DNA of 64,000 bases. It comes from Actinomycetota bacterium. Lineage in GTDB: Bacteria > Actinomycetota > Coriobacteriia > Anaerosomatales > PHET01. How positions within the stretch are numbered: position 1 is the first letter of the stretch; the number at the start of each line of letters is the position of its first letter. The stretch lies in contig JAJUJM010000007.1 of assembly GCA_029265315.1 (NCBI GenBank), positions 27,270 to 91,269 of the forward strand, given 5' to 3'. Below are positions 1-64,000 of the stretch, in pieces. A program made the position numbers and the translations under genes. The notes beneath the pieces were generated by a model. The model was not told the origin of the DNA. It searched no databases and worked only from the letters and a program-made list of their open reading frames with translations.

Positions 1-2
1 AC

Positions 3-671
3 GGCACGAGCGAACTCTCGCCGCACCTCACGTTCGGCGAGATCTCACCACGATCAGTCGTGTCCGCGATACTCGCCGAGCACGGCGAGGACGTGGCCGC
101 GCCGTTCCTGCGCCAACTCGCGTGGCGTGAGTTCGCCGCTCACGTGCTGCTCGCCCACCCTGAGACAGTCTCACGCCCCCTGAGGCCCGAGTTCGAAGGG
201 TTCGAGTGGCGTGAGGACGCTCAAGCGCTCGACGCGTGGAAGGAGGGGCGGACCGGCTTTGCGCTCGTGGACGCCGGCATGCGTCAGCTCGCCGAGACGG
301 GCTGGATGCACAACCGTGTGCGTCTCGTGTGCGGCTCGTTCCTGACCAAGGACCTGCTCGTGAACTGGCGGCGCGGCGAGGAGCACTTCCGCGAGACGCT
401 CGTCGACCACGACCCGGCGTCGAACGTCTTCAACTGGCAATGGGTGGCCGGCTCAGGCGCCGACGCCGCCCCCTACTTCCGCGTGTTCAACCCCTCGCTG
501 CAGGCCGCCCGCTTCGACCCGGACGGCGCCTACGTGAAGCGATGGGTGCCTGAGCTGGGGACGGACCGGTACCCGAAGCCGATGCTTGACCACGCCACGG
601 CACGGATGCGAGCTCTTGCGGCCTACGAAGCGCTCAAGCGGACGGGTGCACCGCCGGGCCCGCGGAGATGA
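3..671 (+). CDS. phrB: DNA photolyase/cryptochrome, FAD-binding C-terminal part (5' truncated by window edge)
   Basis: Frame open from nt 3 (GTSELSPHLTFGEIS); motifs LAWREF, GRTGFALVDAGMRQLAETGWMHNRVR, NWQWVAGSGADAAPYFRVFNP. Confidence 0.93.
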   Translation, partial: GTSELSPHLTFGEISPRSVVSAILAEHGEDVAAPFLRQLAWREFAAHVLLAHPETVSRPLRPEFEGFEWREDAQALDAWKEGRTGFALVDAGMRQLAETGWMHNRVRLVCGSFLTKDLLVNWRRGEEHFRETLVDHDPASNVFNWQWVAGSGADAAPYFRVFNPSLQAARFDPDGAYVKRWVPELGTDRYPKPMLDHATARMRALAAYEALKRTGAPPGPRR

Positions 672-680
672 CGCTCACGA

Positions 681-1145
681 CTACTGGGTCGACTTCGTGA
701 GCACGTAGGTGATCGTGACCGTTCCGCCGGGTTCCTCAGCGAGCGTCACGAGACCTTCGTGAGTGCTGTTGGACACGGTGAGGACCGCGGTCCGGGCCCC
801 CGTCTCGCCCTCCTCGGTCTGCACGACCTCCCAGCCCGCGTCCTCGAACCCCTTCGCGGTGCCAGCGAGCACGTCCACGTAGGGGTCGTTCGTCACCAGC
901 GTGAGGTTGTAGGCCGTCCGAGTCGCCTGCGAGTCATCGACCGTCGCACCCGGCCACAAGGGAGTGCCCTCAGGCATCCACGACGCGAGGTCGCCGTCGA
1001 CCGCTGCCCCCGGAGCGGCGACGGTCGCTTCGATGGTGACGACCTTCGGCTTCGGCGTGAATGCCGCCTCGAGGCGAGCGCAACCCGAGAGTCCCGCGGC
1101 CGCGGCGATCAAGACCAGAGATGTCGGGAGACGACGCAACGACAC
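681..1145 (-). CDS. hypothetical lipoprotein
   Basis: N-terminal hydrophobic stretch ending in a lipobox (GLSGC); directly downstream of tRNA-Sec. Confidence 0.7.
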   Translation of the reverse strand: MSLRRLPTSLVLIAAAAGLSGCARLEAAFTPKPKVVTIEATVAAPGAAVDGDLASWMPEGTPLWPGATVDDSQATRTAYNLTLVTNDPYVDVLAGTAKGFEDAGWEVVQTEEGETGARTAVLTVSNSTHEGLVTLAEEPGGTVTITYVLTKSTQ

Positions 1146-1217
1146 GGTGCAAGCACCCCTTCAGATCGGCGACACGAACGCCCCGCGGCGCACGCGAGGC
1201 GTCATCTGCAGCATATA

Positions 1218-1314
1218 TGGCGGAGGCGTGTGCGAATCGAACACACCCGAGAGGCTCTTCACCCCTCACGACGGTTTTGAAGACCGCGGAGCCCACCAGG
1301 ACCCATCCGCCTCC
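1218..1314 (-). tRNA. selC: tRNA-Sec (anticodon UCA)
   Basis: Reverse complement GGAGGCGG...GCGGTCTTCAAAACCGT...long variable arm...GTTCGATTC...CGCCTCCGCCA; 97 nt with CCA end; selA, selB and selD nearby. Confidence 0.96.
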
Positions 1315-1322
1315 GTCGGAGG

Positions 1323-1351
1323 ATTGTGGGGTGGCGCACCGTAGGTGTCAA
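1323..1351 (-). promoter_or_regulatory. sigma70-type promoter of selC
   Basis: TTGACA-N17-CACAAT ending 8 nt before the tRNA 5' end. Confidence 0.7.
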
Positions 1352-1405
1352 ACCCTTCCGGCTCCGACCGCGCGATCGACACACACTTCCGCCTGACCCG
1401 CATGC

Positions 1406-1445
1406 GCATGAGAGTTCTCTCATGCACCCCTAATACCATCCTCAT
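1406..1445 (+). promoter_or_regulatory. putative OmpR-family response-regulator binding region
   Basis: CTCAT/CTAAT/CTCAT at 1419, 1430 and 1441 (11-bp period), overlapping inverted repeat GCATGAGAG-TT-CTCTCATGC; upstream of the operon holding the response regulator. Confidence 0.5.
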
Positions 1446-1505
1446 CCATCAGAGCGATTGTCAGTGGTATGAACCGGAACGGTCACCTCTTGTGGCGGTG
1501 AGACG

Positions 1506-2060
1506 GTGCACTCTCTGAACGCACAGCGCGCATTGGTCGCGGCGGGTTCGATGACGTTGCTGACCGCCGCAGCGATCCTCATCGTGCAGGGCGCCGCGTT
1601 CGCCCGCCGCCCCTCGCCGTCCGCCGTGATAGCGATCGATCGCGCAATCGACACATCGCCTGTACCGAGAGGAGTCTCCGCCACCGGCTCCCGGGCGCCT
1701 GTCGAGACCCGGCATGACCGAGGAATGGAGCAGAGCCCGGTGTCACCCACCGGCCCACTGACCGCCGGACCTGACAATGGCTCGCCCCTCTCGCCGTTCC
1801 GAGGACCCTCGGCCGGTGCGGCTGCGGTCGATGCGGATGGCGACGAGGACCCCGGGGACCGTAGCGACGACCGCGAGACCGTGCGGCCTCCCGTTCGTGA
1901 CGACAGCGATCCGGGCGAAGACGCGGACGAACGCGGGCAAGAGTCACGTGAGGACACGCACGATTCGGATGAACCGGATGCTGATGAGGACCGACCCGAA
2001 TCGAGCCGTGGCGATTCGGAGTATCGCAGCGAGGACGAACCCGCGTACGGGAATGATTAG
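1506..2060 (+). CDS. secreted protein with disordered, very acidic (D/E-rich) C-terminus
   Basis: Signal-like segment ending AAFA; low-complexity acidic tail; precedes the two-component genes. Confidence 0.55.
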   Translation: MHSLNAQRALVAAGSMTLLTAAAILIVQGAAFARRPSPSAVIAIDRAIDTSPVPRGVSATGSRAPVETRHDRGMEQSPVSPTGPLTAGPDNGSPLSPFRGPSAGAAAVDADGDEDPGDRSDDRETVRPPVRDDSDPGEDADERGQESREDTHDSDEPDADEDRPESSRGDSEYRSEDEPAYGND

Positions 2061-2126
2061 CGCGACGCCGATGAACGGCGTATCCCCGACCGACCCGACG
2101 GGCCACCTCGCGAAGCGGAGCCGCAC

Positions 2127-2792
2127 GTGAACATACTGCTCATCGAGGACGAGGACAGCGTGGCCTCGTTCATCTCCAAGGGTCTGGCCGCCGAAGGCCA
2201 CCGTGTGGAACGCGCCTCCAGCGTCGCTCAAGGCACGGCCCTGGCGCTCTCGTACGATTTCGATCTCGTGCTTCTGGACCTCGTACTGCCTGACGGACGC
2301 GGCGAGCAGGTGCTGTCTCGCGTACGGCCGGAGAAGCCAGACGTGCCCGTCATCGTCGTGTCGGCGCTCGGCGATGTCGAGGACAAGGTCTCCCTGCTCG
2401 ACCTAGGCGCCAACGACTACCTTGTGAAACCGTTCGCTTTCGCCGAGCTTGCAGCCCGAGTGAGGGCTGCGGGGCGAGGATCGCAAGCGTCATGCCGCGA
2501 ACTGCATGCAGCCGATATCACGCTCGACACCCGGACCCGCGTCGTCACCCGAGGCGACATCAAGGCGGACCTGCCGAGCCGTGAGTTCGCACTCATGGAG
2601 TACCTGATGCGGCACGCCGGTCAGGTCATGACACGCCAGCAACTCCTCGACGCCGTCTGGGGCATCGGATTCGACACAGAGAGCAATGTGGTGGATGTCT
2701 ACGTGAGCTACCTGAGGCGTAAGCTGGACAGGCCGGGGATGCCATCCGCGATCGAGACCGTCCGTGGGGCGGGCTACCGTGTCAGAGCATAG
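2127..2792 (+). CDS. OmpR/PhoB-family response regulator
   Basis: LLIEDE, LLDLVLP (phospho-Asp), GANDYLVKPF, winged-helix NVVDVYVSYLRRKL...IETVRGAGY. Confidence 0.96.
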   Translation: MNILLIEDEDSVASFISKGLAAEGHRVERASSVAQGTALALSYDFDLVLLDLVLPDGRGEQVLSRVRPEKPDVPVIVVSALGDVEDKVSLLDLGANDYLVKPFAFAELAARVRAAGRGSQASCRELHAADITLDTRTRVVTRGDIKADLPSREFALMEYLMRHAGQVMTRQQLLDAVWGIGFDTESNVVDVYVSYLRRKLDRPGMPSAIETVRGAGYRVRA

Positions 2793-4194
2793 GCACACGC
2801 TGTCGGCAAGCGCGCGGGTCATGTTGGCGATGACAGGTGTGCTGGCCGCGACGTTGGTCGCGCTCGTGAGCACCACCATCGTCGCTACCTACGCCACAGC
2901 GCGTCGCTCTGTCGACGACACGCTCGTCAGGGAGGCGGACGCGTACGGAGCCGCCATCGCCGGTGCTCCGAACAACCAGAGCCTCGTCGAAGCGACTCGT
3001 TCGTACCTGTCCGGCAGAGACCCCGCCAAGTCCGGGCTCGAACCGCTCTTGGTGCTCGCTCTCGCGGACGGACGCACCATCGCCAATTCGGAGGTCGCCC
3101 TCGAAGACGTCCCACTGCCTGACAAGGGTTTTGGCGACGCCTCAGTCGGAACCGACAGTTACCGGGTTCTCGCTGTGCCCGTGAGAGCACGCGATGGCGC
3201 CGCCGCAACCTTCTATGCTGCGCTCTCGGCCCGAATAGCGGGAGAGACGGTGCGCGAAGTGGTCACACCGCTCTTGACGGCTGGCCTCATCGCGCTCGCA
3301 CTCGCGCTCCCGCTGTCGTACCTGGCGACGCGACGGGCCTTGCGGCCGCTCGTACGCATGGCCGCCGACGCGGAGCACATCGGCTCTGACCCCACGGTCA
3401 CCAGCATCACCTACGACGGACCAGACGACGAGCTCGGCGTGCTCGCCGGTGCGCTCACCCATATGCTCGAACGCCTCGAGAGGGCGGCGGCTGATCAACG
3501 TGCCTTCGTCGCCGATGCGAGCCATGAACTACGGACTCCCGTTGCGGTCATACGAGGGAATTCCGAGCTGTTGCTGTCGGGCACGCTGTCCGAAGGGGAC
3601 GCTCGAGAGTCACTCCGACAGATCGAACTGGAAGCTCGGCGCATGGGAAGACTGCTCGACGAACTCCTGGGGCTGGCCCGGCTCGAAGCGGGTATCCGCG
3701 AGCGATTCCAACCACTGTCCCTGCCCGTCGCACTGCAGGAGGCTGCGGTGCGCGGCCGCGCACTTGGAACCCGCGACATCCGCGTGGATGCCATCTGCGA
3801 CACCTGGGTCATGGGGCAGCCTGATCTGATCGACCAAGCTCTTGCCAACCTGGTACGGAACGCCGTAACCCATACATCACCGGGTGGGAGAATCACTCTG
3901 ACGTGCGACGAGTCGGACGGCATCGCCCGCATCCACGTCACCGATGATGGACCCGGCGTCCCCGCAAGCGAAAGCGAGCGTATCTTCGACCGGTTCCACC
4001 GCGCCGCCGGGTCCTCGAGAGATGACGCGACCGGAGGTGCCGGGCTCGGTCTGACGATCACCAGACGTCTCATCGAACTTCACGGTGGCAGCATCCGCGT
4101 GGAGCAGGCCGAGCCCACCGGCGCCCGGTTCGTCATAGAGTTGCCCGCACTCACGCCCTCCGAAGCGTCCGGAAGTCCCCTTCCCGCTTCGTGA
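2779..4194 (+). CDS. membrane sensor histidine kinase (HAMP-HisKA-HATPase)
   Basis: Two TM segments, HAMP, ASHELRTP H-box, NLVRNA, DDGPG, GAGLGL; start uncertain (2764 or 2779); 44-nt convergent overlap with selB. Confidence 0.95.
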   Translation: MSEHRHTLSASARVMLAMTGVLAATLVALVSTTIVATYATARRSVDDTLVREADAYGAAIAGAPNNQSLVEATRSYLSGRDPAKSGLEPLLVLALADGRTIANSEVALEDVPLPDKGFGDASVGTDSYRVLAVPVRARDGAAATFYAALSARIAGETVREVVTPLLTAGLIALALALPLSYLATRRALRPLVRMAADAEHIGSDPTVTSITYDGPDDELGVLAGALTHMLERLERAAADQRAFVADASHELRTPVAVIRGNSELLLSGTLSEGDARESLRQIELEARRMGRLLDELLGLARLEAGIRERFQPLSLPVALQEAAVRGRALGTRDIRVDAICDTWVMGQPDLIDQALANLVRNAVTHTSPGGRITLTCDESDGIARIHVTDDGPGVPASESERIFDRFHRAAGSSRDDATGGAGLGLTITRRLIELHGGSIRVEQAEPTGARFVIELPALTPSEASGSPLPAS

Positions 4195-6064
4195 ACCCCT
4201 GCGAGTCGAGGTACTCGAGCAGCGGGATCGCGTACTTCCGGGAGAGGCCCAGCGCTTCGCGCAGCTCACTCGTGGTCGCGCCCTCAGGTCGCACCGTGAA
4301 GTGACGTTCCAGGGCCTGGCGCACCTCGTCAATCGCATCGGGACCAAAGTGCAGGTCGCTCGACACGCGCACGAGGCGCCCGTCTGCCACGAGCTTGGCG
4401 AGGGCCTTGCGGGCGACTGTGGCGTCGATGCCTGTCGCGGAGAGCAGTTCGCCCAGCGTGGGCGGAGCGGTCCCGGCCGCTTCGATCCTTGGCAGCAACG
4501 CCTCCATCGCTTCAGCCTCCGCGGCGAGAGCTGAGACCGCAGCCTGCGGGTGACGGACGAGGCCCTTCTCGCTGAGGGCCACCCCTCGCTCGACGGCCAC
4601 CTCCAGCAGCGCGTCGAAGACACGTCCCGGCAAGCGCCGGTCGACGCGGTCCCGCAACGCGCCGGTGGCCATACCGGTCGCCTTCTCGTCGGCCTCGTGG
4701 AAAGCGAGGAGTTCACGCTCGATCGCCGCCACGATCGCGTCTCGGGCCTCGGCGGTCACGAAGTAGGTGTCGTTCCCGACCTTCAGGCGCTCGAGGGCGG
4801 CCTTGTTGAGCTCGTCGGCCACCTTGGCCCTGGGTACCCCGAGTGCCGCGGCGACCTCGGCGCTCGTCATCGGCATGGCGCGGGATGCGAGCAGGCCGAC
4901 GCTCGCCTGCGAGAGGTCGTGGGCGAGCAACGCCTCGAGCAACTCACGCTCGTGCGGTTTGAGTGTGGTACGACGCGGTGGCAGCGCGTCGAGCACGACA
5001 CCGCCGCCGATCGTGTATACCGGCGAGTAGCTCCGCACTATGAAGCGGTCGTCGTAACGCGGCGCCAGCGGCTCTTCAAGGCGCACCTGGGCCAGTCCGC
5101 TCTCGCCGCGCCTCAACTCCGCATGGTCGACGAGCAACACGCGGCCGAGCACCTCGCGCGTCCCGTGGTGGACGTGCACGCGGGCACCCGATTCGAACGT
5201 CTTGTCCTCGCCAGGAAGACCGAGGTAGGTGAAGCGCGCATCGAAGCGGTCCGTGACGGTGAGCGTTCCCGGTGCTGCGATGATGTCGCCACGGCTGATC
5301 TGGTCACGCTCCACGCCGGCGACGTTCATCGCCACGCGCTGCCCGGCCACCGCCCTCTCAACGTTCTCGCCGTGCACCTGCACGCCGCGCACCCGTGCCT
5401 GGATGCGTTCGGGGTAGATCTCGACTGGGTCGTCTTTCGAGGCCGCTCCCGACCACATCGTGCCTGTCACGACCGTGCCCGCACCGGCGATCGTGAACAC
5501 GCGGTCGACCGGCAGGCGCATGGGCAGGTCGGCGTGCCGGCTGGGGGCGGCGAGCGCGATCTCATCGAGCGTGGCGAGCAGCTCCGGTATCCCCTCTCCC
5601 GTCCGGGCGGAGACGGCCACCACAGGTGCATCGGCGAGCGCGGTGCCTGCCAGAAGCGCCCTCACGTCCTCGGCGACCATGGCCGCCCACTCGGGTTCGA
5701 CGAGGTCTGACTTGGTGAGCGCGACGACTCCCCGGTCAACGCCGAGCAGGTCCAGGATGGCCAGGTGCTCGCGCGTCTGCGGCATGACCCCGTCATCGGC
5801 TGCGACGCACAGCATCACGACGTCGATGCCCGTCGCCCCCGCCACCATCTGCCGCACGAACCTCTCATGCCCGGGGACATCGACCACGCCCATCGACCGC
5901 CCGCTCGGCAGCTCGAGTCTGGCGAAGCCGAGCTCGATGGTGATCCCGCGGTCCTTCTCCTCTTTGAGGCGGTCCGGGTCCGTTCCTGTGAGTGCTTTGA
6001 TGAGCGAGGACTTGCCGTGGTCGATGTGACCGGCGGTGCCCAGGACAAGGGAGGGCGCGCTCAT
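4151..6064 (-). CDS. selB: selenocysteine-specific translation elongation factor
   Basis: [29 protein letters not shown]; C-terminal winged helix [14 protein letters not shown]. Confidence 0.97.
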
Positions 6065-7464
6065 CTCACGTCGGCCCCGGCCAGCCGAGTGAGCGCCTCG
6101 ATGACGTCGGCCTCATCGGCCGCGGTCAATGTGCGTGGGTCGAGCAGCACACGGTCGTCCACTATGCGCGCGATGATGTGCGGCTCGCCCGTGCGCAGCC
6201 TGTGTTCCAGCTCGTTCGCACTCATGTGCTGGGGAGCGAGCGCGACGCAGACCGTGGGGATGTCGGCCATGGGGAGCGCTCCACCCCCCGCGCGGCTCAC
6301 GTCCTCGGTGGTTCCCGCCAGGTATGCGCCTTCGCAGCGCCGTGCGATCTCATTCGCGAGCCTGGACGCCCTCGCGGCGATCTCCGTCTTCGTGGCGGTG
6401 AGCATCCGCAGCGTCGGGATCCGCTCAACGGCCCGGTCGGGGTCCAGGTACAGGCGCAACGTCGTCTCGAGTGCAGCCAGAGTCATCTTGTCCAAGCGCA
6501 TCGCACGTGCCAATGGATGCTTCTTCAGGCGAGCGATCACATCCGCTTTGCCTGCGATGATTCCCGCCTGCGGGCCGCCCAAGAGTTTGTCGCCCGAACA
6601 GGTCACCACGTGCGCTCCTGCCGCCACGCTCTCCGAGACGGTCGGCTCGTACGGCAGGCCCCACCGGCGCAGGTCGATAAGCACACCAGACCCCTGGTCC
6701 TCCATGACCGGGACTCCGTGCCGGGCCCCCAGCGCGACGAGATCGGCGAGTGCGACCTCCTCGGTGAAGCCGACGACGCGGTAGTTGCTCGTGTGCACCT
6801 TGAGCAACAGTCCCGTCTCAGATGTCAGAGCAGCCTCGTAGTCTCGCAGATGGGTCTTGTTCGTCGTGCCCACCTCGACCATCTTCGCGCCCGACTCCGC
6901 CATGACGTCGGGCACACGGAAGGAGCCGCCGATCTCAACGAGCTGACCGCGCGACACAATCGCCTCTTTGCCGCGCGCAAGCGCCGCCAGGGCCATCATC
7001 ACCGCCGCTGCGTTGTTGTTGACCGCCATGGCCGCCTCAGCGCCCGTGAGGCGACAGATGAGCGACTCGACGTGCACATGACGACTGCCGCGCACGCCGT
7101 CATCGACGTCGTACTCGAGCGTCGAGTAGCCACGGGCGACATCGGCCACGGCATCGACGGCCTCTGCGGCGAGAGGCGAGCGACCGAGGTTCGTGTGCAC
7201 GACGATCCCGGTCGCGTTGATGACGCGGCGCAGGCTGCTGCGCGCCCTGAGCTGGGCACGTGAGAGCGCGGCGCCAGCCAGCGCGTCGGCAGAGACATCG
7301 ACCGCCTCACCAGAGCGTATGGCTGCTCTGGCGTCGTCGATCACGGCGCGGACAGCCTCGACGACGAGTGCTCGGGGCACCGCCTGCGTGAGCGCCTCGA
7401 TGTCTTCGCGCATGAGGAGGGCGTCGACCTTGGGAAGCTGCCGGAGCAGCGAGTTCGTCTCCAT
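6061..7464 (-). CDS. selA: L-seryl-tRNA(Sec) selenium transferase
   Basis: VINATGIVVHTNLGR, VNNNAAA, EIGGSFRVP, EVGTTNKT, SGDKLLGGPQAG (PLP lysine). Confidence 0.97.
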   Translation of the reverse strand: METNSLLRQLPKVDALLMREDIEALTQAVPRALVVEAVRAVIDDARAAIRSGEAVDVSADALAGAALSRAQLRARSSLRRVINATGIVVHTNLGRSPLAAEAVDAVADVARGYSTLEYDVDDGVRGSRHVHVESLICRLTGAEAAMAVNNNAAAVMMALAALARGKEAIVSRGQLVEIGGSFRVPDVMAESGAKMVEVGTTNKTHLRDYEAALTSETGLLLKVHTSNYRVVGFTEEVALADLVALGARHGVPVMEDQGSGVLIDLRRWGLPYEPTVSESVAAGAHVVTCSGDKLLGGPQAGIIAGKADVIARLKKHPLARAMRLDKMTLAALETTLRLYLDPDRAVERIPTLRMLTATKTEIAARASRLANEIARRCEGAYLAGTTEDVSRAGGGALPMADIPTVCVALAPQHMSANELEHRLRTGEPHIIARIVDDRVLLDPRTLTAADEADVIEALTRLAGADVR

Positions 7465-7511
7465 GCAAGCGATTGTAGCTCGACCGTCGCCGCCGTGTTG
7501 CATACGGTCGT

Positions 7512-7850
7512 TCAGGCTATGGTCACCACATCGTCAGGCCCGAGCAGCGCCGCCACCGATTCGACCATCGTACCCACCTCGCCTACGGCGACCTTGTCTT
7601 TGAGACCGAGGTAGTCAAGGCAGGTGCCACAGGCCCGAACCGCGATTCCGCGCTCAACACACAGCCTGAGGTCCTCGAGCGAGGCAGAGCCCTCACATAC
7701 GAGCCTCACCCCGCGGTTCATGAACATGAGCGCCGCCGGGACATCGTCCACCCGCGCGACCGAATACAGGAAGTTCTTCATGAGTATGGCGCCCAGATCC
7801 CCTTCGGCGGAGCCGATGACATCGGACAGGATGAGCAAGCGCTTCGACAT
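7512..7850 (-). CDS. DsrE-domain protein (C-terminal half of YedF-type selenium metabolism protein)
   Basis: LGAILMKNFL, FMNRGVRL, ACGTCLDYLGL, VGEVGTM; adjacent to selA. Confidence 0.85.
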   Translation of the reverse strand: MSKRLLILSDVIGSAEGDLGAILMKNFLYSVARVDDVPAALMFMNRGVRLVCEGSASLEDLRLCVERGIAVRACGTCLDYLGLKDKVAVGEVGTMVESVAALLGPDDVVTIA

Positions 7851-7965
7851 GGCCACCTCGCATAAGGACGACTTATCTGATTGGCGGTGTTCAGATTATC
7901 GCTTCGCATGTGATGACGCCACCGCACATCGAAGCGCCACCGGCTCATTCGGGAAAGAACCGTGC

Positions 7966-8355
7966 ATGAACCCTTGGTACGCCGCCTTGGCCAAACCCGC
8001 TTGGACGCCGGCCCCAGCGGTCATCGGCGCGATATGGACGGTGCTCTACCCCATCATCTTCGCCGCGTACGGGTACGCGGCCGCCAAAGCGCTCGGCGGC
8101 GCGATGCCCCGCACCGTGCTGCTGCCCATCGCCATCAACCTGGCCGCGAACTTCGCCTTCACGCCGATCCAGTTCGGCCTGAAGAGCCTGCCGCTCGCAT
8201 CGCTCGACATACTCGTGGTGCTTCTCACGATTCCTTGGTCGATGGCGCTGCTCTGGCCGTATTCCCGACTCGCCGCAGCGGCGTTGTCGCCCTACCTCGT
8301 GTGGGTCGGTATCGCCACGGTGTTGCAGCTGAGCATCACGTGGATGAATCGCTGA
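7966..8355 (+). CDS. tspO: TspO/MBR family protein (short form)
   Basis: WYAALAKPAWTP, IWTVLY, NFAFTPIQFG, PYLVWVGIATVL. Confidence 0.88.
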   Translation: MNPWYAALAKPAWTPAPAVIGAIWTVLYPIIFAAYGYAAAKALGGAMPRTVLLPIAINLAANFAFTPIQFGLKSLPLASLDILVVLLTIPWSMALLWPYSRLAAAALSPYLVWVGIATVLQLSITWMNR

Positions 8356-8426
8356 GCCCCGGCTCCGATGAGTGATGTTTCGCTCGCCTTGGAATCGCGC
8401 ACCCGTGGCGCCTGCGGCCCGGCTCG

Positions 8427-9473
8427 CTACCGTACCGTGATGACCCCGTGGCCTTCCCCGGTGAAGCGCCCGACCACCCAGCCTTTGACGCCCCGCGTCT
8501 CGAGTGCGGCGAGCACCTGATCACGCAGCGGCTCGGAAACGGCCATCATCAGGCCGCCGCTCGTCTGTGGGTCGCACAACACACGCATCAACACGTCGCG
8601 GTCGCGGTCACTGTGCCAGCGGACGAAATCGTTCGCCCAAGCCACGACCTCGGCGGTCCTGCCGGGCGCCACATTCCGCTCCGCCCAGTCGAGGGCGCCG
8701 TCGAACAGCGGTATCGCGTCGACACGGATCTCAGCGCCACACCCGCTGGCGGCAGCCATCTCATGCAGGTGGCCGAGCAGCCCGAAACCGGTCACGTCAG
8801 TCGCGGCGTGCACCCCCACCTCGACCATGGCCTCACTGGCTGCACGGTTGAGCTCAGCCATGGATTCGATCACCTGACGAGCATCGTCCTCACTGACGAG
8901 CTCGCGTTTGAGTGCGGTGCCCCACAACCCCGTTCCGAGCGGCTTGGTGAGCACGATCTCATCGCCGGGTAGCGCTCCCCTGTTGCGGATGACACGGTCA
9001 GGATGCACTGTGCCGAAGACCGACAGCCCGAACTTCGGTTCCTTGTCGTCTATCGTGTGCCCGCCCACGACGACCGCACCCGCCTCAAGCACCTTCTCCG
9101 CACCGCCTCGCACGACCTCGCCCACCACGTCCGGCCCGAGCGAGCACGGGAACGCGAGCAGGTTCATCACGGCGAGGGGCCTGCCCCCCATGGCGTAGAC
9201 GTCGGACAGCGCGTTGGCGGCCGTGATGCGCCCGAAGTCGTACGGGTCATCCACGATCGGAGTGAAGAAGTCGACCGTCAGCAGAGCAGCGGAATCATCC
9301 GACAGCCGGTAGACGGCCGCGTCATCGCTCGTCTCGAACCCGAGCATGAGCGCGTCGGAGAAACCCGGTGCGATCCCGTCGAGCACGGCCTGGAGGTCCG
9401 CCGGACCCCACTTGGCCGCTCAACCGGCTTTGCTCGAGAGGCTCGTGAGCCTCACACGCTGCTCCTCGGTCAC
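8427..9473 (-). CDS. selD: selenide, water dikinase, selenocysteine-containing (UGA at 9420-9422)
   Basis: GTG at 9473 gives MTEEQRVRLTSLSSKAG-U-AAKWGP, in frame with DDAAVY, TVDFFTPIVDDP, GGHT, TDVTGFGLLGH, DPQTSGGL. Confidence 0.96.
9385..9419 (-). promoter_or_regulatory. bacterial SECIS-like hairpin of selD
   Basis: Immediately 3' of the UGA: GCGGCC-AAG-TGGGGTCC-GGC-GGACCTCCA-GGCCGT forms a two-part stem with a G-containing apical loop. Confidence 0.75.
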
Positions 9474-10846
9474 TGCCCTTCCTTCCGGAAACGCACCGCC
9501 GGCACCTCGTCGTCGGCTGGGAAGTCATCGAGAGGCGGGCACAGAAGGTATCCCTGGCCGTGCGTGACCCCCAGGGCCCGCAGTCTCTCAAGCTCGCCCT
9601 GGGTCTCGATACCCTCGGCGACAAGTCGTGCGCCCAGCCTGTCAGCGAACATGACGAGCGACTCGATCAGCGAGGACCTGACCTCGTCCGTGTCACAGCC
9701 GCGGACGAGCGAGATGTCTATCTTGAGCCACTCGGGGCGCACTTCGGCCAGACACTGGAGCGAACCGTACCCGGCGCCGGCGTCGTCGACAGCCACACGG
9801 AACCCCAGGGCTCGCACGAAGTCCAGCGTCGCCCGGAAGAGGCAGAAATCAGCGATCGCCGCACGCTCGGTGAGCTCCAGCACGACGCGATCAGGCGGCA
9901 CCTTCGCCTCGGCGAGCATCTCAGAAGTGACCGCGTCACGGAGCTGAGGGTCGCCCACCGCCTCCGGCTCCACGTTCAGGAACAGCAGCCGGTCTTCCGG
10001 CATCCTCGCCGCGGCCTCGAGCGCCTTCTTGCGGCATACGCGTTCGAGGCGCATCACGAAATCGGCGTCATAGGCCACCGTGAACAACTTGTCAGGCCGC
10101 TCGAACTCCGAGCCTTCCGGCCCCCGCGAGAGGGCCTCGTAGCCGACGATACGCATCGTGGCGAGCTCGAAGACGGGATGGACCAGCGTGCGGATCCGTT
10201 CGTGCGCGAGGATGTCGCGCAGTCCCGCGACCCGCTCCACCGCATCCGCTGCCTCGCGCGTGTGGCTGTCCTCGAGAGCCATCTCAAGAGCGTCGTAGAC
10301 CATGCGCTCCAACCGCAGGTTCTCATCGGCACACACCGTGGCCGCTCCCACATAGCACCCGAACTTGGCGAACAGCGCAGGCTCTATACGCTCGGCCAGC
10401 TTCTCGCTCACGCGAGCTTCGACACGACGAGCGAGCATGACACGGGAGGAGGGGTCGATGCACGCCGTCGTCCGCGGCGGCGAGAGCACGATCACGAAAG
10501 CGTTGCCTGAGTTCATGAGCTCTGCGATCACATCGGCGTCGCGCAGTGTCTCGCCGGCGATCTCATCTAGCACGTCAGCGACATGTCGCATGACGTCGTC
10601 GAACGCCTGCCAACCGTAGATCTCCTCGATGCGCGAGTAGCGCACCACGTTCACCGCGAGGAGCGACACCTCGCCTCTCTCTTCGAGCAACGTCGCGATC
10701 CGTGGGAACAGGAGGGGCGTCGTGGGCAGCCCCGTCACGGGGTCGAACAACAGACGCTTGAGCTCAGGCTGGCGCTCAACAAGCTCCCCGAAGTCGAGCC
10801 ACGACTCGAGGAGGAATCGTGAGCCGTGCATGCCGATGTCGTCCAT
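9470..10846 (-). CDS. c-di-GMP phosphodiesterase (EAL) with degenerate N-terminal GGDEF-like domain
   Basis: EALSR, FLNV, ELTE, DDAGAGYGSL, KID, AEGIE, QGY; N-terminal DPVTGLP but SGNAF in place of GGDEF; stop overlaps the selD start (GTGA). Confidence 0.9.
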   Translation of the reverse strand: MDDIGMHGSRFLLESWLDFGELVERQPELKRLLFDPVTGLPTTPLLFPRIATLLEERGEVSLLAVNVVRYSRIEEIYGWQAFDDVMRHVADVLDEIAGETLRDADVIAELMNSGNAFVIVLSPPRTTACIDPSSRVMLARRVEARVSEKLAERIEPALFAKFGCYVGAATVCADENLRLERMVYDALEMALEDSHTREAADAVERVAGLRDILAHERIRTLVHPVFELATMRIVGYEALSRGPEGSEFERPDKLFTVAYDADFVMRLERVCRKKALEAAARMPEDRLLFLNVEPEAVGDPQLRDAVTSEMLAEAKVPPDRVVLELTERAAIADFCLFRATLDFVRALGFRVAVDDAGAGYGSLQCLAEVRPEWLKIDISLVRGCDTDEVRSSLIESLVMFADRLGARLVAEGIETQGELERLRALGVTHGQGYLLCPPLDDFPADDEVPAVRFRKEGQ

Positions 10847-10923
10847 CTGACGAGCTCCCCTCGTATCCGGTCACTACGAAAGGATAACCCCACTCACCAC
10901 TCCGCAGTCGCGAAGCGGTCCGA

Positions 10924-12930
10924 TCACGCGTAGGTGACCCGCAGCGCCGTGGCTCCGTTGGCCTCTAGAGGGACGGTGAACGCCTTGCCCCCGACAGCGA
11001 CCGGCGCACCACCTCGGACATCAGCGATCGACGCGACCCGTCGGTCGCATTCGAGGTCGGCATCGACCTTCTCGGGCGCGTGGTTCAGCAGAACCAGCAC
11101 GTCATCCGCCTCACCTTGGAACAAAGCAACCTCCACCTCGGGCGCCCTGCACAGCACCGGCGCCCCACACCCGGCACCCCGCGCCACGGCTCCGTAGACC
11201 TCACGAGCGAGGTGTGACACCGGACGCGGGGTCGCCCACGGGTCGCCCTGGGCGATCGCCCGCTCAAGCGGCACCGCCACGAACACCGCACGTCCTTGTC
11301 CCACCTGGTTCACAGTCAAGAGCGGACTGCCCTTCGCGTCTGTCGCCACGATCGTCGCAGTCCCTCCGGACAGCAGCGCATGGTTGGGCACATCGAACCG
11401 TGCGTCGAAACTCTCCAGTGCGCCAAGGATGTCAGCCTGCGCCACACGGCACGACAGTCGTGATCTGGGGCCTGCGTCGCCGAGGAACTCCACTCCGAAC
11501 AGGTCGCGCGTGGCCGCGGGCGCATCGCCGCCACCGTAGCTCATCAGCAGCGTCCCTCCGCCTTGCACGAATGCCCCCAAGCGCTCCCATGTCTCGTCAC
11601 GAAGCTTGAACGCACTCGGCACGACGAGCACCAGGTACTCGCCGAAGTCGTCATCCTCCCTGACCACCGTGACCGGCACGTGCGCCTGTTTTGCGATGAT
11701 GAACGCTTGCAGGCACGCACGCGGGTCGTAGAGGCCCGCGAGCGATGGCAGCGGGTCGAACCGCTCACTCGGCACCACCACCGCCGTACGCTCGGCGATG
11801 AGCGCATGGGACTTCAGGTCGATTCGCGCGACGGTCCGAACGAACCTGGCGATCTCGGAGAAGACCGGTTTGGGCAGGCCCTCGGAATCGGCCACTCCCA
11901 CCAGTGTCTCGAACGGGTCGAGGAAGTAGGGCTCCCGGCGTTCCGTGTCCATGTCCCGGTAACGCCGCAGCATCACACCGGCGGCGCGGTTCATGAGCCC
12001 GGACCACAGGACGTTGCGCACGTACGCCGCCTCTTCTGCGGCCGAGTGGTCAAGCGCCAGCACGCCGACCTCGTCAAGCAGGACCGGACGGCCGCGGTGC
12101 GCGTTGCGCAGCAGGAACGCATCAAGGTAGGTCGAGGGACCGCTCGTGAGAGGGCCTTCGGCCGCATAGGCGCGATACGCTGCGGTCAGGTGCGAGACAG
12201 CGAACTCGTTGGCGGCGAGCACATCAGTGGCGTCGACTCCCGTGGCGCGATACAGCGTCTCGGCGTCGGCGCCCAGGCCTATCGGACGCTTCGGGTCGAT
12301 CTCGCGAATCGCCTCGCGCAAAGCGTTGACCCACGCTTCCAGCGCTTCCGCGGACTCGAATCCCGACAGGAAGGCCTCGTTGCCAAGCTGCCACGCGAAC
12401 ACCCCGCTGTCCGACCGCAGATGAGAGACGACCTTCTGGGCCAACGCCACCTCGCGCTGAAGCAGGTAGGAATCGGTGCGCGGGTCGCGCTTCTTGCCCC
12501 ATCCGACATCGGTCAGGTCAGCGTGTCGATCGTCCGCGAACAGACACACCACCGTCTGCATCTTCTTCGCGCGAGCGTCCGCGACGAGGGAGGCGAGCTT
12601 GGCGAGCGCCTCTTCGGAGTACTGCCCCACCTGGGGCTCGAGCACGCGCCAGCTCACGAAGATCCGCACGAGCGCACACCGCGCCTCAGCGAGTGCCGCA
12701 AGGTCTTCGGACAAGTCGCGCTCGTACCAGTCGTCGGGGCCCTGCGTCTCGGTGTCGAGCGGATACAGCGACACGCCCACCGGGAACAGCGGGTTGCGTT
12801 GCAGGGCCTTCGCAGGAGCCGTGGCGGCGGCCGCCTCGGCGGTGGCCCGTCGAGGCACGGAAGCCGGTGTGGCCTGCTCGCGTTCTATGCGTTGACGCGG
12901 CTGACGGGGGCCGCTCTTGCGAGTCGGCAT
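10924..12930 (-). CDS. clan GH-A glycoside hydrolase (GH5/GH42-like) with beta-galactosidase trimerisation-like domain
   Basis: LVRIFVSWRVLEP, AWQLGNE (acid/base), VLLDEVG (nucleophile), FVQGGGTLLMSY, NQVGQGRAVF; no signal peptide. Confidence 0.8.
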   Translation of the reverse strand: MPTRKSGPRQPRQRIEREQATPASVPRRATAEAAAATAPAKALQRNPLFPVGVSLYPLDTETQGPDDWYERDLSEDLAALAEARCALVRIFVSWRVLEPQVGQYSEEALAKLASLVADARAKKMQTVVCLFADDRHADLTDVGWGKKRDPRTDSYLLQREVALAQKVVSHLRSDSGVFAWQLGNEAFLSGFESAEALEAWVNALREAIREIDPKRPIGLGADAETLYRATGVDATDVLAANEFAVSHLTAAYRAYAAEGPLTSGPSTYLDAFLLRNAHRGRPVLLDEVGVLALDHSAAEEAAYVRNVLWSGLMNRAAGVMLRRYRDMDTERREPYFLDPFETLVGVADSEGLPKPVFSEIARFVRTVARIDLKSHALIAERTAVVVPSERFDPLPSLAGLYDPRACLQAFIIAKQAHVPVTVVREDDDFGEYLVLVVPSAFKLRDETWERLGAFVQGGGTLLMSYGGGDAPAATRDLFGVEFLGDAGPRSRLSCRVAQADILGALESFDARFDVPNHALLSGGTATIVATDAKGSPLLTVNQVGQGRAVFVAVPLERAIAQGDPWATPRPVSHLAREVYGAVARGAGCGAPVLCRAPEVEVALFQGEADDVLVLLNHAPEKVDADLECDRRVASIADVRGGAPVAVGGKAFTVPLEANGATALRVTYA

Positions 12931-12937
12931 GTACGGG

Positions 12938-14101
12938 TCACTCCCTCGCTTCCGCGTAGACGTCGTACAACTGCCAGAACAACCCTTGCCGCCGCGTGTC
13001 ATGGTACGCGGCGCGCCGGATCTCATGGTGCGCCAAGGCGTATTCGCCCTCCGTGAGCAGAACCGCAGCAAGCCCGAATCGCGCCCTCACGAACGTCGGA
13101 TCGAGCTCCACCGCTCGCAGGTACGCCTGCTTGGCCTGGCCGTAGCGCTGCAGACCGAGCAGGGACTCGGCCAGCAGCACGTGCGGCATCGGCTGGTTCG
13201 GGACGGCCTTGGCCAGCGCGCCGAACACCCTGGCCGCGTTGCGGTTCAGGCCCGGACGCTTCGCGAAGGCCGCACCGAGCACGTAGACGGCCGTCGGGGT
13301 CTTCGTGGACACGGCGAGCGCCCTCAGGGCCACTGCCATGGCCTCGTTGACCGCCTCCTGCTTGAGGTACAGGTACCCCGCTAGAGCGAGCGCCTCCGGA
13401 TCGTCGGGATTGTCGTCCAGTATGAGCCGGATCAGGTCGACCGCACTGAAGAAGTCCTCCTCGAATGCCAGGGCGAACGCCGCGGCGAGACGACTGTCCC
13501 GGTCCGGCGGCACGTCGATGGGGTCGGGCGCCGGCGTGCCGTCGTCGTAGACGCCCGCGAGCGCGAAGAAGAAATCGTCTTGACTCGGGTCGAGCTCACC
13601 CGCCTTGCGAAAACCCGGCAGAGCGGTGGCCATGCCCTCCTTCTTGAGGGCGGCCACGGCCAGGTTGTACATCGCCCGGGCCTCGTGCGCGTCGAGCTCG
13701 AGGGCCTTCTTCCACGCCTCGATGGCCTCCTCCTCGAAGGCGGCCGCCGCGAACGCCTCTCCGAGCTGCACGTGCGCGGTGACGAGGTCCGGCACGACCT
13801 CGGCGAGTTCGTGCCACACCAGTATCGACTGGTCCCACATGCCTCCACGCCGGTCGTACGCGAGTCCGAGCGAGAGGTAGGCCGGCGCGCAGTCGGCATC
13901 GAGCTCGATGGCGCGGCTCGCAGCCGCGATCGCTTCGTCGTAGAAGTCGCCGGCGAGGAACAGGTCCGACAGCAGCGTGTGCACAAGCGGATCGCCTTCA
14001 TCGAGGCGAAGCGCTTCGTAACACGCCTCGACCGCGGGAGCCACGTGCCCCTGGCGGGCAAGGCCCTCGGCCAGAAGGACCTGACGTCCGCGCGGACTCA
14101 T
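12938..14101 (-). CDS. tetratricopeptide repeat protein
   Basis: Multiple TPR-like repeats (AIELDADCAPAYLSLG, ALELDAHEARAMYNLA, AVELDPTFVRARFGLA). Confidence 0.9.
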   Translation of the reverse strand: MSPRGRQVLLAEGLARQGHVAPAVEACYEALRLDEGDPLVHTLLSDLFLAGDFYDEAIAAASRAIELDADCAPAYLSLGLAYDRRGGMWDQSILVWHELAEVVPDLVTAHVQLGEAFAAAAFEEEAIEAWKKALELDAHEARAMYNLAVAALKKEGMATALPGFRKAGELDPSQDDFFFALAGVYDDGTPAPDPIDVPPDRDSRLAAAFALAFEEDFFSAVDLIRLILDDNPDDPEALALAGYLYLKQEAVNEAMAVALRALAVSTKTPTAVYVLGAAFAKRPGLNRNAARVFGALAKAVPNQPMPHVLLAESLLGLQRYGQAKQAYLRAVELDPTFVRARFGLAAVLLTEGEYALAHHEIRRAAYHDTRRQGLFWQLYDVYAEARE

Positions 14102-14757
14102 CGGGCCGCCCCCGGCACCGCGGCGCCCGTGACCTTGGCCACGAGCTTGAGCGCGCTCTCCGCGCCACGGACCACGCCGTTGGCGCCCACGCGCTTGGCA
14201 AGCGACACGTCAGCGGCGAAAGGACCACCGGACACGAACAGGACCAGGTCGTCTCGACCTCCGGCGGCAAACATCTCCCGCACTCTGGACACCGACAGCG
14301 CGGTGGAGTTCATCTGCGCGAACACGATGACGATACGCGCACCGGTCTCCTCCGCACGCTCGAGGAACTCCGCCGGCCGCACGTCTTCACCCAGATCGAT
14401 CGCCCGATGGCCGGCCTCTTTGAGCGCGGCCGCGGTGATGTCCTTGTCGATCGAGTGGAGGTCGCGGTGCATGGTGCCGAGCAGTATGGTGACCCCGGTG
14501 TCCTGCGCGGTGGTCGGTGGCGTCACGAAGCTCGTGATCTGCTCGGCCACCACGGCGGCCTGCGTGAAACCGTACTCGTCTATCGCGCCGCTCGCCCACG
14601 CACCGCCCAGAAGCGACATGGCGGGCGCGAACAGTTGGTCGAACAGCTTGGCCTGCGCGACACCGGACTGTTTGACCCGTTCGATGACCGAGATAGCGGC
14701 GGCAGGGTCCTGATTCACGAAGGCCTGATACAGGCTCGCGGCAGCGTCATCAGCCAT
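14098..14757 (-). CDS. corrinoid (B12-binding) protein: cap domain plus Rossmann domain
   Basis: PAMSLLGGAWASG cap; DLHSID (DxHxxG variant), IDLGEDV, VSGGPF, VGANG. Confidence 0.85.
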   Translation of the reverse strand: MADDAAASLYQAFVNQDPAAAISVIERVKQSGVAQAKLFDQLFAPAMSLLGGAWASGAIDEYGFTQAAVVAEQITSFVTPPTTAQDTGVTILLGTMHRDLHSIDKDITAAALKEAGHRAIDLGEDVRPAEFLERAEETGARIVIVFAQMNSTALSVSRVREMFAAGGRDDLVLFVSGGPFAADVSLAKRVGANGVVRGAESALKLVAKVTGAAVPGAAR

Positions 14758-14885
14758 GAGTACCAAGCCTCCCTTCCTCCATCAGCCCGGCCGCACGTCC
14801 ATCCGTCAGGCCCGAATCGTCGCCCCATCCTCTGGCAGTATCCCACCGTGCGCACTCGGCATGTGCCCGCGACACAGGAAGTCCG

Positions 14886-14973
14886 TGGTGGCGGCGGTGG
14901 GATTCGAACCCACGAGCCCGGAAGGGCCAGCGGATTTTAAGTCCGCCTCCTGTGCCAGTTCGGATACGCCGCC
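14886..14973 (-). tRNA. tRNA-Leu (anticodon UAA)
   Basis: GGCGGCGTATCCGAACTGGCA...GCGGACTTAAAATCCGC...GGTTCGAATCC...CGCCGCCACCA; directly follows the ppx stop. Confidence 0.96.
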
Positions 14974-15921
14974 TCACTGACCCGATTCCTGCAGGTCGCG
15001 ATAGGTGCTCAACAGTATCCCATAGAGGATGTCGTGCTCGCTCACCTCGAAGTGGTCCAGACCGGACAGGGCGAGCACCGTCTCCAGGATGAGCGTGCCC
15101 GCCACGATGACCCCTGCTCTTTCGGGATGCAACCCCGGGATGAGTCGACGCTCTTCGAGGTCCACGCCGGCGAATCGCTCGAGCAACTCCGCGACATCAG
15201 AACCGGTGACCTCAGAGGAGTGAACCGCTTCCGAATCGTACGTCGTCATCCCCGCCAAGACCGCGGCGAGTGTGGTCGCCGTTCCGGCCAGCGCGATCAT
15301 CGACTGGGGCCGTACTGGCGAGCGGTCGAAGAACCCGCGGAACTCGGCGGCGGCCCACCGTCGCGCTTCGTCCAGCTCAATCGTCGTGGGCGGGTCCGAA
15401 TGGAAGAACCGCTCAGTCATGCGACGCGAGCCCACATCGACCGACCGAACGGCCTCGATGCGTGGCCCCGCATCACCCGCCGCACCGAGTATGAGTTCGG
15501 TCGACCCGCCGCCACAGTCCACGACCAGAAGCCCTTCGCCTTGACGCCCCCACACGGCGCCGGAGAATGAGAGCTCGGCCTCTGTCTGCCCTTCGATGAC
15601 GCTGACTTCGACACCGCGGTCAGCGAGCATGCGGATGAACTCGGGCCCGTTGTCCGCGTCACGGCTCGCGCTCGTCGCCACCGCGTTGCAGTGACGCACA
15701 CCGAGCGCCTGCAGACGTTCCGCATACCCAGCTACGACGTCCGCGACCCTTGTCATCCCTTCGGACGAGAGACGTCCCGTGTGTGCCAAGCCTGAACCCA
15801 AGTGCGTGATATCGGTCGATCGTTCGATCTCTTCGATGCCGTCCGGTCCCACGTCAGCGATCAGCAGACGTGTCGTCACCGTACCGATGTCGATTGCGGC
15901 GATGCGCACGGTCCCGCTCAT
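14974..15921 (-). CDS. ppx: Ppx/GppA family exopolyphosphatase
   Basis: IAAIDIGT, ATSASRDA, EAELSF, VDCGGGSTE, DILYG. Confidence 0.93.
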   Translation of the reverse strand: MSGTVRIAAIDIGTVTTRLLIADVGPDGIEEIERSTDITHLGSGLAHTGRLSSEGMTRVADVVAGYAERLQALGVRHCNAVATSASRDADNGPEFIRMLADRGVEVSVIEGQTEAELSFSGAVWGRQGEGLLVVDCGGGSTELILGAAGDAGPRIEAVRSVDVGSRRMTERFFHSDPPTTIELDEARRWAAAEFRGFFDRSPVRPQSMIALAGTATTLAAVLAGMTTYDSEAVHSSEVTGSDVAELLERFAGVDLEERRLIPGLHPERAGVIVAGTLILETVLALSGLDHFEVSEHDILYGILLSTYRDLQESGQ

Positions 15922-16424
15922 GGGTGCACCCCCTGCTCGAACGCACGTGAGCACCGGTCGCGACCACATGTCTCCGTCGCTTTCGCGACGATCTCTTCGC
16001 CGATGGGATCGGCGACTCCCGCAAGGAACAGGGCCACGTGCGCATGCAGACACTTCACATTGCCGGGCACACGCTGGCCGGCGATGCCGTCACCCGCGCA
16101 CGCGTCCGAGCCACCACCCTCCTGCGCCCGCTTCACCACGAGCGCCTTCTCCGCGCGCGCGAGGCGGGCGGCGAGCACGGGTTCGGAAGCGATGCGCGCG
16201 TTCCACGCACCCAACTCCCCGGATGATTCGGCGCCTGAAGCCGCCTGCGACAGATGTGGGCAAGTGAGCCATGCCCACGTGGGAAACCGTGTGCCGTCAT
16301 CAAGCAGTGAGGGCGAGACGATCACGCTGGGATGCCCGAACGGACAGCGACGCGCGACACGCCAGGGCGTTCTGGGCCGGCGCCCCGTCTGCCACTCGAT
16401 CACGGCCTCGACAGCATCGCGCAC
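15918..16424 (-). CDS. DUF501 family protein
   Basis: RRCPFGHP, FPTWAWLTCP, VKCLHAH; typical position between ftsB and ppx. Confidence 0.88.
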   Translation of the reverse strand: MRDAVEAVIEWQTGRRPRTPWRVARRCPFGHPSVIVSPSLLDDGTRFPTWAWLTCPHLSQAASGAESSGELGAWNARIASEPVLAARLARAEKALVVKRAQEGGGSDACAGDGIAGQRVPGNVKCLHAHVALFLAGVADPIGEEIVAKATETCGRDRCSRAFEQGVHP

Positions 16425-16430
16425 CCGCGC

Positions 16431-16964
16431 TCACCTCACGCCGAACACGAGGTCGAGCACGCCGGTCCATGGTCCGACCGGGTCTGCGGGCATATGGTCG
16501 GAATCAACCTCAGGTACCGCACACGTCGCGGTCGAAAGCGTCGAGCCATCATCGCTGCGGACCACCACGACGTGTTCCCCGCGCTTCACCAGGCCCAGCT
16601 GGGTCCGTGCGTAGTCCTCGACCCCTTCCGGCGTCTGCAACCGCGCGACCTCGGTGCTGAGACGTCGATTGCGGGCCTTGAGAGCTTGCAGCTCGGCCGT
16701 GAGGCGAGCGCGCTCACGCACCTCCCGGTATTGAACTCGGGCCACTGGATAGTAGGCGGCGATGAAGGCGACGAGGATGATCAGGACCGATAACGGCACC
16801 GCCCACCAGCGAGCGGCCGAGGGGGCATCACAGGAGTCGGGATCCACAGAAGCCCGACCGTTGCGGGCCGGACGCGATGGTACGAACGGACGTCCGCGGG
16901 CGACCTTGGTGGTCGTGCGCCGCGATATCGCTGCAGCCCCGTTCTGCGTGTTTCTCGGTGCCAT
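16431..16964 (-). CDS. septum formation initiator (FtsB/DivIC family)
   Basis: TM helix, coiled coil, VEDYARTQLGLVKRGE. Confidence 0.85.
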   Translation of the reverse strand: MAPRNTQNGAAAISRRTTTKVARGRPFVPSRPARNGRASVDPDSCDAPSAARWWAVPLSVLIILVAFIAAYYPVARVQYREVRERARLTAELQALKARNRRLSTEVARLQTPEGVEDYARTQLGLVKRGEHVVVVRSDDGSTLSTATCAVPEVDSDHMPADPVGPWTGVLDLVFGVR

Positions 16965-17075
16965 GCGCCTGAGAAGTCCTGTAGGAAGGCCAGCGTGCGA
17001 AGGGTCGCTTCGGCCCTTCGTACCGGAATGGTAGCACCACGCGGTCCGCGTGTCGCCTCTACGTCAGGTAGAGGT

Positions 17076-18476
17076 TCACTCGACGGTCCGCACGTGGATC
17101 AGGTCGGTACCCCCCGGCACGCGAGTGGCCAGACCGGCGGTGAACGCGATGCGCTCCCCCGTCCGGGCCAGACCGGCTTCGCGCATCCTCGCTGTCACCG
17201 CATCAAGCAGCTCCGTGGTCGTCTCCGTGAAGGGCACCACGACTGACCGCACGCCCCAGACGAGCGCAAGGCGCCTGGCGACCTCTGACGATGGGACCGC
17301 GGCGATGAGCGGCGCAGCGGGGCGGAAACGAGATACCGCGAGTGCGGTCGCTCCGGACTGGGTCATCGTGACGATCGCTGCCAACTCAAGCTCGCTCGCC
17401 AGCTCACTCACCGCGGCGCTCACCGCAGCTTGTACATCATCGCGCATCCCCGTGGCTCGCGGGGGTCGCGGTGGCGCTGCCGCATCCTCGGCGGCGACGA
17501 TGATGCGTGCCATGGTCTCGACGGACTCGACCGGGTACTTCCCGACGGCCGTCTCCCCCGACAGCATGACCGCATCGGCTCTACCGAAGATGGCGGTGGC
17601 GACATCACTCGCCTCGGCCCGGGTCGGGCGGGGACGTTCACGCATCGAATCGAGCATCTCGGTGGCGATGATCACGGGCTTGCCCGCCGAACGGGCCACA
17701 CCGACTATGCGGCGCTGTAGGACGGGGACGCGTTCGGGTGACGTCTCCACGCCGAGGTCCCCGCGAGCGACCATCACGGCATCGGCTGCTTCTATGATCG
17801 ACTCGAGCCGGTCAGCAGCCTCGTGTTTCTCGATCTTGGCGACTATCGGCAGTTGCCGATCCCTCATGAGACCGCGGAGCGCATGCACGTCATCCGCCGA
17901 ACGGACGAACGACTGGCCGAGCCAATCGATGTCACTGGCGAGCGCCCAAGCCAGCAACGTCGTGTCGAATCGCGTGATCGGCTCCACTGAGAGCGTGACC
18001 CCCGGGACATTGACGCCCTTGCGGCTCAAGAGCGCTCCCCCCGTGACGACCTCGACACAGACCTCACCGGGAGCCGTCGACGTCACGACGAGTTCGATAC
18101 GACCGTCGTCGATGAGGATGCGATCACCCGGCCCGACATCATCAGCGAGTGCCCGGTGGCTCACCGTGACACGGGACGAATCGCCCACGCACTCCTCAGC
18201 CACGAGACGCAGCTGCCTTCCGGGCTTGAGCTCCACACCCGGTACGACTTCACCTACCCGAAGCTTCGGCCCGGGCAGGTCGAGCAGCACGCCCACCTCG
18301 CGTCCGGCCTCGGCCGCCATGGCGCGCGCCACGCGCAGACGTTCGGCCAGCTCGCCCGGCCCAGCATGCGCAGCGTTCAGGCGGAACACGTCGACCCCTG
18401 CGGACAACAGTGCGTACAGCACGCCTGGCGAATCGGTGGCTGGCCCGAGAGTGGCGACGATCTTGGTCCGACGCAT
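17076..18476 (-). CDS. pyk: pyruvate kinase
   Basis: RRTKIVATLGPA, DLPGPKLR, AKIE, MVARGDLGVE, DAVMLSGETAVGKYP. Confidence 0.97.
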   Translation of the reverse strand: MRRTKIVATLGPATDSPGVLYALLSAGVDVFRLNAAHAGPGELAERLRVARAMAAEAGREVGVLLDLPGPKLRVGEVVPGVELKPGRQLRLVAEECVGDSSRVTVSHRALADDVGPGDRILIDDGRIELVVTSTAPGEVCVEVVTGGALLSRKGVNVPGVTLSVEPITRFDTTLLAWALASDIDWLGQSFVRSADDVHALRGLMRDRQLPIVAKIEKHEAADRLESIIEAADAVMVARGDLGVETSPERVPVLQRRIVGVARSAGKPVIIATEMLDSMRERPRPTRAEASDVATAIFGRADAVMLSGETAVGKYPVESVETMARIIVAAEDAAAPPRPPRATGMRDDVQAAVSAAVSELASELELAAIVTMTQSGATALAVSRFRPAAPLIAAVPSSEVARRLALVWGVRSVVVPFTETTTELLDAVTARMREAGLARTGERIAFTAGLATRVPGGTDLIHVRTVE

Positions 18477-18542
18477 CAGTGTGACCCCCATGACGGCTTG
18501 ACCTCGTCATGAGTGCTTACCCGATGCGACGCTCATCGAGCG

Positions 18543-19436
18543 CTACTCGGCCGCCTTCGGAAGGCGCACGAGCTGCACACCGTCGTCGGTTCGGCGAACG
18601 GTGATCTCCTCGCGGGCCAGACGGTGTGCCGCGGTGCGAAGGTTCCCGTAAAGCCTCTCGACACCGTCGCGCTCGGTCTTGACGTGCAGGGCGCGGTCGC
18701 CGCCGGACAGGAAGTAGCGGATGAGCCTTGTCGCGGCCCCACGGGGGGCCGGGTAGGGAACGTCGATGATGCGTGCCTCGATGTCCCACGCCTCGTCGAG
18801 CGTACAGCGCTCGCACCACTTCTCGACTCCAGCGACGAGGATCACGGCTCGTTTCTGGTCCTTCTCCCCACACACGTCATTCGTCACCAGACGGATACGC
18901 ACGTCGAAGCATTGGATGGCCGCCGCGCGCGCCACGAACGCCCAATCCATCGAACCATCATCGTCGAGCAGCATGATGATTCGGTCGCGGACATGCCGCG
19001 CGAGCAGGTTGAGCAGCGTGAGAAGCCCTACGCCGCGACGAGGCGTGAACGTCACCACGGCGTTATCGAAGACCGCAGCGTCTGTTAGATCCTCGACCAT
19101 GCCGAGCATGGTGGCGAGGCGCGGGTCGTTGGCCACATCCGACATCAAGATGCGACGCAGCATGCCCTGCGATGGCTCGAGCGCGATGAGAGACTCTGTT
19201 CGCGACAGCAAGGGACGGGTGAGCAGACCCGTGGCAGCGCCGACTTCGAGCAGCGTCTCGCTCATCGGAACCTCTTCGAGCAACGCCTCTACAAGTTCGG
19301 GGAAGATCCGCTCCTGCCCGAACGTGTAGTCATAGCTGTTCGCGAGACGCTCTCGCCGGGCGAGCGTCGATTCGATGGGAACACCGAACTGCGTGTTCTC
19401 CGCATCGATGACCGATCGCTTCGACTGACCACCCAC
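18543..19436 (-). CDS. class I SAM-dependent methyltransferase with extra C-terminal domain
   Basis: LLEVGAATG motif I, ALEPSQGM motif II; start uncertain. Confidence 0.75.
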   Translation of the reverse strand: MGGQSKRSVIDAENTQFGVPIESTLARRERLANSYDYTFGQERIFPELVEALLEEVPMSETLLEVGAATGLLTRPLLSRTESLIALEPSQGMLRRILMSDVANDPRLATMLGMVEDLTDAAVFDNAVVTFTPRRGVGLLTLLNLLARHVRDRIIMLLDDDGSMDWAFVARAAAIQCFDVRIRLVTNDVCGEKDQKRAVILVAGVEKWCERCTLDEAWDIEARIIDVPYPAPRGAATRLIRYFLSGGDRALHVKTERDGVERLYGNLRTAAHRLAREEITVRRTDDGVQLVRLPKAAE

Positions 19437-19459
19437 CCTGAAGCCCCCTGAGGCATCGT

Positions 19460-21549
<2,090 letters not shown>

Positions 21550-21550
21550 G

Positions 21551-22525
21551 CTACTTCGAAGTGGTTTCCTGCGAGGCGCCCTTGGCGGCCTGCAGTTCCT
21601 TCACGAAGATCTCGATCTTGGCCTTCTTCTTCAGTTCGTCGAGGAACTTCTGATACGCGTCAGCGCGGCGCTGCTGGATGAGGATCTGCTCGATCTGGTC
21701 CTTGACGTCCTCGAACTTCTGCTGGGTGGCCTTGCGCACGTCGGTCACGCGGATGATGTGCCACCCGTACGGCGTCTTGACGAGACCCGAGGTCTGGCCT
21801 TTGGCGAGCTTGTCGAGCGCAGCCTCGAACTCCGGCACGTATGGCGTCGTGGGCCAACCCAGGTCGCCGCCGTTCGAGGCGGTCGCCGTGTCGACGGAGT
21901 ACTCCTTGGCAAGCGCTGCGAAGTCGCCGCCGTTCCTGACTTGCGCCAGCACCTTCTCGGCGGTCTTCTTGTCCTCAGGCTTGAACAGGATGTGCGAGGC
22001 GCGCTTGGCGGCCTGCTGTTCGAACTGCGACTTGTTCTTGTCGTAGTACGCCTTCATCTCCTGCTCGGAGATCTTGATGTCTGACGCGAGCGACTCGATG
22101 AGCTTCTGCGTGAGGAGCTGGTCGCGGATCTGCTGACGCAGCGTCTCCTCGGTCATGCCGGCGCTCTTGAGCGCGGACTGGAACTGCTCCTCGTCCTGGA
22201 AACCTGACTTCAGCTGCTGGATCTGCTTGTCGATGTCGCCCTCGGCGATCTTGATGCCTTTGTCCTCGGCCGCCTGCTCGACGAGCTTCTGGTTGATCAT
22301 GTTGTCGAGAAGACGCTGCTTGAAGTCGAGCAGACGGCCCTCGCCGTCGGCCCCGTTGAACATGTCAGGGTACTGCTTCTTGAGCTGTGCGACCTGCTTG
22401 TCGAGTTCCGACAGCGGGATCTTCTCGCCGTTGACCTTGGCTGCGGTGTCCTTGTCCGTGCACCCAGCACCGGCGAGGAGTGCGAGGGCGAGGGCCAGAA
22501 CCAGTGCGATGCGAAGCGGTTTCAT
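21551..22525 (-). CDS. prsA: PrsA/SurA-type peptidylprolyl isomerase lipoprotein
   Basis: Lipobox AGC, AKVNGEKI, ASHIL, FAALAKEYS, GGDLGW, GWHII. Confidence 0.9.
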   Translation of the reverse strand: MKPLRIALVLALALALLAGAGCTDKDTAAKVNGEKIPLSELDKQVAQLKKQYPDMFNGADGEGRLLDFKQRLLDNMINQKLVEQAAEDKGIKIAEGDIDKQIQQLKSGFQDEEQFQSALKSAGMTEETLRQQIRDQLLTQKLIESLASDIKISEQEMKAYYDKNKSQFEQQAAKRASHILFKPEDKKTAEKVLAQVRNGGDFAALAKEYSVDTATASNGGDLGWPTTPYVPEFEAALDKLAKGQTSGLVKTPYGWHIIRVTDVRKATQQKFEDVKDQIEQILIQQRRADAYQKFLDELKKKAKIEIFVKELQAAKGASQETTSK

Positions 22526-22531
22526 CCGGAT

Positions 22532-25500
22532 TCATTCCTCCCGAGAACTGGGTTCGGACGTCGCCGAGTATATAGCACCGAGCGCTCCAAGGGCCGCCGC
22601 TGTCACAGACTCTCCATAGCCGACCGGCAAGGTGACTTGGCGCTTGCGATCGAGGAACACGGCGCCGAGCGCGGCCAAGCGACCTCTCGCCTCGTCATCC
22701 AGGTCGACCGGCGACAGAATCAGACGGTTTCTGACGAGCGAGATGTTCGTGACTCCCGCATCGGCCGCGAGCGCCTTGATACGCGCGATGTCGACGAGGT
22801 TGCGCGCGGTCTCGGGCAATGGCCCGAAAGCGTCGGTGAGCTCAGCCGCGACAGCGTCGACGGCTTCGATCGCAGGGGCGCCGGCCAATCGTCGGTAGAC
22901 ACGCACCCGTTCGTCGACATCCGGCAGGTACACCTCGGGGATGAAGGCCGGGACAGGCAGGTCGACCCGGATGTCCGGGTAGGCGACGACCGGCTCGCCG
23001 CGCGCCTCTGACACCGCCTCCATGAGCATCTGTGCGAAGAGGTCGAAGCCGACGGCCGACAGGTTGCCGTGCTGTTCGGCGCCGATGAGCGAGCCGGCAC
23101 CCCGGATCTCGAGGTCGCGCATGGCTATCTTGATGCCGCTGCCGAGGTCGTCGTGCTCTCGGATCGCGGTGAGCCGCTCGATCGCGGACTCCGTGAGCGC
23201 GCTCTCACGAGGGAACAGGAAGTACGCGTACGCCTTCACGTGGCTGCGGCCGACGCGCCCTTTCAGCTGGTAGAGCTGCGCCAGGCCGAGGCGCTGCGAG
23301 TCCTCGATGATGAGCGTGTTGCTGTGTGGGTTGTCGATGCCCGACTCGATGATGGTCGTAGCGACGAGCACATCGGCCTCGTTCGCCGCGAACTGCTCCA
23401 TGACCGACTCAAGTTGCTTCTCCGACATCTGTCCGTGCGCGACCGCGATGCGCGCCTCGGGCGCTGCCGCACGCACCCGCTCGACCGCGTCGTCGATCGT
23501 GCGCACACGGTTGGACACGTAGTACACCTGCCCGCCGCGCTCGAGCTCGCGCCGGATCGCCCCGGAGACGACGTCCTCGTCCCACTCGCCCACGTGCACC
23601 GTCACAGGGAAGCGGTTGGGCGGCGGAGTGTCGATGACGCTCATGTCGCGCACACCCGACAGCGACATCTGCAGCGTGCGCGGAATGGGCGTGGCACTCA
23701 TCGCGAGGACGTCGACCTGCTCGCGCAGGTTCGTGAGGTGCTCCTTGTGCTCGACGCCGAAGCGCTGCTCTTCGTCGATGATGACAAGGCCGAGGTCTTT
23801 GGGCTCGACGTCACGCGAGAGCAGACGGTGGGTGCCCACGAGCACGTTCACCGACCCGTTCGCAAACCCCTCGAGCGCCGCCTTCTGCTGCGCATCGGTC
23901 CTGAACCGGCTCAGGACCTCGACCGTCAGGCCGAACGGTGCGAACCGCTCGCTGAAGTTCGTGTAGTGCTGTTGAGCGAGGATCGTCGTGGGACAGAGCA
24001 CCATGACCTGCTTGCCGTCCTGCGCCGCTTTGAACGCCGCGCGAATGGCGACCTCGGTCTTGCCGTACCCCACGTCGCCGCAGATGAGGCGGTCCATGGG
24101 CTTGTCGGACTCCATGTCGCTCTTCACGTCGGCGATGGCCGCGAGCTGGTCGGGCGTCTCGACGTAGGGGAACATCGCCTCCATCTCGAGCTGCCAAGGG
24201 GTGTCGGGTCCGTACGCATGGCCGGTCACCGTGGAGCGGCGTGCGTACAGGTCGACGAGGTCGAAAGCGAGCTGGCGGACCGCCTTGCGTGCCTTGCCGG
24301 TGGCCCGGCTCCAATCGGCGGTGTTGAGCCGCGTGACACGAGGGGCCGCCCCATCGGGGCCCACGTACTTCGTGACGCGGTCGATCTGCTCGACCGGCAC
24401 GAAGAGCTTGTCCCCCTTCGCGTACTCCAGCAACAGGTAGTCGCGCTCGGCGCCCAGCACCTCCTGACGGACGACTTCACGGAACAGCGCGATGCCGTGC
24501 GTCGCGTGTACGACGTGGTCCCCGGGGGCGAACGCGAACGTGACCTTCGTCGGATCGATCTCCCGCCTTCGCCGTCTCACCATCGAGCGAGGGTGGACGT
24601 CATCGATGCTCACCACCGCCACGTGCGCTTCAGGGATGACGAGACCCGCAGGGACATCCACATCGGAGAGCAGGACCGCGCGCGACGTCAACGCCGGAGG
24701 CGAGATGCCGCCACCCTCGCCTTCACCCGCTGCCTCGCCGCTCCGATGCGCGACGGCACCCGCCGCATGGTCGCCCGCCGTATGGTCGCGCTCCTCAGTC
24801 ACCGGTACCCCGGCGTCGACGAGCGAGTCTCCGATACGGCGGCGCGTGCGCCGATCAGGCACCGCGACGACAACGCGGTTGCCCGCCGCCATGAGCGAGC
24901 GGATCCCGCCGATGAAGCGTTCCTCGCCTCCCGAGACCTCAGGACGCCGCGCCACGAGCTCGGCGTCGACGCCACCACCGACTCTAAGAAGCGAAAGCAG
25001 CGTCAACCGCTGGCGCTCGCCGAAATCGAGCTGGGCAGGCGATAGGTAGAGACCTTCCAGGGCGGCCTTGTGCGGCACGGTCGAGCGGAAACCCGCCGCC
25101 TTGGCCGCGGACTCGAGCTCCTCACGGCGGCGCACGGTGTCATCGAACAGAGAGCGCGGCTCAGCGACCACGACGAGCGTCTGAGCGCCCAGGTACTCGG
25201 TGGGCGATGCGGTGCGCTTGTAGAGCAGGGGAAGGTAACGCTCCACGCCGGTGAAGTGCACCCCTTCCGCGAGCAGCTCGAGCTCACGCGCGATCCCGGG
25301 GTCCTTCAGGACCCGCTCGCGTAAGACCGCTGCGGCCGCCTCCGCCCCGCGCTTGGACAGGGCGAGCTCGCGGCACGGGTAGACCTCGACCGTGCCTGCG
25401 TCGCCGATCGCTTGACCGGTCCCTGCGACGTAGCGCCTGACCGATTCGACCTCGTCACCGAACAGCTCCACGCGGACCGGCTGCCTGGTCCCCGCCCCGA

Positions 25501-26050
25501 AGACATCGAGTGTGCCCCCGCGCACGGCGAACAACCCCGGGGCATCAGCGGCGTCCACACGCTCGTACCCCATCCGGACGAGTGCGTCGGTCGCCGCCGT
25601 CAGATCGAGCTCGCCGCCAGGCACGATCGTGAAGGGCTCGAAGACCCCGCTTCCCTGCGGAGGCACCGTGCGCAGAAGCGACCGAGCGGCCGCCACCACA
25701 ACCACCGGGCGGCCCTTGTCGAGCGCGTGGAGCGCGCGGGCGCGGGCGCCGACCTCTTCGTGGTCCGGCACCGCTCCTGACCACGGCGTGTCAGAACGGT
25801 CCGGGAAGAGCATCACCCGTTCACGACCGAGGAATGCCGCGGTCTGGCGGGCGAAACGCTCAGCCGTCTCAGTGCCTGCGACGACCACGAACATCGGTCG
25901 AGGCGCCCTCGCGAACACCGATGCGACGAACATCGGTCGCACGAGACCGGGCACAGCGAGCGTCGCATCAACCCCATCGTCCAACCGCTCGATGATCCTC
26001 CTGGCAGCGGCCGACCCGGCCAAGGCATCTGACAGATGGTCGATGAGCAT
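22532..26050 (-). CDS. mfd: transcription-repair coupling factor
   Basis: CarD-like domain, DRLICGDVGYGKTE, IIDEEQRFG, SATPIPRT, QLKGRVGR, TRCF C-terminus. Confidence 0.97.
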   Translation of the reverse strand: MLIDHLSDALAGSAAARRIIERLDDGVDATLAVPGLVRPMFVASVFARAPRPMFVVVAGTETAERFARQTAAFLGRERVMLFPDRSDTPWSGAVPDHEEVGARARALHALDKGRPVVVVAAARSLLRTVPPQGSGVFEPFTIVPGGELDLTAATDALVRMGYERVDAADAPGLFAVRGGTLDVFGAGTRQPVRVELFGDEVESVRRYVAGTGQAIGDAGTVEVYPCRELALSKRGAEAAAAVLRERVLKDPGIARELELLAEGVHFTGVERYLPLLYKRTASPTEYLGAQTLVVVAEPRSLFDDTVRRREELESAAKAAGFRSTVPHKAALEGLYLSPAQLDFGERQRLTLLSLLRVGGGVDAELVARRPEVSGGEERFIGGIRSLMAAGNRVVVAVPDRRTRRRIGDSLVDAGVPVTEERDHTAGDHAAGAVAHRSGEAAGEGEGGGISPPALTSRAVLLSDVDVPAGLVIPEAHVAVVSIDDVHPRSMVRRRRREIDPTKVTFAFAPGDHVVHATHGIALFREVVRQEVLGAERDYLLLEYAKGDKLFVPVEQIDRVTKYVGPDGAAPRVTRLNTADWSRATGKARKAVRQLAFDLVDLYARRSTVTGHAYGPDTPWQLEMEAMFPYVETPDQLAAIADVKSDMESDKPMDRLICGDVGYGKTEVAIRAAFKAAQDGKQVMVLCPTTILAQQHYTNFSERFAPFGLTVEVLSRFRTDAQQKAALEGFANGSVNVLVGTHRLLSRDVEPKDLGLVIIDEEQRFGVEHKEHLTNLREQVDVLAMSATPIPRTLQMSLSGVRDMSVIDTPPPNRFPVTVHVGEWDEDVVSGAIRRELERGGQVYYVSNRVRTIDDAVERVRAAAPEARIAVAHGQMSEKQLESVMEQFAANEADVLVATTIIESGIDNPHSNTLIIEDSQRLGLAQLYQLKGRVGRSHVKAYAYFLFPRESALTESAIERLTAIREHDDLGSGIKIAMRDLEIRGAGSLIGAEQHGNLSAVGFDLFAQMLMEAVSEARGEPVVAYPDIRVDLPVPAFIPEVYLPDVDERVRVYRRLAGAPAIEAVDAVAAELTDAFGPLPETARNLVDIARIKALAADAGVTNISLVRNRLILSPVDLDDEARGRLAALGAVFLDRKRQVTLPVGYGESVTAAALGALGAIYSATSEPSSREE

Positions 26051-26247
26051 GCGAGAGGCACTCCGAATCACTTGCGGACAGCACGAAAGCCCACGAACAT
26101 CACGGTACGCGGAGCGCGATTCGTGCGTTGGCGGGGACGGTCAGAGTATTTCCGCGCGAAGCAGTGGTCAAGCGCAAGCCCTGTGGCGCCACCGCCGCGA
26201 AGGCCGTGAGTCACGAAGGCGGATGGGTATGCTCGAGCAGCGTGTGG

Positions 26248-26416
26248 CGACGCGCAGAACGAGACAGATACCAGGCGCAGGCCGACTACGACTCGAACGA
26301 GCGCGCTGAGCAACAAGATCGAGGACCTTCAAGACCGGCTGCAACGGATCGAGGAGACGCTGCAACGCATCGACTCCTCTGTTTCGGACCCGAATCAAGC
26401 GACCCGGATTAGCTGA
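26248..26416 (+). pseudogene. frameshifted C-terminal remnant of a DUF1003-like gene
   Basis: RRAERDRYQAQADYDSNERAEQ, then a one-base shift to IEDLQDRLQRIEETLQRID; TM N-terminus absent. Confidence 0.5.
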
Positions 26417-26494
26417 GGATTTCCGACGCGATCGCATTCCAGGCACAACGCCGGACCTCGCGCGGGCACACCGAAGGGCCATGATGCGGAGACT

Positions 26495-27187
26495 CTACCG
26501 CACGACGAGCTCGAAGCGCCCCTGAAGCGCCGCTACGAACGCCCGCCCCTCATCGCTCGCGTCGAAGTCGCGTCCGGCCGCCAGCCCCTGTCGCACACCG
26601 TCGGGCCTATACCGCTGCAGCACCCAACGGTGCACGCCTTGGGACTCGAGCTCGTCGGCCATACGCGCGAGGTCATCAAGTGAGAGCAGGTCCGGATGCA
26701 CCGTCGTACGGCACTCGAAATCAACACCACTCGCGACGAGCGTGCGCAGCGACTCGCGCGCTCGCCGGCCTGAACCCGCGACACGCGTGACACGCTCGTA
26801 CTCGTCTGACGGAGCCTTCACGTCGAAGCCGACCCAGTCCACAAGCGGAAGCACCTCCGCTAGACGCCCCGGCAGTGGACCAGCCGTGTGGAGCCCCACG
26901 GCGAAGCCCACATCCCGCACGTCCCGCAAGGCATATCGCAGCGCCGCCTGCGCCGTAGGTTCTCCGCCGGTGAAGACGACGCCGTCGAGCAGCCCGACAC
27001 GCGAGCGAAGGAACTCGAGCACCTCCGGCCACGAGGGCGCATCGTCATCTCCCTCAGCATCCGCGCGCAGCAGGTGCGGGTTATGACAATAGAGGCAGTC
27101 CCACGGGCAGCCGCGCAGAAACACCGTGGCGACCAACTGGTCCGGCCAGTCGACCGTGGAAAGCGGCACGAAGCCGCCAAGGCGCAC
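26495..27187 (-). CDS. nrdG: anaerobic ribonucleoside-triphosphate reductase activating protein
   Basis: LSTVDWP, radical SAM motif CPWDCLYCHNP, VFTGGEPT. Confidence 0.95.
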   Translation of the reverse strand: MRLGGFVPLSTVDWPDQLVATVFLRGCPWDCLYCHNPHLLRADAEGDDDAPSWPEVLEFLRSRVGLLDGVVFTGGEPTAQAALRYALRDVRDVGFAVGLHTAGPLPGRLAEVLPLVDWVGFDVKAPSDEYERVTRVAGSGRRARESLRTLVASGVDFECRTTVHPDLLSLDDLARMADELESQGVHRWVLQRYRPDGVRQGLAAGRDFDASDEGRAFVAALQGRFELVVR

Positions 27188-27188
27188 G

Positions 27189-27389
27189 CTAGTTGGGCAG
27201 CTCACCGGTCTCGGTGAAGCAGACGCGCTCCTCATACTCACCCTGCTTGCCCTTGTTGAAAGACGTGACCGGTCGGTGGTAGCCCATGACGCGCGTCCAG
27301 ACCTCGCAGGGCTGGCGCTCCTCGTCGGTGAGTGTGATCTCGAGCAGCTCTGCGGGCGTGAGTGTGGTCTTCTCGGCGGCCATCGGCAT
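27189..27389 (-). CDS. glycyl-radical domain of split NrdD
   Basis: CEVWTRVMGYHRPV...FNKGKQGEYEER; own RBS (GGAAGGGG). Confidence 0.9.
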   Translation of the reverse strand: MPMAAEKTTLTPAELLEITLTDEERQPCEVWTRVMGYHRPVTSFNKGKQGEYEERVCFTETGELPN

Positions 27390-27404
27390 CAGTCCCCTTC
27401 CGTA

Positions 27405-29432
27405 TCAGGCGCAGCAGGCTTCCGCCTGCTTTTTCGCGATCGCTTCGGCGTCGCATTTCGGGCAGTACCGGTGCTCGCCGTCCAGGTACCCGTGCGTCGG
27501 GCAGATGGAGAACGTCGGCGAGACGGTGATGTAGGGCAAGCGGAATCCTTCGAGTGAGCGGCGCACGAGCTTCTTGCACGCCTCGACCGAGCTCACTCGC
27601 TCGCCAAGGTAGAGGTGCAGCACGGTGCCGCCCGTGTACTTGCACTGCAGGGGCTCCTGGCGCCTGAGCGCCTCGAACGGATCGGAGGTGAAGCCCACGG
27701 GCAGCTGGCTCGAGTTCGTGTAGTACGGCTTGTCCGGAGGGCCCGCCTGCAGGATCGCATCGCCGAAACGCTTCTTGTCCTCGCGCGCGAAACGGTACGT
27801 CGTGCCCTCGGCGGGCGTGGCTTCGAGGTTGTACAGGTGCCCCGTCTGCTCCTGGAACTCGGTGATGCGAGCACGCAGGTGGTCGAGGAAGCGCAGCGCC
27901 ATCTCCTCGCCTACCGGGGTGGTGATGTCGTCGGTGTCGCCGGTGAAGTTGCGGATCATCTCGTTGATGCCGTTGACGCCGATCGTCGAGAAGTGGTTGC
28001 GCAGCGTGCCCAGGTAGCGCTTCGTGTACGGGAACAGCCCGTTGTCGATGTGCTGTTGGATGACCTTGCGCTTGAGCTCGAGGGAGGTGCGCGCGTGCTC
28101 GAGCAGCGTGTCGAGTGCGGCGAGAAGGGCGCGCTCGTCGCCGGTGTACAGATAGCCCAACCGCGCGCAGTTGATTGTCACGACCCCCAGTGACCCCGTC
28201 TGCTCGGCGCTGCCGAACAGACCGTTGCCGCGCTTGAGCAGCTCAGAGAGGTCCAGCTGCAGCCGGCAGCACATCGAGCGAACCATGTTCGGCTTGAGCT
28301 CGGAGTTCACGAAGTTCTGGAAGTAGGGCAGGCCGTACTTCGCCGTCATCGCGAACAGCAGGTCCGCGTTCTCGCTCTCCCATGGGAAGTCAGGTGTGAT
28401 GTTGTAGGTGGGGATCGGGAAGGTGAACACACGGCCCTTGGCGTCGCCCTCGGTCATGACCTCGATGTAGGCGCGGTTGATCATGTCCATCTCGCGCTGC
28501 AGCTCGCCGTAGGTGAAGTCGCAAACCTCACCGCCGATGATGGGGTACTCGCCTTTGAGGTCGTCCGGACACGTCCAGTCGAACGTGAGGTTCGTGAACG
28601 GCGTCTGCGTGCCCCAGCGCGACGGCACGTTCAGGTTGTAGACGAGCTCCTGGATGGACTGACGCACCTCGTCGTACGAGAGGTCATCCAAGCGGACGAA
28701 CGGCGCGAGGTAGGTGTCGAACGAGCTGAACGCCTGTGCGCCCGCCCACTCGTTCTGCAGCGTGCCGAGGAAGTTGACGATCTGGCCGACCGCGCTCGAC
28801 AGATGCTTCGGCGGTGCCGACTCCACCTTTCCGGGCACGCCGTTCAGGCCCTCGGTCAGCAGGGTGCGAAGCGACCAACCCGCGCAGTAGCCGGCGAGCA
28901 TGTCGAGGTCGTGGATGTGGATGTCGCCCTCGCGGTGAGCTCGCCCGACCTCGGGCGGGTACACGTGGGAGAGCCAGTAGTTCGCGATCACCTTGCCAGA
29001 CACATTCAGGATGAGGCCACCGAGCGAGTAGCCCTGGTTCGCGTTCGCGTTGACGCGCCAGTCCGCGCGATCGAGGTACTCGTTCACCGACGAGGAGACC
29101 TCGATGACGGTCTTCTTGTCCTCGCGCAGCCGAGCGCGCTGCTCTCGGTAGACGATGTAGGCACGCGCGGTGGCGAAGTGGTTCGCGCTGATCAAGACCT
29201 GCTCGACGACGTCTTGGATCTGCTCGATGTCCGGGTCGGAATCGGCGAAGCGATGCCGCAGCACCTTGACGGCCTGCGCTGCCAGCAGGAGCGCCTCGTT
29301 CGCGTCGAACTCGCCGGTGGCTATACCGGCGCGCTCGATGGCCGAACGGATCTTCTCGGCATCGAACGCGACGCGCTCGCCTTCGCGCTTGATGACGCCA
29401 GCGGGCACCGATCGACTGACTCCCTCGGCCAC
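27405..29432 (-). CDS. nrdD: class III ribonucleotide reductase large part (ATP cone, catalytic core, Zn site; no glycyl-radical loop)
   Basis: VIKREG ATP cone, IHIHDL, GYCAGWS, SMCCRL finger loop, EATPAE, CPTHG...CPKC. Confidence 0.96.
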   Translation of the reverse strand: MAEGVSRSVPAGVIKREGERVAFDAEKIRSAIERAGIATGEFDANEALLLAAQAVKVLRHRFADSDPDIEQIQDVVEQVLISANHFATARAYIVYREQRARLREDKKTVIEVSSSVNEYLDRADWRVNANANQGYSLGGLILNVSGKVIANYWLSHVYPPEVGRAHREGDIHIHDLDMLAGYCAGWSLRTLLTEGLNGVPGKVESAPPKHLSSAVGQIVNFLGTLQNEWAGAQAFSSFDTYLAPFVRLDDLSYDEVRQSIQELVYNLNVPSRWGTQTPFTNLTFDWTCPDDLKGEYPIIGGEVCDFTYGELQREMDMINRAYIEVMTEGDAKGRVFTFPIPTYNITPDFPWESENADLLFAMTAKYGLPYFQNFVNSELKPNMVRSMCCRLQLDLSELLKRGNGLFGSAEQTGSLGVVTINCARLGYLYTGDERALLAALDTLLEHARTSLELKRKVIQQHIDNGLFPYTKRYLGTLRNHFSTIGVNGINEMIRNFTGDTDDITTPVGEEMALRFLDHLRARITEFQEQTGHLYNLEATPAEGTTYRFAREDKKRFGDAILQAGPPDKPYYTNSSQLPVGFTSDPFEALRRQEPLQCKYTGGTVLHLYLGERVSSVEACKKLVRRSLEGFRLPYITVSPTFSICPTHGYLDGEHRYCPKCDAEAIAKKQAEACCA

Positions 29433-29460
29433 GACAACCCCTCTCTCGCTCTACGTTGAG

Positions 29461-29506
29461 CCCCCATATATTGTGGTGCGTGCAACATTACCACAACATC
29501 TGGTGG
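29461..29506. promoter_or_regulatory. tandem NrdR boxes
   Basis: CCCCATATATTGTGG (29462-29476) and CCACAACATCTGGTGG (29491-29506), about 30 bp apart, just upstream of nrdD. Confidence 0.85.
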
Positions 29507-29653
29507 GCTCGGAGCGGAATCGTGACGAACGGTGTCGCGGTTTGCGCTGAGCGGCGATCCCGTGTCCGATGAGCGGTAGAGCGGTCAAGTGTCGCCCTGG
29601 TCCGCGCGCCTGCTATCCTGCACGTGGCGAGGTCGTCACGGGGGGAGGCGAGG

Positions 29654-30289
29654 ATGGTTCGGGGATTGCGCGCGCTGGCTCTCGTGGTCGTGGCATCCGT
29701 GCTCGCGACACTCGCGTTCAACGCTGCCGCGAACACGGTGACCGTCCCCATCGACCGCGACTTCACAGGCGTCGACAGATTGCAGCTCAACGGCGGAACG
29801 CTCACGCTCAAGACCGGCCCGGCCAACCGGCTGACCGCCCGGGTCCCTCTGGCGACGTGGCTCCTCACGATGGTCCGCATCACTGACGGACACTTCGCCG
29901 AGATCGGCGGATTCGACGACGCCGATCCGCGGGTGCTGCTCGTCGGACTCCTCCCCGAGGACACCGTGCCCGCAGCGGTGGACAGCATCAAGTGGACGCT
30001 GGAGACCGACACACTCGAGACGGTGACGGTCGCCGGCGGAACGCTGGTGACGGACGGTTACAAGGCCGACCGGCTCATGGTCTTCGGCGTCGCCGGCGCC
30101 GCGCGACTCGAGGGCCTTGACCTGCGACTGTTGGCGGGCAACTTCCAAGAGGGTTCGTCATTGACGGCGAGCGGACGGGTCGAGGTCTTCTCTGCCCTTG
30201 AGACCGCCGGAGGCCTGATCGACACGCGTAGGCTCCGGATCGGCCGTCGTGACCCGGGTCCAGTCACCGACATCCTGAAGACCAAGTGA
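29654..30289 (+). CDS. exported protein, possibly DUF2807/GIN beta-solenoid
   Basis: Signal peptide; beta-rich; LETVTVAGG, SLTASGRV; GTGA-coupled to nth. Confidence 0.55.
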   Translation: MVRGLRALALVVVASVLATLAFNAAANTVTVPIDRDFTGVDRLQLNGGTLTLKTGPANRLTARVPLATWLLTMVRITDGHFAEIGGFDDADPRVLLVGLLPEDTVPAAVDSIKWTLETDTLETVTVAGGTLVTDGYKADRLMVFGVAGAARLEGLDLRLLAGNFQEGSSLTASGRVEVFSALETAGGLIDTRRLRIGRRDPGPVTDILKTK

Positions 30290-30984
30290 GCGCAGTGAAG
30301 CAGACCGCCGAACCGATCCCCGACCTGCCGCGTGAAGAGCGCGAGCGTCTCGCGCCGATATATGCCGAGCGTCTCGAAGCCGCATACGGCGACCCGCACG
30401 CCGCGCTCCACTTCGAGAACCCCTATCAGTTGCTCATCGCAGTCATCCTGAGCGCCCAGACCACTGACGCCGGCGTGAACAAGGCTACTCCGGCGTTGTT
30501 CGAACGGTACCCGACGCCCGCCGATCTCGCCGGAGCAGACCAGCTCGAGGTCGAGAGCCACATCAAGAGCCTCGGCTTCTACCATCAGAAGGCGCGAAAC
30601 ATCATCGCCGCCTGTCAGCGCATCGTGGGCGAGTTCGGCGGCGAGGTGCCGGACACGATGGAGGGACTCACCTCGCTGCCGGGGGTCGCACGCAAGACCG
30701 CCAACATCGTGTTGGGTGAGGCGTTCGGAAAAGTCGAAGGCATCGCGGTCGATACCCACGTCTTCCGGCTCGCGCACCGGTTCGGCCTTTCAACCGAGAA
30801 GGACACGGACAAGGTCGAACGGGACCTGATGTCGCTGTTCCCGAAGGAGCACTGGCACCGTGTCAACTACGACCTCATCAACCACGGCCGTGCGATCTGC
30901 ACCGCCAAGCGCCCCGCATGCGGCGCGTGTTTCCTGTCAGACATCTGTCCGTCGGCGTTCGTGCCGGCGGGTTGGCGGGAGTGA
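30286..30984 (+). CDS. nth: endonuclease III
   Basis: LIAVILSAQTTD, HhH LPGVARKTAN, VDTHVFR, C-x6-C-x2-C-x5-C Fe-S motif. Confidence 0.97.
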   Translation: MSAVKQTAEPIPDLPREERERLAPIYAERLEAAYGDPHAALHFENPYQLLIAVILSAQTTDAGVNKATPALFERYPTPADLAGADQLEVESHIKSLGFYHQKARNIIAACQRIVGEFGGEVPDTMEGLTSLPGVARKTANIVLGEAFGKVEGIAVDTHVFRLAHRFGLSTEKDTDKVERDLMSLFPKEHWHRVNYDLINHGRAICTAKRPACGACFLSDICPSAFVPAGWRE

Positions 30985-31020
30985 CCAGAGCGCGGAGCGT
31001 CACGACAGCTTGGCCCACTT

Positions 31021-31743
31021 CTACCGTACCTCCACCTTGCGCTCCTCGCGGACCTGGGCGCCCGCGAGCTTCGTGAGCGACCCGGTGTACTCGACGAGGT
31101 CGACCTGACAACCTTCACCGAGCGTCACGTCCTGCCCGCGCACGACCTTCGCCGTCGTGGCGATGAGCTCGAGGTGGTCGCCCTCGATGCTCTCTGCGGT
31201 GAGCCTCCGGTCGGTGAACGCCGAGAAGATCGCAGTGATCCCGTCCGGCACGCGCAAGACCATGCGCTCGCAGCCGATCTCGCGCGCTGAGTTGCGACCG
31301 TGGAGTCGCAGGTCGATGTCGCCTGCGTTCAACATGCCGTTTATGGCGAACCGCCCTTCGCCGGTGAGCGTCTCGGCCTCAAGGTCGCCGCCCACGCGTA
31401 GCTCACCGCGAAGCTCCACCTCGCGCGCGGCGACGCCGCCATCGACCCCACACGTCCCGGCGACTTTGAGCCGCCCGACCCCCAGACCCGCGTGCACATC
31501 CGCGGTGCCGTTCGCCCTGAACTCAACCGCTTGGACCGGCCCCTCGAAGGTCCCGGCTCCGTTCACCGTGACTTCATCGGCCTTCACCGCTCCCAGGCAT
31601 TTTCCGACGCCGTTCACGGTGAGCTCGTTGCACTGCACGTCGCCGGTGACGGTACCCGCTCCGTTGAGCACGATCGCCCCGTACGTCCCGGACGACACCG
31701 TGCCATCGCCGTTGATTCGCGCATCGTTGAGATTCTCTGCCAT
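31021..31743 (-). CDS. YhbE/YhbF-like polymer-forming (bactofilin-like) beta-helix protein
   Basis: Repeated V/I-N-G motifs, GMLNAGDIDL, ESIEGDHLEL, VRGQDVTLGEGCQVDLVEY. Confidence 0.8.
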   Translation of the reverse strand: MAENLNDARINGDGTVSSGTYGAIVLNGAGTVTGDVQCNELTVNGVGKCLGAVKADEVTVNGAGTFEGPVQAVEFRANGTADVHAGLGVGRLKVAGTCGVDGGVAAREVELRGELRVGGDLEAETLTGEGRFAINGMLNAGDIDLRLHGRNSAREIGCERMVLRVPDGITAIFSAFTDRRLTAESIEGDHLELIATTAKVVRGQDVTLGEGCQVDLVEYTGSLTKLAGAQVREERKVEVR

Positions 31744-31763
31744 CGCCTTCTCGCCTTCCCCGT

Positions 31764-32396
31764 CTACTTCAGCCGGACGCCCAGCGCCTCGGTCCTCTCC
31801 TGCAGGTTCACCCGAGCGATCACCTTGGTGGTCGACTCGAACACAAGCTTTGCATCGCTGGAGACGAGGAGCGCGAGGGCGACCCCCATCTTGCGCACCA
31901 CGATGACGTCGGCATCGCGCCCTTGGAAGGACGGCAACCCCTCCTCAAGTGCGCCAAGCACCATGGCTCCCTCGTCGACACTGATCTCGCCGGTCTTGAG
32001 CAGGCCGTCGACGATGAACAGCGACAGCAACTCGCCATACCGCAACAAGACGACGTCAGGGCGCACGCGGGCAAGCACTGCCACCGCCGACTCCGAGACC
32101 ACACCACGCCCTACAGCGTCTTCGACTGCGAGGCTCACGCCGGTGAGGTCAGGCGTCACCGCGTCCGCGATGTCGTCGAGCGACAGGTCCTCTGTCTTCA
32201 TGGACAGGATCCGCTCGACGCGGGCCACCATCTTGTCACGCGGGAAGAACGTCTCGGTGCCGGTGAACGTCGGCTTTCGGATGAACCAGTCCTCCGGGAT
32301 CAGACCCTTGCGCTTCCAACGGTAAAGCTGGCCGTAGCTGATACCGGTCTGTTGGAGCAGCTCCTTCTTGGAGATCAGGTCAGCGTCCATCAGCAC
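31764..32396 (-). CDS. YhbD family (DUF4004) MerR-like HTH protein
   Basis: LISKKELLQQTGISYGQLYRWKRKGLIPEDWFIRK...ETFFPR. Confidence 0.88.
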   Translation of the reverse strand: MLMDADLISKKELLQQTGISYGQLYRWKRKGLIPEDWFIRKPTFTGTETFFPRDKMVARVERILSMKTEDLSLDDIADAVTPDLTGVSLAVEDAVGRGVVSESAVAVLARVRPDVVLLRYGELLSLFIVDGLLKTGEISVDEGAMVLGALEEGLPSFQGRDADVIVVRKMGVALALLVSSDAKLVFESTTKVIARVNLQERTEALGVRLK

Positions 32397-32466
32397 ACCT
32401 CCCTCGCGCGTCGTCCGTATGCCGGCGCGAGTCCACTCTGGCGATCATACCCGTTATGACGAAAAC

Positions 32467-32484
32467 ATAACATCACATTGTTAC
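32467..32484. promoter_or_regulatory. putative YhbD operator
   Basis: TAACA-N6-TGTTA inverted repeat in an AT-rich patch upstream of yhbD. Confidence 0.45.
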
Positions 32485-32560
32485 GCATCGCAACCGCTGT
32501 ATGCCTCCCCCCTGTGGAACACCGGAGTCCGAGGCGGGCGACGACCGACGGGCTCGCGGC

Positions 32561-33091
32561 TCACAGACCGCGGGCGGGCAGGACCACGAGGTCGAAGTAG
32601 AGCGCCATCCCGAACAGCAGCGCAGCGACGGGGACGGATGCGAACGCCCAGACCCTCTCGCGGCGCACGTACTCTGCCACGCCGACCCTGTCGCAGACCC
32701 TTCGCCATGCCAGGCCGTTCGCACGGCGCGCGAACCACCACATCATCGCCAGCGTGACGCCGAGCACGACGACGGCGCCGATGATGCCGGGCACGCTGTC
32801 GCCCGCGGTCCGCAGGATGCTGTCAGCGAACAGCCAGATCGGCAGGAAGACCGCGCCGGCCCACAGTCCATGCGCCGGTCCCCACAGAGGCGGGATGAGG
32901 AAAGCCGCCAGGTTGAAGCGCGGCAGCTGCGGCACCGGATCTCCCTCACCGAGCGGGACGCGCCCCGTGACCGCCTCAGCAGGGTGACCGGCCGGGCAGG
33001 CATCAGAGGAGTCCCGTTCCACGATCCGGTCGCACAGAACGCAGTAGCCCGCTTGGCGAAGCCGGATTCCTGCGGCCTCCTCGCCAGTCAT
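32561..33091 (-). CDS. membrane protein with N-terminal Zn-ribbon-like motif
   Basis: CVLC...CPAGH; PRFNLAAFLIPPLWG (DUF2628-like); several TM helices; ATGA-coupled to the DUF554 gene. Confidence 0.7.
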   Translation of the reverse strand: MTGEEAAGIRLRQAGYCVLCDRIVERDSSDACPAGHPAEAVTGRVPLGEGDPVPQLPRFNLAAFLIPPLWGPAHGLWAGAVFLPIWLFADSILRTAGDSVPGIIGAVVVLGVTLAMMWWFARRANGLAWRRVCDRVGVAEYVRRERVWAFASVPVAALLFGMALYFDLVVLPARGL

Positions 33092-33858
33092 CCGTGCAGC
33101 ACCACCGCGAGGACCATCGCCACGAAGACCGCCGGGAGCATGTTGCCGACCGGGAGGCGCTTGATGCCGGACAGGTCCAGCCCGATCGCGGCGATGAGCG
33201 TACCGCCGGCCGCCTCTATCGCCGCCACCATCTCGGGCGTGACTCCGGACAGGCGTGACGCCGCGAGGGCGATGCCGCCCTGGATGATGAGGACGGGAAT
33301 GACGGATAGTGCCACTCCCGCACCGAGTGTCGAGGCCAACGCGATGGAAGCGAAGCCGTCGAGCATGGCCTTCAGGTACAACGTCGACGGGTCGCCCAGA
33401 CCGTCCTGGATGGAGCCGAGCACCGTCATGGCCCCCACGCAGTAGAGCAGCGACGCCGTGACGAACCCCTCCACGAGCGTGTGACCCTTCTCGCGGGGCT
33501 CGTCGGCGGCCGACTTCGCGGTCGGAGCGAGCCATGGCATCCGGTACGCGGCATCCTGCAGCCAATGCCCGAAGCGCTCGAGCCAGTACTCGATACGCAA
33601 CGCCTCGCCGATGAGCGCACCGATGACGAGCGATCCCACGAACACCAGCGCGGAGTACTCGCCCAGAAGGCCGTCCGCCTGGCCCATGTCGCCGAGGCCG
33701 CCGATGCTCATCCCGAAACCAATCACGAGGACCGCGAGACCGATAGCGCGGAAGGTGGTCTCACGCATGCGTTCTGGGATGAGCCCGCCGAAGGCCAGAC
33801 CCGCGACCGAGCCTATGAGGACCGCGACCACATTCGCGATGACGCCCAGACCCGGCAC
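33088..33858 (-). CDS. DUF554 family membrane protein
   Basis: EGFVTASLLYCVGAMTVLGSIQDG, KAMLDGFASI, NMLPA. Confidence 0.92.
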   Translation of the reverse strand: MPGLGVIANVVAVLIGSVAGLAFGGLIPERMRETTFRAIGLAVLVIGFGMSIGGLGDMGQADGLLGEYSALVFVGSLVIGALIGEALRIEYWLERFGHWLQDAAYRMPWLAPTAKSAADEPREKGHTLVEGFVTASLLYCVGAMTVLGSIQDGLGDPSTLYLKAMLDGFASIALASTLGAGVALSVIPVLIIQGGIALAASRLSGVTPEMVAAIEAAGGTLIAAIGLDLSGIKRLPVGNMLPAVFVAMVLAVVLHG

Positions 33859-33862
33859 CCAC

Positions 33863-34375
33863 TCACCCCTTCTCGTCGTCAAGCCAGAGCTCCTCGAGCT
33901 CGGCGGTGATGTCCTTCGCGCCCGGAGGCAGGCCCACCTCGCCTGCGTGAGGCGGCCGCGCCCCGCTCCGCCCTGCGCTCTGGCCTGGGCCCTTTCCGGC
34001 GCCGATGCGCGTTCCGACGAAAAGCGCGGAGACGTCACGATACTCCACATGGCGCCCCACGTCTTGCGACAGACGGGCGCGCAGCCGCAGATCGGCGGTG
34101 TAGACGGCCACCTGGCCTGTCGCCGACGCCGCCCGACGCACGATCTCGGTGTCTGCGTCTGCGGCGTAGACCACACGCACGGCACCGTGGCTCTCCGCGC
34201 TGGCCCCGAGCGACTCGCGCGCGTCGAACACGACGACGACCCGGCCCTTCGGCGCGATGCGCCCGGCAATCGCACGCAGGCGCTGCGTCAGGGCTTCACG
34301 CTGCGCCTGCTTCGAACGATCAGCTAGCGCCGGGTCGCGCATCGTGACGTTGTAGCCGTCGACGAGGACGAGCAT
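33863..34375 (-). CDS. NYN/YacP-like PIN-fold ribonuclease
   Basis: LVDGYNV, VVVFDA, ADTEI, VYTAD. Confidence 0.82.
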   Translation of the reverse strand: MLVLVDGYNVTMRDPALADRSKQAQREALTQRLRAIAGRIAPKGRVVVVFDARESLGASAESHGAVRVVYAADADTEIVRRAASATGQVAVYTADLRLRARLSQDVGRHVEYRDVSALFVGTRIGAGKGPGQSAGRSGARPPHAGEVGLPPGAKDITAELEELWLDDEKG

Positions 34376-34392
34376 CGCGGGGCCGCCCGGTC

Positions 34393-35583
34393 TCACACGC
34401 CCGGGTCGCCGAAGTAGCGCCAGTAGATGAGCCAGAACGACATCGTGCCGCTCAGGTGCGGCGTGTAGCGGAAGAGCCCGTACGTGGCCGCATTGGTCGG
34501 ATGGATGACGCTGCCGTCGATCGTCATCGAGATGCCCGGCCGCCACCCGCGCCCCAGGTTGGCGAGCTTCTCGGCGCCACACCAGACCTGCATGCCGAAG
34601 CCTTCGTACTTCGTGAAGGTGCGGCTGTCCGTCTTGCCACAGCCCATCGCCCAATCGTACGCCGTCTGGGTCGGGCGAACGCGCGTGAGCAGTGATTGCT
34701 CCTTCTGCAGCGTGGCCAGCACCACCTTCGGGCTCACCCCCCAGCGCACGGAAGCCTCGTGGATGATCTCGGCAGCCGACTTCTCGACGCCGGTATGGTC
34801 CTTGGCCCGGTAGCGCGCGAGGGTACCCGGCTGGCTCTCAAGGAACTGCTGGACCTGCTCCAAGGTCATCGATCGGGTGTCGCGGAAGACCTCCTCGGCG
34901 ATGACGGTGTTGGGGTTGAAGCCGTCCTTTGAGACCACGGCTCCTGCCGTGGGCTCCCACATCAGTCGCGCGAGGTCGATCTTGATCTGCGCCGCCCGTG
35001 CCTCGGATGCCGCCATGTCACTCTCGATCCGCGACCGCTGCTCGTCAGCACGCCTTTGCAGCTCCGAGAGCTTGTCCATCTTGTTGTACAGGCCCTCTTG
35101 GAGCCACATGTTCTCGGAGCGCACCAGGCGCACATCGTTGATGAGCCTCACATCACGCTCGCCGATCATCGCGAGGTAGGTCGTCCGTACCCACAGGTCC
35201 TGAAACGTCTGCGCAGTGAAGAGCAGGCGGAGCATCTCCATTCGATCGCCTCGATAGAGCTCCACCGCGCGCCGCGTCAACGCGCTCTGCGCCTCTTCAA
35301 GCTCGACCTGCAAAGCGGCGAGCTCGGTGGTCACCTGCGAGATGTCGGCCTTCGTGCGTTCGATCTCCCTGCTGACCTCAAGGTAGTCCGCCACAGCCAC
35401 GCCCAGGTCCAGCTTCAGCTGTTCCAGCTCCTCCCGGACCGCCGCCTCCTCGGCCTTCTTGGCTTCGATGGCGGCGGTTTTGTCACCGGGATCCGGCGGC
35501 GCGGCCGATCCCACCCCGGGCACGGCGAGGACAGCCGCCAGAACGGCGGCGAGGAGCATCCACGTGTGTACCCGACGGCTCAC
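34393..35583 (-). CDS. secreted PcsB-like coiled-coil protein with putative lysozyme-like C-terminal domain
   Basis: Signal peptide; heptad coiled coil (RRAVELYR...LFTAQTFQDL); IIHEASVRWGVSPKVVLATLQKEQSL; start uncertain. Confidence 0.7.
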   Translation of the reverse strand: MSRRVHTWMLLAAVLAAVLAVPGVGSAAPPDPGDKTAAIEAKKAEEAAVREELEQLKLDLGVAVADYLEVSREIERTKADISQVTTELAALQVELEEAQSALTRRAVELYRGDRMEMLRLLFTAQTFQDLWVRTTYLAMIGERDVRLINDVRLVRSENMWLQEGLYNKMDKLSELQRRADEQRSRIESDMAASEARAAQIKIDLARLMWEPTAGAVVSKDGFNPNTVIAEEVFRDTRSMTLEQVQQFLESQPGTLARYRAKDHTGVEKSAAEIIHEASVRWGVSPKVVLATLQKEQSLLTRVRPTQTAYDWAMGCGKTDSRTFTKYEGFGMQVWCGAEKLANLGRGWRPGISMTIDGSVIHPTNAATYGLFRYTPHLSGTMSFWLIYWRYFGDPGV

Positions 35584-35676
35584 GATCGTCTCACTGGCTC
35601 CCGAGCGATGCGCACACGCTGCTTCATCGCGACAAAACTGCAGGTCGTATGCCACAAGAGGGTACCACGCCCAACA

Positions 35677-36912
35677 TCAGCGAGACGTTCTCAGCGCAGG
35701 CGCGCCTGCCAGCATCACTGCGCACAGGATGGCGCCCGCCGCCCCGTATCCGAACGTCGCCCAAGGGCCGATCGCTGACCACAACACGCCGGCGATGCTG
35801 CTGGCCACGAGCGTGGCGACTCCCGCCACGAGGCCGTGCAGACCTATCGCGGAAGCTCTCTGGCTCGCCGGAACAAGGTCGACGGCGAACGCCTTGCCAA
35901 CGCCTTCGGTCGCCGCGATGTACAGTCCGTAGACGCCGAACAGCGCGACGAGCTGCTGCCACGTCGAAGCGACGGCGAAGCCCGCATACACGGCTGCGAA
36001 GATCACCAGTCCGCCGATCAAGACTCGACGACGCCCCACACGGTCGGAAAGCGACCCGAGCCTCGGGGACGCGAGCGCGTATGTGACGTTGTACAGCACG
36101 TACAACAGCACCGTCGACGTCGTGGAGAGCCCGATGTCTTTCGCCTTGAGGATGAGGAACACATCGCTTGAGTTGGTCACGGCGAACGTCCCCCACGCGG
36201 CGAGGTACCAACGCAACGGAGGGTTGAACGCCCTCGCTTCGAATCGTGCTGCGGATCCAGCGTCGGCGGACTTGGCCGGTTGGTCCCTGAGCTGCAGGAC
36301 CAGAACGACACTCACCACGGCGGGTAGCGTCGCAAGCCATATCACGAGCCGGACGTCACCTCTGGTCCACCAGAGCAGCAGCAGACACAGCAGCGCGCCG
36401 ACGACCGCACCCGAGGTGTCGAGTGCGCGGTGCCATCCGAAGGCGAGACCTCTGTCAGCCTCGTCGACCGCATCAGCCAGGTAGGCGTCGCGCGGTCCGG
36501 TCCTGATGCCCTTGCCGAGCCGGTCAACGCCTCGGGCGAGCAATACGAACGGCCACGCTGGCGACAGTGCGATCAGCGGCTTGCCGAGCGCTGAGAGTCC
36601 GTAGCCCCACGCCATGAACGGGACACGGCGGCCCCGTCGATCAGAGAACCTGCCGGCAAGCGGACGGACCAGCGACGAGACAGCTTCCGCCACGCCCTCG
36701 ATGACGCCGACCACAGCGACCGGGGCGCCGAGCACCGTCGTCAGGAGAATCGGGGTCAGCGGGTAGAGCATCTCCGACGATATGTCAGCGAAGAACGAGA
36801 CGAGGCCGGTCCGGCGCACCGAAGAAGGGAGTCTCCTCAGGCCGGCGAGGCCCTGATGCGGGCTACCGGGTGCTTCTCGCGGCGTTCCCATGGATCCGCC
36901 TGTTCCCGTCAT
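35677..36912 (-). CDS. MFS transporter
   Basis: GRFSDRRGRR, GSLSDRVGRR, DRLGKGIRTGPRDA; about 12 TM segments. Confidence 0.93.
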   Translation of the reverse strand: MTGTGGSMGTPREAPGSPHQGLAGLRRLPSSVRRTGLVSFFADISSEMLYPLTPILLTTVLGAPVAVVGVIEGVAEAVSSLVRPLAGRFSDRRGRRVPFMAWGYGLSALGKPLIALSPAWPFVLLARGVDRLGKGIRTGPRDAYLADAVDEADRGLAFGWHRALDTSGAVVGALLCLLLLWWTRGDVRLVIWLATLPAVVSVVLVLQLRDQPAKSADAGSAARFEARAFNPPLRWYLAAWGTFAVTNSSDVFLILKAKDIGLSTTSTVLLYVLYNVTYALASPRLGSLSDRVGRRRVLIGGLVIFAAVYAGFAVASTWQQLVALFGVYGLYIAATEGVGKAFAVDLVPASQRASAIGLHGLVAGVATLVASSIAGVLWSAIGPWATFGYGAAGAILCAVMLAGAPALRTSR

Positions 36913-36941
36913 CGATGGAGTCAGCCGAACACTCTGGAGCT

Positions 36942-37283
36942 TCAGCCGCGACCGCCGTCTGAGTAGCGATACACGTGGACGTCTTCGACGATGATCATCC
37001 CGCCGCTCATCATCTCGTCGATCTTCGGCAAGACCGCATCAACCCGTTCGGGCGTATCGGCGAAGATGATCACGACAGGCAGGTCCTGTGAGAGCACGAG
37101 GATGTTCGCGGTGTGGACCCTACTCGCCGCCCCGAACCCTTCCACGCCCTTCAGGACGGTCGCACCGGCGCAACCCTCGCGCCGGAGCATCTGGACGATC
37201 GCGTCATAGAGAGCGTGATGCCCGTAGCGATCCGACTCACCTATGTGGATCGTGACGCGCTTACCGGGTCCCTCGATGTGCAT
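36942..37283 (-). CDS. DUF190 (PII-like) protein
   Basis: IHIGESD, GATVLKGVEGFG, LSQDLPV; typical crcB partner. Confidence 0.92.
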   Translation of the reverse strand: MHIEGPGKRVTIHIGESDRYGHHALYDAIVQMLRREGCAGATVLKGVEGFGAASRVHTANILVLSQDLPVVIIFADTPERVDAVLPKIDEMMSGGMIIVEDVHVYRYSDGGRG

Positions 37284-37292
37284 GAGTCCCTC

Positions 37293-37673
37293 CTAGACCA
37301 GTCGACCGACGACGAGGCCCGCCAGGACGGCGACGAGACCGACCAGCCCCGAGCCGAACATGTTGAGCACACCCGCCGTCCACAGGCCCCGCTCCATCAG
37401 TGCCATGCTCTCGTAGGAGAGTGTCGAGAACGTGGTGTAACCGCCGAGTATCCCCACGCCCAGGAACAGGCGACCGTGCGCGGGCAGAAGCCCCCGCTCG
37501 ACCGATGTCGCCATCACGATGCCCAGCAGGAACGCTCCGGTGATGTTGATGACGAACGTGTGCCAAGGAAACGACGTGCCCCACCTCTCCGCGATGACCG
37601 TCCCCAGAACATAGCGGGCACCCCCTCCTATGCCGGCTCCGATCACCACGACCGCGATGTCGCTCAGCTTCAT
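37293..37673 (-). CDS. crcB: fluoride efflux channel Fluc
   Basis: GAGIGGGARY, PWHTFVINITG, GILGGYTTFSTLSYE. Confidence 0.95.
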   Translation of the reverse strand: MKLSDIAVVVIGAGIGGGARYVLGTVIAERWGTSFPWHTFVINITGAFLLGIVMATSVERGLLPAHGRLFLGVGILGGYTTFSTLSYESMALMERGLWTAGVLNMFGSGLVGLVAVLAGLVVGRLV

Positions 37674-37691
37674 CTTGCCTCCAGAGAACAG

Positions 37692-37728
37692 AAAAGCCTC
37701 TACACGCAGACACCCACGTGTAGGAGCC
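37692..37728 (-). terminator. riboswitch-coupled intrinsic terminator
   Basis: GGCTCCTACACG...CGTGTAGAGGC followed by TTTT; 5' arm overlaps the aptamer 3' end. Confidence 0.75.
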
Positions 37729-37767
37729 ATCAGCCGGAGCGGTTCAGTAGGCGAGCCCCATCGCCTG
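37719..37767 (-). ncRNA. fluoride (crcB) riboswitch
   Basis: AGGCGATGGGGCTCGCCT-ACTGAACCGC...GCTGATGGCTCCTAC matches the known pattern; upstream of crcB; -10 TAGACT at 37775-37780. Confidence 0.92.
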
Positions 37768-37973
37768 TGGGCCCAGTCTACCTGACGAGCGCCGGAGGTG
37801 ACACGGGGCGACGATGACCCGCTGGTGACCAGCGAACGACCTGAAGACGCGACCAAGTGGCTCAGTTCGCGAAGAGTGAGCAGGTGACGTGTGTCTTGGT
37901 CGCGATACGAAGCCGTAGACGAACCAGGACCAAGAGCCGCACCTCTGAACAGGAACCGCAGCTCAAGACAGGA

Positions 37974-38000
37974 GAAAGCCCCGGTCTTGCGACCGAGGCT
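37974..38000 (-). terminator. terminator after tRNA-Phe
   Basis: AGCCTCGGTC-GCAA-GACCGGGGCT followed by TTC. Confidence 0.65.
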
Positions 38001-38013
38001 CCCGACAAGTCGA

Positions 38014-38089
38014 TGGTGGCCAGAGACGGACTTGAACCGCCGACACGGGGATTTTCAGTCCCCTGCTCTACCAACTGAGCTACCTGGCC
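38014..38089 (-). tRNA. tRNA-Phe (anticodon GAA)
   Basis: GGCCAGGTAGCTCAGTTGGTAGAGC...GACTGAAAATC...GGTTCAAGTCC...TGGCCACCA; promoter TTGACG-N17-TACCAT at 38105-38133. Confidence 0.97.
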
Positions 38090-38137
38090 ATTGCGTGCCC
38101 ACGTATGGTAGCCACGCGCAGGGAGCGCGTCAATCGC

Positions 38138-39199
38138 TCATCGCGAGTCCTGACCCCGGCGCAGCCTCAACACCTGCACCCGATGGTTCTCCTTATCGGT
38201 CACGAGAACCAGGTCGCCGGCTACATCGACATCGTTGGGATACTGGAAGCGCCCCGGCCTCGTGCCCTGTGTCCCCCACCGGCGGACGAGGGCGCCATTG
38301 GCATCAAGCTCCCCAAGCGAGAAGCTGAACGCATCGGCGACCAACACGCCGCCGTCATCCATCGCGCTGATCCCACGAGGCAGGCCGAACAAGCGCCTAT
38401 CCGAGTCCCCGCCGGCCGTCTGCCACAGCACGGTACCGCTTGCATCGACCGCCAAGGCCCGAAAGCGATTGGTGTCTGAGAGGTAGATGGTGCCATCACG
38501 CCCCAGCGCGACCCCGTTCGGGCGCGCGAGCGCGTCAGCCTTGCCCGCGATCCGCAGTCGTCCACGTGAGCCGCCGTTCAGGGTGAAGACCTCAACGCCA
38601 GTCTCGTCAGTGACGTAGACATCCCGCTCGCCGACGGCTACATCGGTGGGGCGCCAGTCGGTCACACCGGGAGGGGCGAACGTCCGGACGAAACGGCCGG
38701 CCGCGTCATAGATCGCGACTCGCCCGCCCCGCAGGTCCGCGACGTAGACTGCGCCGAGCTCGCTCACGTCAAGCCCGACCGGCATCTGAAGCGGCTTCAC
38801 GCTGGCTCCGCGCGGGGCTGCGACGGTACCGGGACCACCGAACTCCCGCAGAAATCGCCCATCGCGAGCGAACTCACAGATGCGCCCGTTGCCTGTGTCA
38901 GACACGAGGATGGTGCCACCGAGACCCCACGCGGCGGCCAGCGGGCGCACGAAGGTCGGCTGCGCACCGATGCCTGGACCCTCGATGATGCGAACGACGG
39001 TGAGCGGCGGCGGGCCCGGGTCGAGCAAGTCCAGATAGTCTGCGATGAGGGCGGTGATCAAGGCGAGCATGGTGAGCGAGACCAGCCCGAAGACGACACG
39101 GCGGCGCGTCGAACGCAACCGGTCCCGGGTCCGTTGCGCGCGGCTCACCCCGTCTATCACGGGCCCGTCCCCGGCTGGGGGCCTCACTTCTCGTGTCAC
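38138..39199 (-). CDS. membrane-anchored NHL-repeat beta-propeller protein
   Basis: N-terminal TM helix; VSDTGNGRI, PVGLDV, PNGVAL, PRGIS, FQYPNDV, TDKENHRVQ; GTGA-coupled to the cytochrome gene. Confidence 0.88.
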   Translation of the reverse strand: MTREVRPPAGDGPVIDGVSRAQRTRDRLRSTRRRVVFGLVSLTMLALITALIADYLDLLDPGPPPLTVVRIIEGPGIGAQPTFVRPLAAAWGLGGTILVSDTGNGRICEFARDGRFLREFGGPGTVAAPRGASVKPLQMPVGLDVSELGAVYVADLRGGRVAIYDAAGRFVRTFAPPGVTDWRPTDVAVGERDVYVTDETGVEVFTLNGGSRGRLRIAGKADALARPNGVALGRDGTIYLSDTNRFRALAVDASGTVLWQTAGGDSDRRLFGLPRGISAMDDGGVLVADAFSFSLGELDANGALVRRWGTQGTRPGRFQYPNDVDVAGDLVLVTDKENHRVQVLRLRRGQDSR

Positions 39200-42100
39200 A
39201 GGCCCGTCCCCGCGTGGGCGTGACACCCGCCCGCGGTGCAGTCGATCGGCCAGACGGTGAGATCGGCGCCGCCTTCCGTCGCATCGGGATGCGTCGTGGG
39301 ACCGACGATGTGACAAGAGCCACAGAAGAAGCGCAGGTCGGCCCCGGAGCCGACGGGCACGACCGTGAGTCCGTCGACGACCACCGGCGTCCCGGACGCC
39401 GCCACCGATTCCGCCAATCCCCAACGGTTCGACGAACCATGCGGGTCGTGACACACCTCGCACGACAAGGGGTCGCCGGGAGCGTAGTTCATGTCGGGAC
39501 GCAGGTGACTCGGCGAGGAGACGGCTTCTCCGTGCGCTGCGGTCGCCCACGTGGTCGCGATGTTCGACACGGTCGCAGAGCCACCGGGCCCAAGGGGCAC
39601 CGGCGCCCACCCGGAGGTCTCCGCCGACGTGGGAAGCTCGGTGTCATGGCAGCGCAGGCACAGCCCGACGACCGTGCCGGTCCAACCGCCCGCGGTGCTC
39701 GGATCGTCCGGATCGACGGTCGGGGTGCCCGGCGCCGAGACGTGCGGCTCGTGACAGTTCGCACACGTGATCATGGAACCGTTGGTGGTCTGATCGGCCT
39801 CGAGCAGGTCGTGCCGCGTGGTGGAGTCAGCTCCGGACAGACTAGCCGCGACGTCAGCGGCCCCCGGCAGCGAGTACGCGGCCGAGTGACACCAGACGCA
39901 GCGCTGGTCGGCGCTGTAGGGCACGAGTGCGGACTCACGCGTGGCGTGACCCCGGTGGCAAGCAAGACACACGACCTCGACCGCGTCAGCCGGAGCGGGA
40001 ACACTCGCACGGTGGCCCGATGATTCGAAGACGGTCATGTCCCCGCGCGGCAGCGTCGTGGCCACCCCATGGCAGGCGTAGCAGATCGCATTGCCGGTCC
40101 TGACGCCGCCGGGTGCGTACAGCAGCTTGCCCAGCTCAGGTCCGCCGTTGTCGTTGTGCGGCGTATGGCACTGGCCACACCGCAGCACCGTCACCGTGTT
40201 CTCGACCGAGACGGGATGTCTGCTGGTCATGGCCGGGTCTGAGAAATCGTCGAACACGTCAGGCGCCGACGTGCCATCGTGACAGCTCAGGCACAGAGCG
40301 ATCTCGTTGTCGCCCGGCGTGGTCAGGAGCGCGAGCGAGTTGGCCGACGTGTGCGAACGGTGGCACAGCGCGCAGTCATCGGTGAACGGGTCGTACTCAC
40401 CATGCGGCGAGTCCGTGACGTCGTCACTCAGCGTGTGGACGAACACCCCGAGTCCGGTAGCACCCACCACGCCCGACGAATCGACTGCGGCCACCCGGTA
40501 CCAGTAGTCGGTGTCGATTGCGGTCGTCGTGTCCAAGTACGACGTGGCGCTGATGGCAGGCGAAGTGATGAGCGAGGGCGCGCCTGTGCTTGTGGTGGAG
40601 CGGTACAGCAGGTATCCCGTCGCGCCCGGCAGCGCAGTCCAGCTCGTCTCGACGCCTGCCGTCGCGGCGTGCGCCCGCAGGCCGATCGGAGCCGGCAGTG
40701 CAGTGAGCGTCGTCACGGCCGATGTCGCCTCCGCGCTCGCCGTGCCCTCGCCGCGAGCGTCGGTGACCGCCACCCGGTACGACGCGAGAACCGGTGCGAC
40801 GAGACTGGTGTCGACCCACGAGCCGGGATAGCTGACCGGTACCGTGGCCACGAGCGAGTAGGGGCCTCCGTCAAGCGCTCGGTAGATGCGGTAGGCGACC
40901 GGGCCAACCGTGCCGGTCGTCTCGCCCCAGTTCAGGTACACCGCGTTGCGGTAGGCGGTGCGAGCGAACACGATTGCGGGCGGGCGCGGCAGCTCGCCCA
41001 GCGTGAAGCTTTCCGCCGGGTCCGACTCGCCCGAGACGTTCCCGGCCACATCGTACGCGCGAACCGTGAACGTCGTCTCGGTCTCTGGCGTGAGGCCAGT
41101 GAGTGTGATCGCGGGCACCGCACTCGTGCCGACCACGGACCCGTCTTGCAGCACCTCGTAGTACGCGACTCCGGATGTGGTGTCATACGACGGCGCCCAC
41201 GTGAGAGTCGCGGTCGTAGACGTCACCGAAGCGGCCAACAGCGTCGGCGTGGTCGGTGCTCCTCGATCGTGCTTCACCACGACAGTCCGGGTGGTCTCGC
41301 GGTTGCCACCGGGGTCGATGGAGTAGTAAGCGATCGTGATGGTGCCTTCACGAGTCATCGTGAAGGGAGTCGAGTACGTCGTCCACGGCCCCGACACCCC
41401 GTTCAGGCTGTAGTACGTGATGGCCGGCTCCGTGGTCGAGAAGCTGACGTCAGGCGACGTGAGGTACCAGCCGTTCGTGCCATCGGGGTCGGCTGGGTCC
41501 AGAGTGACCGTCGTCTCGGGTGCTGAGGCGTCTGTGGTGCGCAGGATCGTACCTGCGAGGCCGACTATGACGCCTTGATCAGGGCTGGCGAAATCAACGG
41601 CGCGCAGCGTTGTCGCGGTACCGGGGTTCTGGAGGGTCCACGTGGCCCCGCCGTCGGTCGTGCGTCGAACCACCGATACCACGCCGGACGAGGCGCCCAC
41701 ATACCAGCCGTTGAGCGCATCCTCGAATCGTATGGCGTTCAGAGCCGCCGTCACACCTGTTGGCACCGTGGTCCACGTGGTACCGCCGTCGGTCGTCCTG
41801 ATCAGGGTGCCGGTGTCACCGACGGCCCAAGCGGTCTGTGTGTCCACGGCGGATACCGCGCGAAGAATGCGTCCCACCGGCAGTGACGTGGTCTGGGTCG
41901 TCCACGTCGAACCACCGTCCACCGTCTTAAGCACCGCGGCGGGCTGTCCGGCCACACCACCGACCGCCCACCCTGTGTTCGCATCGGCGAACGAGATCCC
42001 GTTCAGCGCGACCGATGTCGCTATCGAGGAGGGGGTCTGAGTCGTCCACGTCGAACCGCCATCAGTGGTTCGACCCAGCGTGGCATCGCCCGCGGCGTAC

Positions 42101-44319
42101 CATCCCGTATTCGAGTCCAGAAAATCCACCGCGTTGATGCTCGATGTCGTGCCCGACGACTGGGCCACCCAGGTCGTGCCGTTGGTGGTGGCACGAATCG
42201 TGCCGGCAGCACCCACGGCCCACCCCTGTGTGGCGCTCACGAAGTCGACGCCGAGAAGGTCCTGTGTCGTACCCGAGGCAAGCAGCACCCATTCGAGCCC
42301 ATCGGCGGTCCGGACGATGACGCCGCCATTGCCCACCGCCCAGCCATTCAAGACATCTGCCAGTGCTACCGCATTGAGCTGAGCAGCCGTGCCGTAGCTG
42401 ATGTCCTGCCAGTTGGCGCCCCCGTCATCGGTCCTGCGGACGAGACCACCTGCCCCGACGAGCCAGCCGTTGCTGGCTCCGACAGCTGAGACGCCGTTGA
42501 TGTTGGCGGTGGTACCCGAGTTCTGTGCTGTCCATGTGACGCCCCCGTTGGTCGTGCGCAGAACCACGCCACCTGTGCCGACGGCCCACCCTGCGCCCGA
42601 AGCATCCATTGCCACGCCATAGAAGGAGCCAGCCGGGTTGGTCGCGGCGTTCCAAGTGGCGCCACCATTGGTGGTGTAGCGAATGACGTTGTTGGTGCTT
42701 CCGACCACCACGCCGTTGTCTGCATCCGTGAAGTAGACATCCCTAAGATAACTCGTCGCCCCGAGCGGCTGGGCCACCCACGTCAGACCGCCATCGGTCG
42801 TCTTACGGATGGTGTTCGTCTGACCGACCGCCCAACCTGTGTTCGCGTCGACGAAGAACACGTCGGTCAGATTGACGGCGGTACCCATGGTCATCGTCGT
42901 CCAAGTGGAACCGCCGTCGGTCGTCTTCAAACCGATGCCACCGGCGCCGACCGCATACGCGGTCTGCGAGGTGACGGCAGAGATGGCATTCAGCGTGACC
43001 GTTGTCCCGGAGTTCTGCGACGCCCACGTGTCGCCGCCGTTCGTCGTGCGCCTGATGCGTCCTGTTCCGCCTACGACCCAACCGTACTGCGAATCGGCGA
43101 AGTCGATGCCCTGCCACGCTGTCGCACCGCCCGCCGAGCGATTGAGCCACGTCACGCCTCCGTCGACGGTCTTCATGATGAGTCCGCTCGCACCGGCGGC
43201 CCAACCTGTCATTGTGTCGAGGAAGTACACGTCGTTGATTGTCAGCGTCGTGCCCGGCGCTTGGTTGAGCCAGCTCACGCCGGCGTCCGTCGTGCGCAGC
43301 ATCGTGCCGGTCGTGCCGACCACTTGGGCGTTCGAGGCGTCGAACAACGCCACCGAGTACAACGTGGGCGTCGCCACGCCGTACTGGCTGGCGCTCCACG
43401 TCGCTCCGCCATCGGTCGTGTAGAGGATGTTACCGCCGCTTCCCACGATCCAGCCGGTGTTCGCGTCAGCGAACGCCACGCTGTAGAAGACTGTCGTACC
43501 GGCGACCGGCACGGTCTGTGTGGTCCATGTCGACCCGCCATCGGTCGTCTTGAGAACGGTTGCGGACGCACCCACTGAGTAACCGACGTTCGTGTCGACG
43601 AAATCGACCCCGAACAGGTTCGCGGTCAACCCCGCGGGCGGCGCGACGGTGGTCCACGTCGAACCGTCAGCTGTTCGCACGATCGTAGCAGCGTTGCCCA
43701 CCGCCCAAGCGTGTGTCGTCGATACCGAATCGACTCCGTTGAGCTGCTGCGTGGTGCCTGAAGCCTGACCGACCCACGACGCGCCCCCTGACGTGGTGGC
43801 CCGGATCGTGCCCGTCTGCCCGACGACCCACCCCGTCGAGGCGTTGGCGAACCTCACGCCGTACAGGTTCAGAGCCGTTCCGGATGTCTGCGTGGTCCAG
43901 CTCGAACCGCCGTCACTCGTCGCCCTGATAGTCCCGCCCAGACCCACCAGCCAGCCCGTGCTCGCATCAACGAAATCAACGGCCCTCAGCTGCGCCTGGG
44001 AGTTCGGGTCCTGAGCCGCCCACGTGACTCCGGCGTCATTGGAGTACAGCACGACACCCGGCGTGCCGACCGCCCACACGTTCGACGTGCCCGCTGTCGT
44101 GACACCGTAGAGCGTGTTGCCCTGTGGGAGCGGATTCTGCCAGTACCACGCCCTCTGCCCGGTAGGAGCCGTCGACAGCAGCGCGGAGGCGACGAAGGGC
44201 GCAACGACCAAGGCCGCTGTCAACACGCCAGCGACTATCACCTGTGGCAGTCCCCTATGCCGGTCAGGCTGCCTGCTGATAGACCCAGTCCCGTCTCCCG
44301 ATGGGCACGACGAACCCAC
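39196..44319 (-). CDS. giant exported multiheme c-type cytochrome (21 Asp-box/YCF48 repeats, Ig-like and FN3 domains, 11 heme motifs)
   Basis: Signal/TM segment VIVAGVLTAALVVAPFVASA; WYWQNPLPQGN; T-x-D/N-G-G-x-T-W repeats; FN3-like VRAYDVAGN and YRVAAVD; 10 CxxCH plus one CTAGGCH; start uncertain. Confidence 0.9.
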   Translation of the reverse strand: MGSSCPSGDGTGSISRQPDRHRGLPQVIVAGVLTAALVVAPFVASALLSTAPTGQRAWYWQNPLPQGNTLYGVTTAGTSNVWAVGTPGVVLYSNDAGVTWAAQDPNSQAQLRAVDFVDASTGWLVGLGGTIRATSDGGSSWTTQTSGTALNLYGVRFANASTGWVVGQTGTIRATTSGGASWVGQASGTTQQLNGVDSVSTTHAWAVGNAATIVRTADGSTWTTVAPPAGLTANLFGVDFVDTNVGYSVGASATVLKTTDGGSTWTTQTVPVAGTTVFYSVAFADANTGWIVGSGGNILYTTDGGATWSASQYGVATPTLYSVALFDASNAQVVGTTGTMLRTTDAGVSWLNQAPGTTLTINDVYFLDTMTGWAAGASGLIMKTVDGGVTWLNRSAGGATAWQGIDFADSQYGWVVGGTGRIRRTTNGGDTWASQNSGTTVTLNAISAVTSQTAYAVGAGGIGLKTTDGGSTWTTMTMGTAVNLTDVFFVDANTGWAVGQTNTIRKTTDGGLTWVAQPLGATSYLRDVYFTDADNGVVVGSTNNVIRYTTNGGATWNAATNPAGSFYGVAMDASGAGWAVGTGGVVLRTTNGGVTWTAQNSGTTANINGVSAVGASNGWLVGAGGLVRRTDDGGANWQDISYGTAAQLNAVALADVLNGWAVGNGGVIVRTADGLEWVLLASGTTQDLLGVDFVSATQGWAVGAAGTIRATTNGTTWVAQSSGTTSSINAVDFLDSNTGWYAAGDATLGRTTDGGSTWTTQTPSSIATSVALNGISFADANTGWAVGGVAGQPAAVLKTVDGGSTWTTQTTSLPVGRILRAVSAVDTQTAWAVGDTGTLIRTTDGGTTWTTVPTGVTAALNAIRFEDALNGWYVGASSGVVSVVRRTTDGGATWTLQNPGTATTLRAVDFASPDQGVIVGLAGTILRTTDASAPETTVTLDPADPDGTNGWYLTSPDVSFSTTEPAITYYSLNGVSGPWTTYSTPFTMTREGTITIAYYSIDPGGNRETTRTVVVKHDRGAPTTPTLLAASVTSTTATLTWAPSYDTTSGVAYYEVLQDGSVVGTSAVPAITLTGLTPETETTFTVRAYDVAGNVSGESDPAESFTLGELPRPPAIVFARTAYRNAVYLNWGETTGTVGPVAYRIYRALDGGPYSLVATVPVSYPGSWVDTSLVAPVLASYRVAVTDARGEGTASAEATSAVTTLTALPAPIGLRAHAATAGVETSWTALPGATGYLLYRSTTSTGAPSLITSPAISATSYLDTTTAIDTDYWYRVAAVDSSGVVGATGLGVFVHTLSDDVTDSPHGEYDPFTDDCALCHRSHTSANSLALLTTPGDNEIALCLSCHDGTSAPDVFDDFSDPAMTSRHPVSVENTVTVLRCGQCHTPHNDNGGPELGKLLYAPGGVRTGNAICYACHGVATTLPRGDMTVFESSGHRASVPAPADAVEVVCLACHRGHATRESALVPYSADQRCVWCHSAAYSLPGAADVAASLSGADSTTRHDLLEADQTTNGSMITCANCHEPHVSAPGTPTVDPDDPSTAGGWTGTVVGLCLRCHDTELPTSAETSGWAPVPLGPGGSATVSNIATTWATAAHGEAVSSPSHLRPDMNYAPGDPLSCEVCHDPHGSSNRWGLAESVAASGTPVVVDGLTVVPVGSGADLRFFCGSCHIVGPTTHPDATEGGADLTVWPIDCTAGGCHAHAGTGL

Positions 44320-44625
44320 CCACTCCCCGGTACGCGACAGACACGACTGGATGGGGGTGGGAATCTTGTGTCCCAGTGTAGCATCTGAGCACGCGAAACG
44401 GGGCCTTTCAGGTGCGAGAACCCACCGTTGGTCCCGAAATGTCACTCGTGTTGCATCAATCCGACGAACCGCTCTGGCCGGAATCTGACGAACGGTTGAA
44501 GTCGGGCGACAGCCGATATCCCTTTGCCGCGCGCACAGCACCCGCGATTTCTGGGATACTCGCATGGTGGACGGCGACATCGGGCGCCTCGCCACTCGAA
44601 GACCTCGGCTGATGGGAGATACGCG

Positions 44626-45345
44626 ATGGCACAGGCGGAACCCAGGCGCGGTGACGCGCTCCAGCTCATCTTCTCGTTCTTCCTGGGAATCCTTCTCGTG
44701 GTCGTGGTAGGCGTGGGCGTCTGGACGTTCTACGAACAGCCTTTCGGCCCCAACTCGCCCGAACAGGAGCGACTCGAAGAGCTGTACAAGCAGCAGGAAC
44801 AGATCAACATGCGCACCGGCGGCAAGGAGATGACGCCGGCCGACCAGGCCGAGATGAAGAAGATCCAAGACGAGGTCGACAGGATCAACGACGACATGAG
44901 TGACCGTCGCGACCAGTGGGCGGTCAACACGAGCATCATCCTCATCATCTTCGCCACGGTCCTCATGGCGATATCGCTCTTCCTGCCCGAGATGCTGCGC
45001 GTGTTCAGCAACGGATTCCTGCTGGGAGGCATGTTCACGCTCATCTACGGCACCGGTTGGTCGTTCGCAGGCGGCGATACACGTGCGCGCTTCTGGGTTG
45101 TGCTTGTGGCGCTCATCCTGAGCGTCGGTATCGGCTATCTGCGCTTCATCCTGGGCAGGCAGCAGAAAGCCGAAGCGGCCGCGCTGGCTGCGGCTGGTGG
45201 GGCGGGCGCGGGCATCGCGGCAGGCGCGGTGCTCACGGCCGACTCCGACGCGCTCTCAGACCTCGCGGCACGCGTGACCGAGCTCGAGCGCCGAGCTGCC
45301 GCTGCGGCAGCGGCCCTCGGAGCGAACACAGACCGCGAAAAGTGA
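44626..45345 (+). CDS. hypothetical membrane protein (4 TM, periplasmic coiled coil)
   Basis: RBS GGGAG, hydrophobic helices, GC-rich third codon positions. Confidence 0.8.
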   Translation: MAQAEPRRGDALQLIFSFFLGILLVVVVGVGVWTFYEQPFGPNSPEQERLEELYKQQEQINMRTGGKEMTPADQAEMKKIQDEVDRINDDMSDRRDQWAVNTSIILIIFATVLMAISLFLPEMLRVFSNGFLLGGMFTLIYGTGWSFAGGDTRARFWVVLVALILSVGIGYLRFILGRQQKAEAAALAAAGGAGAGIAAGAVLTADSDALSDLAARVTELERRAAAAAAALGANTDREK

Positions 45346-45368
45346 GTGCGGAGGTCAGCCTTAGCGAG

Positions 45369-46271
45369 CTACACCCCGGCCTCGTGACGCGCGACAAGGC
45401 CCGACCAGCGGTCATCGACCCACTCCTGGACCTCGGCGATCGTCTCCTCGGACACGCCACGGAACCGGCTCTGCCCTGCCATGTACTCGGCGACACTCGC
45501 CTTGAGCCCTGACTTCGCAAGCGCGGCGCTGCGCCCGGTGAGTCGGAACACGCCGTCGGCGACCTCGTAGAGCGCGACGAGCCCGGCATCGACCGCCAGC
45601 CTGCCGTAACGCACGCTGTCTTTCGGGTCGAAGCCCCAGCCGCTCGGACATGGCAGGTTCATGTGCACGTAACGCAGGCCCGCGCGACCGTTCGCCGCCA
45701 CGATCTTGTCGTGCAGGTCCTCGGGGAACACCGCGCTCGCGGACGCGACGTAACCGACATCGTGGGCCTCAACGATGGCGAGCACGTCCTTCGGGTTCTC
45801 GCGCTTGCCCGACCACGTCGTCGTGGTGCGTGCGCCGTGCGGCGTCGAACCCGAGCGCTGCGTGCCCGTGTTCATGTACGCCTCATTGTCGTAGCAGATG
45901 TAGATGAAGTCCTCGTTCCGCTCGGCGGCGCCGGACAGCGCCTGGATGCCGATGTCGGCGGTTCCGCCATCACCCGCCATCGCCACAACCGTCATCTCGT
46001 CTGCGCGGCCGGTGGCGCGCAGGCCCGCCGCGATACCGCTCGCGGTTGCCGCCGTTGAAGGGAACGCGCAGTTCACCCACGGGATGGCGAGCGACGAGAT
46101 CGGGTACATGCCGCCGAGCACGGTGAGGCAGCTCGCCGGGTTGACGAGCACCATGCGCCCGTCGAGCGCGGCGGTGATGCGGCGCAGCGCGATGCCGAGC
46201 GGGCACCCCGCGCAGGCCCGGTTGCCGGGCAGGACGTGGCCGGTGTCGGGCAGGTCGGTGATGCGCGTCAT
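45369..46271 (-). CDS. porB: 2-oxoacid:ferredoxin oxidoreductase beta subunit (TPP-binding)
   Basis: ACAGC, GDGGTADIG...YDNEAYMNTG, CPSGW. Confidence 0.93.
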   Translation of the reverse strand: MTRITDLPDTGHVLPGNRACAGCPLGIALRRITAALDGRMVLVNPASCLTVLGGMYPISSLAIPWVNCAFPSTAATASGIAAGLRATGRADEMTVVAMAGDGGTADIGIQALSGAAERNEDFIYICYDNEAYMNTGTQRSGSTPHGARTTTTWSGKRENPKDVLAIVEAHDVGYVASASAVFPEDLHDKIVAANGRAGLRYVHMNLPCPSGWGFDPKDSVRYGRLAVDAGLVALYEVADGVFRLTGRSAALAKSGLKASVAEYMAGQSRFRGVSEETIAEVQEWVDDRWSGLVARHEAGV

Positions 46272-47521
46272 CAGCTTACGCTCTTTTCGGCCAGTCCCAG
46301 CCACTCGGTGCTGGCGGCGTCGATGGCGGCGGACGGCGCGGCAGGGGCACCCGCGGTCGGTGTGGCCATCGCCCGGCGCACTGCATCCACCAGCTCCGAG
46401 ACCGGGACATCGCGCCCACCGAGGCCGCACACGACACCGTGTACACGGGGGGCTTCCTCGCGTCCGAACAGCGCGGTTTTGATGTCGCCCGCGATGGGGC
46501 CCTCGTAGCCGTAACTCATCGCCTTGTCGAAGACGATGGCGAGCGCCCTGCCCGCCAGGCGCGCGGCGATCTCGTCGGCCGGGAACGGCCGGTAGCAGCG
46601 AATGCCGAGCACGCCCGCGGCGATTCGGGCGTCACGCAACTCGTCGGCAGCCACGGTGAGCTGCGTCGCGAGCGACCCCGCCGCCACGAGCACGATGTCG
46701 GCGTCGTCGAGCCGGTAGTCCCACGTGAGACCGCCCCAGTCACGGCCGGTGGCGGCGGCCCAGTCGGCGTTCGCGCGCTCGACCGCCTCGGCGGCGGCGA
46801 GGAGCGCGCGCTGGTGGTCGGCGCGGATCTCGAAGTAGCCGCCGTGCGGCTCGCCGTCCGCGTCGGCGCGCGGCGCCGCCATGACAACCGGGCCTACGTT
46901 GCGCGGATCGGCGGGGTCGACGACCTGCAGCGGCGCGGGGCGCGGCGGCAGGAACGCGTCGACGGTAGCGGCGTCGGGCACGTCGACCGGCATCATCGTG
47001 TGCGACAGCAGGAATCCGTCGTAGCACACCATCACCGGCAGGTCGCACTCCTCGGCGATGCGGAACGCCTGCACCGTCGTGTCGAGGATCTCGGAGTTGT
47101 CGCGACAGTACAGCTGCACCCAGCCCGCGTCGCGCACGCTCATCGAGTCCTGCTGGTCGTTCAGGACGTTCCACGGCGCGGCCATCGCACGGTTCGCGAT
47201 GCACATGACGATGGGGAGGCGAGCACCCGCCGCCCACCACACCTGCTCGGTCATGTAGGCGAGCCCGTTCGCCGAGGTGGCGGTGAACGCGCGGGCGCCG
47301 ACGGTCGAGGCACCGATGCACACGGAGAGCGCCGAATGCTCGGACTCGACCGCGACGAACTCGGCGGGCAGCTCGCCTGACTCGACCCAGGCCGAGATCG
47401 TCTCGACGACAGGTGACTGCGGCGTGATCGGATACGCGGCGACGACCTGCACCCGCGCGAGCTTCGCGGCGGTGGCTGCGGCCTCGTTGCCGGTCATGAC
47501 GGTGGTGGTCATGGTCCTCAT
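46271..47521 (-). CDS. porA: 2-oxoacid:ferredoxin oxidoreductase alpha subunit
   Basis: GNEAAA, AYPITPQ, VESEHSA, DGFLLSH, RPFP, GLGGRD. Confidence 0.93.
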   Translation of the reverse strand: MRTMTTTVMTGNEAAATAAKLARVQVVAAYPITPQSPVVETISAWVESGELPAEFVAVESEHSALSVCIGASTVGARAFTATSANGLAYMTEQVWWAAGARLPIVMCIANRAMAAPWNVLNDQQDSMSVRDAGWVQLYCRDNSEILDTTVQAFRIAEECDLPVMVCYDGFLLSHTMMPVDVPDAATVDAFLPPRPAPLQVVDPADPRNVGPVVMAAPRADADGEPHGGYFEIRADHQRALLAAAEAVERANADWAAATGRDWGGLTWDYRLDDADIVLVAAGSLATQLTVAADELRDARIAAGVLGIRCYRPFPADEIAARLAGRALAIVFDKAMSYGYEGPIAGDIKTALFGREEAPRVHGVVCGLGGRDVPVSELVDAVRRAMATPTAGAPAAPSAAIDAASTEWLGLAEKSVS

Positions 47522-47838
47522 TCGGCCCCCTCGGGAAGCTCGCAGACGCCGTGCTCAGCCTCCGGCTGCATCGCGATCGACCCCGTCGGGCACACCTCGG
47601 CGCAGATGCCACACCCCTTGCAGTACTCGAGGTCGATCACGGGCGGCACGCCTCGCGCGATCGATGCGTCGGGGCAGTACACCCAGCAGATCTGGCAGCT
47701 CTCTCGGCCCTGCTTGACCGCCGAGCATGTGGCGGCCTCGAGCACCGGGCGCTTGCTGCGCCAGTCGCCGGTTCGCCCTGCCTCGCCCTCCGCCGGGCGC
47801 GACTGGCTGATCTCGGCGTATCGCAAGCGGTCACTCAT
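47518..47838 (-). CDS. porD: 2-oxoacid:ferredoxin oxidoreductase delta subunit (2x[4Fe-4S])
   Basis: TGDWRSKRP, CQICWVYCP, YCKGCGICAEVCP. Confidence 0.9.
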   Translation of the reverse strand: MSDRLRYAEISQSRPAEGEAGRTGDWRSKRPVLEAATCSAVKQGRESCQICWVYCPDASIARGVPPVIDLEYCKGCGICAEVCPTGSIAMQPEAEHGVCELPEGAE

Positions 47839-48367
47839 GCCCGTCACCTTCCGGCGCGCCATGCGAGCCCCTCAGGTATATGGCGAGCGCGAGGATCACA
47901 AACCCTGTGCTGCCACCGATGTAGAGCAGGTCGAGGTACTCCTTGATCTCAATCGCCTTGCCCAAGAACAGGACGGCCAGCACCACGATGACCACGGACA
48001 CGAGTCGGTTCTTGAGGTCGTCTAGGTCGTTGAATTGGAGCCACGCCGGCAACGGAAGACTGGCGTCGATGAACAACTCGTAAAGACCGAGGCTGATGAT
48101 GTAGAGCACGATTGACAGCAGAAACAGGTCGGCGATCTCGATGAACGCGACGAGGACCTCTTTCAGGGAGAGCGGCTCGGTGCCGACACCGAGGACGCCC
48201 GTGACGACCTTGATCGTGTCGATACCGCCGACCACGACGAGCGTGACCGCCGCGAGCAGCAATCCGATAACGGGGATGATCACGATGACCCGTGTCCACG
48301 CCCCCGCGACGCGCACCATGCGCGAAGCCCGTCCCTTGCGCTGCGGATACTCCTTGACGTCAGCCAA
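47831..48367 (-). CDS. YqhA (UPF0114) family membrane protein
   Basis: IEIADLFLL, GLYELFID, WLQFNDLDDLKNRL; TTG start after RBS, overlapping both neighbours. Confidence 0.85.
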   Translation of the reverse strand: MADVKEYPQRKGRASRMVRVAGAWTRVIVIIPVIGLLLAAVTLVVVGGIDTIKVVTGVLGVGTEPLSLKEVLVAFIEIADLFLLSIVLYIISLGLYELFIDASLPLPAWLQFNDLDDLKNRLVSVVIVVLAVLFLGKAIEIKEYLDLLYIGGSTGFVILALAIYLRGSHGAPEGDGHE

Positions 48368-48941
48368 CAATGCTCCCTTCGGATGTGCACTCATATGCGA
48401 TGCGGGCGGCCTCTGCGTTCTTGGCAGCCGCGCTACCCGCGAACATCGCGCCGATCGCCGCCTCGACGGCCTCCATGGTGACGAGACCCGTCGCCTTCGC
48501 CACGCTGCCGAGGATGGCCGCGCTCACGACCGGCGTCCCGCCGACGATGACCCCCGCCGCCTCGGCCGCACCGGTGACGTCGGCGGCCACGACGCGCGTG
48601 TCGCTGGAGACCCCGAGCTCGGGAACCGGCTTCACGGTGTTGACGATGAGTGTGGCGCCGGGCTTGAGGCCGGCCAGCGCACCGCCCACCGCGAGAAGCG
48701 AGTCGTCGAGCACGATGGCGACATCGGGTTCGGTCACCGCCGAGTAGACACGCACCGGTTCGTTCGCCAGCCGCGTGGATGCTGTGACCGGAGCGCCACG
48801 GCGCTCGGCGCCGAACGACGGCATACTGGTGACCCCGGCCCAGCCGCTGCGGAACGCGGCGTCGGCCAGGAGTTTCGCGCTCGTGACGGCGCCTTGCCCA
48901 CCGCGGCCGTGCCAGCGGATCTCATGAGACGTGCCGGTCAT
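48360..48941 (-). CDS. porC: 2-oxoacid:ferredoxin oxidoreductase gamma subunit
   Basis: EIRWHGRGGQGAVT, FGAERRGAP. Confidence 0.93.
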   Translation of the reverse strand: MTGTSHEIRWHGRGGQGAVTSAKLLADAAFRSGWAGVTSMPSFGAERRGAPVTASTRLANEPVRVYSAVTEPDVAIVLDDSLLAVGGALAGLKPGATLIVNTVKPVPELGVSSDTRVVAADVTGAAEAAGVIVGGTPVVSAAILGSVAKATGLVTMEAVEAAIGAMFAGSAAAKNAEAARIAYECTSEGSIVG

Positions 48942-49079
48942 CTTCGCCGATCCCACCCATCGCTCGCCGGGCCACCACGGAAGAACATGGCGTCCGGCCC
49001 CTCGCCGCACGCCTTGCCGAAGTATAGCGGTCGATGCCCTCGCGCCACCCTTCGTCTGCGACCTGATTCCCTGCGGAGG

Positions 49080-49355
49080 CTACTTCTTCTTCGCTTTCGC
49101 GGCCTTCGCGTGCGACGACCCGTCGCAGTAGGGTGGCGTCTTCGTCAACCCGCAGTTGCAGATGGCGACCTTGGCGGACTTCTTCAGCTCGAACTTCACG
49201 GGCTTACCGCCCTTGCACGTGCCATCGCACCACGGCACCTTCTTCGTCTTACCGCACCCGCACCACTTGTGCTTGCCCTTGTCGAGCTTGACCTCGAGGG
49301 GGTATCCGTCCTTGCCCTTGTCGTGTACGAATCGCTCGCCCTTGGCGTCTGCCAC
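49080..49355 (-). CDS. double CDGSH-type [2Fe-2S] protein with non-canonical motifs
   Basis: RBS GGAGGGAG; WCGCGKTKKVPWCDGTC and ICNCGLTKTPPYCDGSSH. Confidence 0.85.
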   Translation of the reverse strand: MADAKGERFVHDKGKDGYPLEVKLDKGKHKWCGCGKTKKVPWCDGTCKGGKPVKFELKKSAKVAICNCGLTKTPPYCDGSSHAKAAKAKKK

Positions 49356-49422
49356 TTCGGACTCCCTCCTCGGACGTACCGCTGAGCTGATCGCAGCTGA
49401 CTGCGTGGAGTGTACCCACCCC

Positions 49423-49977
49423 ATGACGAATCTCATGGACCTGTCGCGTATCGACACATCGGCGGGCTCACTGGGAACGCCGCCACTCATGGACTTCTCG
49501 GCCGTGGCCTCGAGTGCACTCGCTGAGCTCGCGCTCCACGCGAAGGCGAAAAGCCAGACGCTCACGGCCCACGTCGAGGACGGCCTCATCGTCCGCTCCC
49601 GTGACTACGAGCTATGCCAGGTCATCGATAACCTCGTGAACAACGCGATCCGTTACACCCACGCCAACGGCCGTATCGATGTCGCACTCCGAACCGAAAC
49701 GGACGACACGGGTTCGACCTGGGCGGCGTTCGAGGTCACCGACAACGGCTTGGGAATCCCCCACGGGGATCTCGACCGCGTCTTCGAGCGGTTCTATCGC
49801 GTCGACAAGGCACGATCGCGCGCGACCGGCGGCGCCGGCCTTGGCCTGAGCATCGTCCGCACCGCCGCGCGTGCCTTGGGAGGAGAAGCCACCGCGAGCA
49901 GCATCCAAGGCGCCGGCTCGACCTTCACTGTTCGTGTCCCGTGCGCCGACCTGGAATCCGCACAGGCAGACGGCTGA
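49423..49977 (+). pseudogene. orphan histidine kinase HATPase fragment (no H-box or sensor)
   Basis: Starts at the end of HisKA (NLMDLSRID); NLVNNAIRYT, DNGLGIP, FERFYRVDKARSR, GAGLGL. Confidence 0.6.
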
Positions 49978-51669
49978 TCACCCCTCGGGCGCCTCGCTCG
50001 CGAACACCTTCACGTCTTTGACACCGACCATCTCGGCCGCCATCTCGCGCAGCTTGTACTTCTGGATCTTGCCGGAAGCGGTCTGCGGGAATTCGTCGAC
50101 GAAGAAGACGTACTTCGGGCACTTGTAGCGGGCGAGCCGCGCGCGGGTGAACTCCTGCACGTCGGACTCGCTGATCGTCGAGCCATCGAAGCGCTTGATG
50201 AAGGCGCCGACGACCTCGCCGTACTTGGGGTCCGGCACGCCGACGACCTGGACGTCTTTGACCCCGGGCATCGTGTAGAGGAACTCCTCGATCTCGCGCG
50301 GGTAGATGTTCTCGCCGCCGCGGATGATCATGTCCTTGATGCGACCGGTGATGCGGTAGTACCCGTCCTCGTCCACCGTGCCCAGGTCACCAGAGTGCAG
50401 CCACCCGTCCTCGTCGATGGCGGCGGCCGTGGCTTCGGGATTCTTGTAGTAGCCCTTCATCACGTGGTACCCGCGCGTCAGCAACTCGCCGGGCACGTTC
50501 GGCGGACAGTCCTCGCCAGTCTCGGGGTCGACCACGCGGACTTCGACCAAGGGGTGCTTCGTGCCCACGGTCTCGCACTTGTGCACGAGGTCGTCGTCGA
50601 CTGTCGTCTGCGTGAAGACCGGACTCGCCTCGGTGAGACCGTACGCGATGGTCATCTCGCTCGCGTGCATACGCTCGATGACCTGCTTCATCGTCTCGAT
50701 CGGGCAGGGCGAGCCGGCCATGATGCCGGTGCGCAGACTCGTCAGGTCGAACATGTCGAACATCGGGTGGTCGAGCTCAGCGATGAACATGGTCGGGACG
50801 CCGTAGAGCGCAGTCGCCCGTTCCTTCTGGACCGCAGCGAGTACAAGCAGCGGGTCGAACTGCTCGACGCCGATGATAGTCGCACCGTGTGTCAGCACGG
50901 CGAGGACGCCAAGGACGATGCCGAAACAGTGGAAGTACGGAACGGGGAGGCAGACGCGGTCCGCAGAGGTGAACTTCTGGCGCTCGCCGATGAAGAAGCC
51001 GTTGTTCAGGATGTTGCGGCTCGTCAGCATCACGCCCTTCGGGAAACCGGTGGTTCCCGAGGTGTACTGCATGTTGATGACGTCGTCGCAGCTCAGGCCC
51101 TTGCGTGCCTCCGCATACGCAGCGTCGTCGCCGTGCTCGCCCAGCAGGAGCAGTTCTGGCATCGAGTAGAAGCCGCGGTGCTTCTCCGGGCCCATGTAGA
51201 TGAGCGACTTGAGCTGAGGGAACTCCTTGGAGTCAAGCCGCCCGCGCTGCTGCGTCGCGGCCTCCGGGACGAGCTCGCGGATGATCTCGACGTAGTCGAC
51301 ATCACGGAATCGGTCGATGATGGCGATGGCCTTCATGTCCGACTGCTTCATGACGTAGGCGAGTTCGTGGCTCTTGTAGACCGGATTCACGGTGACGAGC
51401 ACAGCACCGATCTTCGCTGTCGCGAACGCAAGGGTCAGCCAGTCCGGGACGTTGCGGGCCCACACGCCCACGTGGTCGTGGGGCCCGACCCCGATCTCGA
51501 GCAGGCCCTTGGCGAGGTTGGTGACGCGCTCATCGAACTCCCGGTACGTCCACCGCAACGCACGATCGGGGTAGACGATGAATTCGTGGTCGGGGCTTGT
51601 CGCGACGACGTTGTCGAAGTACTCGCCGATTGTGAGCTCACTGTGCAGCTTGGTGTCCGCTTCGTTCAT
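49978..51669 (-). CDS. acyl-CoA synthetase (AMP-binding protein)
   Basis: [48 protein letters not shown]. Confidence 0.95.
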
Positions 51670-51680
51670 CTTCGAACCCC

Positions 51681-52253
51681 CTAGTACGGCGCGTAGACGA
51701 CTGCGAGGATGCGCGCCGGGGACGGCGAAGCGCCACGCACCTGGTGTGGCACGATCGAGTCGTAGTAGATCGAATCCCCCGCCGACAGTGTGTGTACGTC
51801 TTTGCCGTACTCGACCTCGATCGAGCCGTCGAGGACGTAGATGAATTCCTCGCCCTCGTGGGTGGAGAGCTCGTGCTCCGTGGCGGGGTTCACGGTGATC
51901 ATGAACGGCTCCATGTGGCGCGAGGTCTTGCCCTCAGCGAGCGAGAAGAAGTCGAGCGTGCCGCCGCCGCTACCGGTCTCGAGGTCCTTGACGCGCTCGG
52001 TCGACGCCGCGGAGTCCTTGCGGGTGATCACGGGGCCGACCTGCGAATCGTCGTCGAGCAGGGTTCCCAGTCGCACCCCCAACGCGCGCGTGATCTTGAT
52101 CAGCGGCGCAAGGGACGCGGCGATCTCGCCCGCCTCGAGCTTCTCGATGACGACCGTGTCACAATCGCAACGCTCCGCGAGCTCCGCCACGGACAGGCCC
52201 AACGACTCGCGAAGTGTGGCTATCTTAGAGCCGATGCGGCTGTTCTCAGCCAT
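51681..52253 (-). CDS. XRE-family regulator with cupin domain
   Basis: [23 protein letters not shown]; [22 protein letters not shown]. Confidence 0.93.
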
Positions 52254-52431
52254 CGTTTCCCCTCTCGCCGGTTCCTTCTGCACACCTGCTGAAGACGCTC
52301 GGTGAACGCACCGCGCCGATGATACGTCATAGTATGCGACCCGACGCCGGATGCGTCGGAGTCTCGCTGGGGTACAAGCACACGAAGCCGGTTTTCGACA
52401 AGGATGCACCGCATCAGGAGGGGCGTGAGGG

Positions 52432-54831
52432 ATGAAGAGGACACATCGCCGGTCGGGGTTCTTCACCGCCGTGCTCACGATCCTGCTCGTGACGGTGGCG
52501 TGGGGGACGCTCGTCACCGCGGCCGTCGCGGCGCCCCCTGGGCCGGTGATGGGCCTGAACGAACTGCGAATGCGCCTACTGCAGGCCGGCCCTTCCGGCA
52601 TCGCAGGGCACTTCGACACCGTGCTGCGCGGAGACACGATCTCGTCGATACCGGTTCGCGTCATCGCGGTGACCGGAGGCCCCACGGACGTACTCGACCC
52701 GGCGCAGACCCTCATCTACTTCGAGGCGTACGGCCCTGACATCGACAGGATCGGCGGCATCGCACAAGGCATGAGCGGCAGTCCTGTCTTCGTCAGCGTG
52801 AACGGCAGCGACTGGCTCATCGGGGCGCTGGCATACGGGGACATGTTCTCGCGCAACGGCGCTGGGCTCGCCACCCCCATCGAGGCCATGACTCGCGTGG
52901 AGTCCGAGTACCGCCCAACGTCGCTTTCGTTCGCCGGCCCCGTCATGACCGGGAGCGGCATCAAGGAACGCGTGGTCATCATGGATTCGGACGGCACCGC
53001 CCCACATGACGCCGAAACCATCGTCGCGCGACCGCTCACCGCTCTCTTCGTGTCGCAGACCGCTCCCCGGTCCACGCTGTACCAAAGGCTCAAGCGAGCC
53101 ATCGAAGCCGAAGGGTATTCCGTTCTCCCCTTCGCCGCCGACCTCGGCACGGGCGGGGAACGCTTCACGACGACGCTGCGCGGAGGCTCATCGCTGGCCG
53201 TCCTGCTCACCCGCGGTGACCTGTGGTTCGGAGCTCTAGGCACGGTCACCTACGTCGACGACAGCAACGTCATGGGCTTCGGACATCCGCTGACAGGCGC
53301 CGGTGCGACCGACTTCTACATGAGCAACGCATGGGTCGATGGCGTATGGGGAAGCTCTGCCGTTCCCTACAAGTTCGGGGTTCCCGGGGCATTGCGCGGA
53401 ACGCTTCTGTCTGACCGCCCCGCGGGCGTCTTCGGCAAGATAGGCCCAATGCCGCAAGAGGCCGTCGTACGGGCGCGCGCACGGCGCACGGACACCGGAG
53501 CCAGTGCGACCTCAGCGGTGGCGATCACCGACAAGACCATCAACTCGGCGATGATGTTCGGTCAGTCCCTACCCGCGTACGCCGCCGCGACCGCGGGATA
53601 CAGGCTCATCGACACCTGGCCCGCCCCGGGTAGCGCCATCACGACGACCACGGTGCGGCTGACCGACGGCGAGACCGACTACACCGTCGTTCTCCGCAAC
53701 CGCTACGACAGCACGGACGACATCGTCGCGGCCACGGCCAATGATGTCGTGCGCATCGTGGGTCAGCTGCAGCTGGTCAACGACACCGGCATCCACCGGG
53801 CCCGCATCACATCGATCGACCTGGAGAGTGAGCTCTCGCCCTCGAGGAACACGGCGCACGTCGTGGGCGTGAGCGTCCCAGGCGGACTCAAGCACGGGGA
53901 CAACCTCGTCCGCGTCTCACTGCTGCAGAAAGGTGTCGCGGCCACTCGGACCGTCGACGTCACCGTCACCGTTCCCGACGACGTATCGCTCAAAGGACAG
54001 CTCGTCGCGCGCAGTCAGCAGACGCCGCCGTCCTCCGGCGAGCAGCCTCCCACGTCAACTCAGCCCGAGGACCGGCGCCCCACCGACATCGTCGTCGCCG
54101 CCCTGAACCAGCTTGTGCCGAATGACGTGCTGACCGTCGAGTACTTCGCCCTCGAGGGCGACGCGGTTTCACCGAAGCCCGGGCCGGCCGGACCGCCCGC
54201 TGCGTCGGCCTCGGCCACCATCACGACGCCTTGGGCGCTCACCGGATCGGTCTTTCGCATGAGTGAGCCGCTGCTCGTCGAGATCCCCCAGACGACGATC
54301 GCCTATCGTGGCACGGTGCCGGTGAACGGCACCGTGTCCGGGGTCTACGACGGTGTCGCGGAGGTCTGGGTACGCCCCTACGGAGAGGTCAACGAGACCC
54401 TGGTCGCCACGGCGGCACTCGAACCCGGCATGGCCGGCGGCACGTTCACAGCCTACATCTCGGGACTGACACGCAACTCGCGGCTGCGTATCGTCGCTCC
54501 GGGTGGCACTGATGTCGTGGAGTCCCAAGCCACGGCGCTTGTGAGAGTCCGTGCATCAGTGGGTCTGACCGCGAGTACGGACCGTCCCACAGCAGGCACC
54601 TCCGTCAGACTGCGGGCCAACGTGGCCCCGACTTCAGTGAGCGGACCTGTGATCTTCGAGCGACGCGTCGGACGCACCTGGCGGACGATCGGGGTGGCGA
54701 GGCTGTCATCAGGAAGCGCCACCCTCGCCTTTGCACCGCCCGCCGGTTCGACAGTCGTGCGGGCACGGGTGTCCGGGCGACCGAGCAACGCGGCCGGGGT
54801 CTCGCGCACCATCACCTTGGTCACCCGCTGA
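52432..54831 (+). CDS. secreted SpoIVB-like peptidase (S55) with C-terminal Ig-like domains
   Basis: Signal peptide; GIAQGMSGSPV; ALGTVTY...FGHP. Confidence 0.85.
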   Translation: MKRTHRRSGFFTAVLTILLVTVAWGTLVTAAVAAPPGPVMGLNELRMRLLQAGPSGIAGHFDTVLRGDTISSIPVRVIAVTGGPTDVLDPAQTLIYFEAYGPDIDRIGGIAQGMSGSPVFVSVNGSDWLIGALAYGDMFSRNGAGLATPIEAMTRVESEYRPTSLSFAGPVMTGSGIKERVVIMDSDGTAPHDAETIVARPLTALFVSQTAPRSTLYQRLKRAIEAEGYSVLPFAADLGTGGERFTTTLRGGSSLAVLLTRGDLWFGALGTVTYVDDSNVMGFGHPLTGAGATDFYMSNAWVDGVWGSSAVPYKFGVPGALRGTLLSDRPAGVFGKIGPMPQEAVVRARARRTDTGASATSAVAITDKTINSAMMFGQSLPAYAAATAGYRLIDTWPAPGSAITTTTVRLTDGETDYTVVLRNRYDSTDDIVAATANDVVRIVGQLQLVNDTGIHRARITSIDLESELSPSRNTAHVVGVSVPGGLKHGDNLVRVSLLQKGVAATRTVDVTVTVPDDVSLKGQLVARSQQTPPSSGEQPPTSTQPEDRRPTDIVVAALNQLVPNDVLTVEYFALEGDAVSPKPGPAGPPAASASATITTPWALTGSVFRMSEPLLVEIPQTTIAYRGTVPVNGTVSGVYDGVAEVWVRPYGEVNETLVATAALEPGMAGGTFTAYISGLTRNSRLRIVAPGGTDVVESQATALVRVRASVGLTASTDRPTAGTSVRLRANVAPTSVSGPVIFERRVGRTWRTIGVARLSSGSATLAFAPPAGSTVVRARVSGRPSNAAGVSRTITLVTR

Positions 54832-54902
54832 CGACTTAGCGCACGCAGGCCCCCTGCTGATAGCATGGAGGGGGCCTGTTGGTCGTCTGAGAGGAAGATT
54901 CC

Positions 54903-55706
54903 GTGAGCAAGGACGCGAACGGCCGATCGAAGCTCGACCGTCGAACCTACGAACGCGAGCTCCTCCGGCTGCAAAACGAGCTCGTCAAACTCCAGAACTG
55001 GGTCAAGGCCGAGGGCCTCAAGGTCGTCGTGATCTTCGAGGGCAGGGACGCCGCAGGCAAGGGCGGCGTGATAAAGCGGATCACCGAGCCGCTCAACCCC
55101 CGCGTCGCACGTGTCGTGGCTCTTCCCGCCCCGACCGAGCGCGAGATGACGCAGTGGTACTTCCAGCGCTACGTGCCCCACCTGCCGGCGGCCGGTGAGA
55201 TCGTCATCTTCGATCGCTCGTGGTACAACCGCGCAGGCGTGGAGCGCGTCATGGGCTTCTGCACGGAAGAGCAGGTCCTCGAGTTCTTCCGGGACGCACC
55301 CGAGTTCGAGCGGATGCTCATCCGCAGCGGCATCATCCTTGTGAAGTACTGGTTCAGCGTCTCAGATGAGGAGCAGGACCGTCGCTTCCAGGACCGCATC
55401 AACGACCCGATGAAGTCGTGGAAGCTCTCAGAGATGGACATCGAAGGGCGCGACCGCTGGGAGGAGTACTCGCGCGCCAAGGATGAGATGTTCAAGTACA
55501 CCGACACCAAAGACTCGCCGTGGTGGGTCGTCAATGGCGACGACAAGAAGCGGGCGCGCCTGAATTGCATCCACCACCTGCTGTCGCGCATCCCCTATGA
55601 GGAGATCGAGCATAAGCCGTTCAAGCTGCCGCCTCGCAAACCGGCGAGCAAGGGGTACGTGAGGCCACCCATGGATTCTCAGACGTTCGTGCCCGAGGTC
55701 TACTGA
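54903..55706 (+). CDS. ppk2: polyphosphate kinase 2
   Basis: FEGRDAAGKGG, FDRSWYNRAGVE, DDKKRARLN. Confidence 0.96.
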   Translation: MSKDANGRSKLDRRTYERELLRLQNELVKLQNWVKAEGLKVVVIFEGRDAAGKGGVIKRITEPLNPRVARVVALPAPTEREMTQWYFQRYVPHLPAAGEIVIFDRSWYNRAGVERVMGFCTEEQVLEFFRDAPEFERMLIRSGIILVKYWFSVSDEEQDRRFQDRINDPMKSWKLSEMDIEGRDRWEEYSRAKDEMFKYTDTKDSPWWVVNGDDKKRARLNCIHHLLSRIPYEEIEHKPFKLPPRKPASKGYVRPPMDSQTFVPEVY

Positions 55707-55773
55707 GCGCGCCGTCTCGTCCGCACCGTCCACACACGAAACAGAGCGTACGGCGAGTCGCCTGACGGGCGAA

Positions 55774-56775
55774 TCACCTGACGATGAACACCGGAGTGCC
55801 GATGGGCACGAGCGGGAAGAGCGCTTCGATGTCCTCGCGCAACATGCGCATGCACCCGTGGCTCGCCGCGGTCCCGATTGAAGAGCGCTTCGACGTCCCG
55901 TGGATGCGGATGCCCGGCGTGTTCAGGTAGAGCGCTCTCGTGCCCAAGGGGTTCGACGGACCGGGGCCTATGTAGGCGGGCATGTCGGCGCCCCAGCCGT
56001 TGGGAGCAGGGTTCGTCCACGTCGGGTTCTTGACCTTGCGGACGATCTTGAACGTCCCTTTTGGCGTGGGGTACTGAGCGGTACCCACGGCGACGCGGTA
56101 GGTGCGCTCGAGCTTGCCGTTCTTGTAGAGCCACAGGCGCCGCTCCGACTCGTCCACGAGGATGGCCTTGCCGACATTGGCCTTGGTACGGCTGGGCTGG
56201 ATGGCATCGACCCTGAGCGGCACAGGGGGGAAGGTGGCCTCAGCTGAGGCCGCAAGCGATGAGGTGACAGCACTTCGCACCGCCGCGTACGCCTTGACGC
56301 GGTCAAGCCGGCGCCCGATGACATAAGGCGCGACCGCTATGCGGGAGTTCCTCAGCACGTAGCGCGAACTCACCGGGGCGCGGTTGACGCCTGCCGCAAC
56401 CCTCGAGTCGACCCATGCCCTGATGAGCGACGTGCTCACGATGTAGCGTGGCATGACCTCGAAGCTCGGCGTGCTCGTCGCGGCGAATGCTTCGGCGAGC
56501 ATCCCCTCGACGTCCACCTTGATCACGGCCGACGGATTGAGCGTGAACGCCTTCCCCGCAGCGACGAACGTACGCGGCGCACGGGCCGGCACCGGCGTCG
56601 CAGCGAGGATGAGTGCCCTTGCCGCCGCCGCATCAAGGCCCTTGAGCGACTGCCCGCCGACGGTGCACTCGTTCGGCACGGTCGAGATCGTTTCCATGGC
56701 CAGCGCGGGAACGGCGCTCCACGCCAGTGCGACGGCGAGTGCGATTGAGACGGTGCGGACCAGCGTGGACTTCAT
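55774..56775 (-). CDS. L,D-transpeptidase with peptidoglycan-binding domain
   Basis: YRVAVG...TPKG, NPLG, IHGT, SHGCMRM. Confidence 0.93.
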   Translation of the reverse strand: MKSTLVRTVSIALAVALAWSAVPALAMETISTVPNECTVGGQSLKGLDAAAARALILAATPVPARAPRTFVAAGKAFTLNPSAVIKVDVEGMLAEAFAATSTPSFEVMPRYIVSTSLIRAWVDSRVAAGVNRAPVSSRYVLRNSRIAVAPYVIGRRLDRVKAYAAVRSAVTSSLAASAEATFPPVPLRVDAIQPSRTKANVGKAILVDESERRLWLYKNGKLERTYRVAVGTAQYPTPKGTFKIVRKVKNPTWTNPAPNGWGADMPAYIGPGPSNPLGTRALYLNTPGIRIHGTSKRSSIGTAASHGCMRMLREDIEALFPLVPIGTPVFIVR

Positions 56776-56852
56776 GAGCTTCCTTGGGGCAGGTGTTTCG
56801 ACGCGTTCCTCCGACGGAGTATACGGACCTCGACGACGAAGACGCCAGCACC

Positions 56853-58595
56853 TTACGGATCAGGATGCTTGCCGAGCACCTGTGAGCGGTACGCTTTGAC
56901 CGCCGCATGCACCGTGGGATAGAAGCTCTCCGGCGGGATCTCGCGCTCCAGGTCGTATGCGCGCACACGTGCGCGCACCGGGTCCTTCATCCCGGCGAAG
57001 ACGAAGTGTATGCCGCGGGCGTTCAGCTCGAGGTCGAGATCGCGAAGCATCTCCGCGGCGGTCGCTTCGATGTCGGTGATGGGGTCGGCGGCGACGACCA
57101 CCCAGCGCACTTCGTCTGCTGCGTTTTCGACGAGTTCCAGCACGCGGTCGTGGAACGCACGTGCGTTGGCGAAGAAGAGCGGCGCGTCGAATCGGTAGAT
57201 GATGAGGCCGGGATCCACTCTGGCGTCCGGGTGGAACGCGATGTCGTGAAAGCCGGGTATCCCAAGCGCGTCACCGAGGACCGCGTCATGCGGCCACCAC
57301 GCACGCCTGAAGAAGTTGAGCACGCTCACAACGACGGCAAGCGCTAGCCCGTTCAGCACCCCGAGGACGATCACACCGCACGCGGCCACGAGCGCTTGGA
57401 TGAACTCACTGCGTCGGACGCGGGCCAGCGTGAAGAACTCGCGCGCATCGATGAGCGAGAAAGCGGCCACGACCACGATACCGGCCAGTGCGGGCTGCGG
57501 CAGGAAACTCGTGGCTCCGGGTGCGAAGACGAGCAACGCCACGACCGCTGTAGCGGCGACGAGGCCGGTCACCTGCGTGGCGGCACCCGCTCGCTCGGCG
57601 ACCGCGGTGCGGGAACCGCTCGCGCTCACAGGGAAGCCGTGCACGATGCCCGCGAGGATGTCCGCGATGCCGACCGCGATGAGCTCCCGGTCCGCGTGTA
57701 CGGCCTCACCGCGTTTCGCCCCGAACGCCGCGGCGGTCGAAACCGAGTCCGCGAGCGAGACGAGCGCGATGCCGCCCGCCGCCACGAGGAGCGTCGCGAC
57801 GTCCCGAAGGGCCACCGATGGCCACTGCAGGCTCGGGATGCCCTGGGGCAAGACTCCAACGACCGCGACCCCTCGGCCGGACAGGTCGAACCACCATGTG
57901 CAAAGCGTGGCCCCGAGCGCGGCGATCAGCACGGCGGGCGCCTTCGGATACACTCTGCCCACGACGATGATCGTTGCGATGACCACGAGTCCCATGATGA
58001 CCGAGACGGGCTGGGCCCGGGGCAGCCGGTCAAGCACGCCCGCCAGCACGTCGAGCGTCTCACGCCCCTGCACCCGTATGCCCAGAAGGCGCGGAAGCTG
58101 ACTCGCCAGTATCGTGACCGCGAGTCCCGCCAGGTACCCGACACGAACCGGCTTCGACAGAAGATCGGCGATGAACCCGAGGCGCAGGATTCCCAGAACC
58201 ACCGCGATGACGCCGACGAACACCGAGAGCATCGATGCGAGCACGACCGCCCTGTCCTCGACCCCGAAGGCGAGCGGCAGCACGGTGAGCGCGATGATCG
58301 GGCCGAGCGACGAATCCGGTCCCAGCACGAGGATGCGCGAAGGCCCGAAGAGGAAATAGGCGACGAGGACTGCCACCGTCGTGTACAACCCGGTGATCGG
58401 CGGGAGACCCGCGAGCATCGCATACGCCATCCCCTGCGGCACGAGCAGGCCGCTCAGCACAAGACCCGCGCCAAGGTCGCGCAGCGCATCCTGTCGCTGG
58501 TAGCGCGCGATGACACCGAATCCGGGGACCCAACGCTCCAGTGCTGGCAGGAATCCCGCCGAATCCGAAGCAGGCAGGGTGTCACGGTCGCTCAC
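56853..58595 (-). CDS. SulP family anion transporter with STAS domain
   Basis: PQGMAYAMLAGLP, GPDS, SGSRT, FDAPLFFANA. Confidence 0.94.
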   Translation of the reverse strand: MSDRDTLPASDSAGFLPALERWVPGFGVIARYQRQDALRDLGAGLVLSGLLVPQGMAYAMLAGLPPITGLYTTVAVLVAYFLFGPSRILVLGPDSSLGPIIALTVLPLAFGVEDRAVVLASMLSVFVGVIAVVLGILRLGFIADLLSKPVRVGYLAGLAVTILASQLPRLLGIRVQGRETLDVLAGVLDRLPRAQPVSVIMGLVVIATIIVVGRVYPKAPAVLIAALGATLCTWWFDLSGRGVAVVGVLPQGIPSLQWPSVALRDVATLLVAAGGIALVSLADSVSTAAAFGAKRGEAVHADRELIAVGIADILAGIVHGFPVSASGSRTAVAERAGAATQVTGLVAATAVVALLVFAPGATSFLPQPALAGIVVVAAFSLIDAREFFTLARVRRSEFIQALVAACGVIVLGVLNGLALAVVVSVLNFFRRAWWPHDAVLGDALGIPGFHDIAFHPDARVDPGLIIYRFDAPLFFANARAFHDRVLELVENAADEVRWVVVAADPITDIEATAAEMLRDLDLELNARGIHFVFAGMKDPVRARVRAYDLEREIPPESFYPTVHAAVKAYRSQVLGKHPDP

Positions 58596-59056
58596 GAGCC
58601 CACCGCCAACAACCTCTCGAGCTGCTCGACGAAGTGCTCCCGGTCCCGGTCAGTGAACGGGGCGGGGCCTTTGTGTCTCCCGCCCGCGCGACGAAGCTTG
58701 GCCTGCTCATGCCTCACCTCGAGCTCCGCGTCGATGGTCGCGAGGTGGTAGATGCGCCCGCGCACACCGATCGCCCGGGCACCCCGCCCCAAGACCATCG
58801 CGGCCAGTCCGACGTCCTGAGTGACGACGACATCGTCGGGCTGAAGCATCTCGACGATCGCGAAGTCGGCCGCATCACGCCCACCGCTGACCTGTACCAT
58901 CTCAATACCCGAACGTGCGGCCAGCCGGTCGAGGTTCTGCGTGGTGTTGGCGACGAGCGCCACAGTTGCGCCGTGCCGCCCGGCGACCGAGATCGCGTCC
59001 CTCGTCACGGGACACGCGTCCGCATCCACGATCACGCGCACGCCGGCCACCGTCAC
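58592..59056 (-). CDS. YaiI/YqxD (DUF188) family protein
   Basis: VDADACPV, AADF, VVTQDVGLA, GPAPF. Confidence 0.92.
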   Translation of the reverse strand: MTVAGVRVIVDADACPVTRDAISVAGRHGATVALVANTTQNLDRLAARSGIEMVQVSGGRDAADFAIVEMLQPDDVVVTQDVGLAAMVLGRGARAIGVRGRIYHLATIDAELEVRHEQAKLRRAGGRHKGPAPFTDRDREHFVEQLERLLAVGS

Positions 59057-59814
59057 TCGGCGCACAACTCGTACATGAGCGTCTGTGTGGCCAGAGCGCC
59101 GTCCCAGTGTATGCGTGTGGTCGCGGCCGTCGTGTTGACGAACGTACCGTCCCGCCGAACGAGCGTGACGGGACTGGCGGGGAACGGCTTGCCCGTGAGC
59201 AGGACCTCGCGTCGGGCCTCTCGAACCGCCTTGCGTTGCGACCGCTCGATGAAGTCATACATCGAGCGACCAACAAGCTCATCGGCGCTCGCGAAGCCCA
59301 AGCCGCACGCCAAAGCGCGATTGGTGTACGCGACGTCGTCTTCCACGACCACGACGACACCGAAAGGCATGGTCTCCAGAAGCAGGCGGTACCGCTCCTC
59401 GCTCTCGGCGAGTCCCCTCAGCAGGCCCTCCCGCTCCGACACATCGGTGACGAGTGACAGCATCGCTGGCTGCCCGTCGAACATCATGGGGACGGACGCC
59501 ACGTGGGCAGCGGCATGCTCGCCGGTCTTCTTGCGAAGCTGATAGGTGACAGGCGGCGGGCTCTGTCCCAGCGCGACCTTGGCCAGGTCCGCGAGCGCGG
59601 TCGCAGCCTGCGACAGCTGGATGTAGTCCAGGATGCTTCGACCGACGATCTCGTCGGGACCACCGGCTTCGGCCATCGCCACGATCCGGGAGTTCACCCA
59701 GAGTACCTTCGCGGTCACCGGATTGGCGATGAGCGCCGGCACGGGCAGCCGCTCTAGGATCTTCAGGATGGATTTCTGGGCATCACGGGCGGACACAGAG
59801 CTCCTCCGGCTCAT
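59053..59814 (-). CDS. stand-alone tandem PAS domain protein
   Basis: Two PAS domains (WVN...EIVGRS; DVSER; ESEERYR; YTN...ELVGRS); no output domain. Confidence 0.85.
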   Translation of the reverse strand: MSRRSSVSARDAQKSILKILERLPVPALIANPVTAKVLWVNSRIVAMAEAGGPDEIVGRSILDYIQLSQAATALADLAKVALGQSPPPVTYQLRKKTGEHAAAHVASVPMMFDGQPAMLSLVTDVSEREGLLRGLAESEERYRLLLETMPFGVVVVVEDDVAYTNRALACGLGFASADELVGRSMYDFIERSQRKAVREARREVLLTGKPFPASPVTLVRRDGTFVNTTAATTRIHWDGALATQTLMYELCAE

Positions 59815-59883
59815 CAGCTGCTGTCAGTCTACTACCCGAAGACCTGAATATGCCGTCCGTCACCTCGCCGGATACCGAGTCGA

Positions 59884-61197
59884 TCACGTGTCAGAGCCTG
59901 CGTGTGCCTGGGAGCCGTCGCCCGGTGAACCGTCGCCCGGTGCGACGCAGACCCGGTCGCGCCCCTCACGTTTCGCTTGGTAGAGCGCTTCATCGGCTCG
60001 CATAGCGACGGTCTCCGCGGCCTCATCGTCGCGCAAGAGGGCCACTCCGATGCTCACCGTCACCCGAATCGGACGCTCGCCACACTCGACGGGCGTGTCT
60101 CGAACGGCGTGGTGGATCCTGTCGGCGACACCCTTGACCACGTCCAAGCCGGCCTCTGGAATCACGGCCAAGAACTCCTCTCCCCCTGTGCGACCCACGA
60201 AATCGTAGCCCCGCAGGCTGTCGCGCAGCAGGCCGGCCAAGTGCTCAAGCACAGCGTCCCCACATGCATGCCCATACCTGTCGTTGACTCGCTTGAAGTG
60301 GTCGATGTCGATGGCGATGACCCCGTACCCCCGTCCGGTCCGCACCGCACGCTCGTGTTCGTCTGCCAAGCGAGCGAGTATCGTACGCCTGTTCGCCAAA
60401 CCGGTGAGCACGTCCGTCGTGGCCAACACACTGAGTTCCGACTCCGCTGCTTCGAGCTGGCGGGTGACGCGGCGCGTGGTCACGTAGATGAGCCCGAGAA
60501 AGGCCGAGCCGCCGGCCAACACGAGGGCACCAAGCCAGATGGCGTCCCGCCGACGTCGTTCGTCGAGGGCACCCAAAGGCACGTCCACGCTGATGCCGCC
60601 CCGCACGTCGCCGAGACGCGTGCCCCGCGCGGCGTGACACACGAGGCATTCCGAGTCCGCGTACAGCGGCGTGATGCGCCGATAGACGCGTTGACCTCCG
60701 ACCTCGGTCACCGTCTCTTTCGGAGTGTCATCGTCCACGAAAGCCCTGAGTTGCTGCGCTTCCCACCTATCCGGAGTGTTCGCGAGGTTGATTGGCTCGA
60801 GGCTGGTCAGCCGGAACGAGGCCCCGTCGCTTCGCCGCAGCAGTTCAGAGATCTCGCGCGTCATGAGCGCAGGATTGCGGAGCGTGAGCACGTCACCGTG
60901 TTCGGTGCGGACATCCGGCTCTACACCGAGCTCGCGGAGCAGTGGGTTCGTGACCGCGCCACGGGACTTTGAGACCCAGACCCCACCGTAGGCGGCGTTC
61001 CAGTGGCGCGTCATCACGATGAGCTGCGTGAGCGACTTGGCCTGCTGTCGAACGCCGTCCATGAGGCCCGCTTCAGAGCTCGCGTATACGCCTGCGAAGA
61101 CGACCAAGCTGAACAACACGCCCACGAGCACAAGCCACACGGTCAGCCCGCGGCGAACGATGCGCCGGGCGGACGTCGGGGTGCTCACAGAGGGCAT
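59884..61197 (-). CDS. diguanylate cyclase with extracytoplasmic heme-c (DUF3365-like) sensor
   Basis: TM-sensor-TM; NPALMTRE, CLVCH, RGGIS; DVLTGLANRR, DIDHFKRVND, RGYD I-site, GGEEF. Confidence 0.92.
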   Translation of the reverse strand: MPSVSTPTSARRIVRRGLTVWLVLVGVLFSLVVFAGVYASSEAGLMDGVRQQAKSLTQLIVMTRHWNAAYGGVWVSKSRGAVTNPLLRELGVEPDVRTEHGDVLTLRNPALMTREISELLRRSDGASFRLTSLEPINLANTPDRWEAQQLRAFVDDDTPKETVTEVGGQRVYRRITPLYADSECLVCHAARGTRLGDVRGGISVDVPLGALDERRRRDAIWLGALVLAGGSAFLGLIYVTTRRVTRQLEAAESELSVLATTDVLTGLANRRTILARLADEHERAVRTGRGYGVIAIDIDHFKRVNDRYGHACGDAVLEHLAGLLRDSLRGYDFVGRTGGEEFLAVIPEAGLDVVKGVADRIHHAVRDTPVECGERPIRVTVSIGVALLRDDEAAETVAMRADEALYQAKREGRDRVCVAPGDGSPGDGSQAHAGSDT

Positions 61198-61369
61198 CCG
61201 CTGTTGAATGCTCAAAGACGACCCCTTCGCAGGCCTGAATCGATCCTCCCGAGCTCGACAGACAATGATACGGGCAGAGAGCAGCGCAGCGCTCACGCAA
61301 CACGGCGAACGGCGTCGCCTCGGTCGCCAGTGACACGTTGAGCCGTCGGCGACGTGAATGCCAGCCGAC

Positions 61370-61401
61370 TTGACCAACTATATGTTATTAACATATAGTT
61401 G
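61370..61401 (+). promoter_or_regulatory. promoter with perfect palindromic operator (probably bound by PadR)
   Basis: CAACTATATGTT-ATT-AACATATAGTTG (61375-61401) overlapping TTGACC-N18-TATAGT. Confidence 0.75.
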
Positions 61402-61448
61402 TATGTGACTTCTAGATGCACATGTCATTTCATCGGAGGTGTACGTCG

Positions 61449-61892
61449 ATGAAGACCGCCGGAGGATTCGGCCGCGGTCCGGCTGGAAACCGCAGCGCGG
61501 CCCACGGTGCTGGCCGCCCGTGCTGCAGACGCGGCGGAGGAGGTGGCCTTGGGGCGTTCGTGGAGCCCGCGGCCCTCGCCGCGCTTCTCGCCAAACCAGC
61601 CCACGGCTATGACCTGCGCAAGGAGATCTCGCTGATCACGGACGGGCAGGTGGAGGTCGACGCGGGAGGCCTGTACCGAGTGCTGCGTAGGCTCGAAGAC
61701 GAAGGGTTCGTCACGTCGGCATGGGCCGAGGGCGGAACAGGACCACAGCGCCGCGACTACCAACTCACCGCTGAAGGCCGAGAGCTGGCCCAGGACTGGA
61801 TCACACGCCTGCGCGAACGCGAGCGGTTGTCACGAATCCTCGCCGATGCGCTCAGCGCGCAGACAGAAGAACCCGATGGGAGGAACGGATGA
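61449..61892 (+). CDS. PadR family transcriptional regulator
   Basis: HGYDL, GGLYRVLRRLE, GPQRRDYQLTAEG; RBS GGAGG. Confidence 0.92.
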   Translation: MKTAGGFGRGPAGNRSAAHGAGRPCCRRGGGGGLGAFVEPAALAALLAKPAHGYDLRKEISLITDGQVEVDAGGLYRVLRRLEDEGFVTSAWAEGGTGPQRRDYQLTAEGRELAQDWITRLRERERLSRILADALSAQTEEPDGRNG

Positions 61893-62269
61893 GCGAACGG
61901 ATGGTACTGGCGATACCGTCGAACGGAAGAGGTGGGCTCGAAGGAGAGCGCTCCGAGCACTTCGGGCACTGCGATTGTTTCACGCTGGTCGAGGTCATCG
62001 ACGGCAGGATCGAGAGCGTCGAGAGCGTCGAGAACCCACCCCATCAGCACGGCGGATGCATGCAGTCTGTGCGTCTGCTGACCTCGCGCGGAGTCAACAC
62101 GCTCGTCGTCGCCGGGATGGGCGCGCGTCCGCTCGCCGCGTTCCAAGCCGCGGGGATCACCGTGCTGTTCGAGAACGAGACCCCGAGCGTCGGGGCCACG
62201 GTCGATCTGGTCGCCAACGGAGTACTGGAAGTGATGGATGCGCGCCGTACGTGCCAAGGACACCACTAG
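61889..62269 (+). CDS. NifB/NifX-family (dinitrogenase FeMo-cofactor-like) protein
   Basis: HFGHCDCF, ENP, GMGARP, AGITV; ATGA-coupled to padR. Confidence 0.9.
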   Translation: MSERMVLAIPSNGRGGLEGERSEHFGHCDCFTLVEVIDGRIESVESVENPPHQHGGCMQSVRLLTSRGVNTLVVAGMGARPLAAFQAAGITVLFENETPSVGATVDLVANGVLEVMDARRTCQGHH

Positions 62270-62295
62270 CTGAAACCAGAGTCGCAAGCAAAGCG

Positions 62296-62323
62296 CAGGA
62301 GCCGCCTCGCAAGGCGGCTCCTG
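62296..62323. terminator. hairpin between convergent nifX-like gene and tRNA-Asp
   Basis: CAGGAGCCGCCT-CGCA-AGGCGGCTCCTG, perfect 12-bp stem. Confidence 0.75.
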
Positions 62324-62333
62324 TCAGTTCGTG

Positions 62334-62410
62334 TGGCGGGAGTGACGGGGCTCGAACCCGCGACCTCTGGCTTGACAGGCCAGCGCTCTAACCGGCTGAG
62401 CTACACCCCC
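62334..62410 (-). tRNA. tRNA-Asp (anticodon GUC)
   Basis: GGGGGTGTAGCTCAG...GGCCTGTCAAGCC...GGTTCGAGCCC...CTCCCGCCA; promoter TTGCCA-N17-TAGAAT at 62448-62476. Confidence 0.97.
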
Positions 62411-62493
62411 GCGTAGGGTGTGTCCGCCGAAGCGGACAGCGGACGGGATTCTACCGACCTCGGGAGAGCTTGGCAATAGCCGCGCAGATGCCG

Positions 62494-62934
62494 TCACAAC
62501 GATGCGACGTCAAACCCTTCGACGAACGGGTTGCGAAACTCCACCGGCCCCAGAGTGAGCCCGTCCGCGAAGTCCTCACTCAGGACGACCGGCACCCCTG
62601 CCAGTGCCGCTGATGCCCAGATCTGCGCGTCATGGTAGGCGAGCTGCCAACGAGCACGGGCGCGAATCGCGCACAGTACAGTCAACGGGGTCACTGGAAT
62701 GACACGGTACCGCGCGACGATCTTCTCGACCGAGAGCTCGACAAGTGACGGTCCCCAGGCGAGCCTCCGCGGATGCGTCAATACACTGGCGTACTCGCAC
62801 AGCACCTGTGACGAGATCGCTGCCGCCCCCTCTTCAAGTCCTGAGAGTAGCGCCCGCGCCATCTCGTGACGAGATCCTGCAAGCCGGTCGACCGCGTAGA
62901 CCAACACATTAGCGTCGAGTAGAACCCCTCCCAT
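62494..62934 (-). CDS. PIN-domain (VapC-like) toxin
   Basis: LLDANVLVY, QVLCEY, HDAQIWASA, LSEDF. Confidence 0.92.
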   Translation of the reverse strand: MGGVLLDANVLVYAVDRLAGSRHEMARALLSGLEEGAAAISSQVLCEYASVLTHPRRLAWGPSLVELSVEKIVARYRVIPVTPLTVLCAIRARARWQLAYHDAQIWASAALAGVPVVLSEDFADGLTLGPVEFRNPFVEGFDVASL

Positions 62935-63199
62935 ACAAGTTCTCCCGCGTCCACGTCCGTGTCCCGTTCTCATCAACCGTTCCCAGGGGAAGCCCCTGCT
63001 CGAAGAACGCATCCAGCCACTCGGCTGCCTCACGGCGGCGTTCTTCTTCGGCGACACGCTTCTCGTCGGCAGCGACCATCTCGTCGATGGCCTGCCGGAT
63101 GATCTCGGACTGGGAGACCCCTCGTTCCCTCGCCAAGCGCTCGAGCAGCGCCTCGCGCTTTGCGTCTATGACGATCTGCTTTCTGATCATGCGCGCCAC
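62909..63199 (-). CDS. ribbon-helix-helix (CopG-like) antitoxin
   Basis: MIRKQIVID...LARERGVSQSEIIRQAID; C-terminal WTRENLY; overlaps the toxin gene. Confidence 0.88.
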   Translation of the reverse strand: MARMIRKQIVIDAKREALLERLARERGVSQSEIIRQAIDEMVAADEKRVAEEERRREAAEWLDAFFEQGLPLGTVDENGTRTWTRENLYGRGSTRR

Positions 63200-63240
63200 C
63201 GTGAGACCTCCGCCTTACCGCAAGCAGATCCACATTCAAC

Positions 63241-63324
63241 CGGTACCAGGCCTGGTACCGATGACTGCCCTCGGTCGCCGGGTCCAAGAGAATGTGTATA
63301 CCGTGTGTATACCGTGTGTATACC
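63241..63324. repeat. 20-bp perfect palindrome plus three 11-bp tandem repeats
   Basis: CGGTACCAGGCCTGGTACCG (63241-63260); TGTGTATACCG x3 (63293-63324, last copy ends in CC). Confidence 0.9.
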
Positions 63325-63387
63325 CACAAGCGGCAGGAAGCGCCGCCCGTTCGGGTATCTTACGTTGCGGACCCGAAGGGAGCCGCC

Positions 63388-64000
63388 GTGACCATCCCCG
63401 CCCATGAGGCGCTACGCTCAGCGCTTGAGGGCGCGCTCGCGGACCGAGACCGTGCGGCCGCTGTACGCGTCGTCACCTCCGCAGTACGCGAGGGACGCGT
63501 CGCGCTCGACGACGTCTATGCGCACGTGCTGACCCCGCTGCTCGTCGACATCGGCGCGTCATGGGCGGCAGGCACCACGGCCGTCTGGGAGGAGCATTTC
63601 GCTTCCTCTGTGGTCCGTACCGTGATCGAATCGCTCGCCACGGACGTCTCCGAGGCGGCTGCGACGGTACCCGAACGAGGAACCGTGGTGCTCGCATGCC
63701 CTTCCGGCGAGCAGCACGATCTGGGGCTGAGGATGCTCGCTGACCGCTTGGCGCTACGCGGATGGAAGGCGCACTTCCTGGGCGCGGACACGCCCGCGGG
63801 AGAAGTGATCGCCGCCGCGAAGGCGCTGGGGGCCGACGTGGTCGCGCTGTCAGCCGCGACCCACTACAACCTCGTGTTGTTGCGAACGTTCGTCGACCAG
63901 GTGAAGACCGGGCTCCCGGGCGTGCGGATCGGCGTCGGAGGCCCGGCGTTCGCGTGCAACCACCAGTGGCCGGCCGAGGACCTGCTCGTCCTGCACGACC
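63388..64000 (+). CDS. stand-alone B12-binding protein, CarH/AerR-like (3' truncated)
   Basis: RBS GAAGGGAG and GTG; W-x9-EH (WAAGTTAVWEEH), GEQHDLG, FLGADTP, VGGPA; missing from the ORF track because the stop lies outside the window. Confidence 0.85.
   Translation, partial: MTIPAHEALRSALEGALADRDRAAAVRVVTSAVREGRVALDDVYAHVLTPLLVDIGASWAAGTTAVWEEHFASSVVRTVIESLATDVSEAAATVPERGTVVLACPSGEQHDLGLRMLADRLALRGWKAHFLGADTPAGEVIAAAKALGADVVALSAATHYNLVLLRTFVDQVKTGLPGVRIGVGGPAFACNHQWPAEDLLVLHD

Follow-up and report, generated by a model that had tools for sequence, protein, structure and literature searches.

We describe two overlapping genes on the minus strand of a 64,000-nucleotide stretch of DNA (the window) which may form a self-contained cell-surface module for extracellular electron transfer in a monoderm bacterium. 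The first encodes a giant modular multiheme cytochrome, and the second a membrane-anchored NHL β-propeller that would act as its membrane dock. On balance we favour this reading, in which the pair is a probable aid to electron exchange between a Gram-positive-type anaerobe and things outside its cell.

The cytochrome gene occupies positions 39196-44319 (minus strand, stop included), as delimited by its open reading frame, start candidates, and Pfam and NCBIfam domains, and the TGA that closes it lies at 39196-39198. Translation most likely begins from the GTG at 44319, with GGGGAG just upstream; this yields 1707 aa, in line with the exported protein of about 1700 aa announced in the preliminary description. 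An alternative GTG at 44241, used for the database copy (P0003), yields 1681 aa. The protein (about 180 kDa) consists of a signal peptide, three propellers, four Ig/FN3 domains and an undecaheme module, and about 20 relatives of 1358-1729 aa share this architecture. It is indeed Thr/Ser-rich, as had been stated (Thr 14.8%, Ser 8.0%). A hydrophobicity scan and the N-termini of the family predict a Sec-type signal peptide at residues 1-46 (44182-44319, minus strand), in which an arginine-containing n-region and a hydrophobic core lead up to A-S-A; the mature protein would then begin with the conserved L-S-T-A-P-T-G. An AxA site and then a conserved STAPTG/WYWQNP motif characterize the N-termini of the family, and on the Kyte-Doolittle scale the predicted signal peptide is the sole hydrophobic segment of the cytochrome. 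We predict that the signal peptide is cleaved. Since the family has the AxA site and no second hydrophobic segment, the exported cytochrome would need a partner for its retention.

The last 418 residues (1290-1707; 39199-40452, minus strand) constitute a c-type undecaheme module, identified by motif positions, conservation, a Pfam match to PF09699 (E-value = 9.4e-23) and PDB matches. All the heme motifs earlier listed are present: five paired units H...CxxCHxxH...CxxCH (10 CxxCH), the first motif of each reading CxxCHxxH (5/5), and a terminal CX4CH-x-H (CTAGGCH), with a short Gly-rich tail ending in leucine. Of the 23 cysteines of the protein, 22 lie within heme motifs and one, Cys5, belongs to the signal peptide. 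All 19 aligned relatives keep the 11 motifs unchanged, and the array is therefore not due to chance; the paralogs show a plain CxxCH where the CX4CH stands here. Ten histidines and one methionine (Met321) are conserved outside the motifs. As candidate distal ligands for 11 hemes, they would fit six-coordinate electron-transfer hemes, not a catalytic open site. The module is predicted to be heme-loaded, and the host genome holds two ResB and six CcsA/CcmF-type (Cytochrom_C_asm) matches, the cytochrome c maturation genes that had been proposed as a check.

In the PDB, the module profile finds electron-transfer cytochromes. It best matches 6r2q_A (E-value = 8.6e-14), through its first half (positions 38-185); we take this chain to be MtrA of the MtrCAB complex. 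NrfB (2ozy_A) is matched at 9.2e-7. MtrA/DmsE-type decaheme wires, known from the porin-cytochrome conduits of diderms, are likewise linear arrays of paired CxxCH motifs. Here, in contrast, a giant modular protein ends in 11 hemes, and there is neither outer membrane nor porin. The NCBIfam score for TIGR03508 (42.5) falls far under its cut-off (192.2). AlphaFold2 modelled the heme module poorly (mean pLDDT 40.8), so that the likeness to known wires stays at the sequence level.

The second half of the module locally resembles the nanowire subunits OmcE (7tfs_A, E-value = 7e-8), an OmcE-homologue filament (9yuq_N, 3.7e-6; described in 10.1101/2025.10.22.684050) and OmcS (6ef8_A, 0.0024), through the shared pattern H-D-L...CxxCHxxH...P-L-x-(D/N)-P...F-C-x-x-C-H-D-G. 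The module, or this half of it, might then be freed by proteolysis and polymerise, head and stalk serving as pro-domain or decoration, and the same source reports OmcE-like proteins with extra hemes in uncultured phyla. However, OmcE and OmcS are small free-standing subunits of four or six hemes, whereas the matched region (profile positions 198-280) covers only about 85 of 407 positions inside a fused 11-heme module. That module is a C-terminal cassette, always fused, throughout some 60 clusters; short "stand-alone" matches (212-215 aa) have no signal peptides and look like fragments, and no protease gene adjoins the pair. We regard a nanowire precursor as very unlikely.

The head (residues ~47-930; 41530-44181, minus strand) is composed of Asp-box blades, as judged from the Asp-box pattern, PF14870 and PDB matches. 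The strict pattern gives 16 matches at intervals of 40-48 aa, interrupted by one gap of 124 aa and one of 121 aa, each equal to three units. Including the gaps, about 20 blades are counted, and a degenerate last one brings them to about 21, that is 3 x 7, or three Ycf48-like seven-bladed propellers, which upholds the 21 repeats originally noticed. Among the relatives there are two size classes, which differ by about 300 aa and match two or three propellers. PSII_BNR (PF14870) matches ten stretches of the head (Pfam E-value = 1.8e-83), and the best PDB sequence matches are Ycf48 structures (2xbg, 2e-24). The Ycf48 equivalog of NCBIfam scores 321.1 against a cut-off of 326, though this score is summed over three propellers. 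Ycf48/HCF136 (2xbg, 5ojp, 8am5) is a photosystem II assembly factor with a seven-bladed Asp-box propeller, whereas the exported protein here carries three tandem copies and comes from an anaerobe rich in cytochromes. What the two share is fold and scaffold rather than function.

The stalk (residues 931-1289; 40453-41529, minus strand) comprises four Ig/FN3-like β-sandwich domains, where an Ig-like domain and about three FN3 domains had been expected. AlphaFold2 gave an all-β model of four domains (mean pLDDT 88.4), Foldseek matched it to four-FN3 PDB fragments (6tpw, 5.5e-14; 1fnf, 2.1e-12), and the family matches are Pfam fn3 and an OmpL47-type domain of NCBIfam. Redox cofactor motifs are confined to the last 418 residues, so that head and stalk can only bind, space or anchor; the initial idea that they help to pass electrons across the wall is abandoned.

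The partner gene (38138-39199, minus strand) encodes a 353-aa protein with an NHL match (PF01436, Pfam E-value = 1.9e-27) and with orthologues likewise downstream in relatives. The two genes share the four bases GTGA, made up of its GTG start at 39199 and the cytochrome's TGA stop, which bears out the overlap first reported; GTGs at 39187 and 39160 are alternative starts. The transmembrane anchor claimed for it corresponds to a single Kyte-Doolittle segment at residues ~34-57 (39029-39100, minus strand), found at the same place in orthologues whose N-terminus is covered, and no AxA site was seen at this N-terminal segment. An Arg-rich tail precedes it, from which, by the positive-inside rule, the N-terminus should lie inside and the propeller outside. 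The propeller itself (residues ~70-348; 38156-38992, minus strand) is six-bladed: the orthologue alignment, with 51 invariant columns, exhibits six repeats of the blade motif hydrophobic-x-hydrophobic-[AST]-D, in addition to the NHL match and a weak SGL match (Pfam, 26.7 bits against a cut-off of 26.3).

This SGL match raises the alternative of an extracellular redox enzyme with its catalytic site in the NHL/SGL or Asp-box propellers, the hemes only feeding or draining electrons. Hydrolases and lyases do occur among six-bladed NHL/SGL propellers, relatives of the NHL protein are named "sugar lactone lactonase YvrE" by their sources, and there is a match to the F510_1955-type glycosylhydrolase model of NCBIfam. 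The last match (92.1 bits) is below the cut-off of 175, however, and the enzyme-family scores altogether lie at or under their cut-offs; a metal or redox site would require His or Cys, and neither occurs among the 51 invariant NHL columns. Among solved structures, the nearest relative of the propellers is a non-enzymatic scaffold, and the conserved distal ligands suffice for all the hemes. We find such an enzyme distinctly improbable.

The NHL gene directly follows the cytochrome gene in 10 of 10 distinct orthologous loci, although the flanks of the pair vary (OFOR and tRNA-Phe here; His/Trp biosynthesis, LeuA and FAA hydrolase elsewhere). Neither a quinol dehydrogenase nor another cytochrome adjoins the pair here, the neighbours being housekeeping genes. 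Identities of the NHL protein go together with those of the heme module (66% with 82%; 41-48% with 46-52%), and the best NHL paralogue in the genome reaches only 37%. Only 7.8% of the genome is situated within 2 kb of a multiheme ORF, yet eight of its nine NHL ORFs are; each of these eight encodes an N-terminal hydrophobic segment and lacks CxxCH. Two distant fused forms (P0045, P0048) carry an N-terminal NHL propeller on a paired-CXXCH cytochrome. In a paralogous clade, the NHL neighbour occurs in 0 of 16 distinct loci (three with short flanks), a second cytochrome taking its place. The least probable alternative, in our opinion, is that the two genes are mere neighbours, the NHL protein having an unrelated envelope role and the cytochrome acting alone. 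NHL proteins come in many unrelated architectures, a cytochrome domain is found in 0 of 120 longer relatives of the NHL protein among the matches listed, and the calibration of the complex predictions indicates that adjacency alone is a weak ground for binding. This is opposed by the constancy of the pair amid unrelated flanks, the four-base overlap and the association of NHL with multiheme ORFs across the genome.

A complex of the heme module (with four hemes) and the NHL propeller was predicted with a score of 0.46 (runs 0.46, 0.43, 0.48), the runs sharing at least 77% of their contacts and the partners having a pLDDT of at least 87; the best of three controls scored 0.00. Among solved complexes, 116 of 157 attain the mark for this score, as do 2 of 215 mismatched pairs, yet only 18 of those solved complexes and both mismatches pass it at 0.60 or less, and 0.46 lies in a band more often wrong than right unless the pairing is likely beforehand. 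The prediction thus lends weak support to a direct contact. Of the docking initially suggested, the constant pairing stands firm, and the contact itself is tentatively indicated.

In the mechanism we favour, the first product would be exported via Sec and its signal peptide cleaved, and translational coupling would provide the second, a type-II membrane-anchored six-bladed NHL propeller that keeps the otherwise unanchored cytochrome at the membrane's outer face. The heme module would form a short wire of bis-His hemes, possibly with one His/Met, accepting electrons from further cytochromes in the membrane or wall and handing them to a partner outside the cell, or working in reverse. The cofactor-free head and stalk might bind or space the target, be it a mineral, a polymer or another cell. 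We infer the surface location and the NHL contact, as well as the acceptor and the direction in which electrons flow; that the heme module is membrane-proximal is a guess, and the sequence equally allows the opposite geometry. Propellers and FN3 domains would then be a cell-proximal scaffold that sits in, or itself builds, a wall or S-layer-like lattice, with the heme module as distal, exposed tip, and the NHL protein would help at the membrane in assembly, export or maturation instead of being a lasting dock. Ycf48, nearest to the propellers among solved structures, binds proteins as an assembly scaffold; a constant heme module behind many different heads also suits a constant effector with a variable anchor; the NHL gene is absent from the paralogs; and in P0093, a stand-alone form, an N-terminal hydrophobic segment directly precedes the module. 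Neither Pfam nor NCBIfam detected SLH, LysM or LPXTG wall-binding modules in the cytochrome, however, and wall anchors tend to stay constant in a given lineage whereas these heads vary widely. Together with the predicted NHL contact, this leads us to consider the inverted arrangement unlikely.

Among known systems, OcwA is also exported by a monoderm as a multiheme c-type cytochrome and has been proposed to carry out the last step of extracellular electron transfer; it has a cleaved signal peptide (for the protein here, cleavage is predicted) and no obvious covalent anchor. It differs as a stand-alone nonaheme of NrfA/HAO-like fold with two open-site hemes; in the present protein, about 1290 residues of propellers and FN3 domains precede the 11 hemes, which are arranged in paired-CXXCH units and have candidate distal ligands in sufficient number, and an NHL protein is its dedicated partner. 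Of the 23 PDB sequences matched by the module profile at E-values up to 1, none is an OcwA chain. In diderms, a core electron-transfer operon combines a six-bladed β-propeller, 16- and 26-heme cytochromes and a PPIase (PMC5539420); related cases are DFE_0451/0463 of Desulfovibrio ferrophilus (PMC8322314, PMC9769857) and UetH/UetI with the undecaheme UetJ in Tenderiales (10.1101/2022.05.06.490989). Compared by description, these too keep a six-bladed (NHL) propeller beside large extracytoplasmic multihemes, and UetJ also has eleven hemes. Their propellers are soluble or lipoproteins, periplasmic, and accompanied by PPIase and porin, whereas here the propeller is TM-anchored, the host monoderm, no PPIase adjoins, and the cytochrome bears a huge non-heme head. 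Literature searches did not find this architecture described, as had been surmised; since the propeller-beside-multiheme theme is already documented in diderms (PMC5539420 and PMC8322314), it is not a wholly undescribed kind. What is new is a variant of propeller-associated multiheme cytochrome, here in a monoderm. As a whole, the preliminary interpretation is partly supported.

The host, whose nearest named relatives are Coriobacteriia/Actinobacteria MAGs, looks monoderm-like, in agreement with the Gram-positive host assumed at the outset: Omp85 and LpxC were not found in its genome (99.97% complete), and two sortases are present. About 33 ORFs contain at least three CxxCH, including ones with 53, 43 and 36 motifs, and the genome encodes several NiFe hydrogenases and only one molybdopterin enzyme. 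Cultivated Anaerosomatales, an order of Coriobacteriia, have Gram-positive walls and 17-18 multihemes, and use H2 or formate to respire Fe(III), S0 or thiosulfate (PMC9686372). Of 200 genomes sampled from the class, only 21 carry the full-length module, all within families f1-f19; it is an accessory, not a core, trait.

The giant propeller-FN3-cytochrome ORF and the NHL gene overlapping it, as given in the preliminary description, are confirmed by the ORF, domain, motif and fold analyses. The window has a G+C content of 64-71%, and the cytochrome gene lies on its minus strand, from a GTG start at 44319 to a TGA stop at 39196-39198 (1707 aa). A GGGGAG sequence stands just 5' of this start, and an Arg-containing n-region precedes the only hydrophobic segment of the protein; the database copy (P0003) starts at GTG 44241 and is 1681 aa long. 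The n-region and the hydrophobic core are followed by an AxA site and a conserved mature N-terminus throughout the family, and the protein has the N-terminal features of a predicted exported protein. LPXTG and SLH motifs and a second hydrophobic segment are all absent from the giant cytochrome family, so that the cleaved protein would need a partner to be retained on the cell.

Pfam/NCBIfam models identify PSII_BNR/Ycf48 (E-value = 1.8e-83, ten stretches) and Sortilin-Vps10 in the giant cytochrome, together with an OmpL47-type barrel and fn3. PF14870 reaches 280.7 bits in 10 stretches, which places the head in the Asp-box propeller family. A strict Asp-box pattern gives 16 matches with a period of 40-48 residues; two three-period gaps in the series contain degenerate copies, and the final unit is also degenerate. 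The series corresponds to about 21 blades, or three seven-bladed propellers. Their closest solved proteins are Ycf48 (2xbg_A, 2e-24), but the giant cytochrome, with 321.1 bits summed over the three propellers, misses the cut-off (326) of the Ycf48/HCF136 equivalog NF010237. Residues 931-1289 are predicted as a confident fold (mean pLDDT 88.4) of four beta-sandwich domains, of which the PDB matches are four-FN3 fragments. Threonine makes up 14.8% of the protein. A search with the whole protein for related loci returned only propeller relatives, from many phyla and none with the cytochrome part. The only cofactor sites of the protein are its C-terminal c-type heme motifs, 11 in number and all conserved. 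The protein might be read as a redox enzyme with a catalytic propeller, a reading that we consider quite unlikely.

The heme module (the 418 C-terminal residues) contains ten CxxCH motifs and one CTAGGCH, which together account for 22 of the 23 cysteines of the protein. All five pairs read H...CxxCHxxH...CxxCH, as had been noticed in the preliminary description. The last 420 residues match Paired_CXXCH_1 (9.4e-23), as well as cytochrome c7/c3 and MtrC/MtrF-type models in Pfam/NCBIfam. Membership in the paired-CXXCH family is indicated by PF09699 (80.1 bits in three stretches, cut-off 20.6) and TIGR01905 (61 bits, cut-off 25.2). The 11 heme motifs are invariant across 19 aligned heme modules (35-82% identity). 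The counterpart of the CX4CH motif in a more distant clade is a plain CxxCH, an argument for the predicted binding of heme at the CX4CH. Outside the motifs, ten histidines and one methionine are conserved in the alignment; they would provide enough distal ligands for all hemes to be six-coordinate.

In a profile comparison with the PDB, the first half of the heme module matches best 6r2q_A (8.6e-14), which we take to be MtrA, and also NrfB (9.2e-7). The second half exhibits only local likeness, to 7tfs_A (7e-8, profile positions 198-280), presumably OmcE, to 9yuq_N (3.7e-6) and to 6ef8_A (OmcS, 0.0024). The structure 9yuq is described as an OmcE-homologue filament (10.1101/2025.10.22.684050). 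The score of the module against the MtrA/DmsE family TIGR03508 is 42.5 bits, below the cut-off of 192.2, and the porin insertion of MtrA/DmsE has no counterpart here: no Omp85 or LpxC match was found in the host genome (2.06 Mb in 26 contigs, 99.97% complete). OmcE and OmcS are small free-standing polymerising subunits, whereas the module is fused to the C-terminus of a 1707-aa protein; that this protein is a processed nanowire precursor, as the local likeness to these filaments might suggest, appears very unlikely. As for the OcwA/NrfA fold, NrfA chains match marginally in this sequence comparison (E-value 0.0025-0.035, mostly with no significant stretch), and no OcwA chain is found among the 23 PDB matches of the profile at E-values up to 1. 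The AlphaFold2 model of the module, computed with no hemes from the 19-row alignment, is too poor for a fold comparison (mean pLDDT 40.8). A search of the ESM Atlas with the module returned only generic paired-CXXCH clusters, with scores of at most 0.87, under the lead level of 0.9.

The stop codon of the cytochrome gene overlaps the GTG start of the NHL ORF by four bases (GTGA at 39196-39199). This ORF ends at 38138 and encodes 353 aa, with an Arg-rich tail, one hydrophobic segment (around residues 34-57) and a six-bladed propeller. PF01436 scores 94.3 bits (cut-off 20), in agreement with the NHL family, and the six blade motifs are legible in the alignment. In ten orthologous loci of other genomes, counted after removal of duplicates between collections and having heme modules 46-82% identical, the NHL gene lies directly downstream of the cytochrome gene in every case. 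The flanks of these loci vary (histidine and tryptophan biosynthesis, LeuA, FAA hydrolase, DNA polymerase III). Since the flanking genes differ and the pair is constant, the two genes travel as a unit. One of the loci (L103, 4242-14670) carries two full copies of the giant cytochrome in tandem followed by a single NHL gene; the last motif is CX4CH in one copy and a plain CxxCH in the other.

A paralogous clade (16 distinct loci, 35-43% identity) encodes giants with an extra Ig/FN3 unit. The NHL gene is absent at all 16 loci, three of which have short flanks. At the four of them that we examined, the giant is followed, in place of the NHL gene, by a multiheme cytochrome of 437-477 aa (L108, 9229-10539; L109, 9245-10609; L110, 9149-10579; L112, 9140-10567). 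Of the nine NHL ORFs in the host genome, eight have a multiheme ORF at a distance of at most 2 kb, as is true of only 7.8% of the genome; each of the eight has an N-terminal hydrophobic segment, and none has a CxxCH. The nearest NHL paralogue in the genome is 37% identical, as compared with 41-66% for the orthologues across genomes. In two fusions (P0045 and P0048), found among the distant heme-module matches only, a paired-CXXCH cytochrome carries an NHL propeller at its N-terminus; no cytochrome domain occurs in the 120 longer relatives of the NHL protein among the matches listed. Given the ten conserved pairs, the varied flanks and the genome-wide neighborhood of NHL and multiheme ORFs on one side, and the longer NHL relatives with no cytochrome domain on the other, we regard mere adjacency of the cytochrome and NHL genes as highly improbable.

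The preliminary description also had the heme part docked through the NHL protein. When the heme module, carrying four hemes, was modelled in complex with the NHL propeller, the score was 0.46 (0.46, 0.43 and 0.48 in separate runs), against 0.00 for the best of three controls. The pLDDT of the partners is at least 87, and the contacts agree between runs to at least 77%. The mark that this score passes is passed by 116 of 157 solved complexes and by 2 of 215 mismatched pairs, a calibration that is only rough for this pairing; scores that pass the mark and do not exceed 0.60 comprise just 18 of the 157 solved complexes and both passing mismatches. The prediction thus weakly supports a contact between the heme module and the NHL propeller, and to this extent the proposed docking stands.

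About 20 database proteins have the same propeller-FN3-cytochrome architecture (1358-1729 aa). They are all metagenomic, their annotations are uninformative, and they form two size classes about 300 residues apart, one for two propellers and one for three. When 1.84 billion representatives were searched with the profile of the heme module, 311 proteins matched at E-values up to 1e-30. About 60 of these match the entire module, which is C-terminal in every case in proteins of 440-3017 residues. According to Pfam scans of 32 whole-module proteins, the N-terminal parts are interchangeable: Ycf48-like propellers with fn3, fn3 arrays alone, Big_5 with fn3, Big_13/SigLec-like domains, YDG with a Gly-rich domain, ZU5, and short forms. 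In one short form (P0093), an N-terminal hydrophobic segment directly precedes the heme module. The family thus seems to follow one design rule, with a constant heme cassette and variable binding heads. Short matches of 212-215 aa were considered as stand-alone pentahemes of OmcE size and rejected; they have no signal peptides and look like fragments.

Members of the family end a few residues past the last heme motif with a Gly-rich tail, which in all but one of them terminates in L or F and might serve in docking or sorting. Across the heme-module loci L079-L118 the tail runs 5-12 residues beyond the last CH-x-H, and the orthologues read CHxHxGxGL. The tail occurs in clades both with and without an NHL neighbor. 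Among 200 other genomes sampled from the class, matches to the heme module (E-value up to 1e-10) were detected in 45 of the 94 genomes of families f1-f19 and in none of the 106 of families f20-f25; full-length matches occur in 21 of the 200.

NrdD (83-91%) and the heme module agree in placing Coriobacteriia or Actinobacteria MAGs as the closest named relatives of the host, and its G+C content and gene content are akin to the published description of Anaerosomatales. The isolates described there are Gram-positive in wall type and use H2 or formate for the respiration of Fe(III), sulfur or thiosulfate; their 17-18 multihemes are treated only in general terms (PMC9686372). The host genome contains 33 ORFs with at least three CxxCH, some with as many as 53, 43 and 36 motifs, and two sortases. 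Cytochrome c maturation genes, on which the preliminary description had made its proposal depend, are present: two ResB genes each adjoin a CcsA-type gene, and six matches to PF01578 (Cytochrom_C_asm) were obtained. Besides several NiFe hydrogenases, the genome encodes one molybdopterin enzyme. The gene content suggests a monoderm, cytochrome-rich anaerobe with a maturation gene set, predicted to use hydrogen and formate. The three giant ORFs with 53, 43 and 36 CxxCH are located at C26:96180-104990, C26:120024-128480 and C8:243402-247733, respectively, and after the first comes an ORF of 1618 aa that contains many NHL repeats (C26:91180-96036). Two proteins encoded with one in-frame TGA each are probably selenoproteins, namely a NiFe hydrogenase large subunit (C8:50427-51905) and the molybdopterin enzyme (C22:53918-55786).

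To our knowledge, Gram-positive electron passage through a thick wall is known from a few Firmicutes proteins only, such as OcwA, and we know of essentially no account of extracellular electron transfer (EET) through the wall for the Coriobacteriia lineage allied to OPB41/Anaerosomatales, which is widespread in the subsurface. We infer that the giant cytochrome is a surface electron-transfer component with the NHL protein, the product of the translationally coupled gene, as its partner. The heme module would serve as a short wire, roughly as long as known ten-heme wires, which measure about 8-10 nm. The NHL propeller would keep the module on the external side of the membrane, and the head and the four-domain stalk, about 14-16 nm if extended according to the usual FN3 domain size, would bind or space an external partner. 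This protein had been proposed to pass electrons across the wall. Neither the head nor the stalk can conduct electrons, and the proposal would need further cytochromes or an acceptor in close contact. We judge unlikely the inverted geometry, in which the scaffold forms the base and the heme tip points outward; the predicted contact of the heme module with the NHL propeller speaks weakly against it.

Six-bladed propellers beside large multiheme cytochromes are documented, and left unexplained in the available text of the reports, in diderm electron-transfer operons (PMC5539420, PMC8322314, PMC9769857, 10.1101/2022.05.06.490989). To judge from these partial descriptions, the diderm core EET operon (PMC5539420) and the Uet cluster share with this locus a six-bladed propeller gene adjoining a large multiheme cytochrome gene. 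They differ in that a PPIase gene adjoins, the propeller is soluble and has no TM helix, the cytochromes carry 16 and 26 hemes, and a porin is present, whereas the locus here belongs to a monoderm envelope and has a TM-anchored propeller, with no adjacent PPIase (the nearest PPIase-type ORF, 21551-22531, is about 16 kb from the pair) and no porin. As far as those descriptions go, the cytochrome, with its 11 hemes, is also set apart by its fusion to a triple Ycf48-like head and FN3 stalk. No description of the propeller-FN3-undecaheme architecture was found in the literature searched, and NHL, propeller and fibronectin are not mentioned in the main texts of PMC7829351, PMC11492766 and 10.64898/2026.05.27.727921. 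The theme of a propeller beside a cytochrome is thus known, and its monoderm, TM-anchored and head-fused version appears to be new.

The pair, with its inferred functions, is a candidate for Gram-positive EET and for a role of NHL propellers, and the locus offers a compact, testable two-protein unit, made of the heme module of about 420 residues and the soluble NHL ectodomain. If the NHL propeller docks the heme module, this would give a role to the conserved six-bladed propellers beside large cytochromes in many electron-transfer operons. More speculatively, and with a rather low expectation of being right, we suggest that the family represents a distinct monoderm solution to EET, an "electro-adhesin", in which a constant undecaheme plug would sit in a membrane-anchored NHL socket and interchangeable heads would set the wiring target. 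Heads on FN3 stalks may direct the cell to a polymer, to a partner cell or to one particular face of a mineral, and in the paralogs the C-terminal undecaheme plug may seat against the second cytochrome instead. If the electro-adhesin reading were true, the NHL propeller would be a defined membrane dock of multiheme cytochromes, and the unexplained propeller genes of diderm electron-transfer operons would be accounted for.

Directly after the NHL gene lies a tRNA-Phe (GAA) gene (38014-38089, minus strand). Next comes a fluoride riboswitch (37714-37774, minus strand), which scores 46.9 bits against a gathering score of 34 and precedes both crcB (37293-37856) and a gene of the DUF190 family (36942-37283). 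These downstream features argue that the operon ends with the NHL gene. A promoter and terminator scan of 37800-45500 gave one promoter-like and one terminator-like site, no excess over shuffled sequences. On the other, upstream side, the gene at 44524-45345 (plus strand) is transcribed away from the cytochrome gene. Its product is a small membrane protein that has about four hydrophobic helices and belongs to no Pfam family; of the orthologous loci, only that of the closest relative (L134, 71% identity) has this gene in the corresponding place, and the more distant ones lack it. Beyond it are subunits of a 2-oxoacid:ferredoxin oxidoreductase, and the remaining genes of the window are housekeeping genes (SelA/SelB/SelD, enolase, pyruvate kinase, Mfd, NrdD/NrdG). 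A 427-aa ORF (34393-35676, minus strand) has a coding-like codon bias and no Pfam family, and an 800-aa ORF (52429-54831, plus strand) has weak matches to Big_3_5 and Peptidase_S55. The selenocysteine machinery (4151-9419, minus strand) comprises SelB, SelA and a SelD-like AIR-synthase-type protein.
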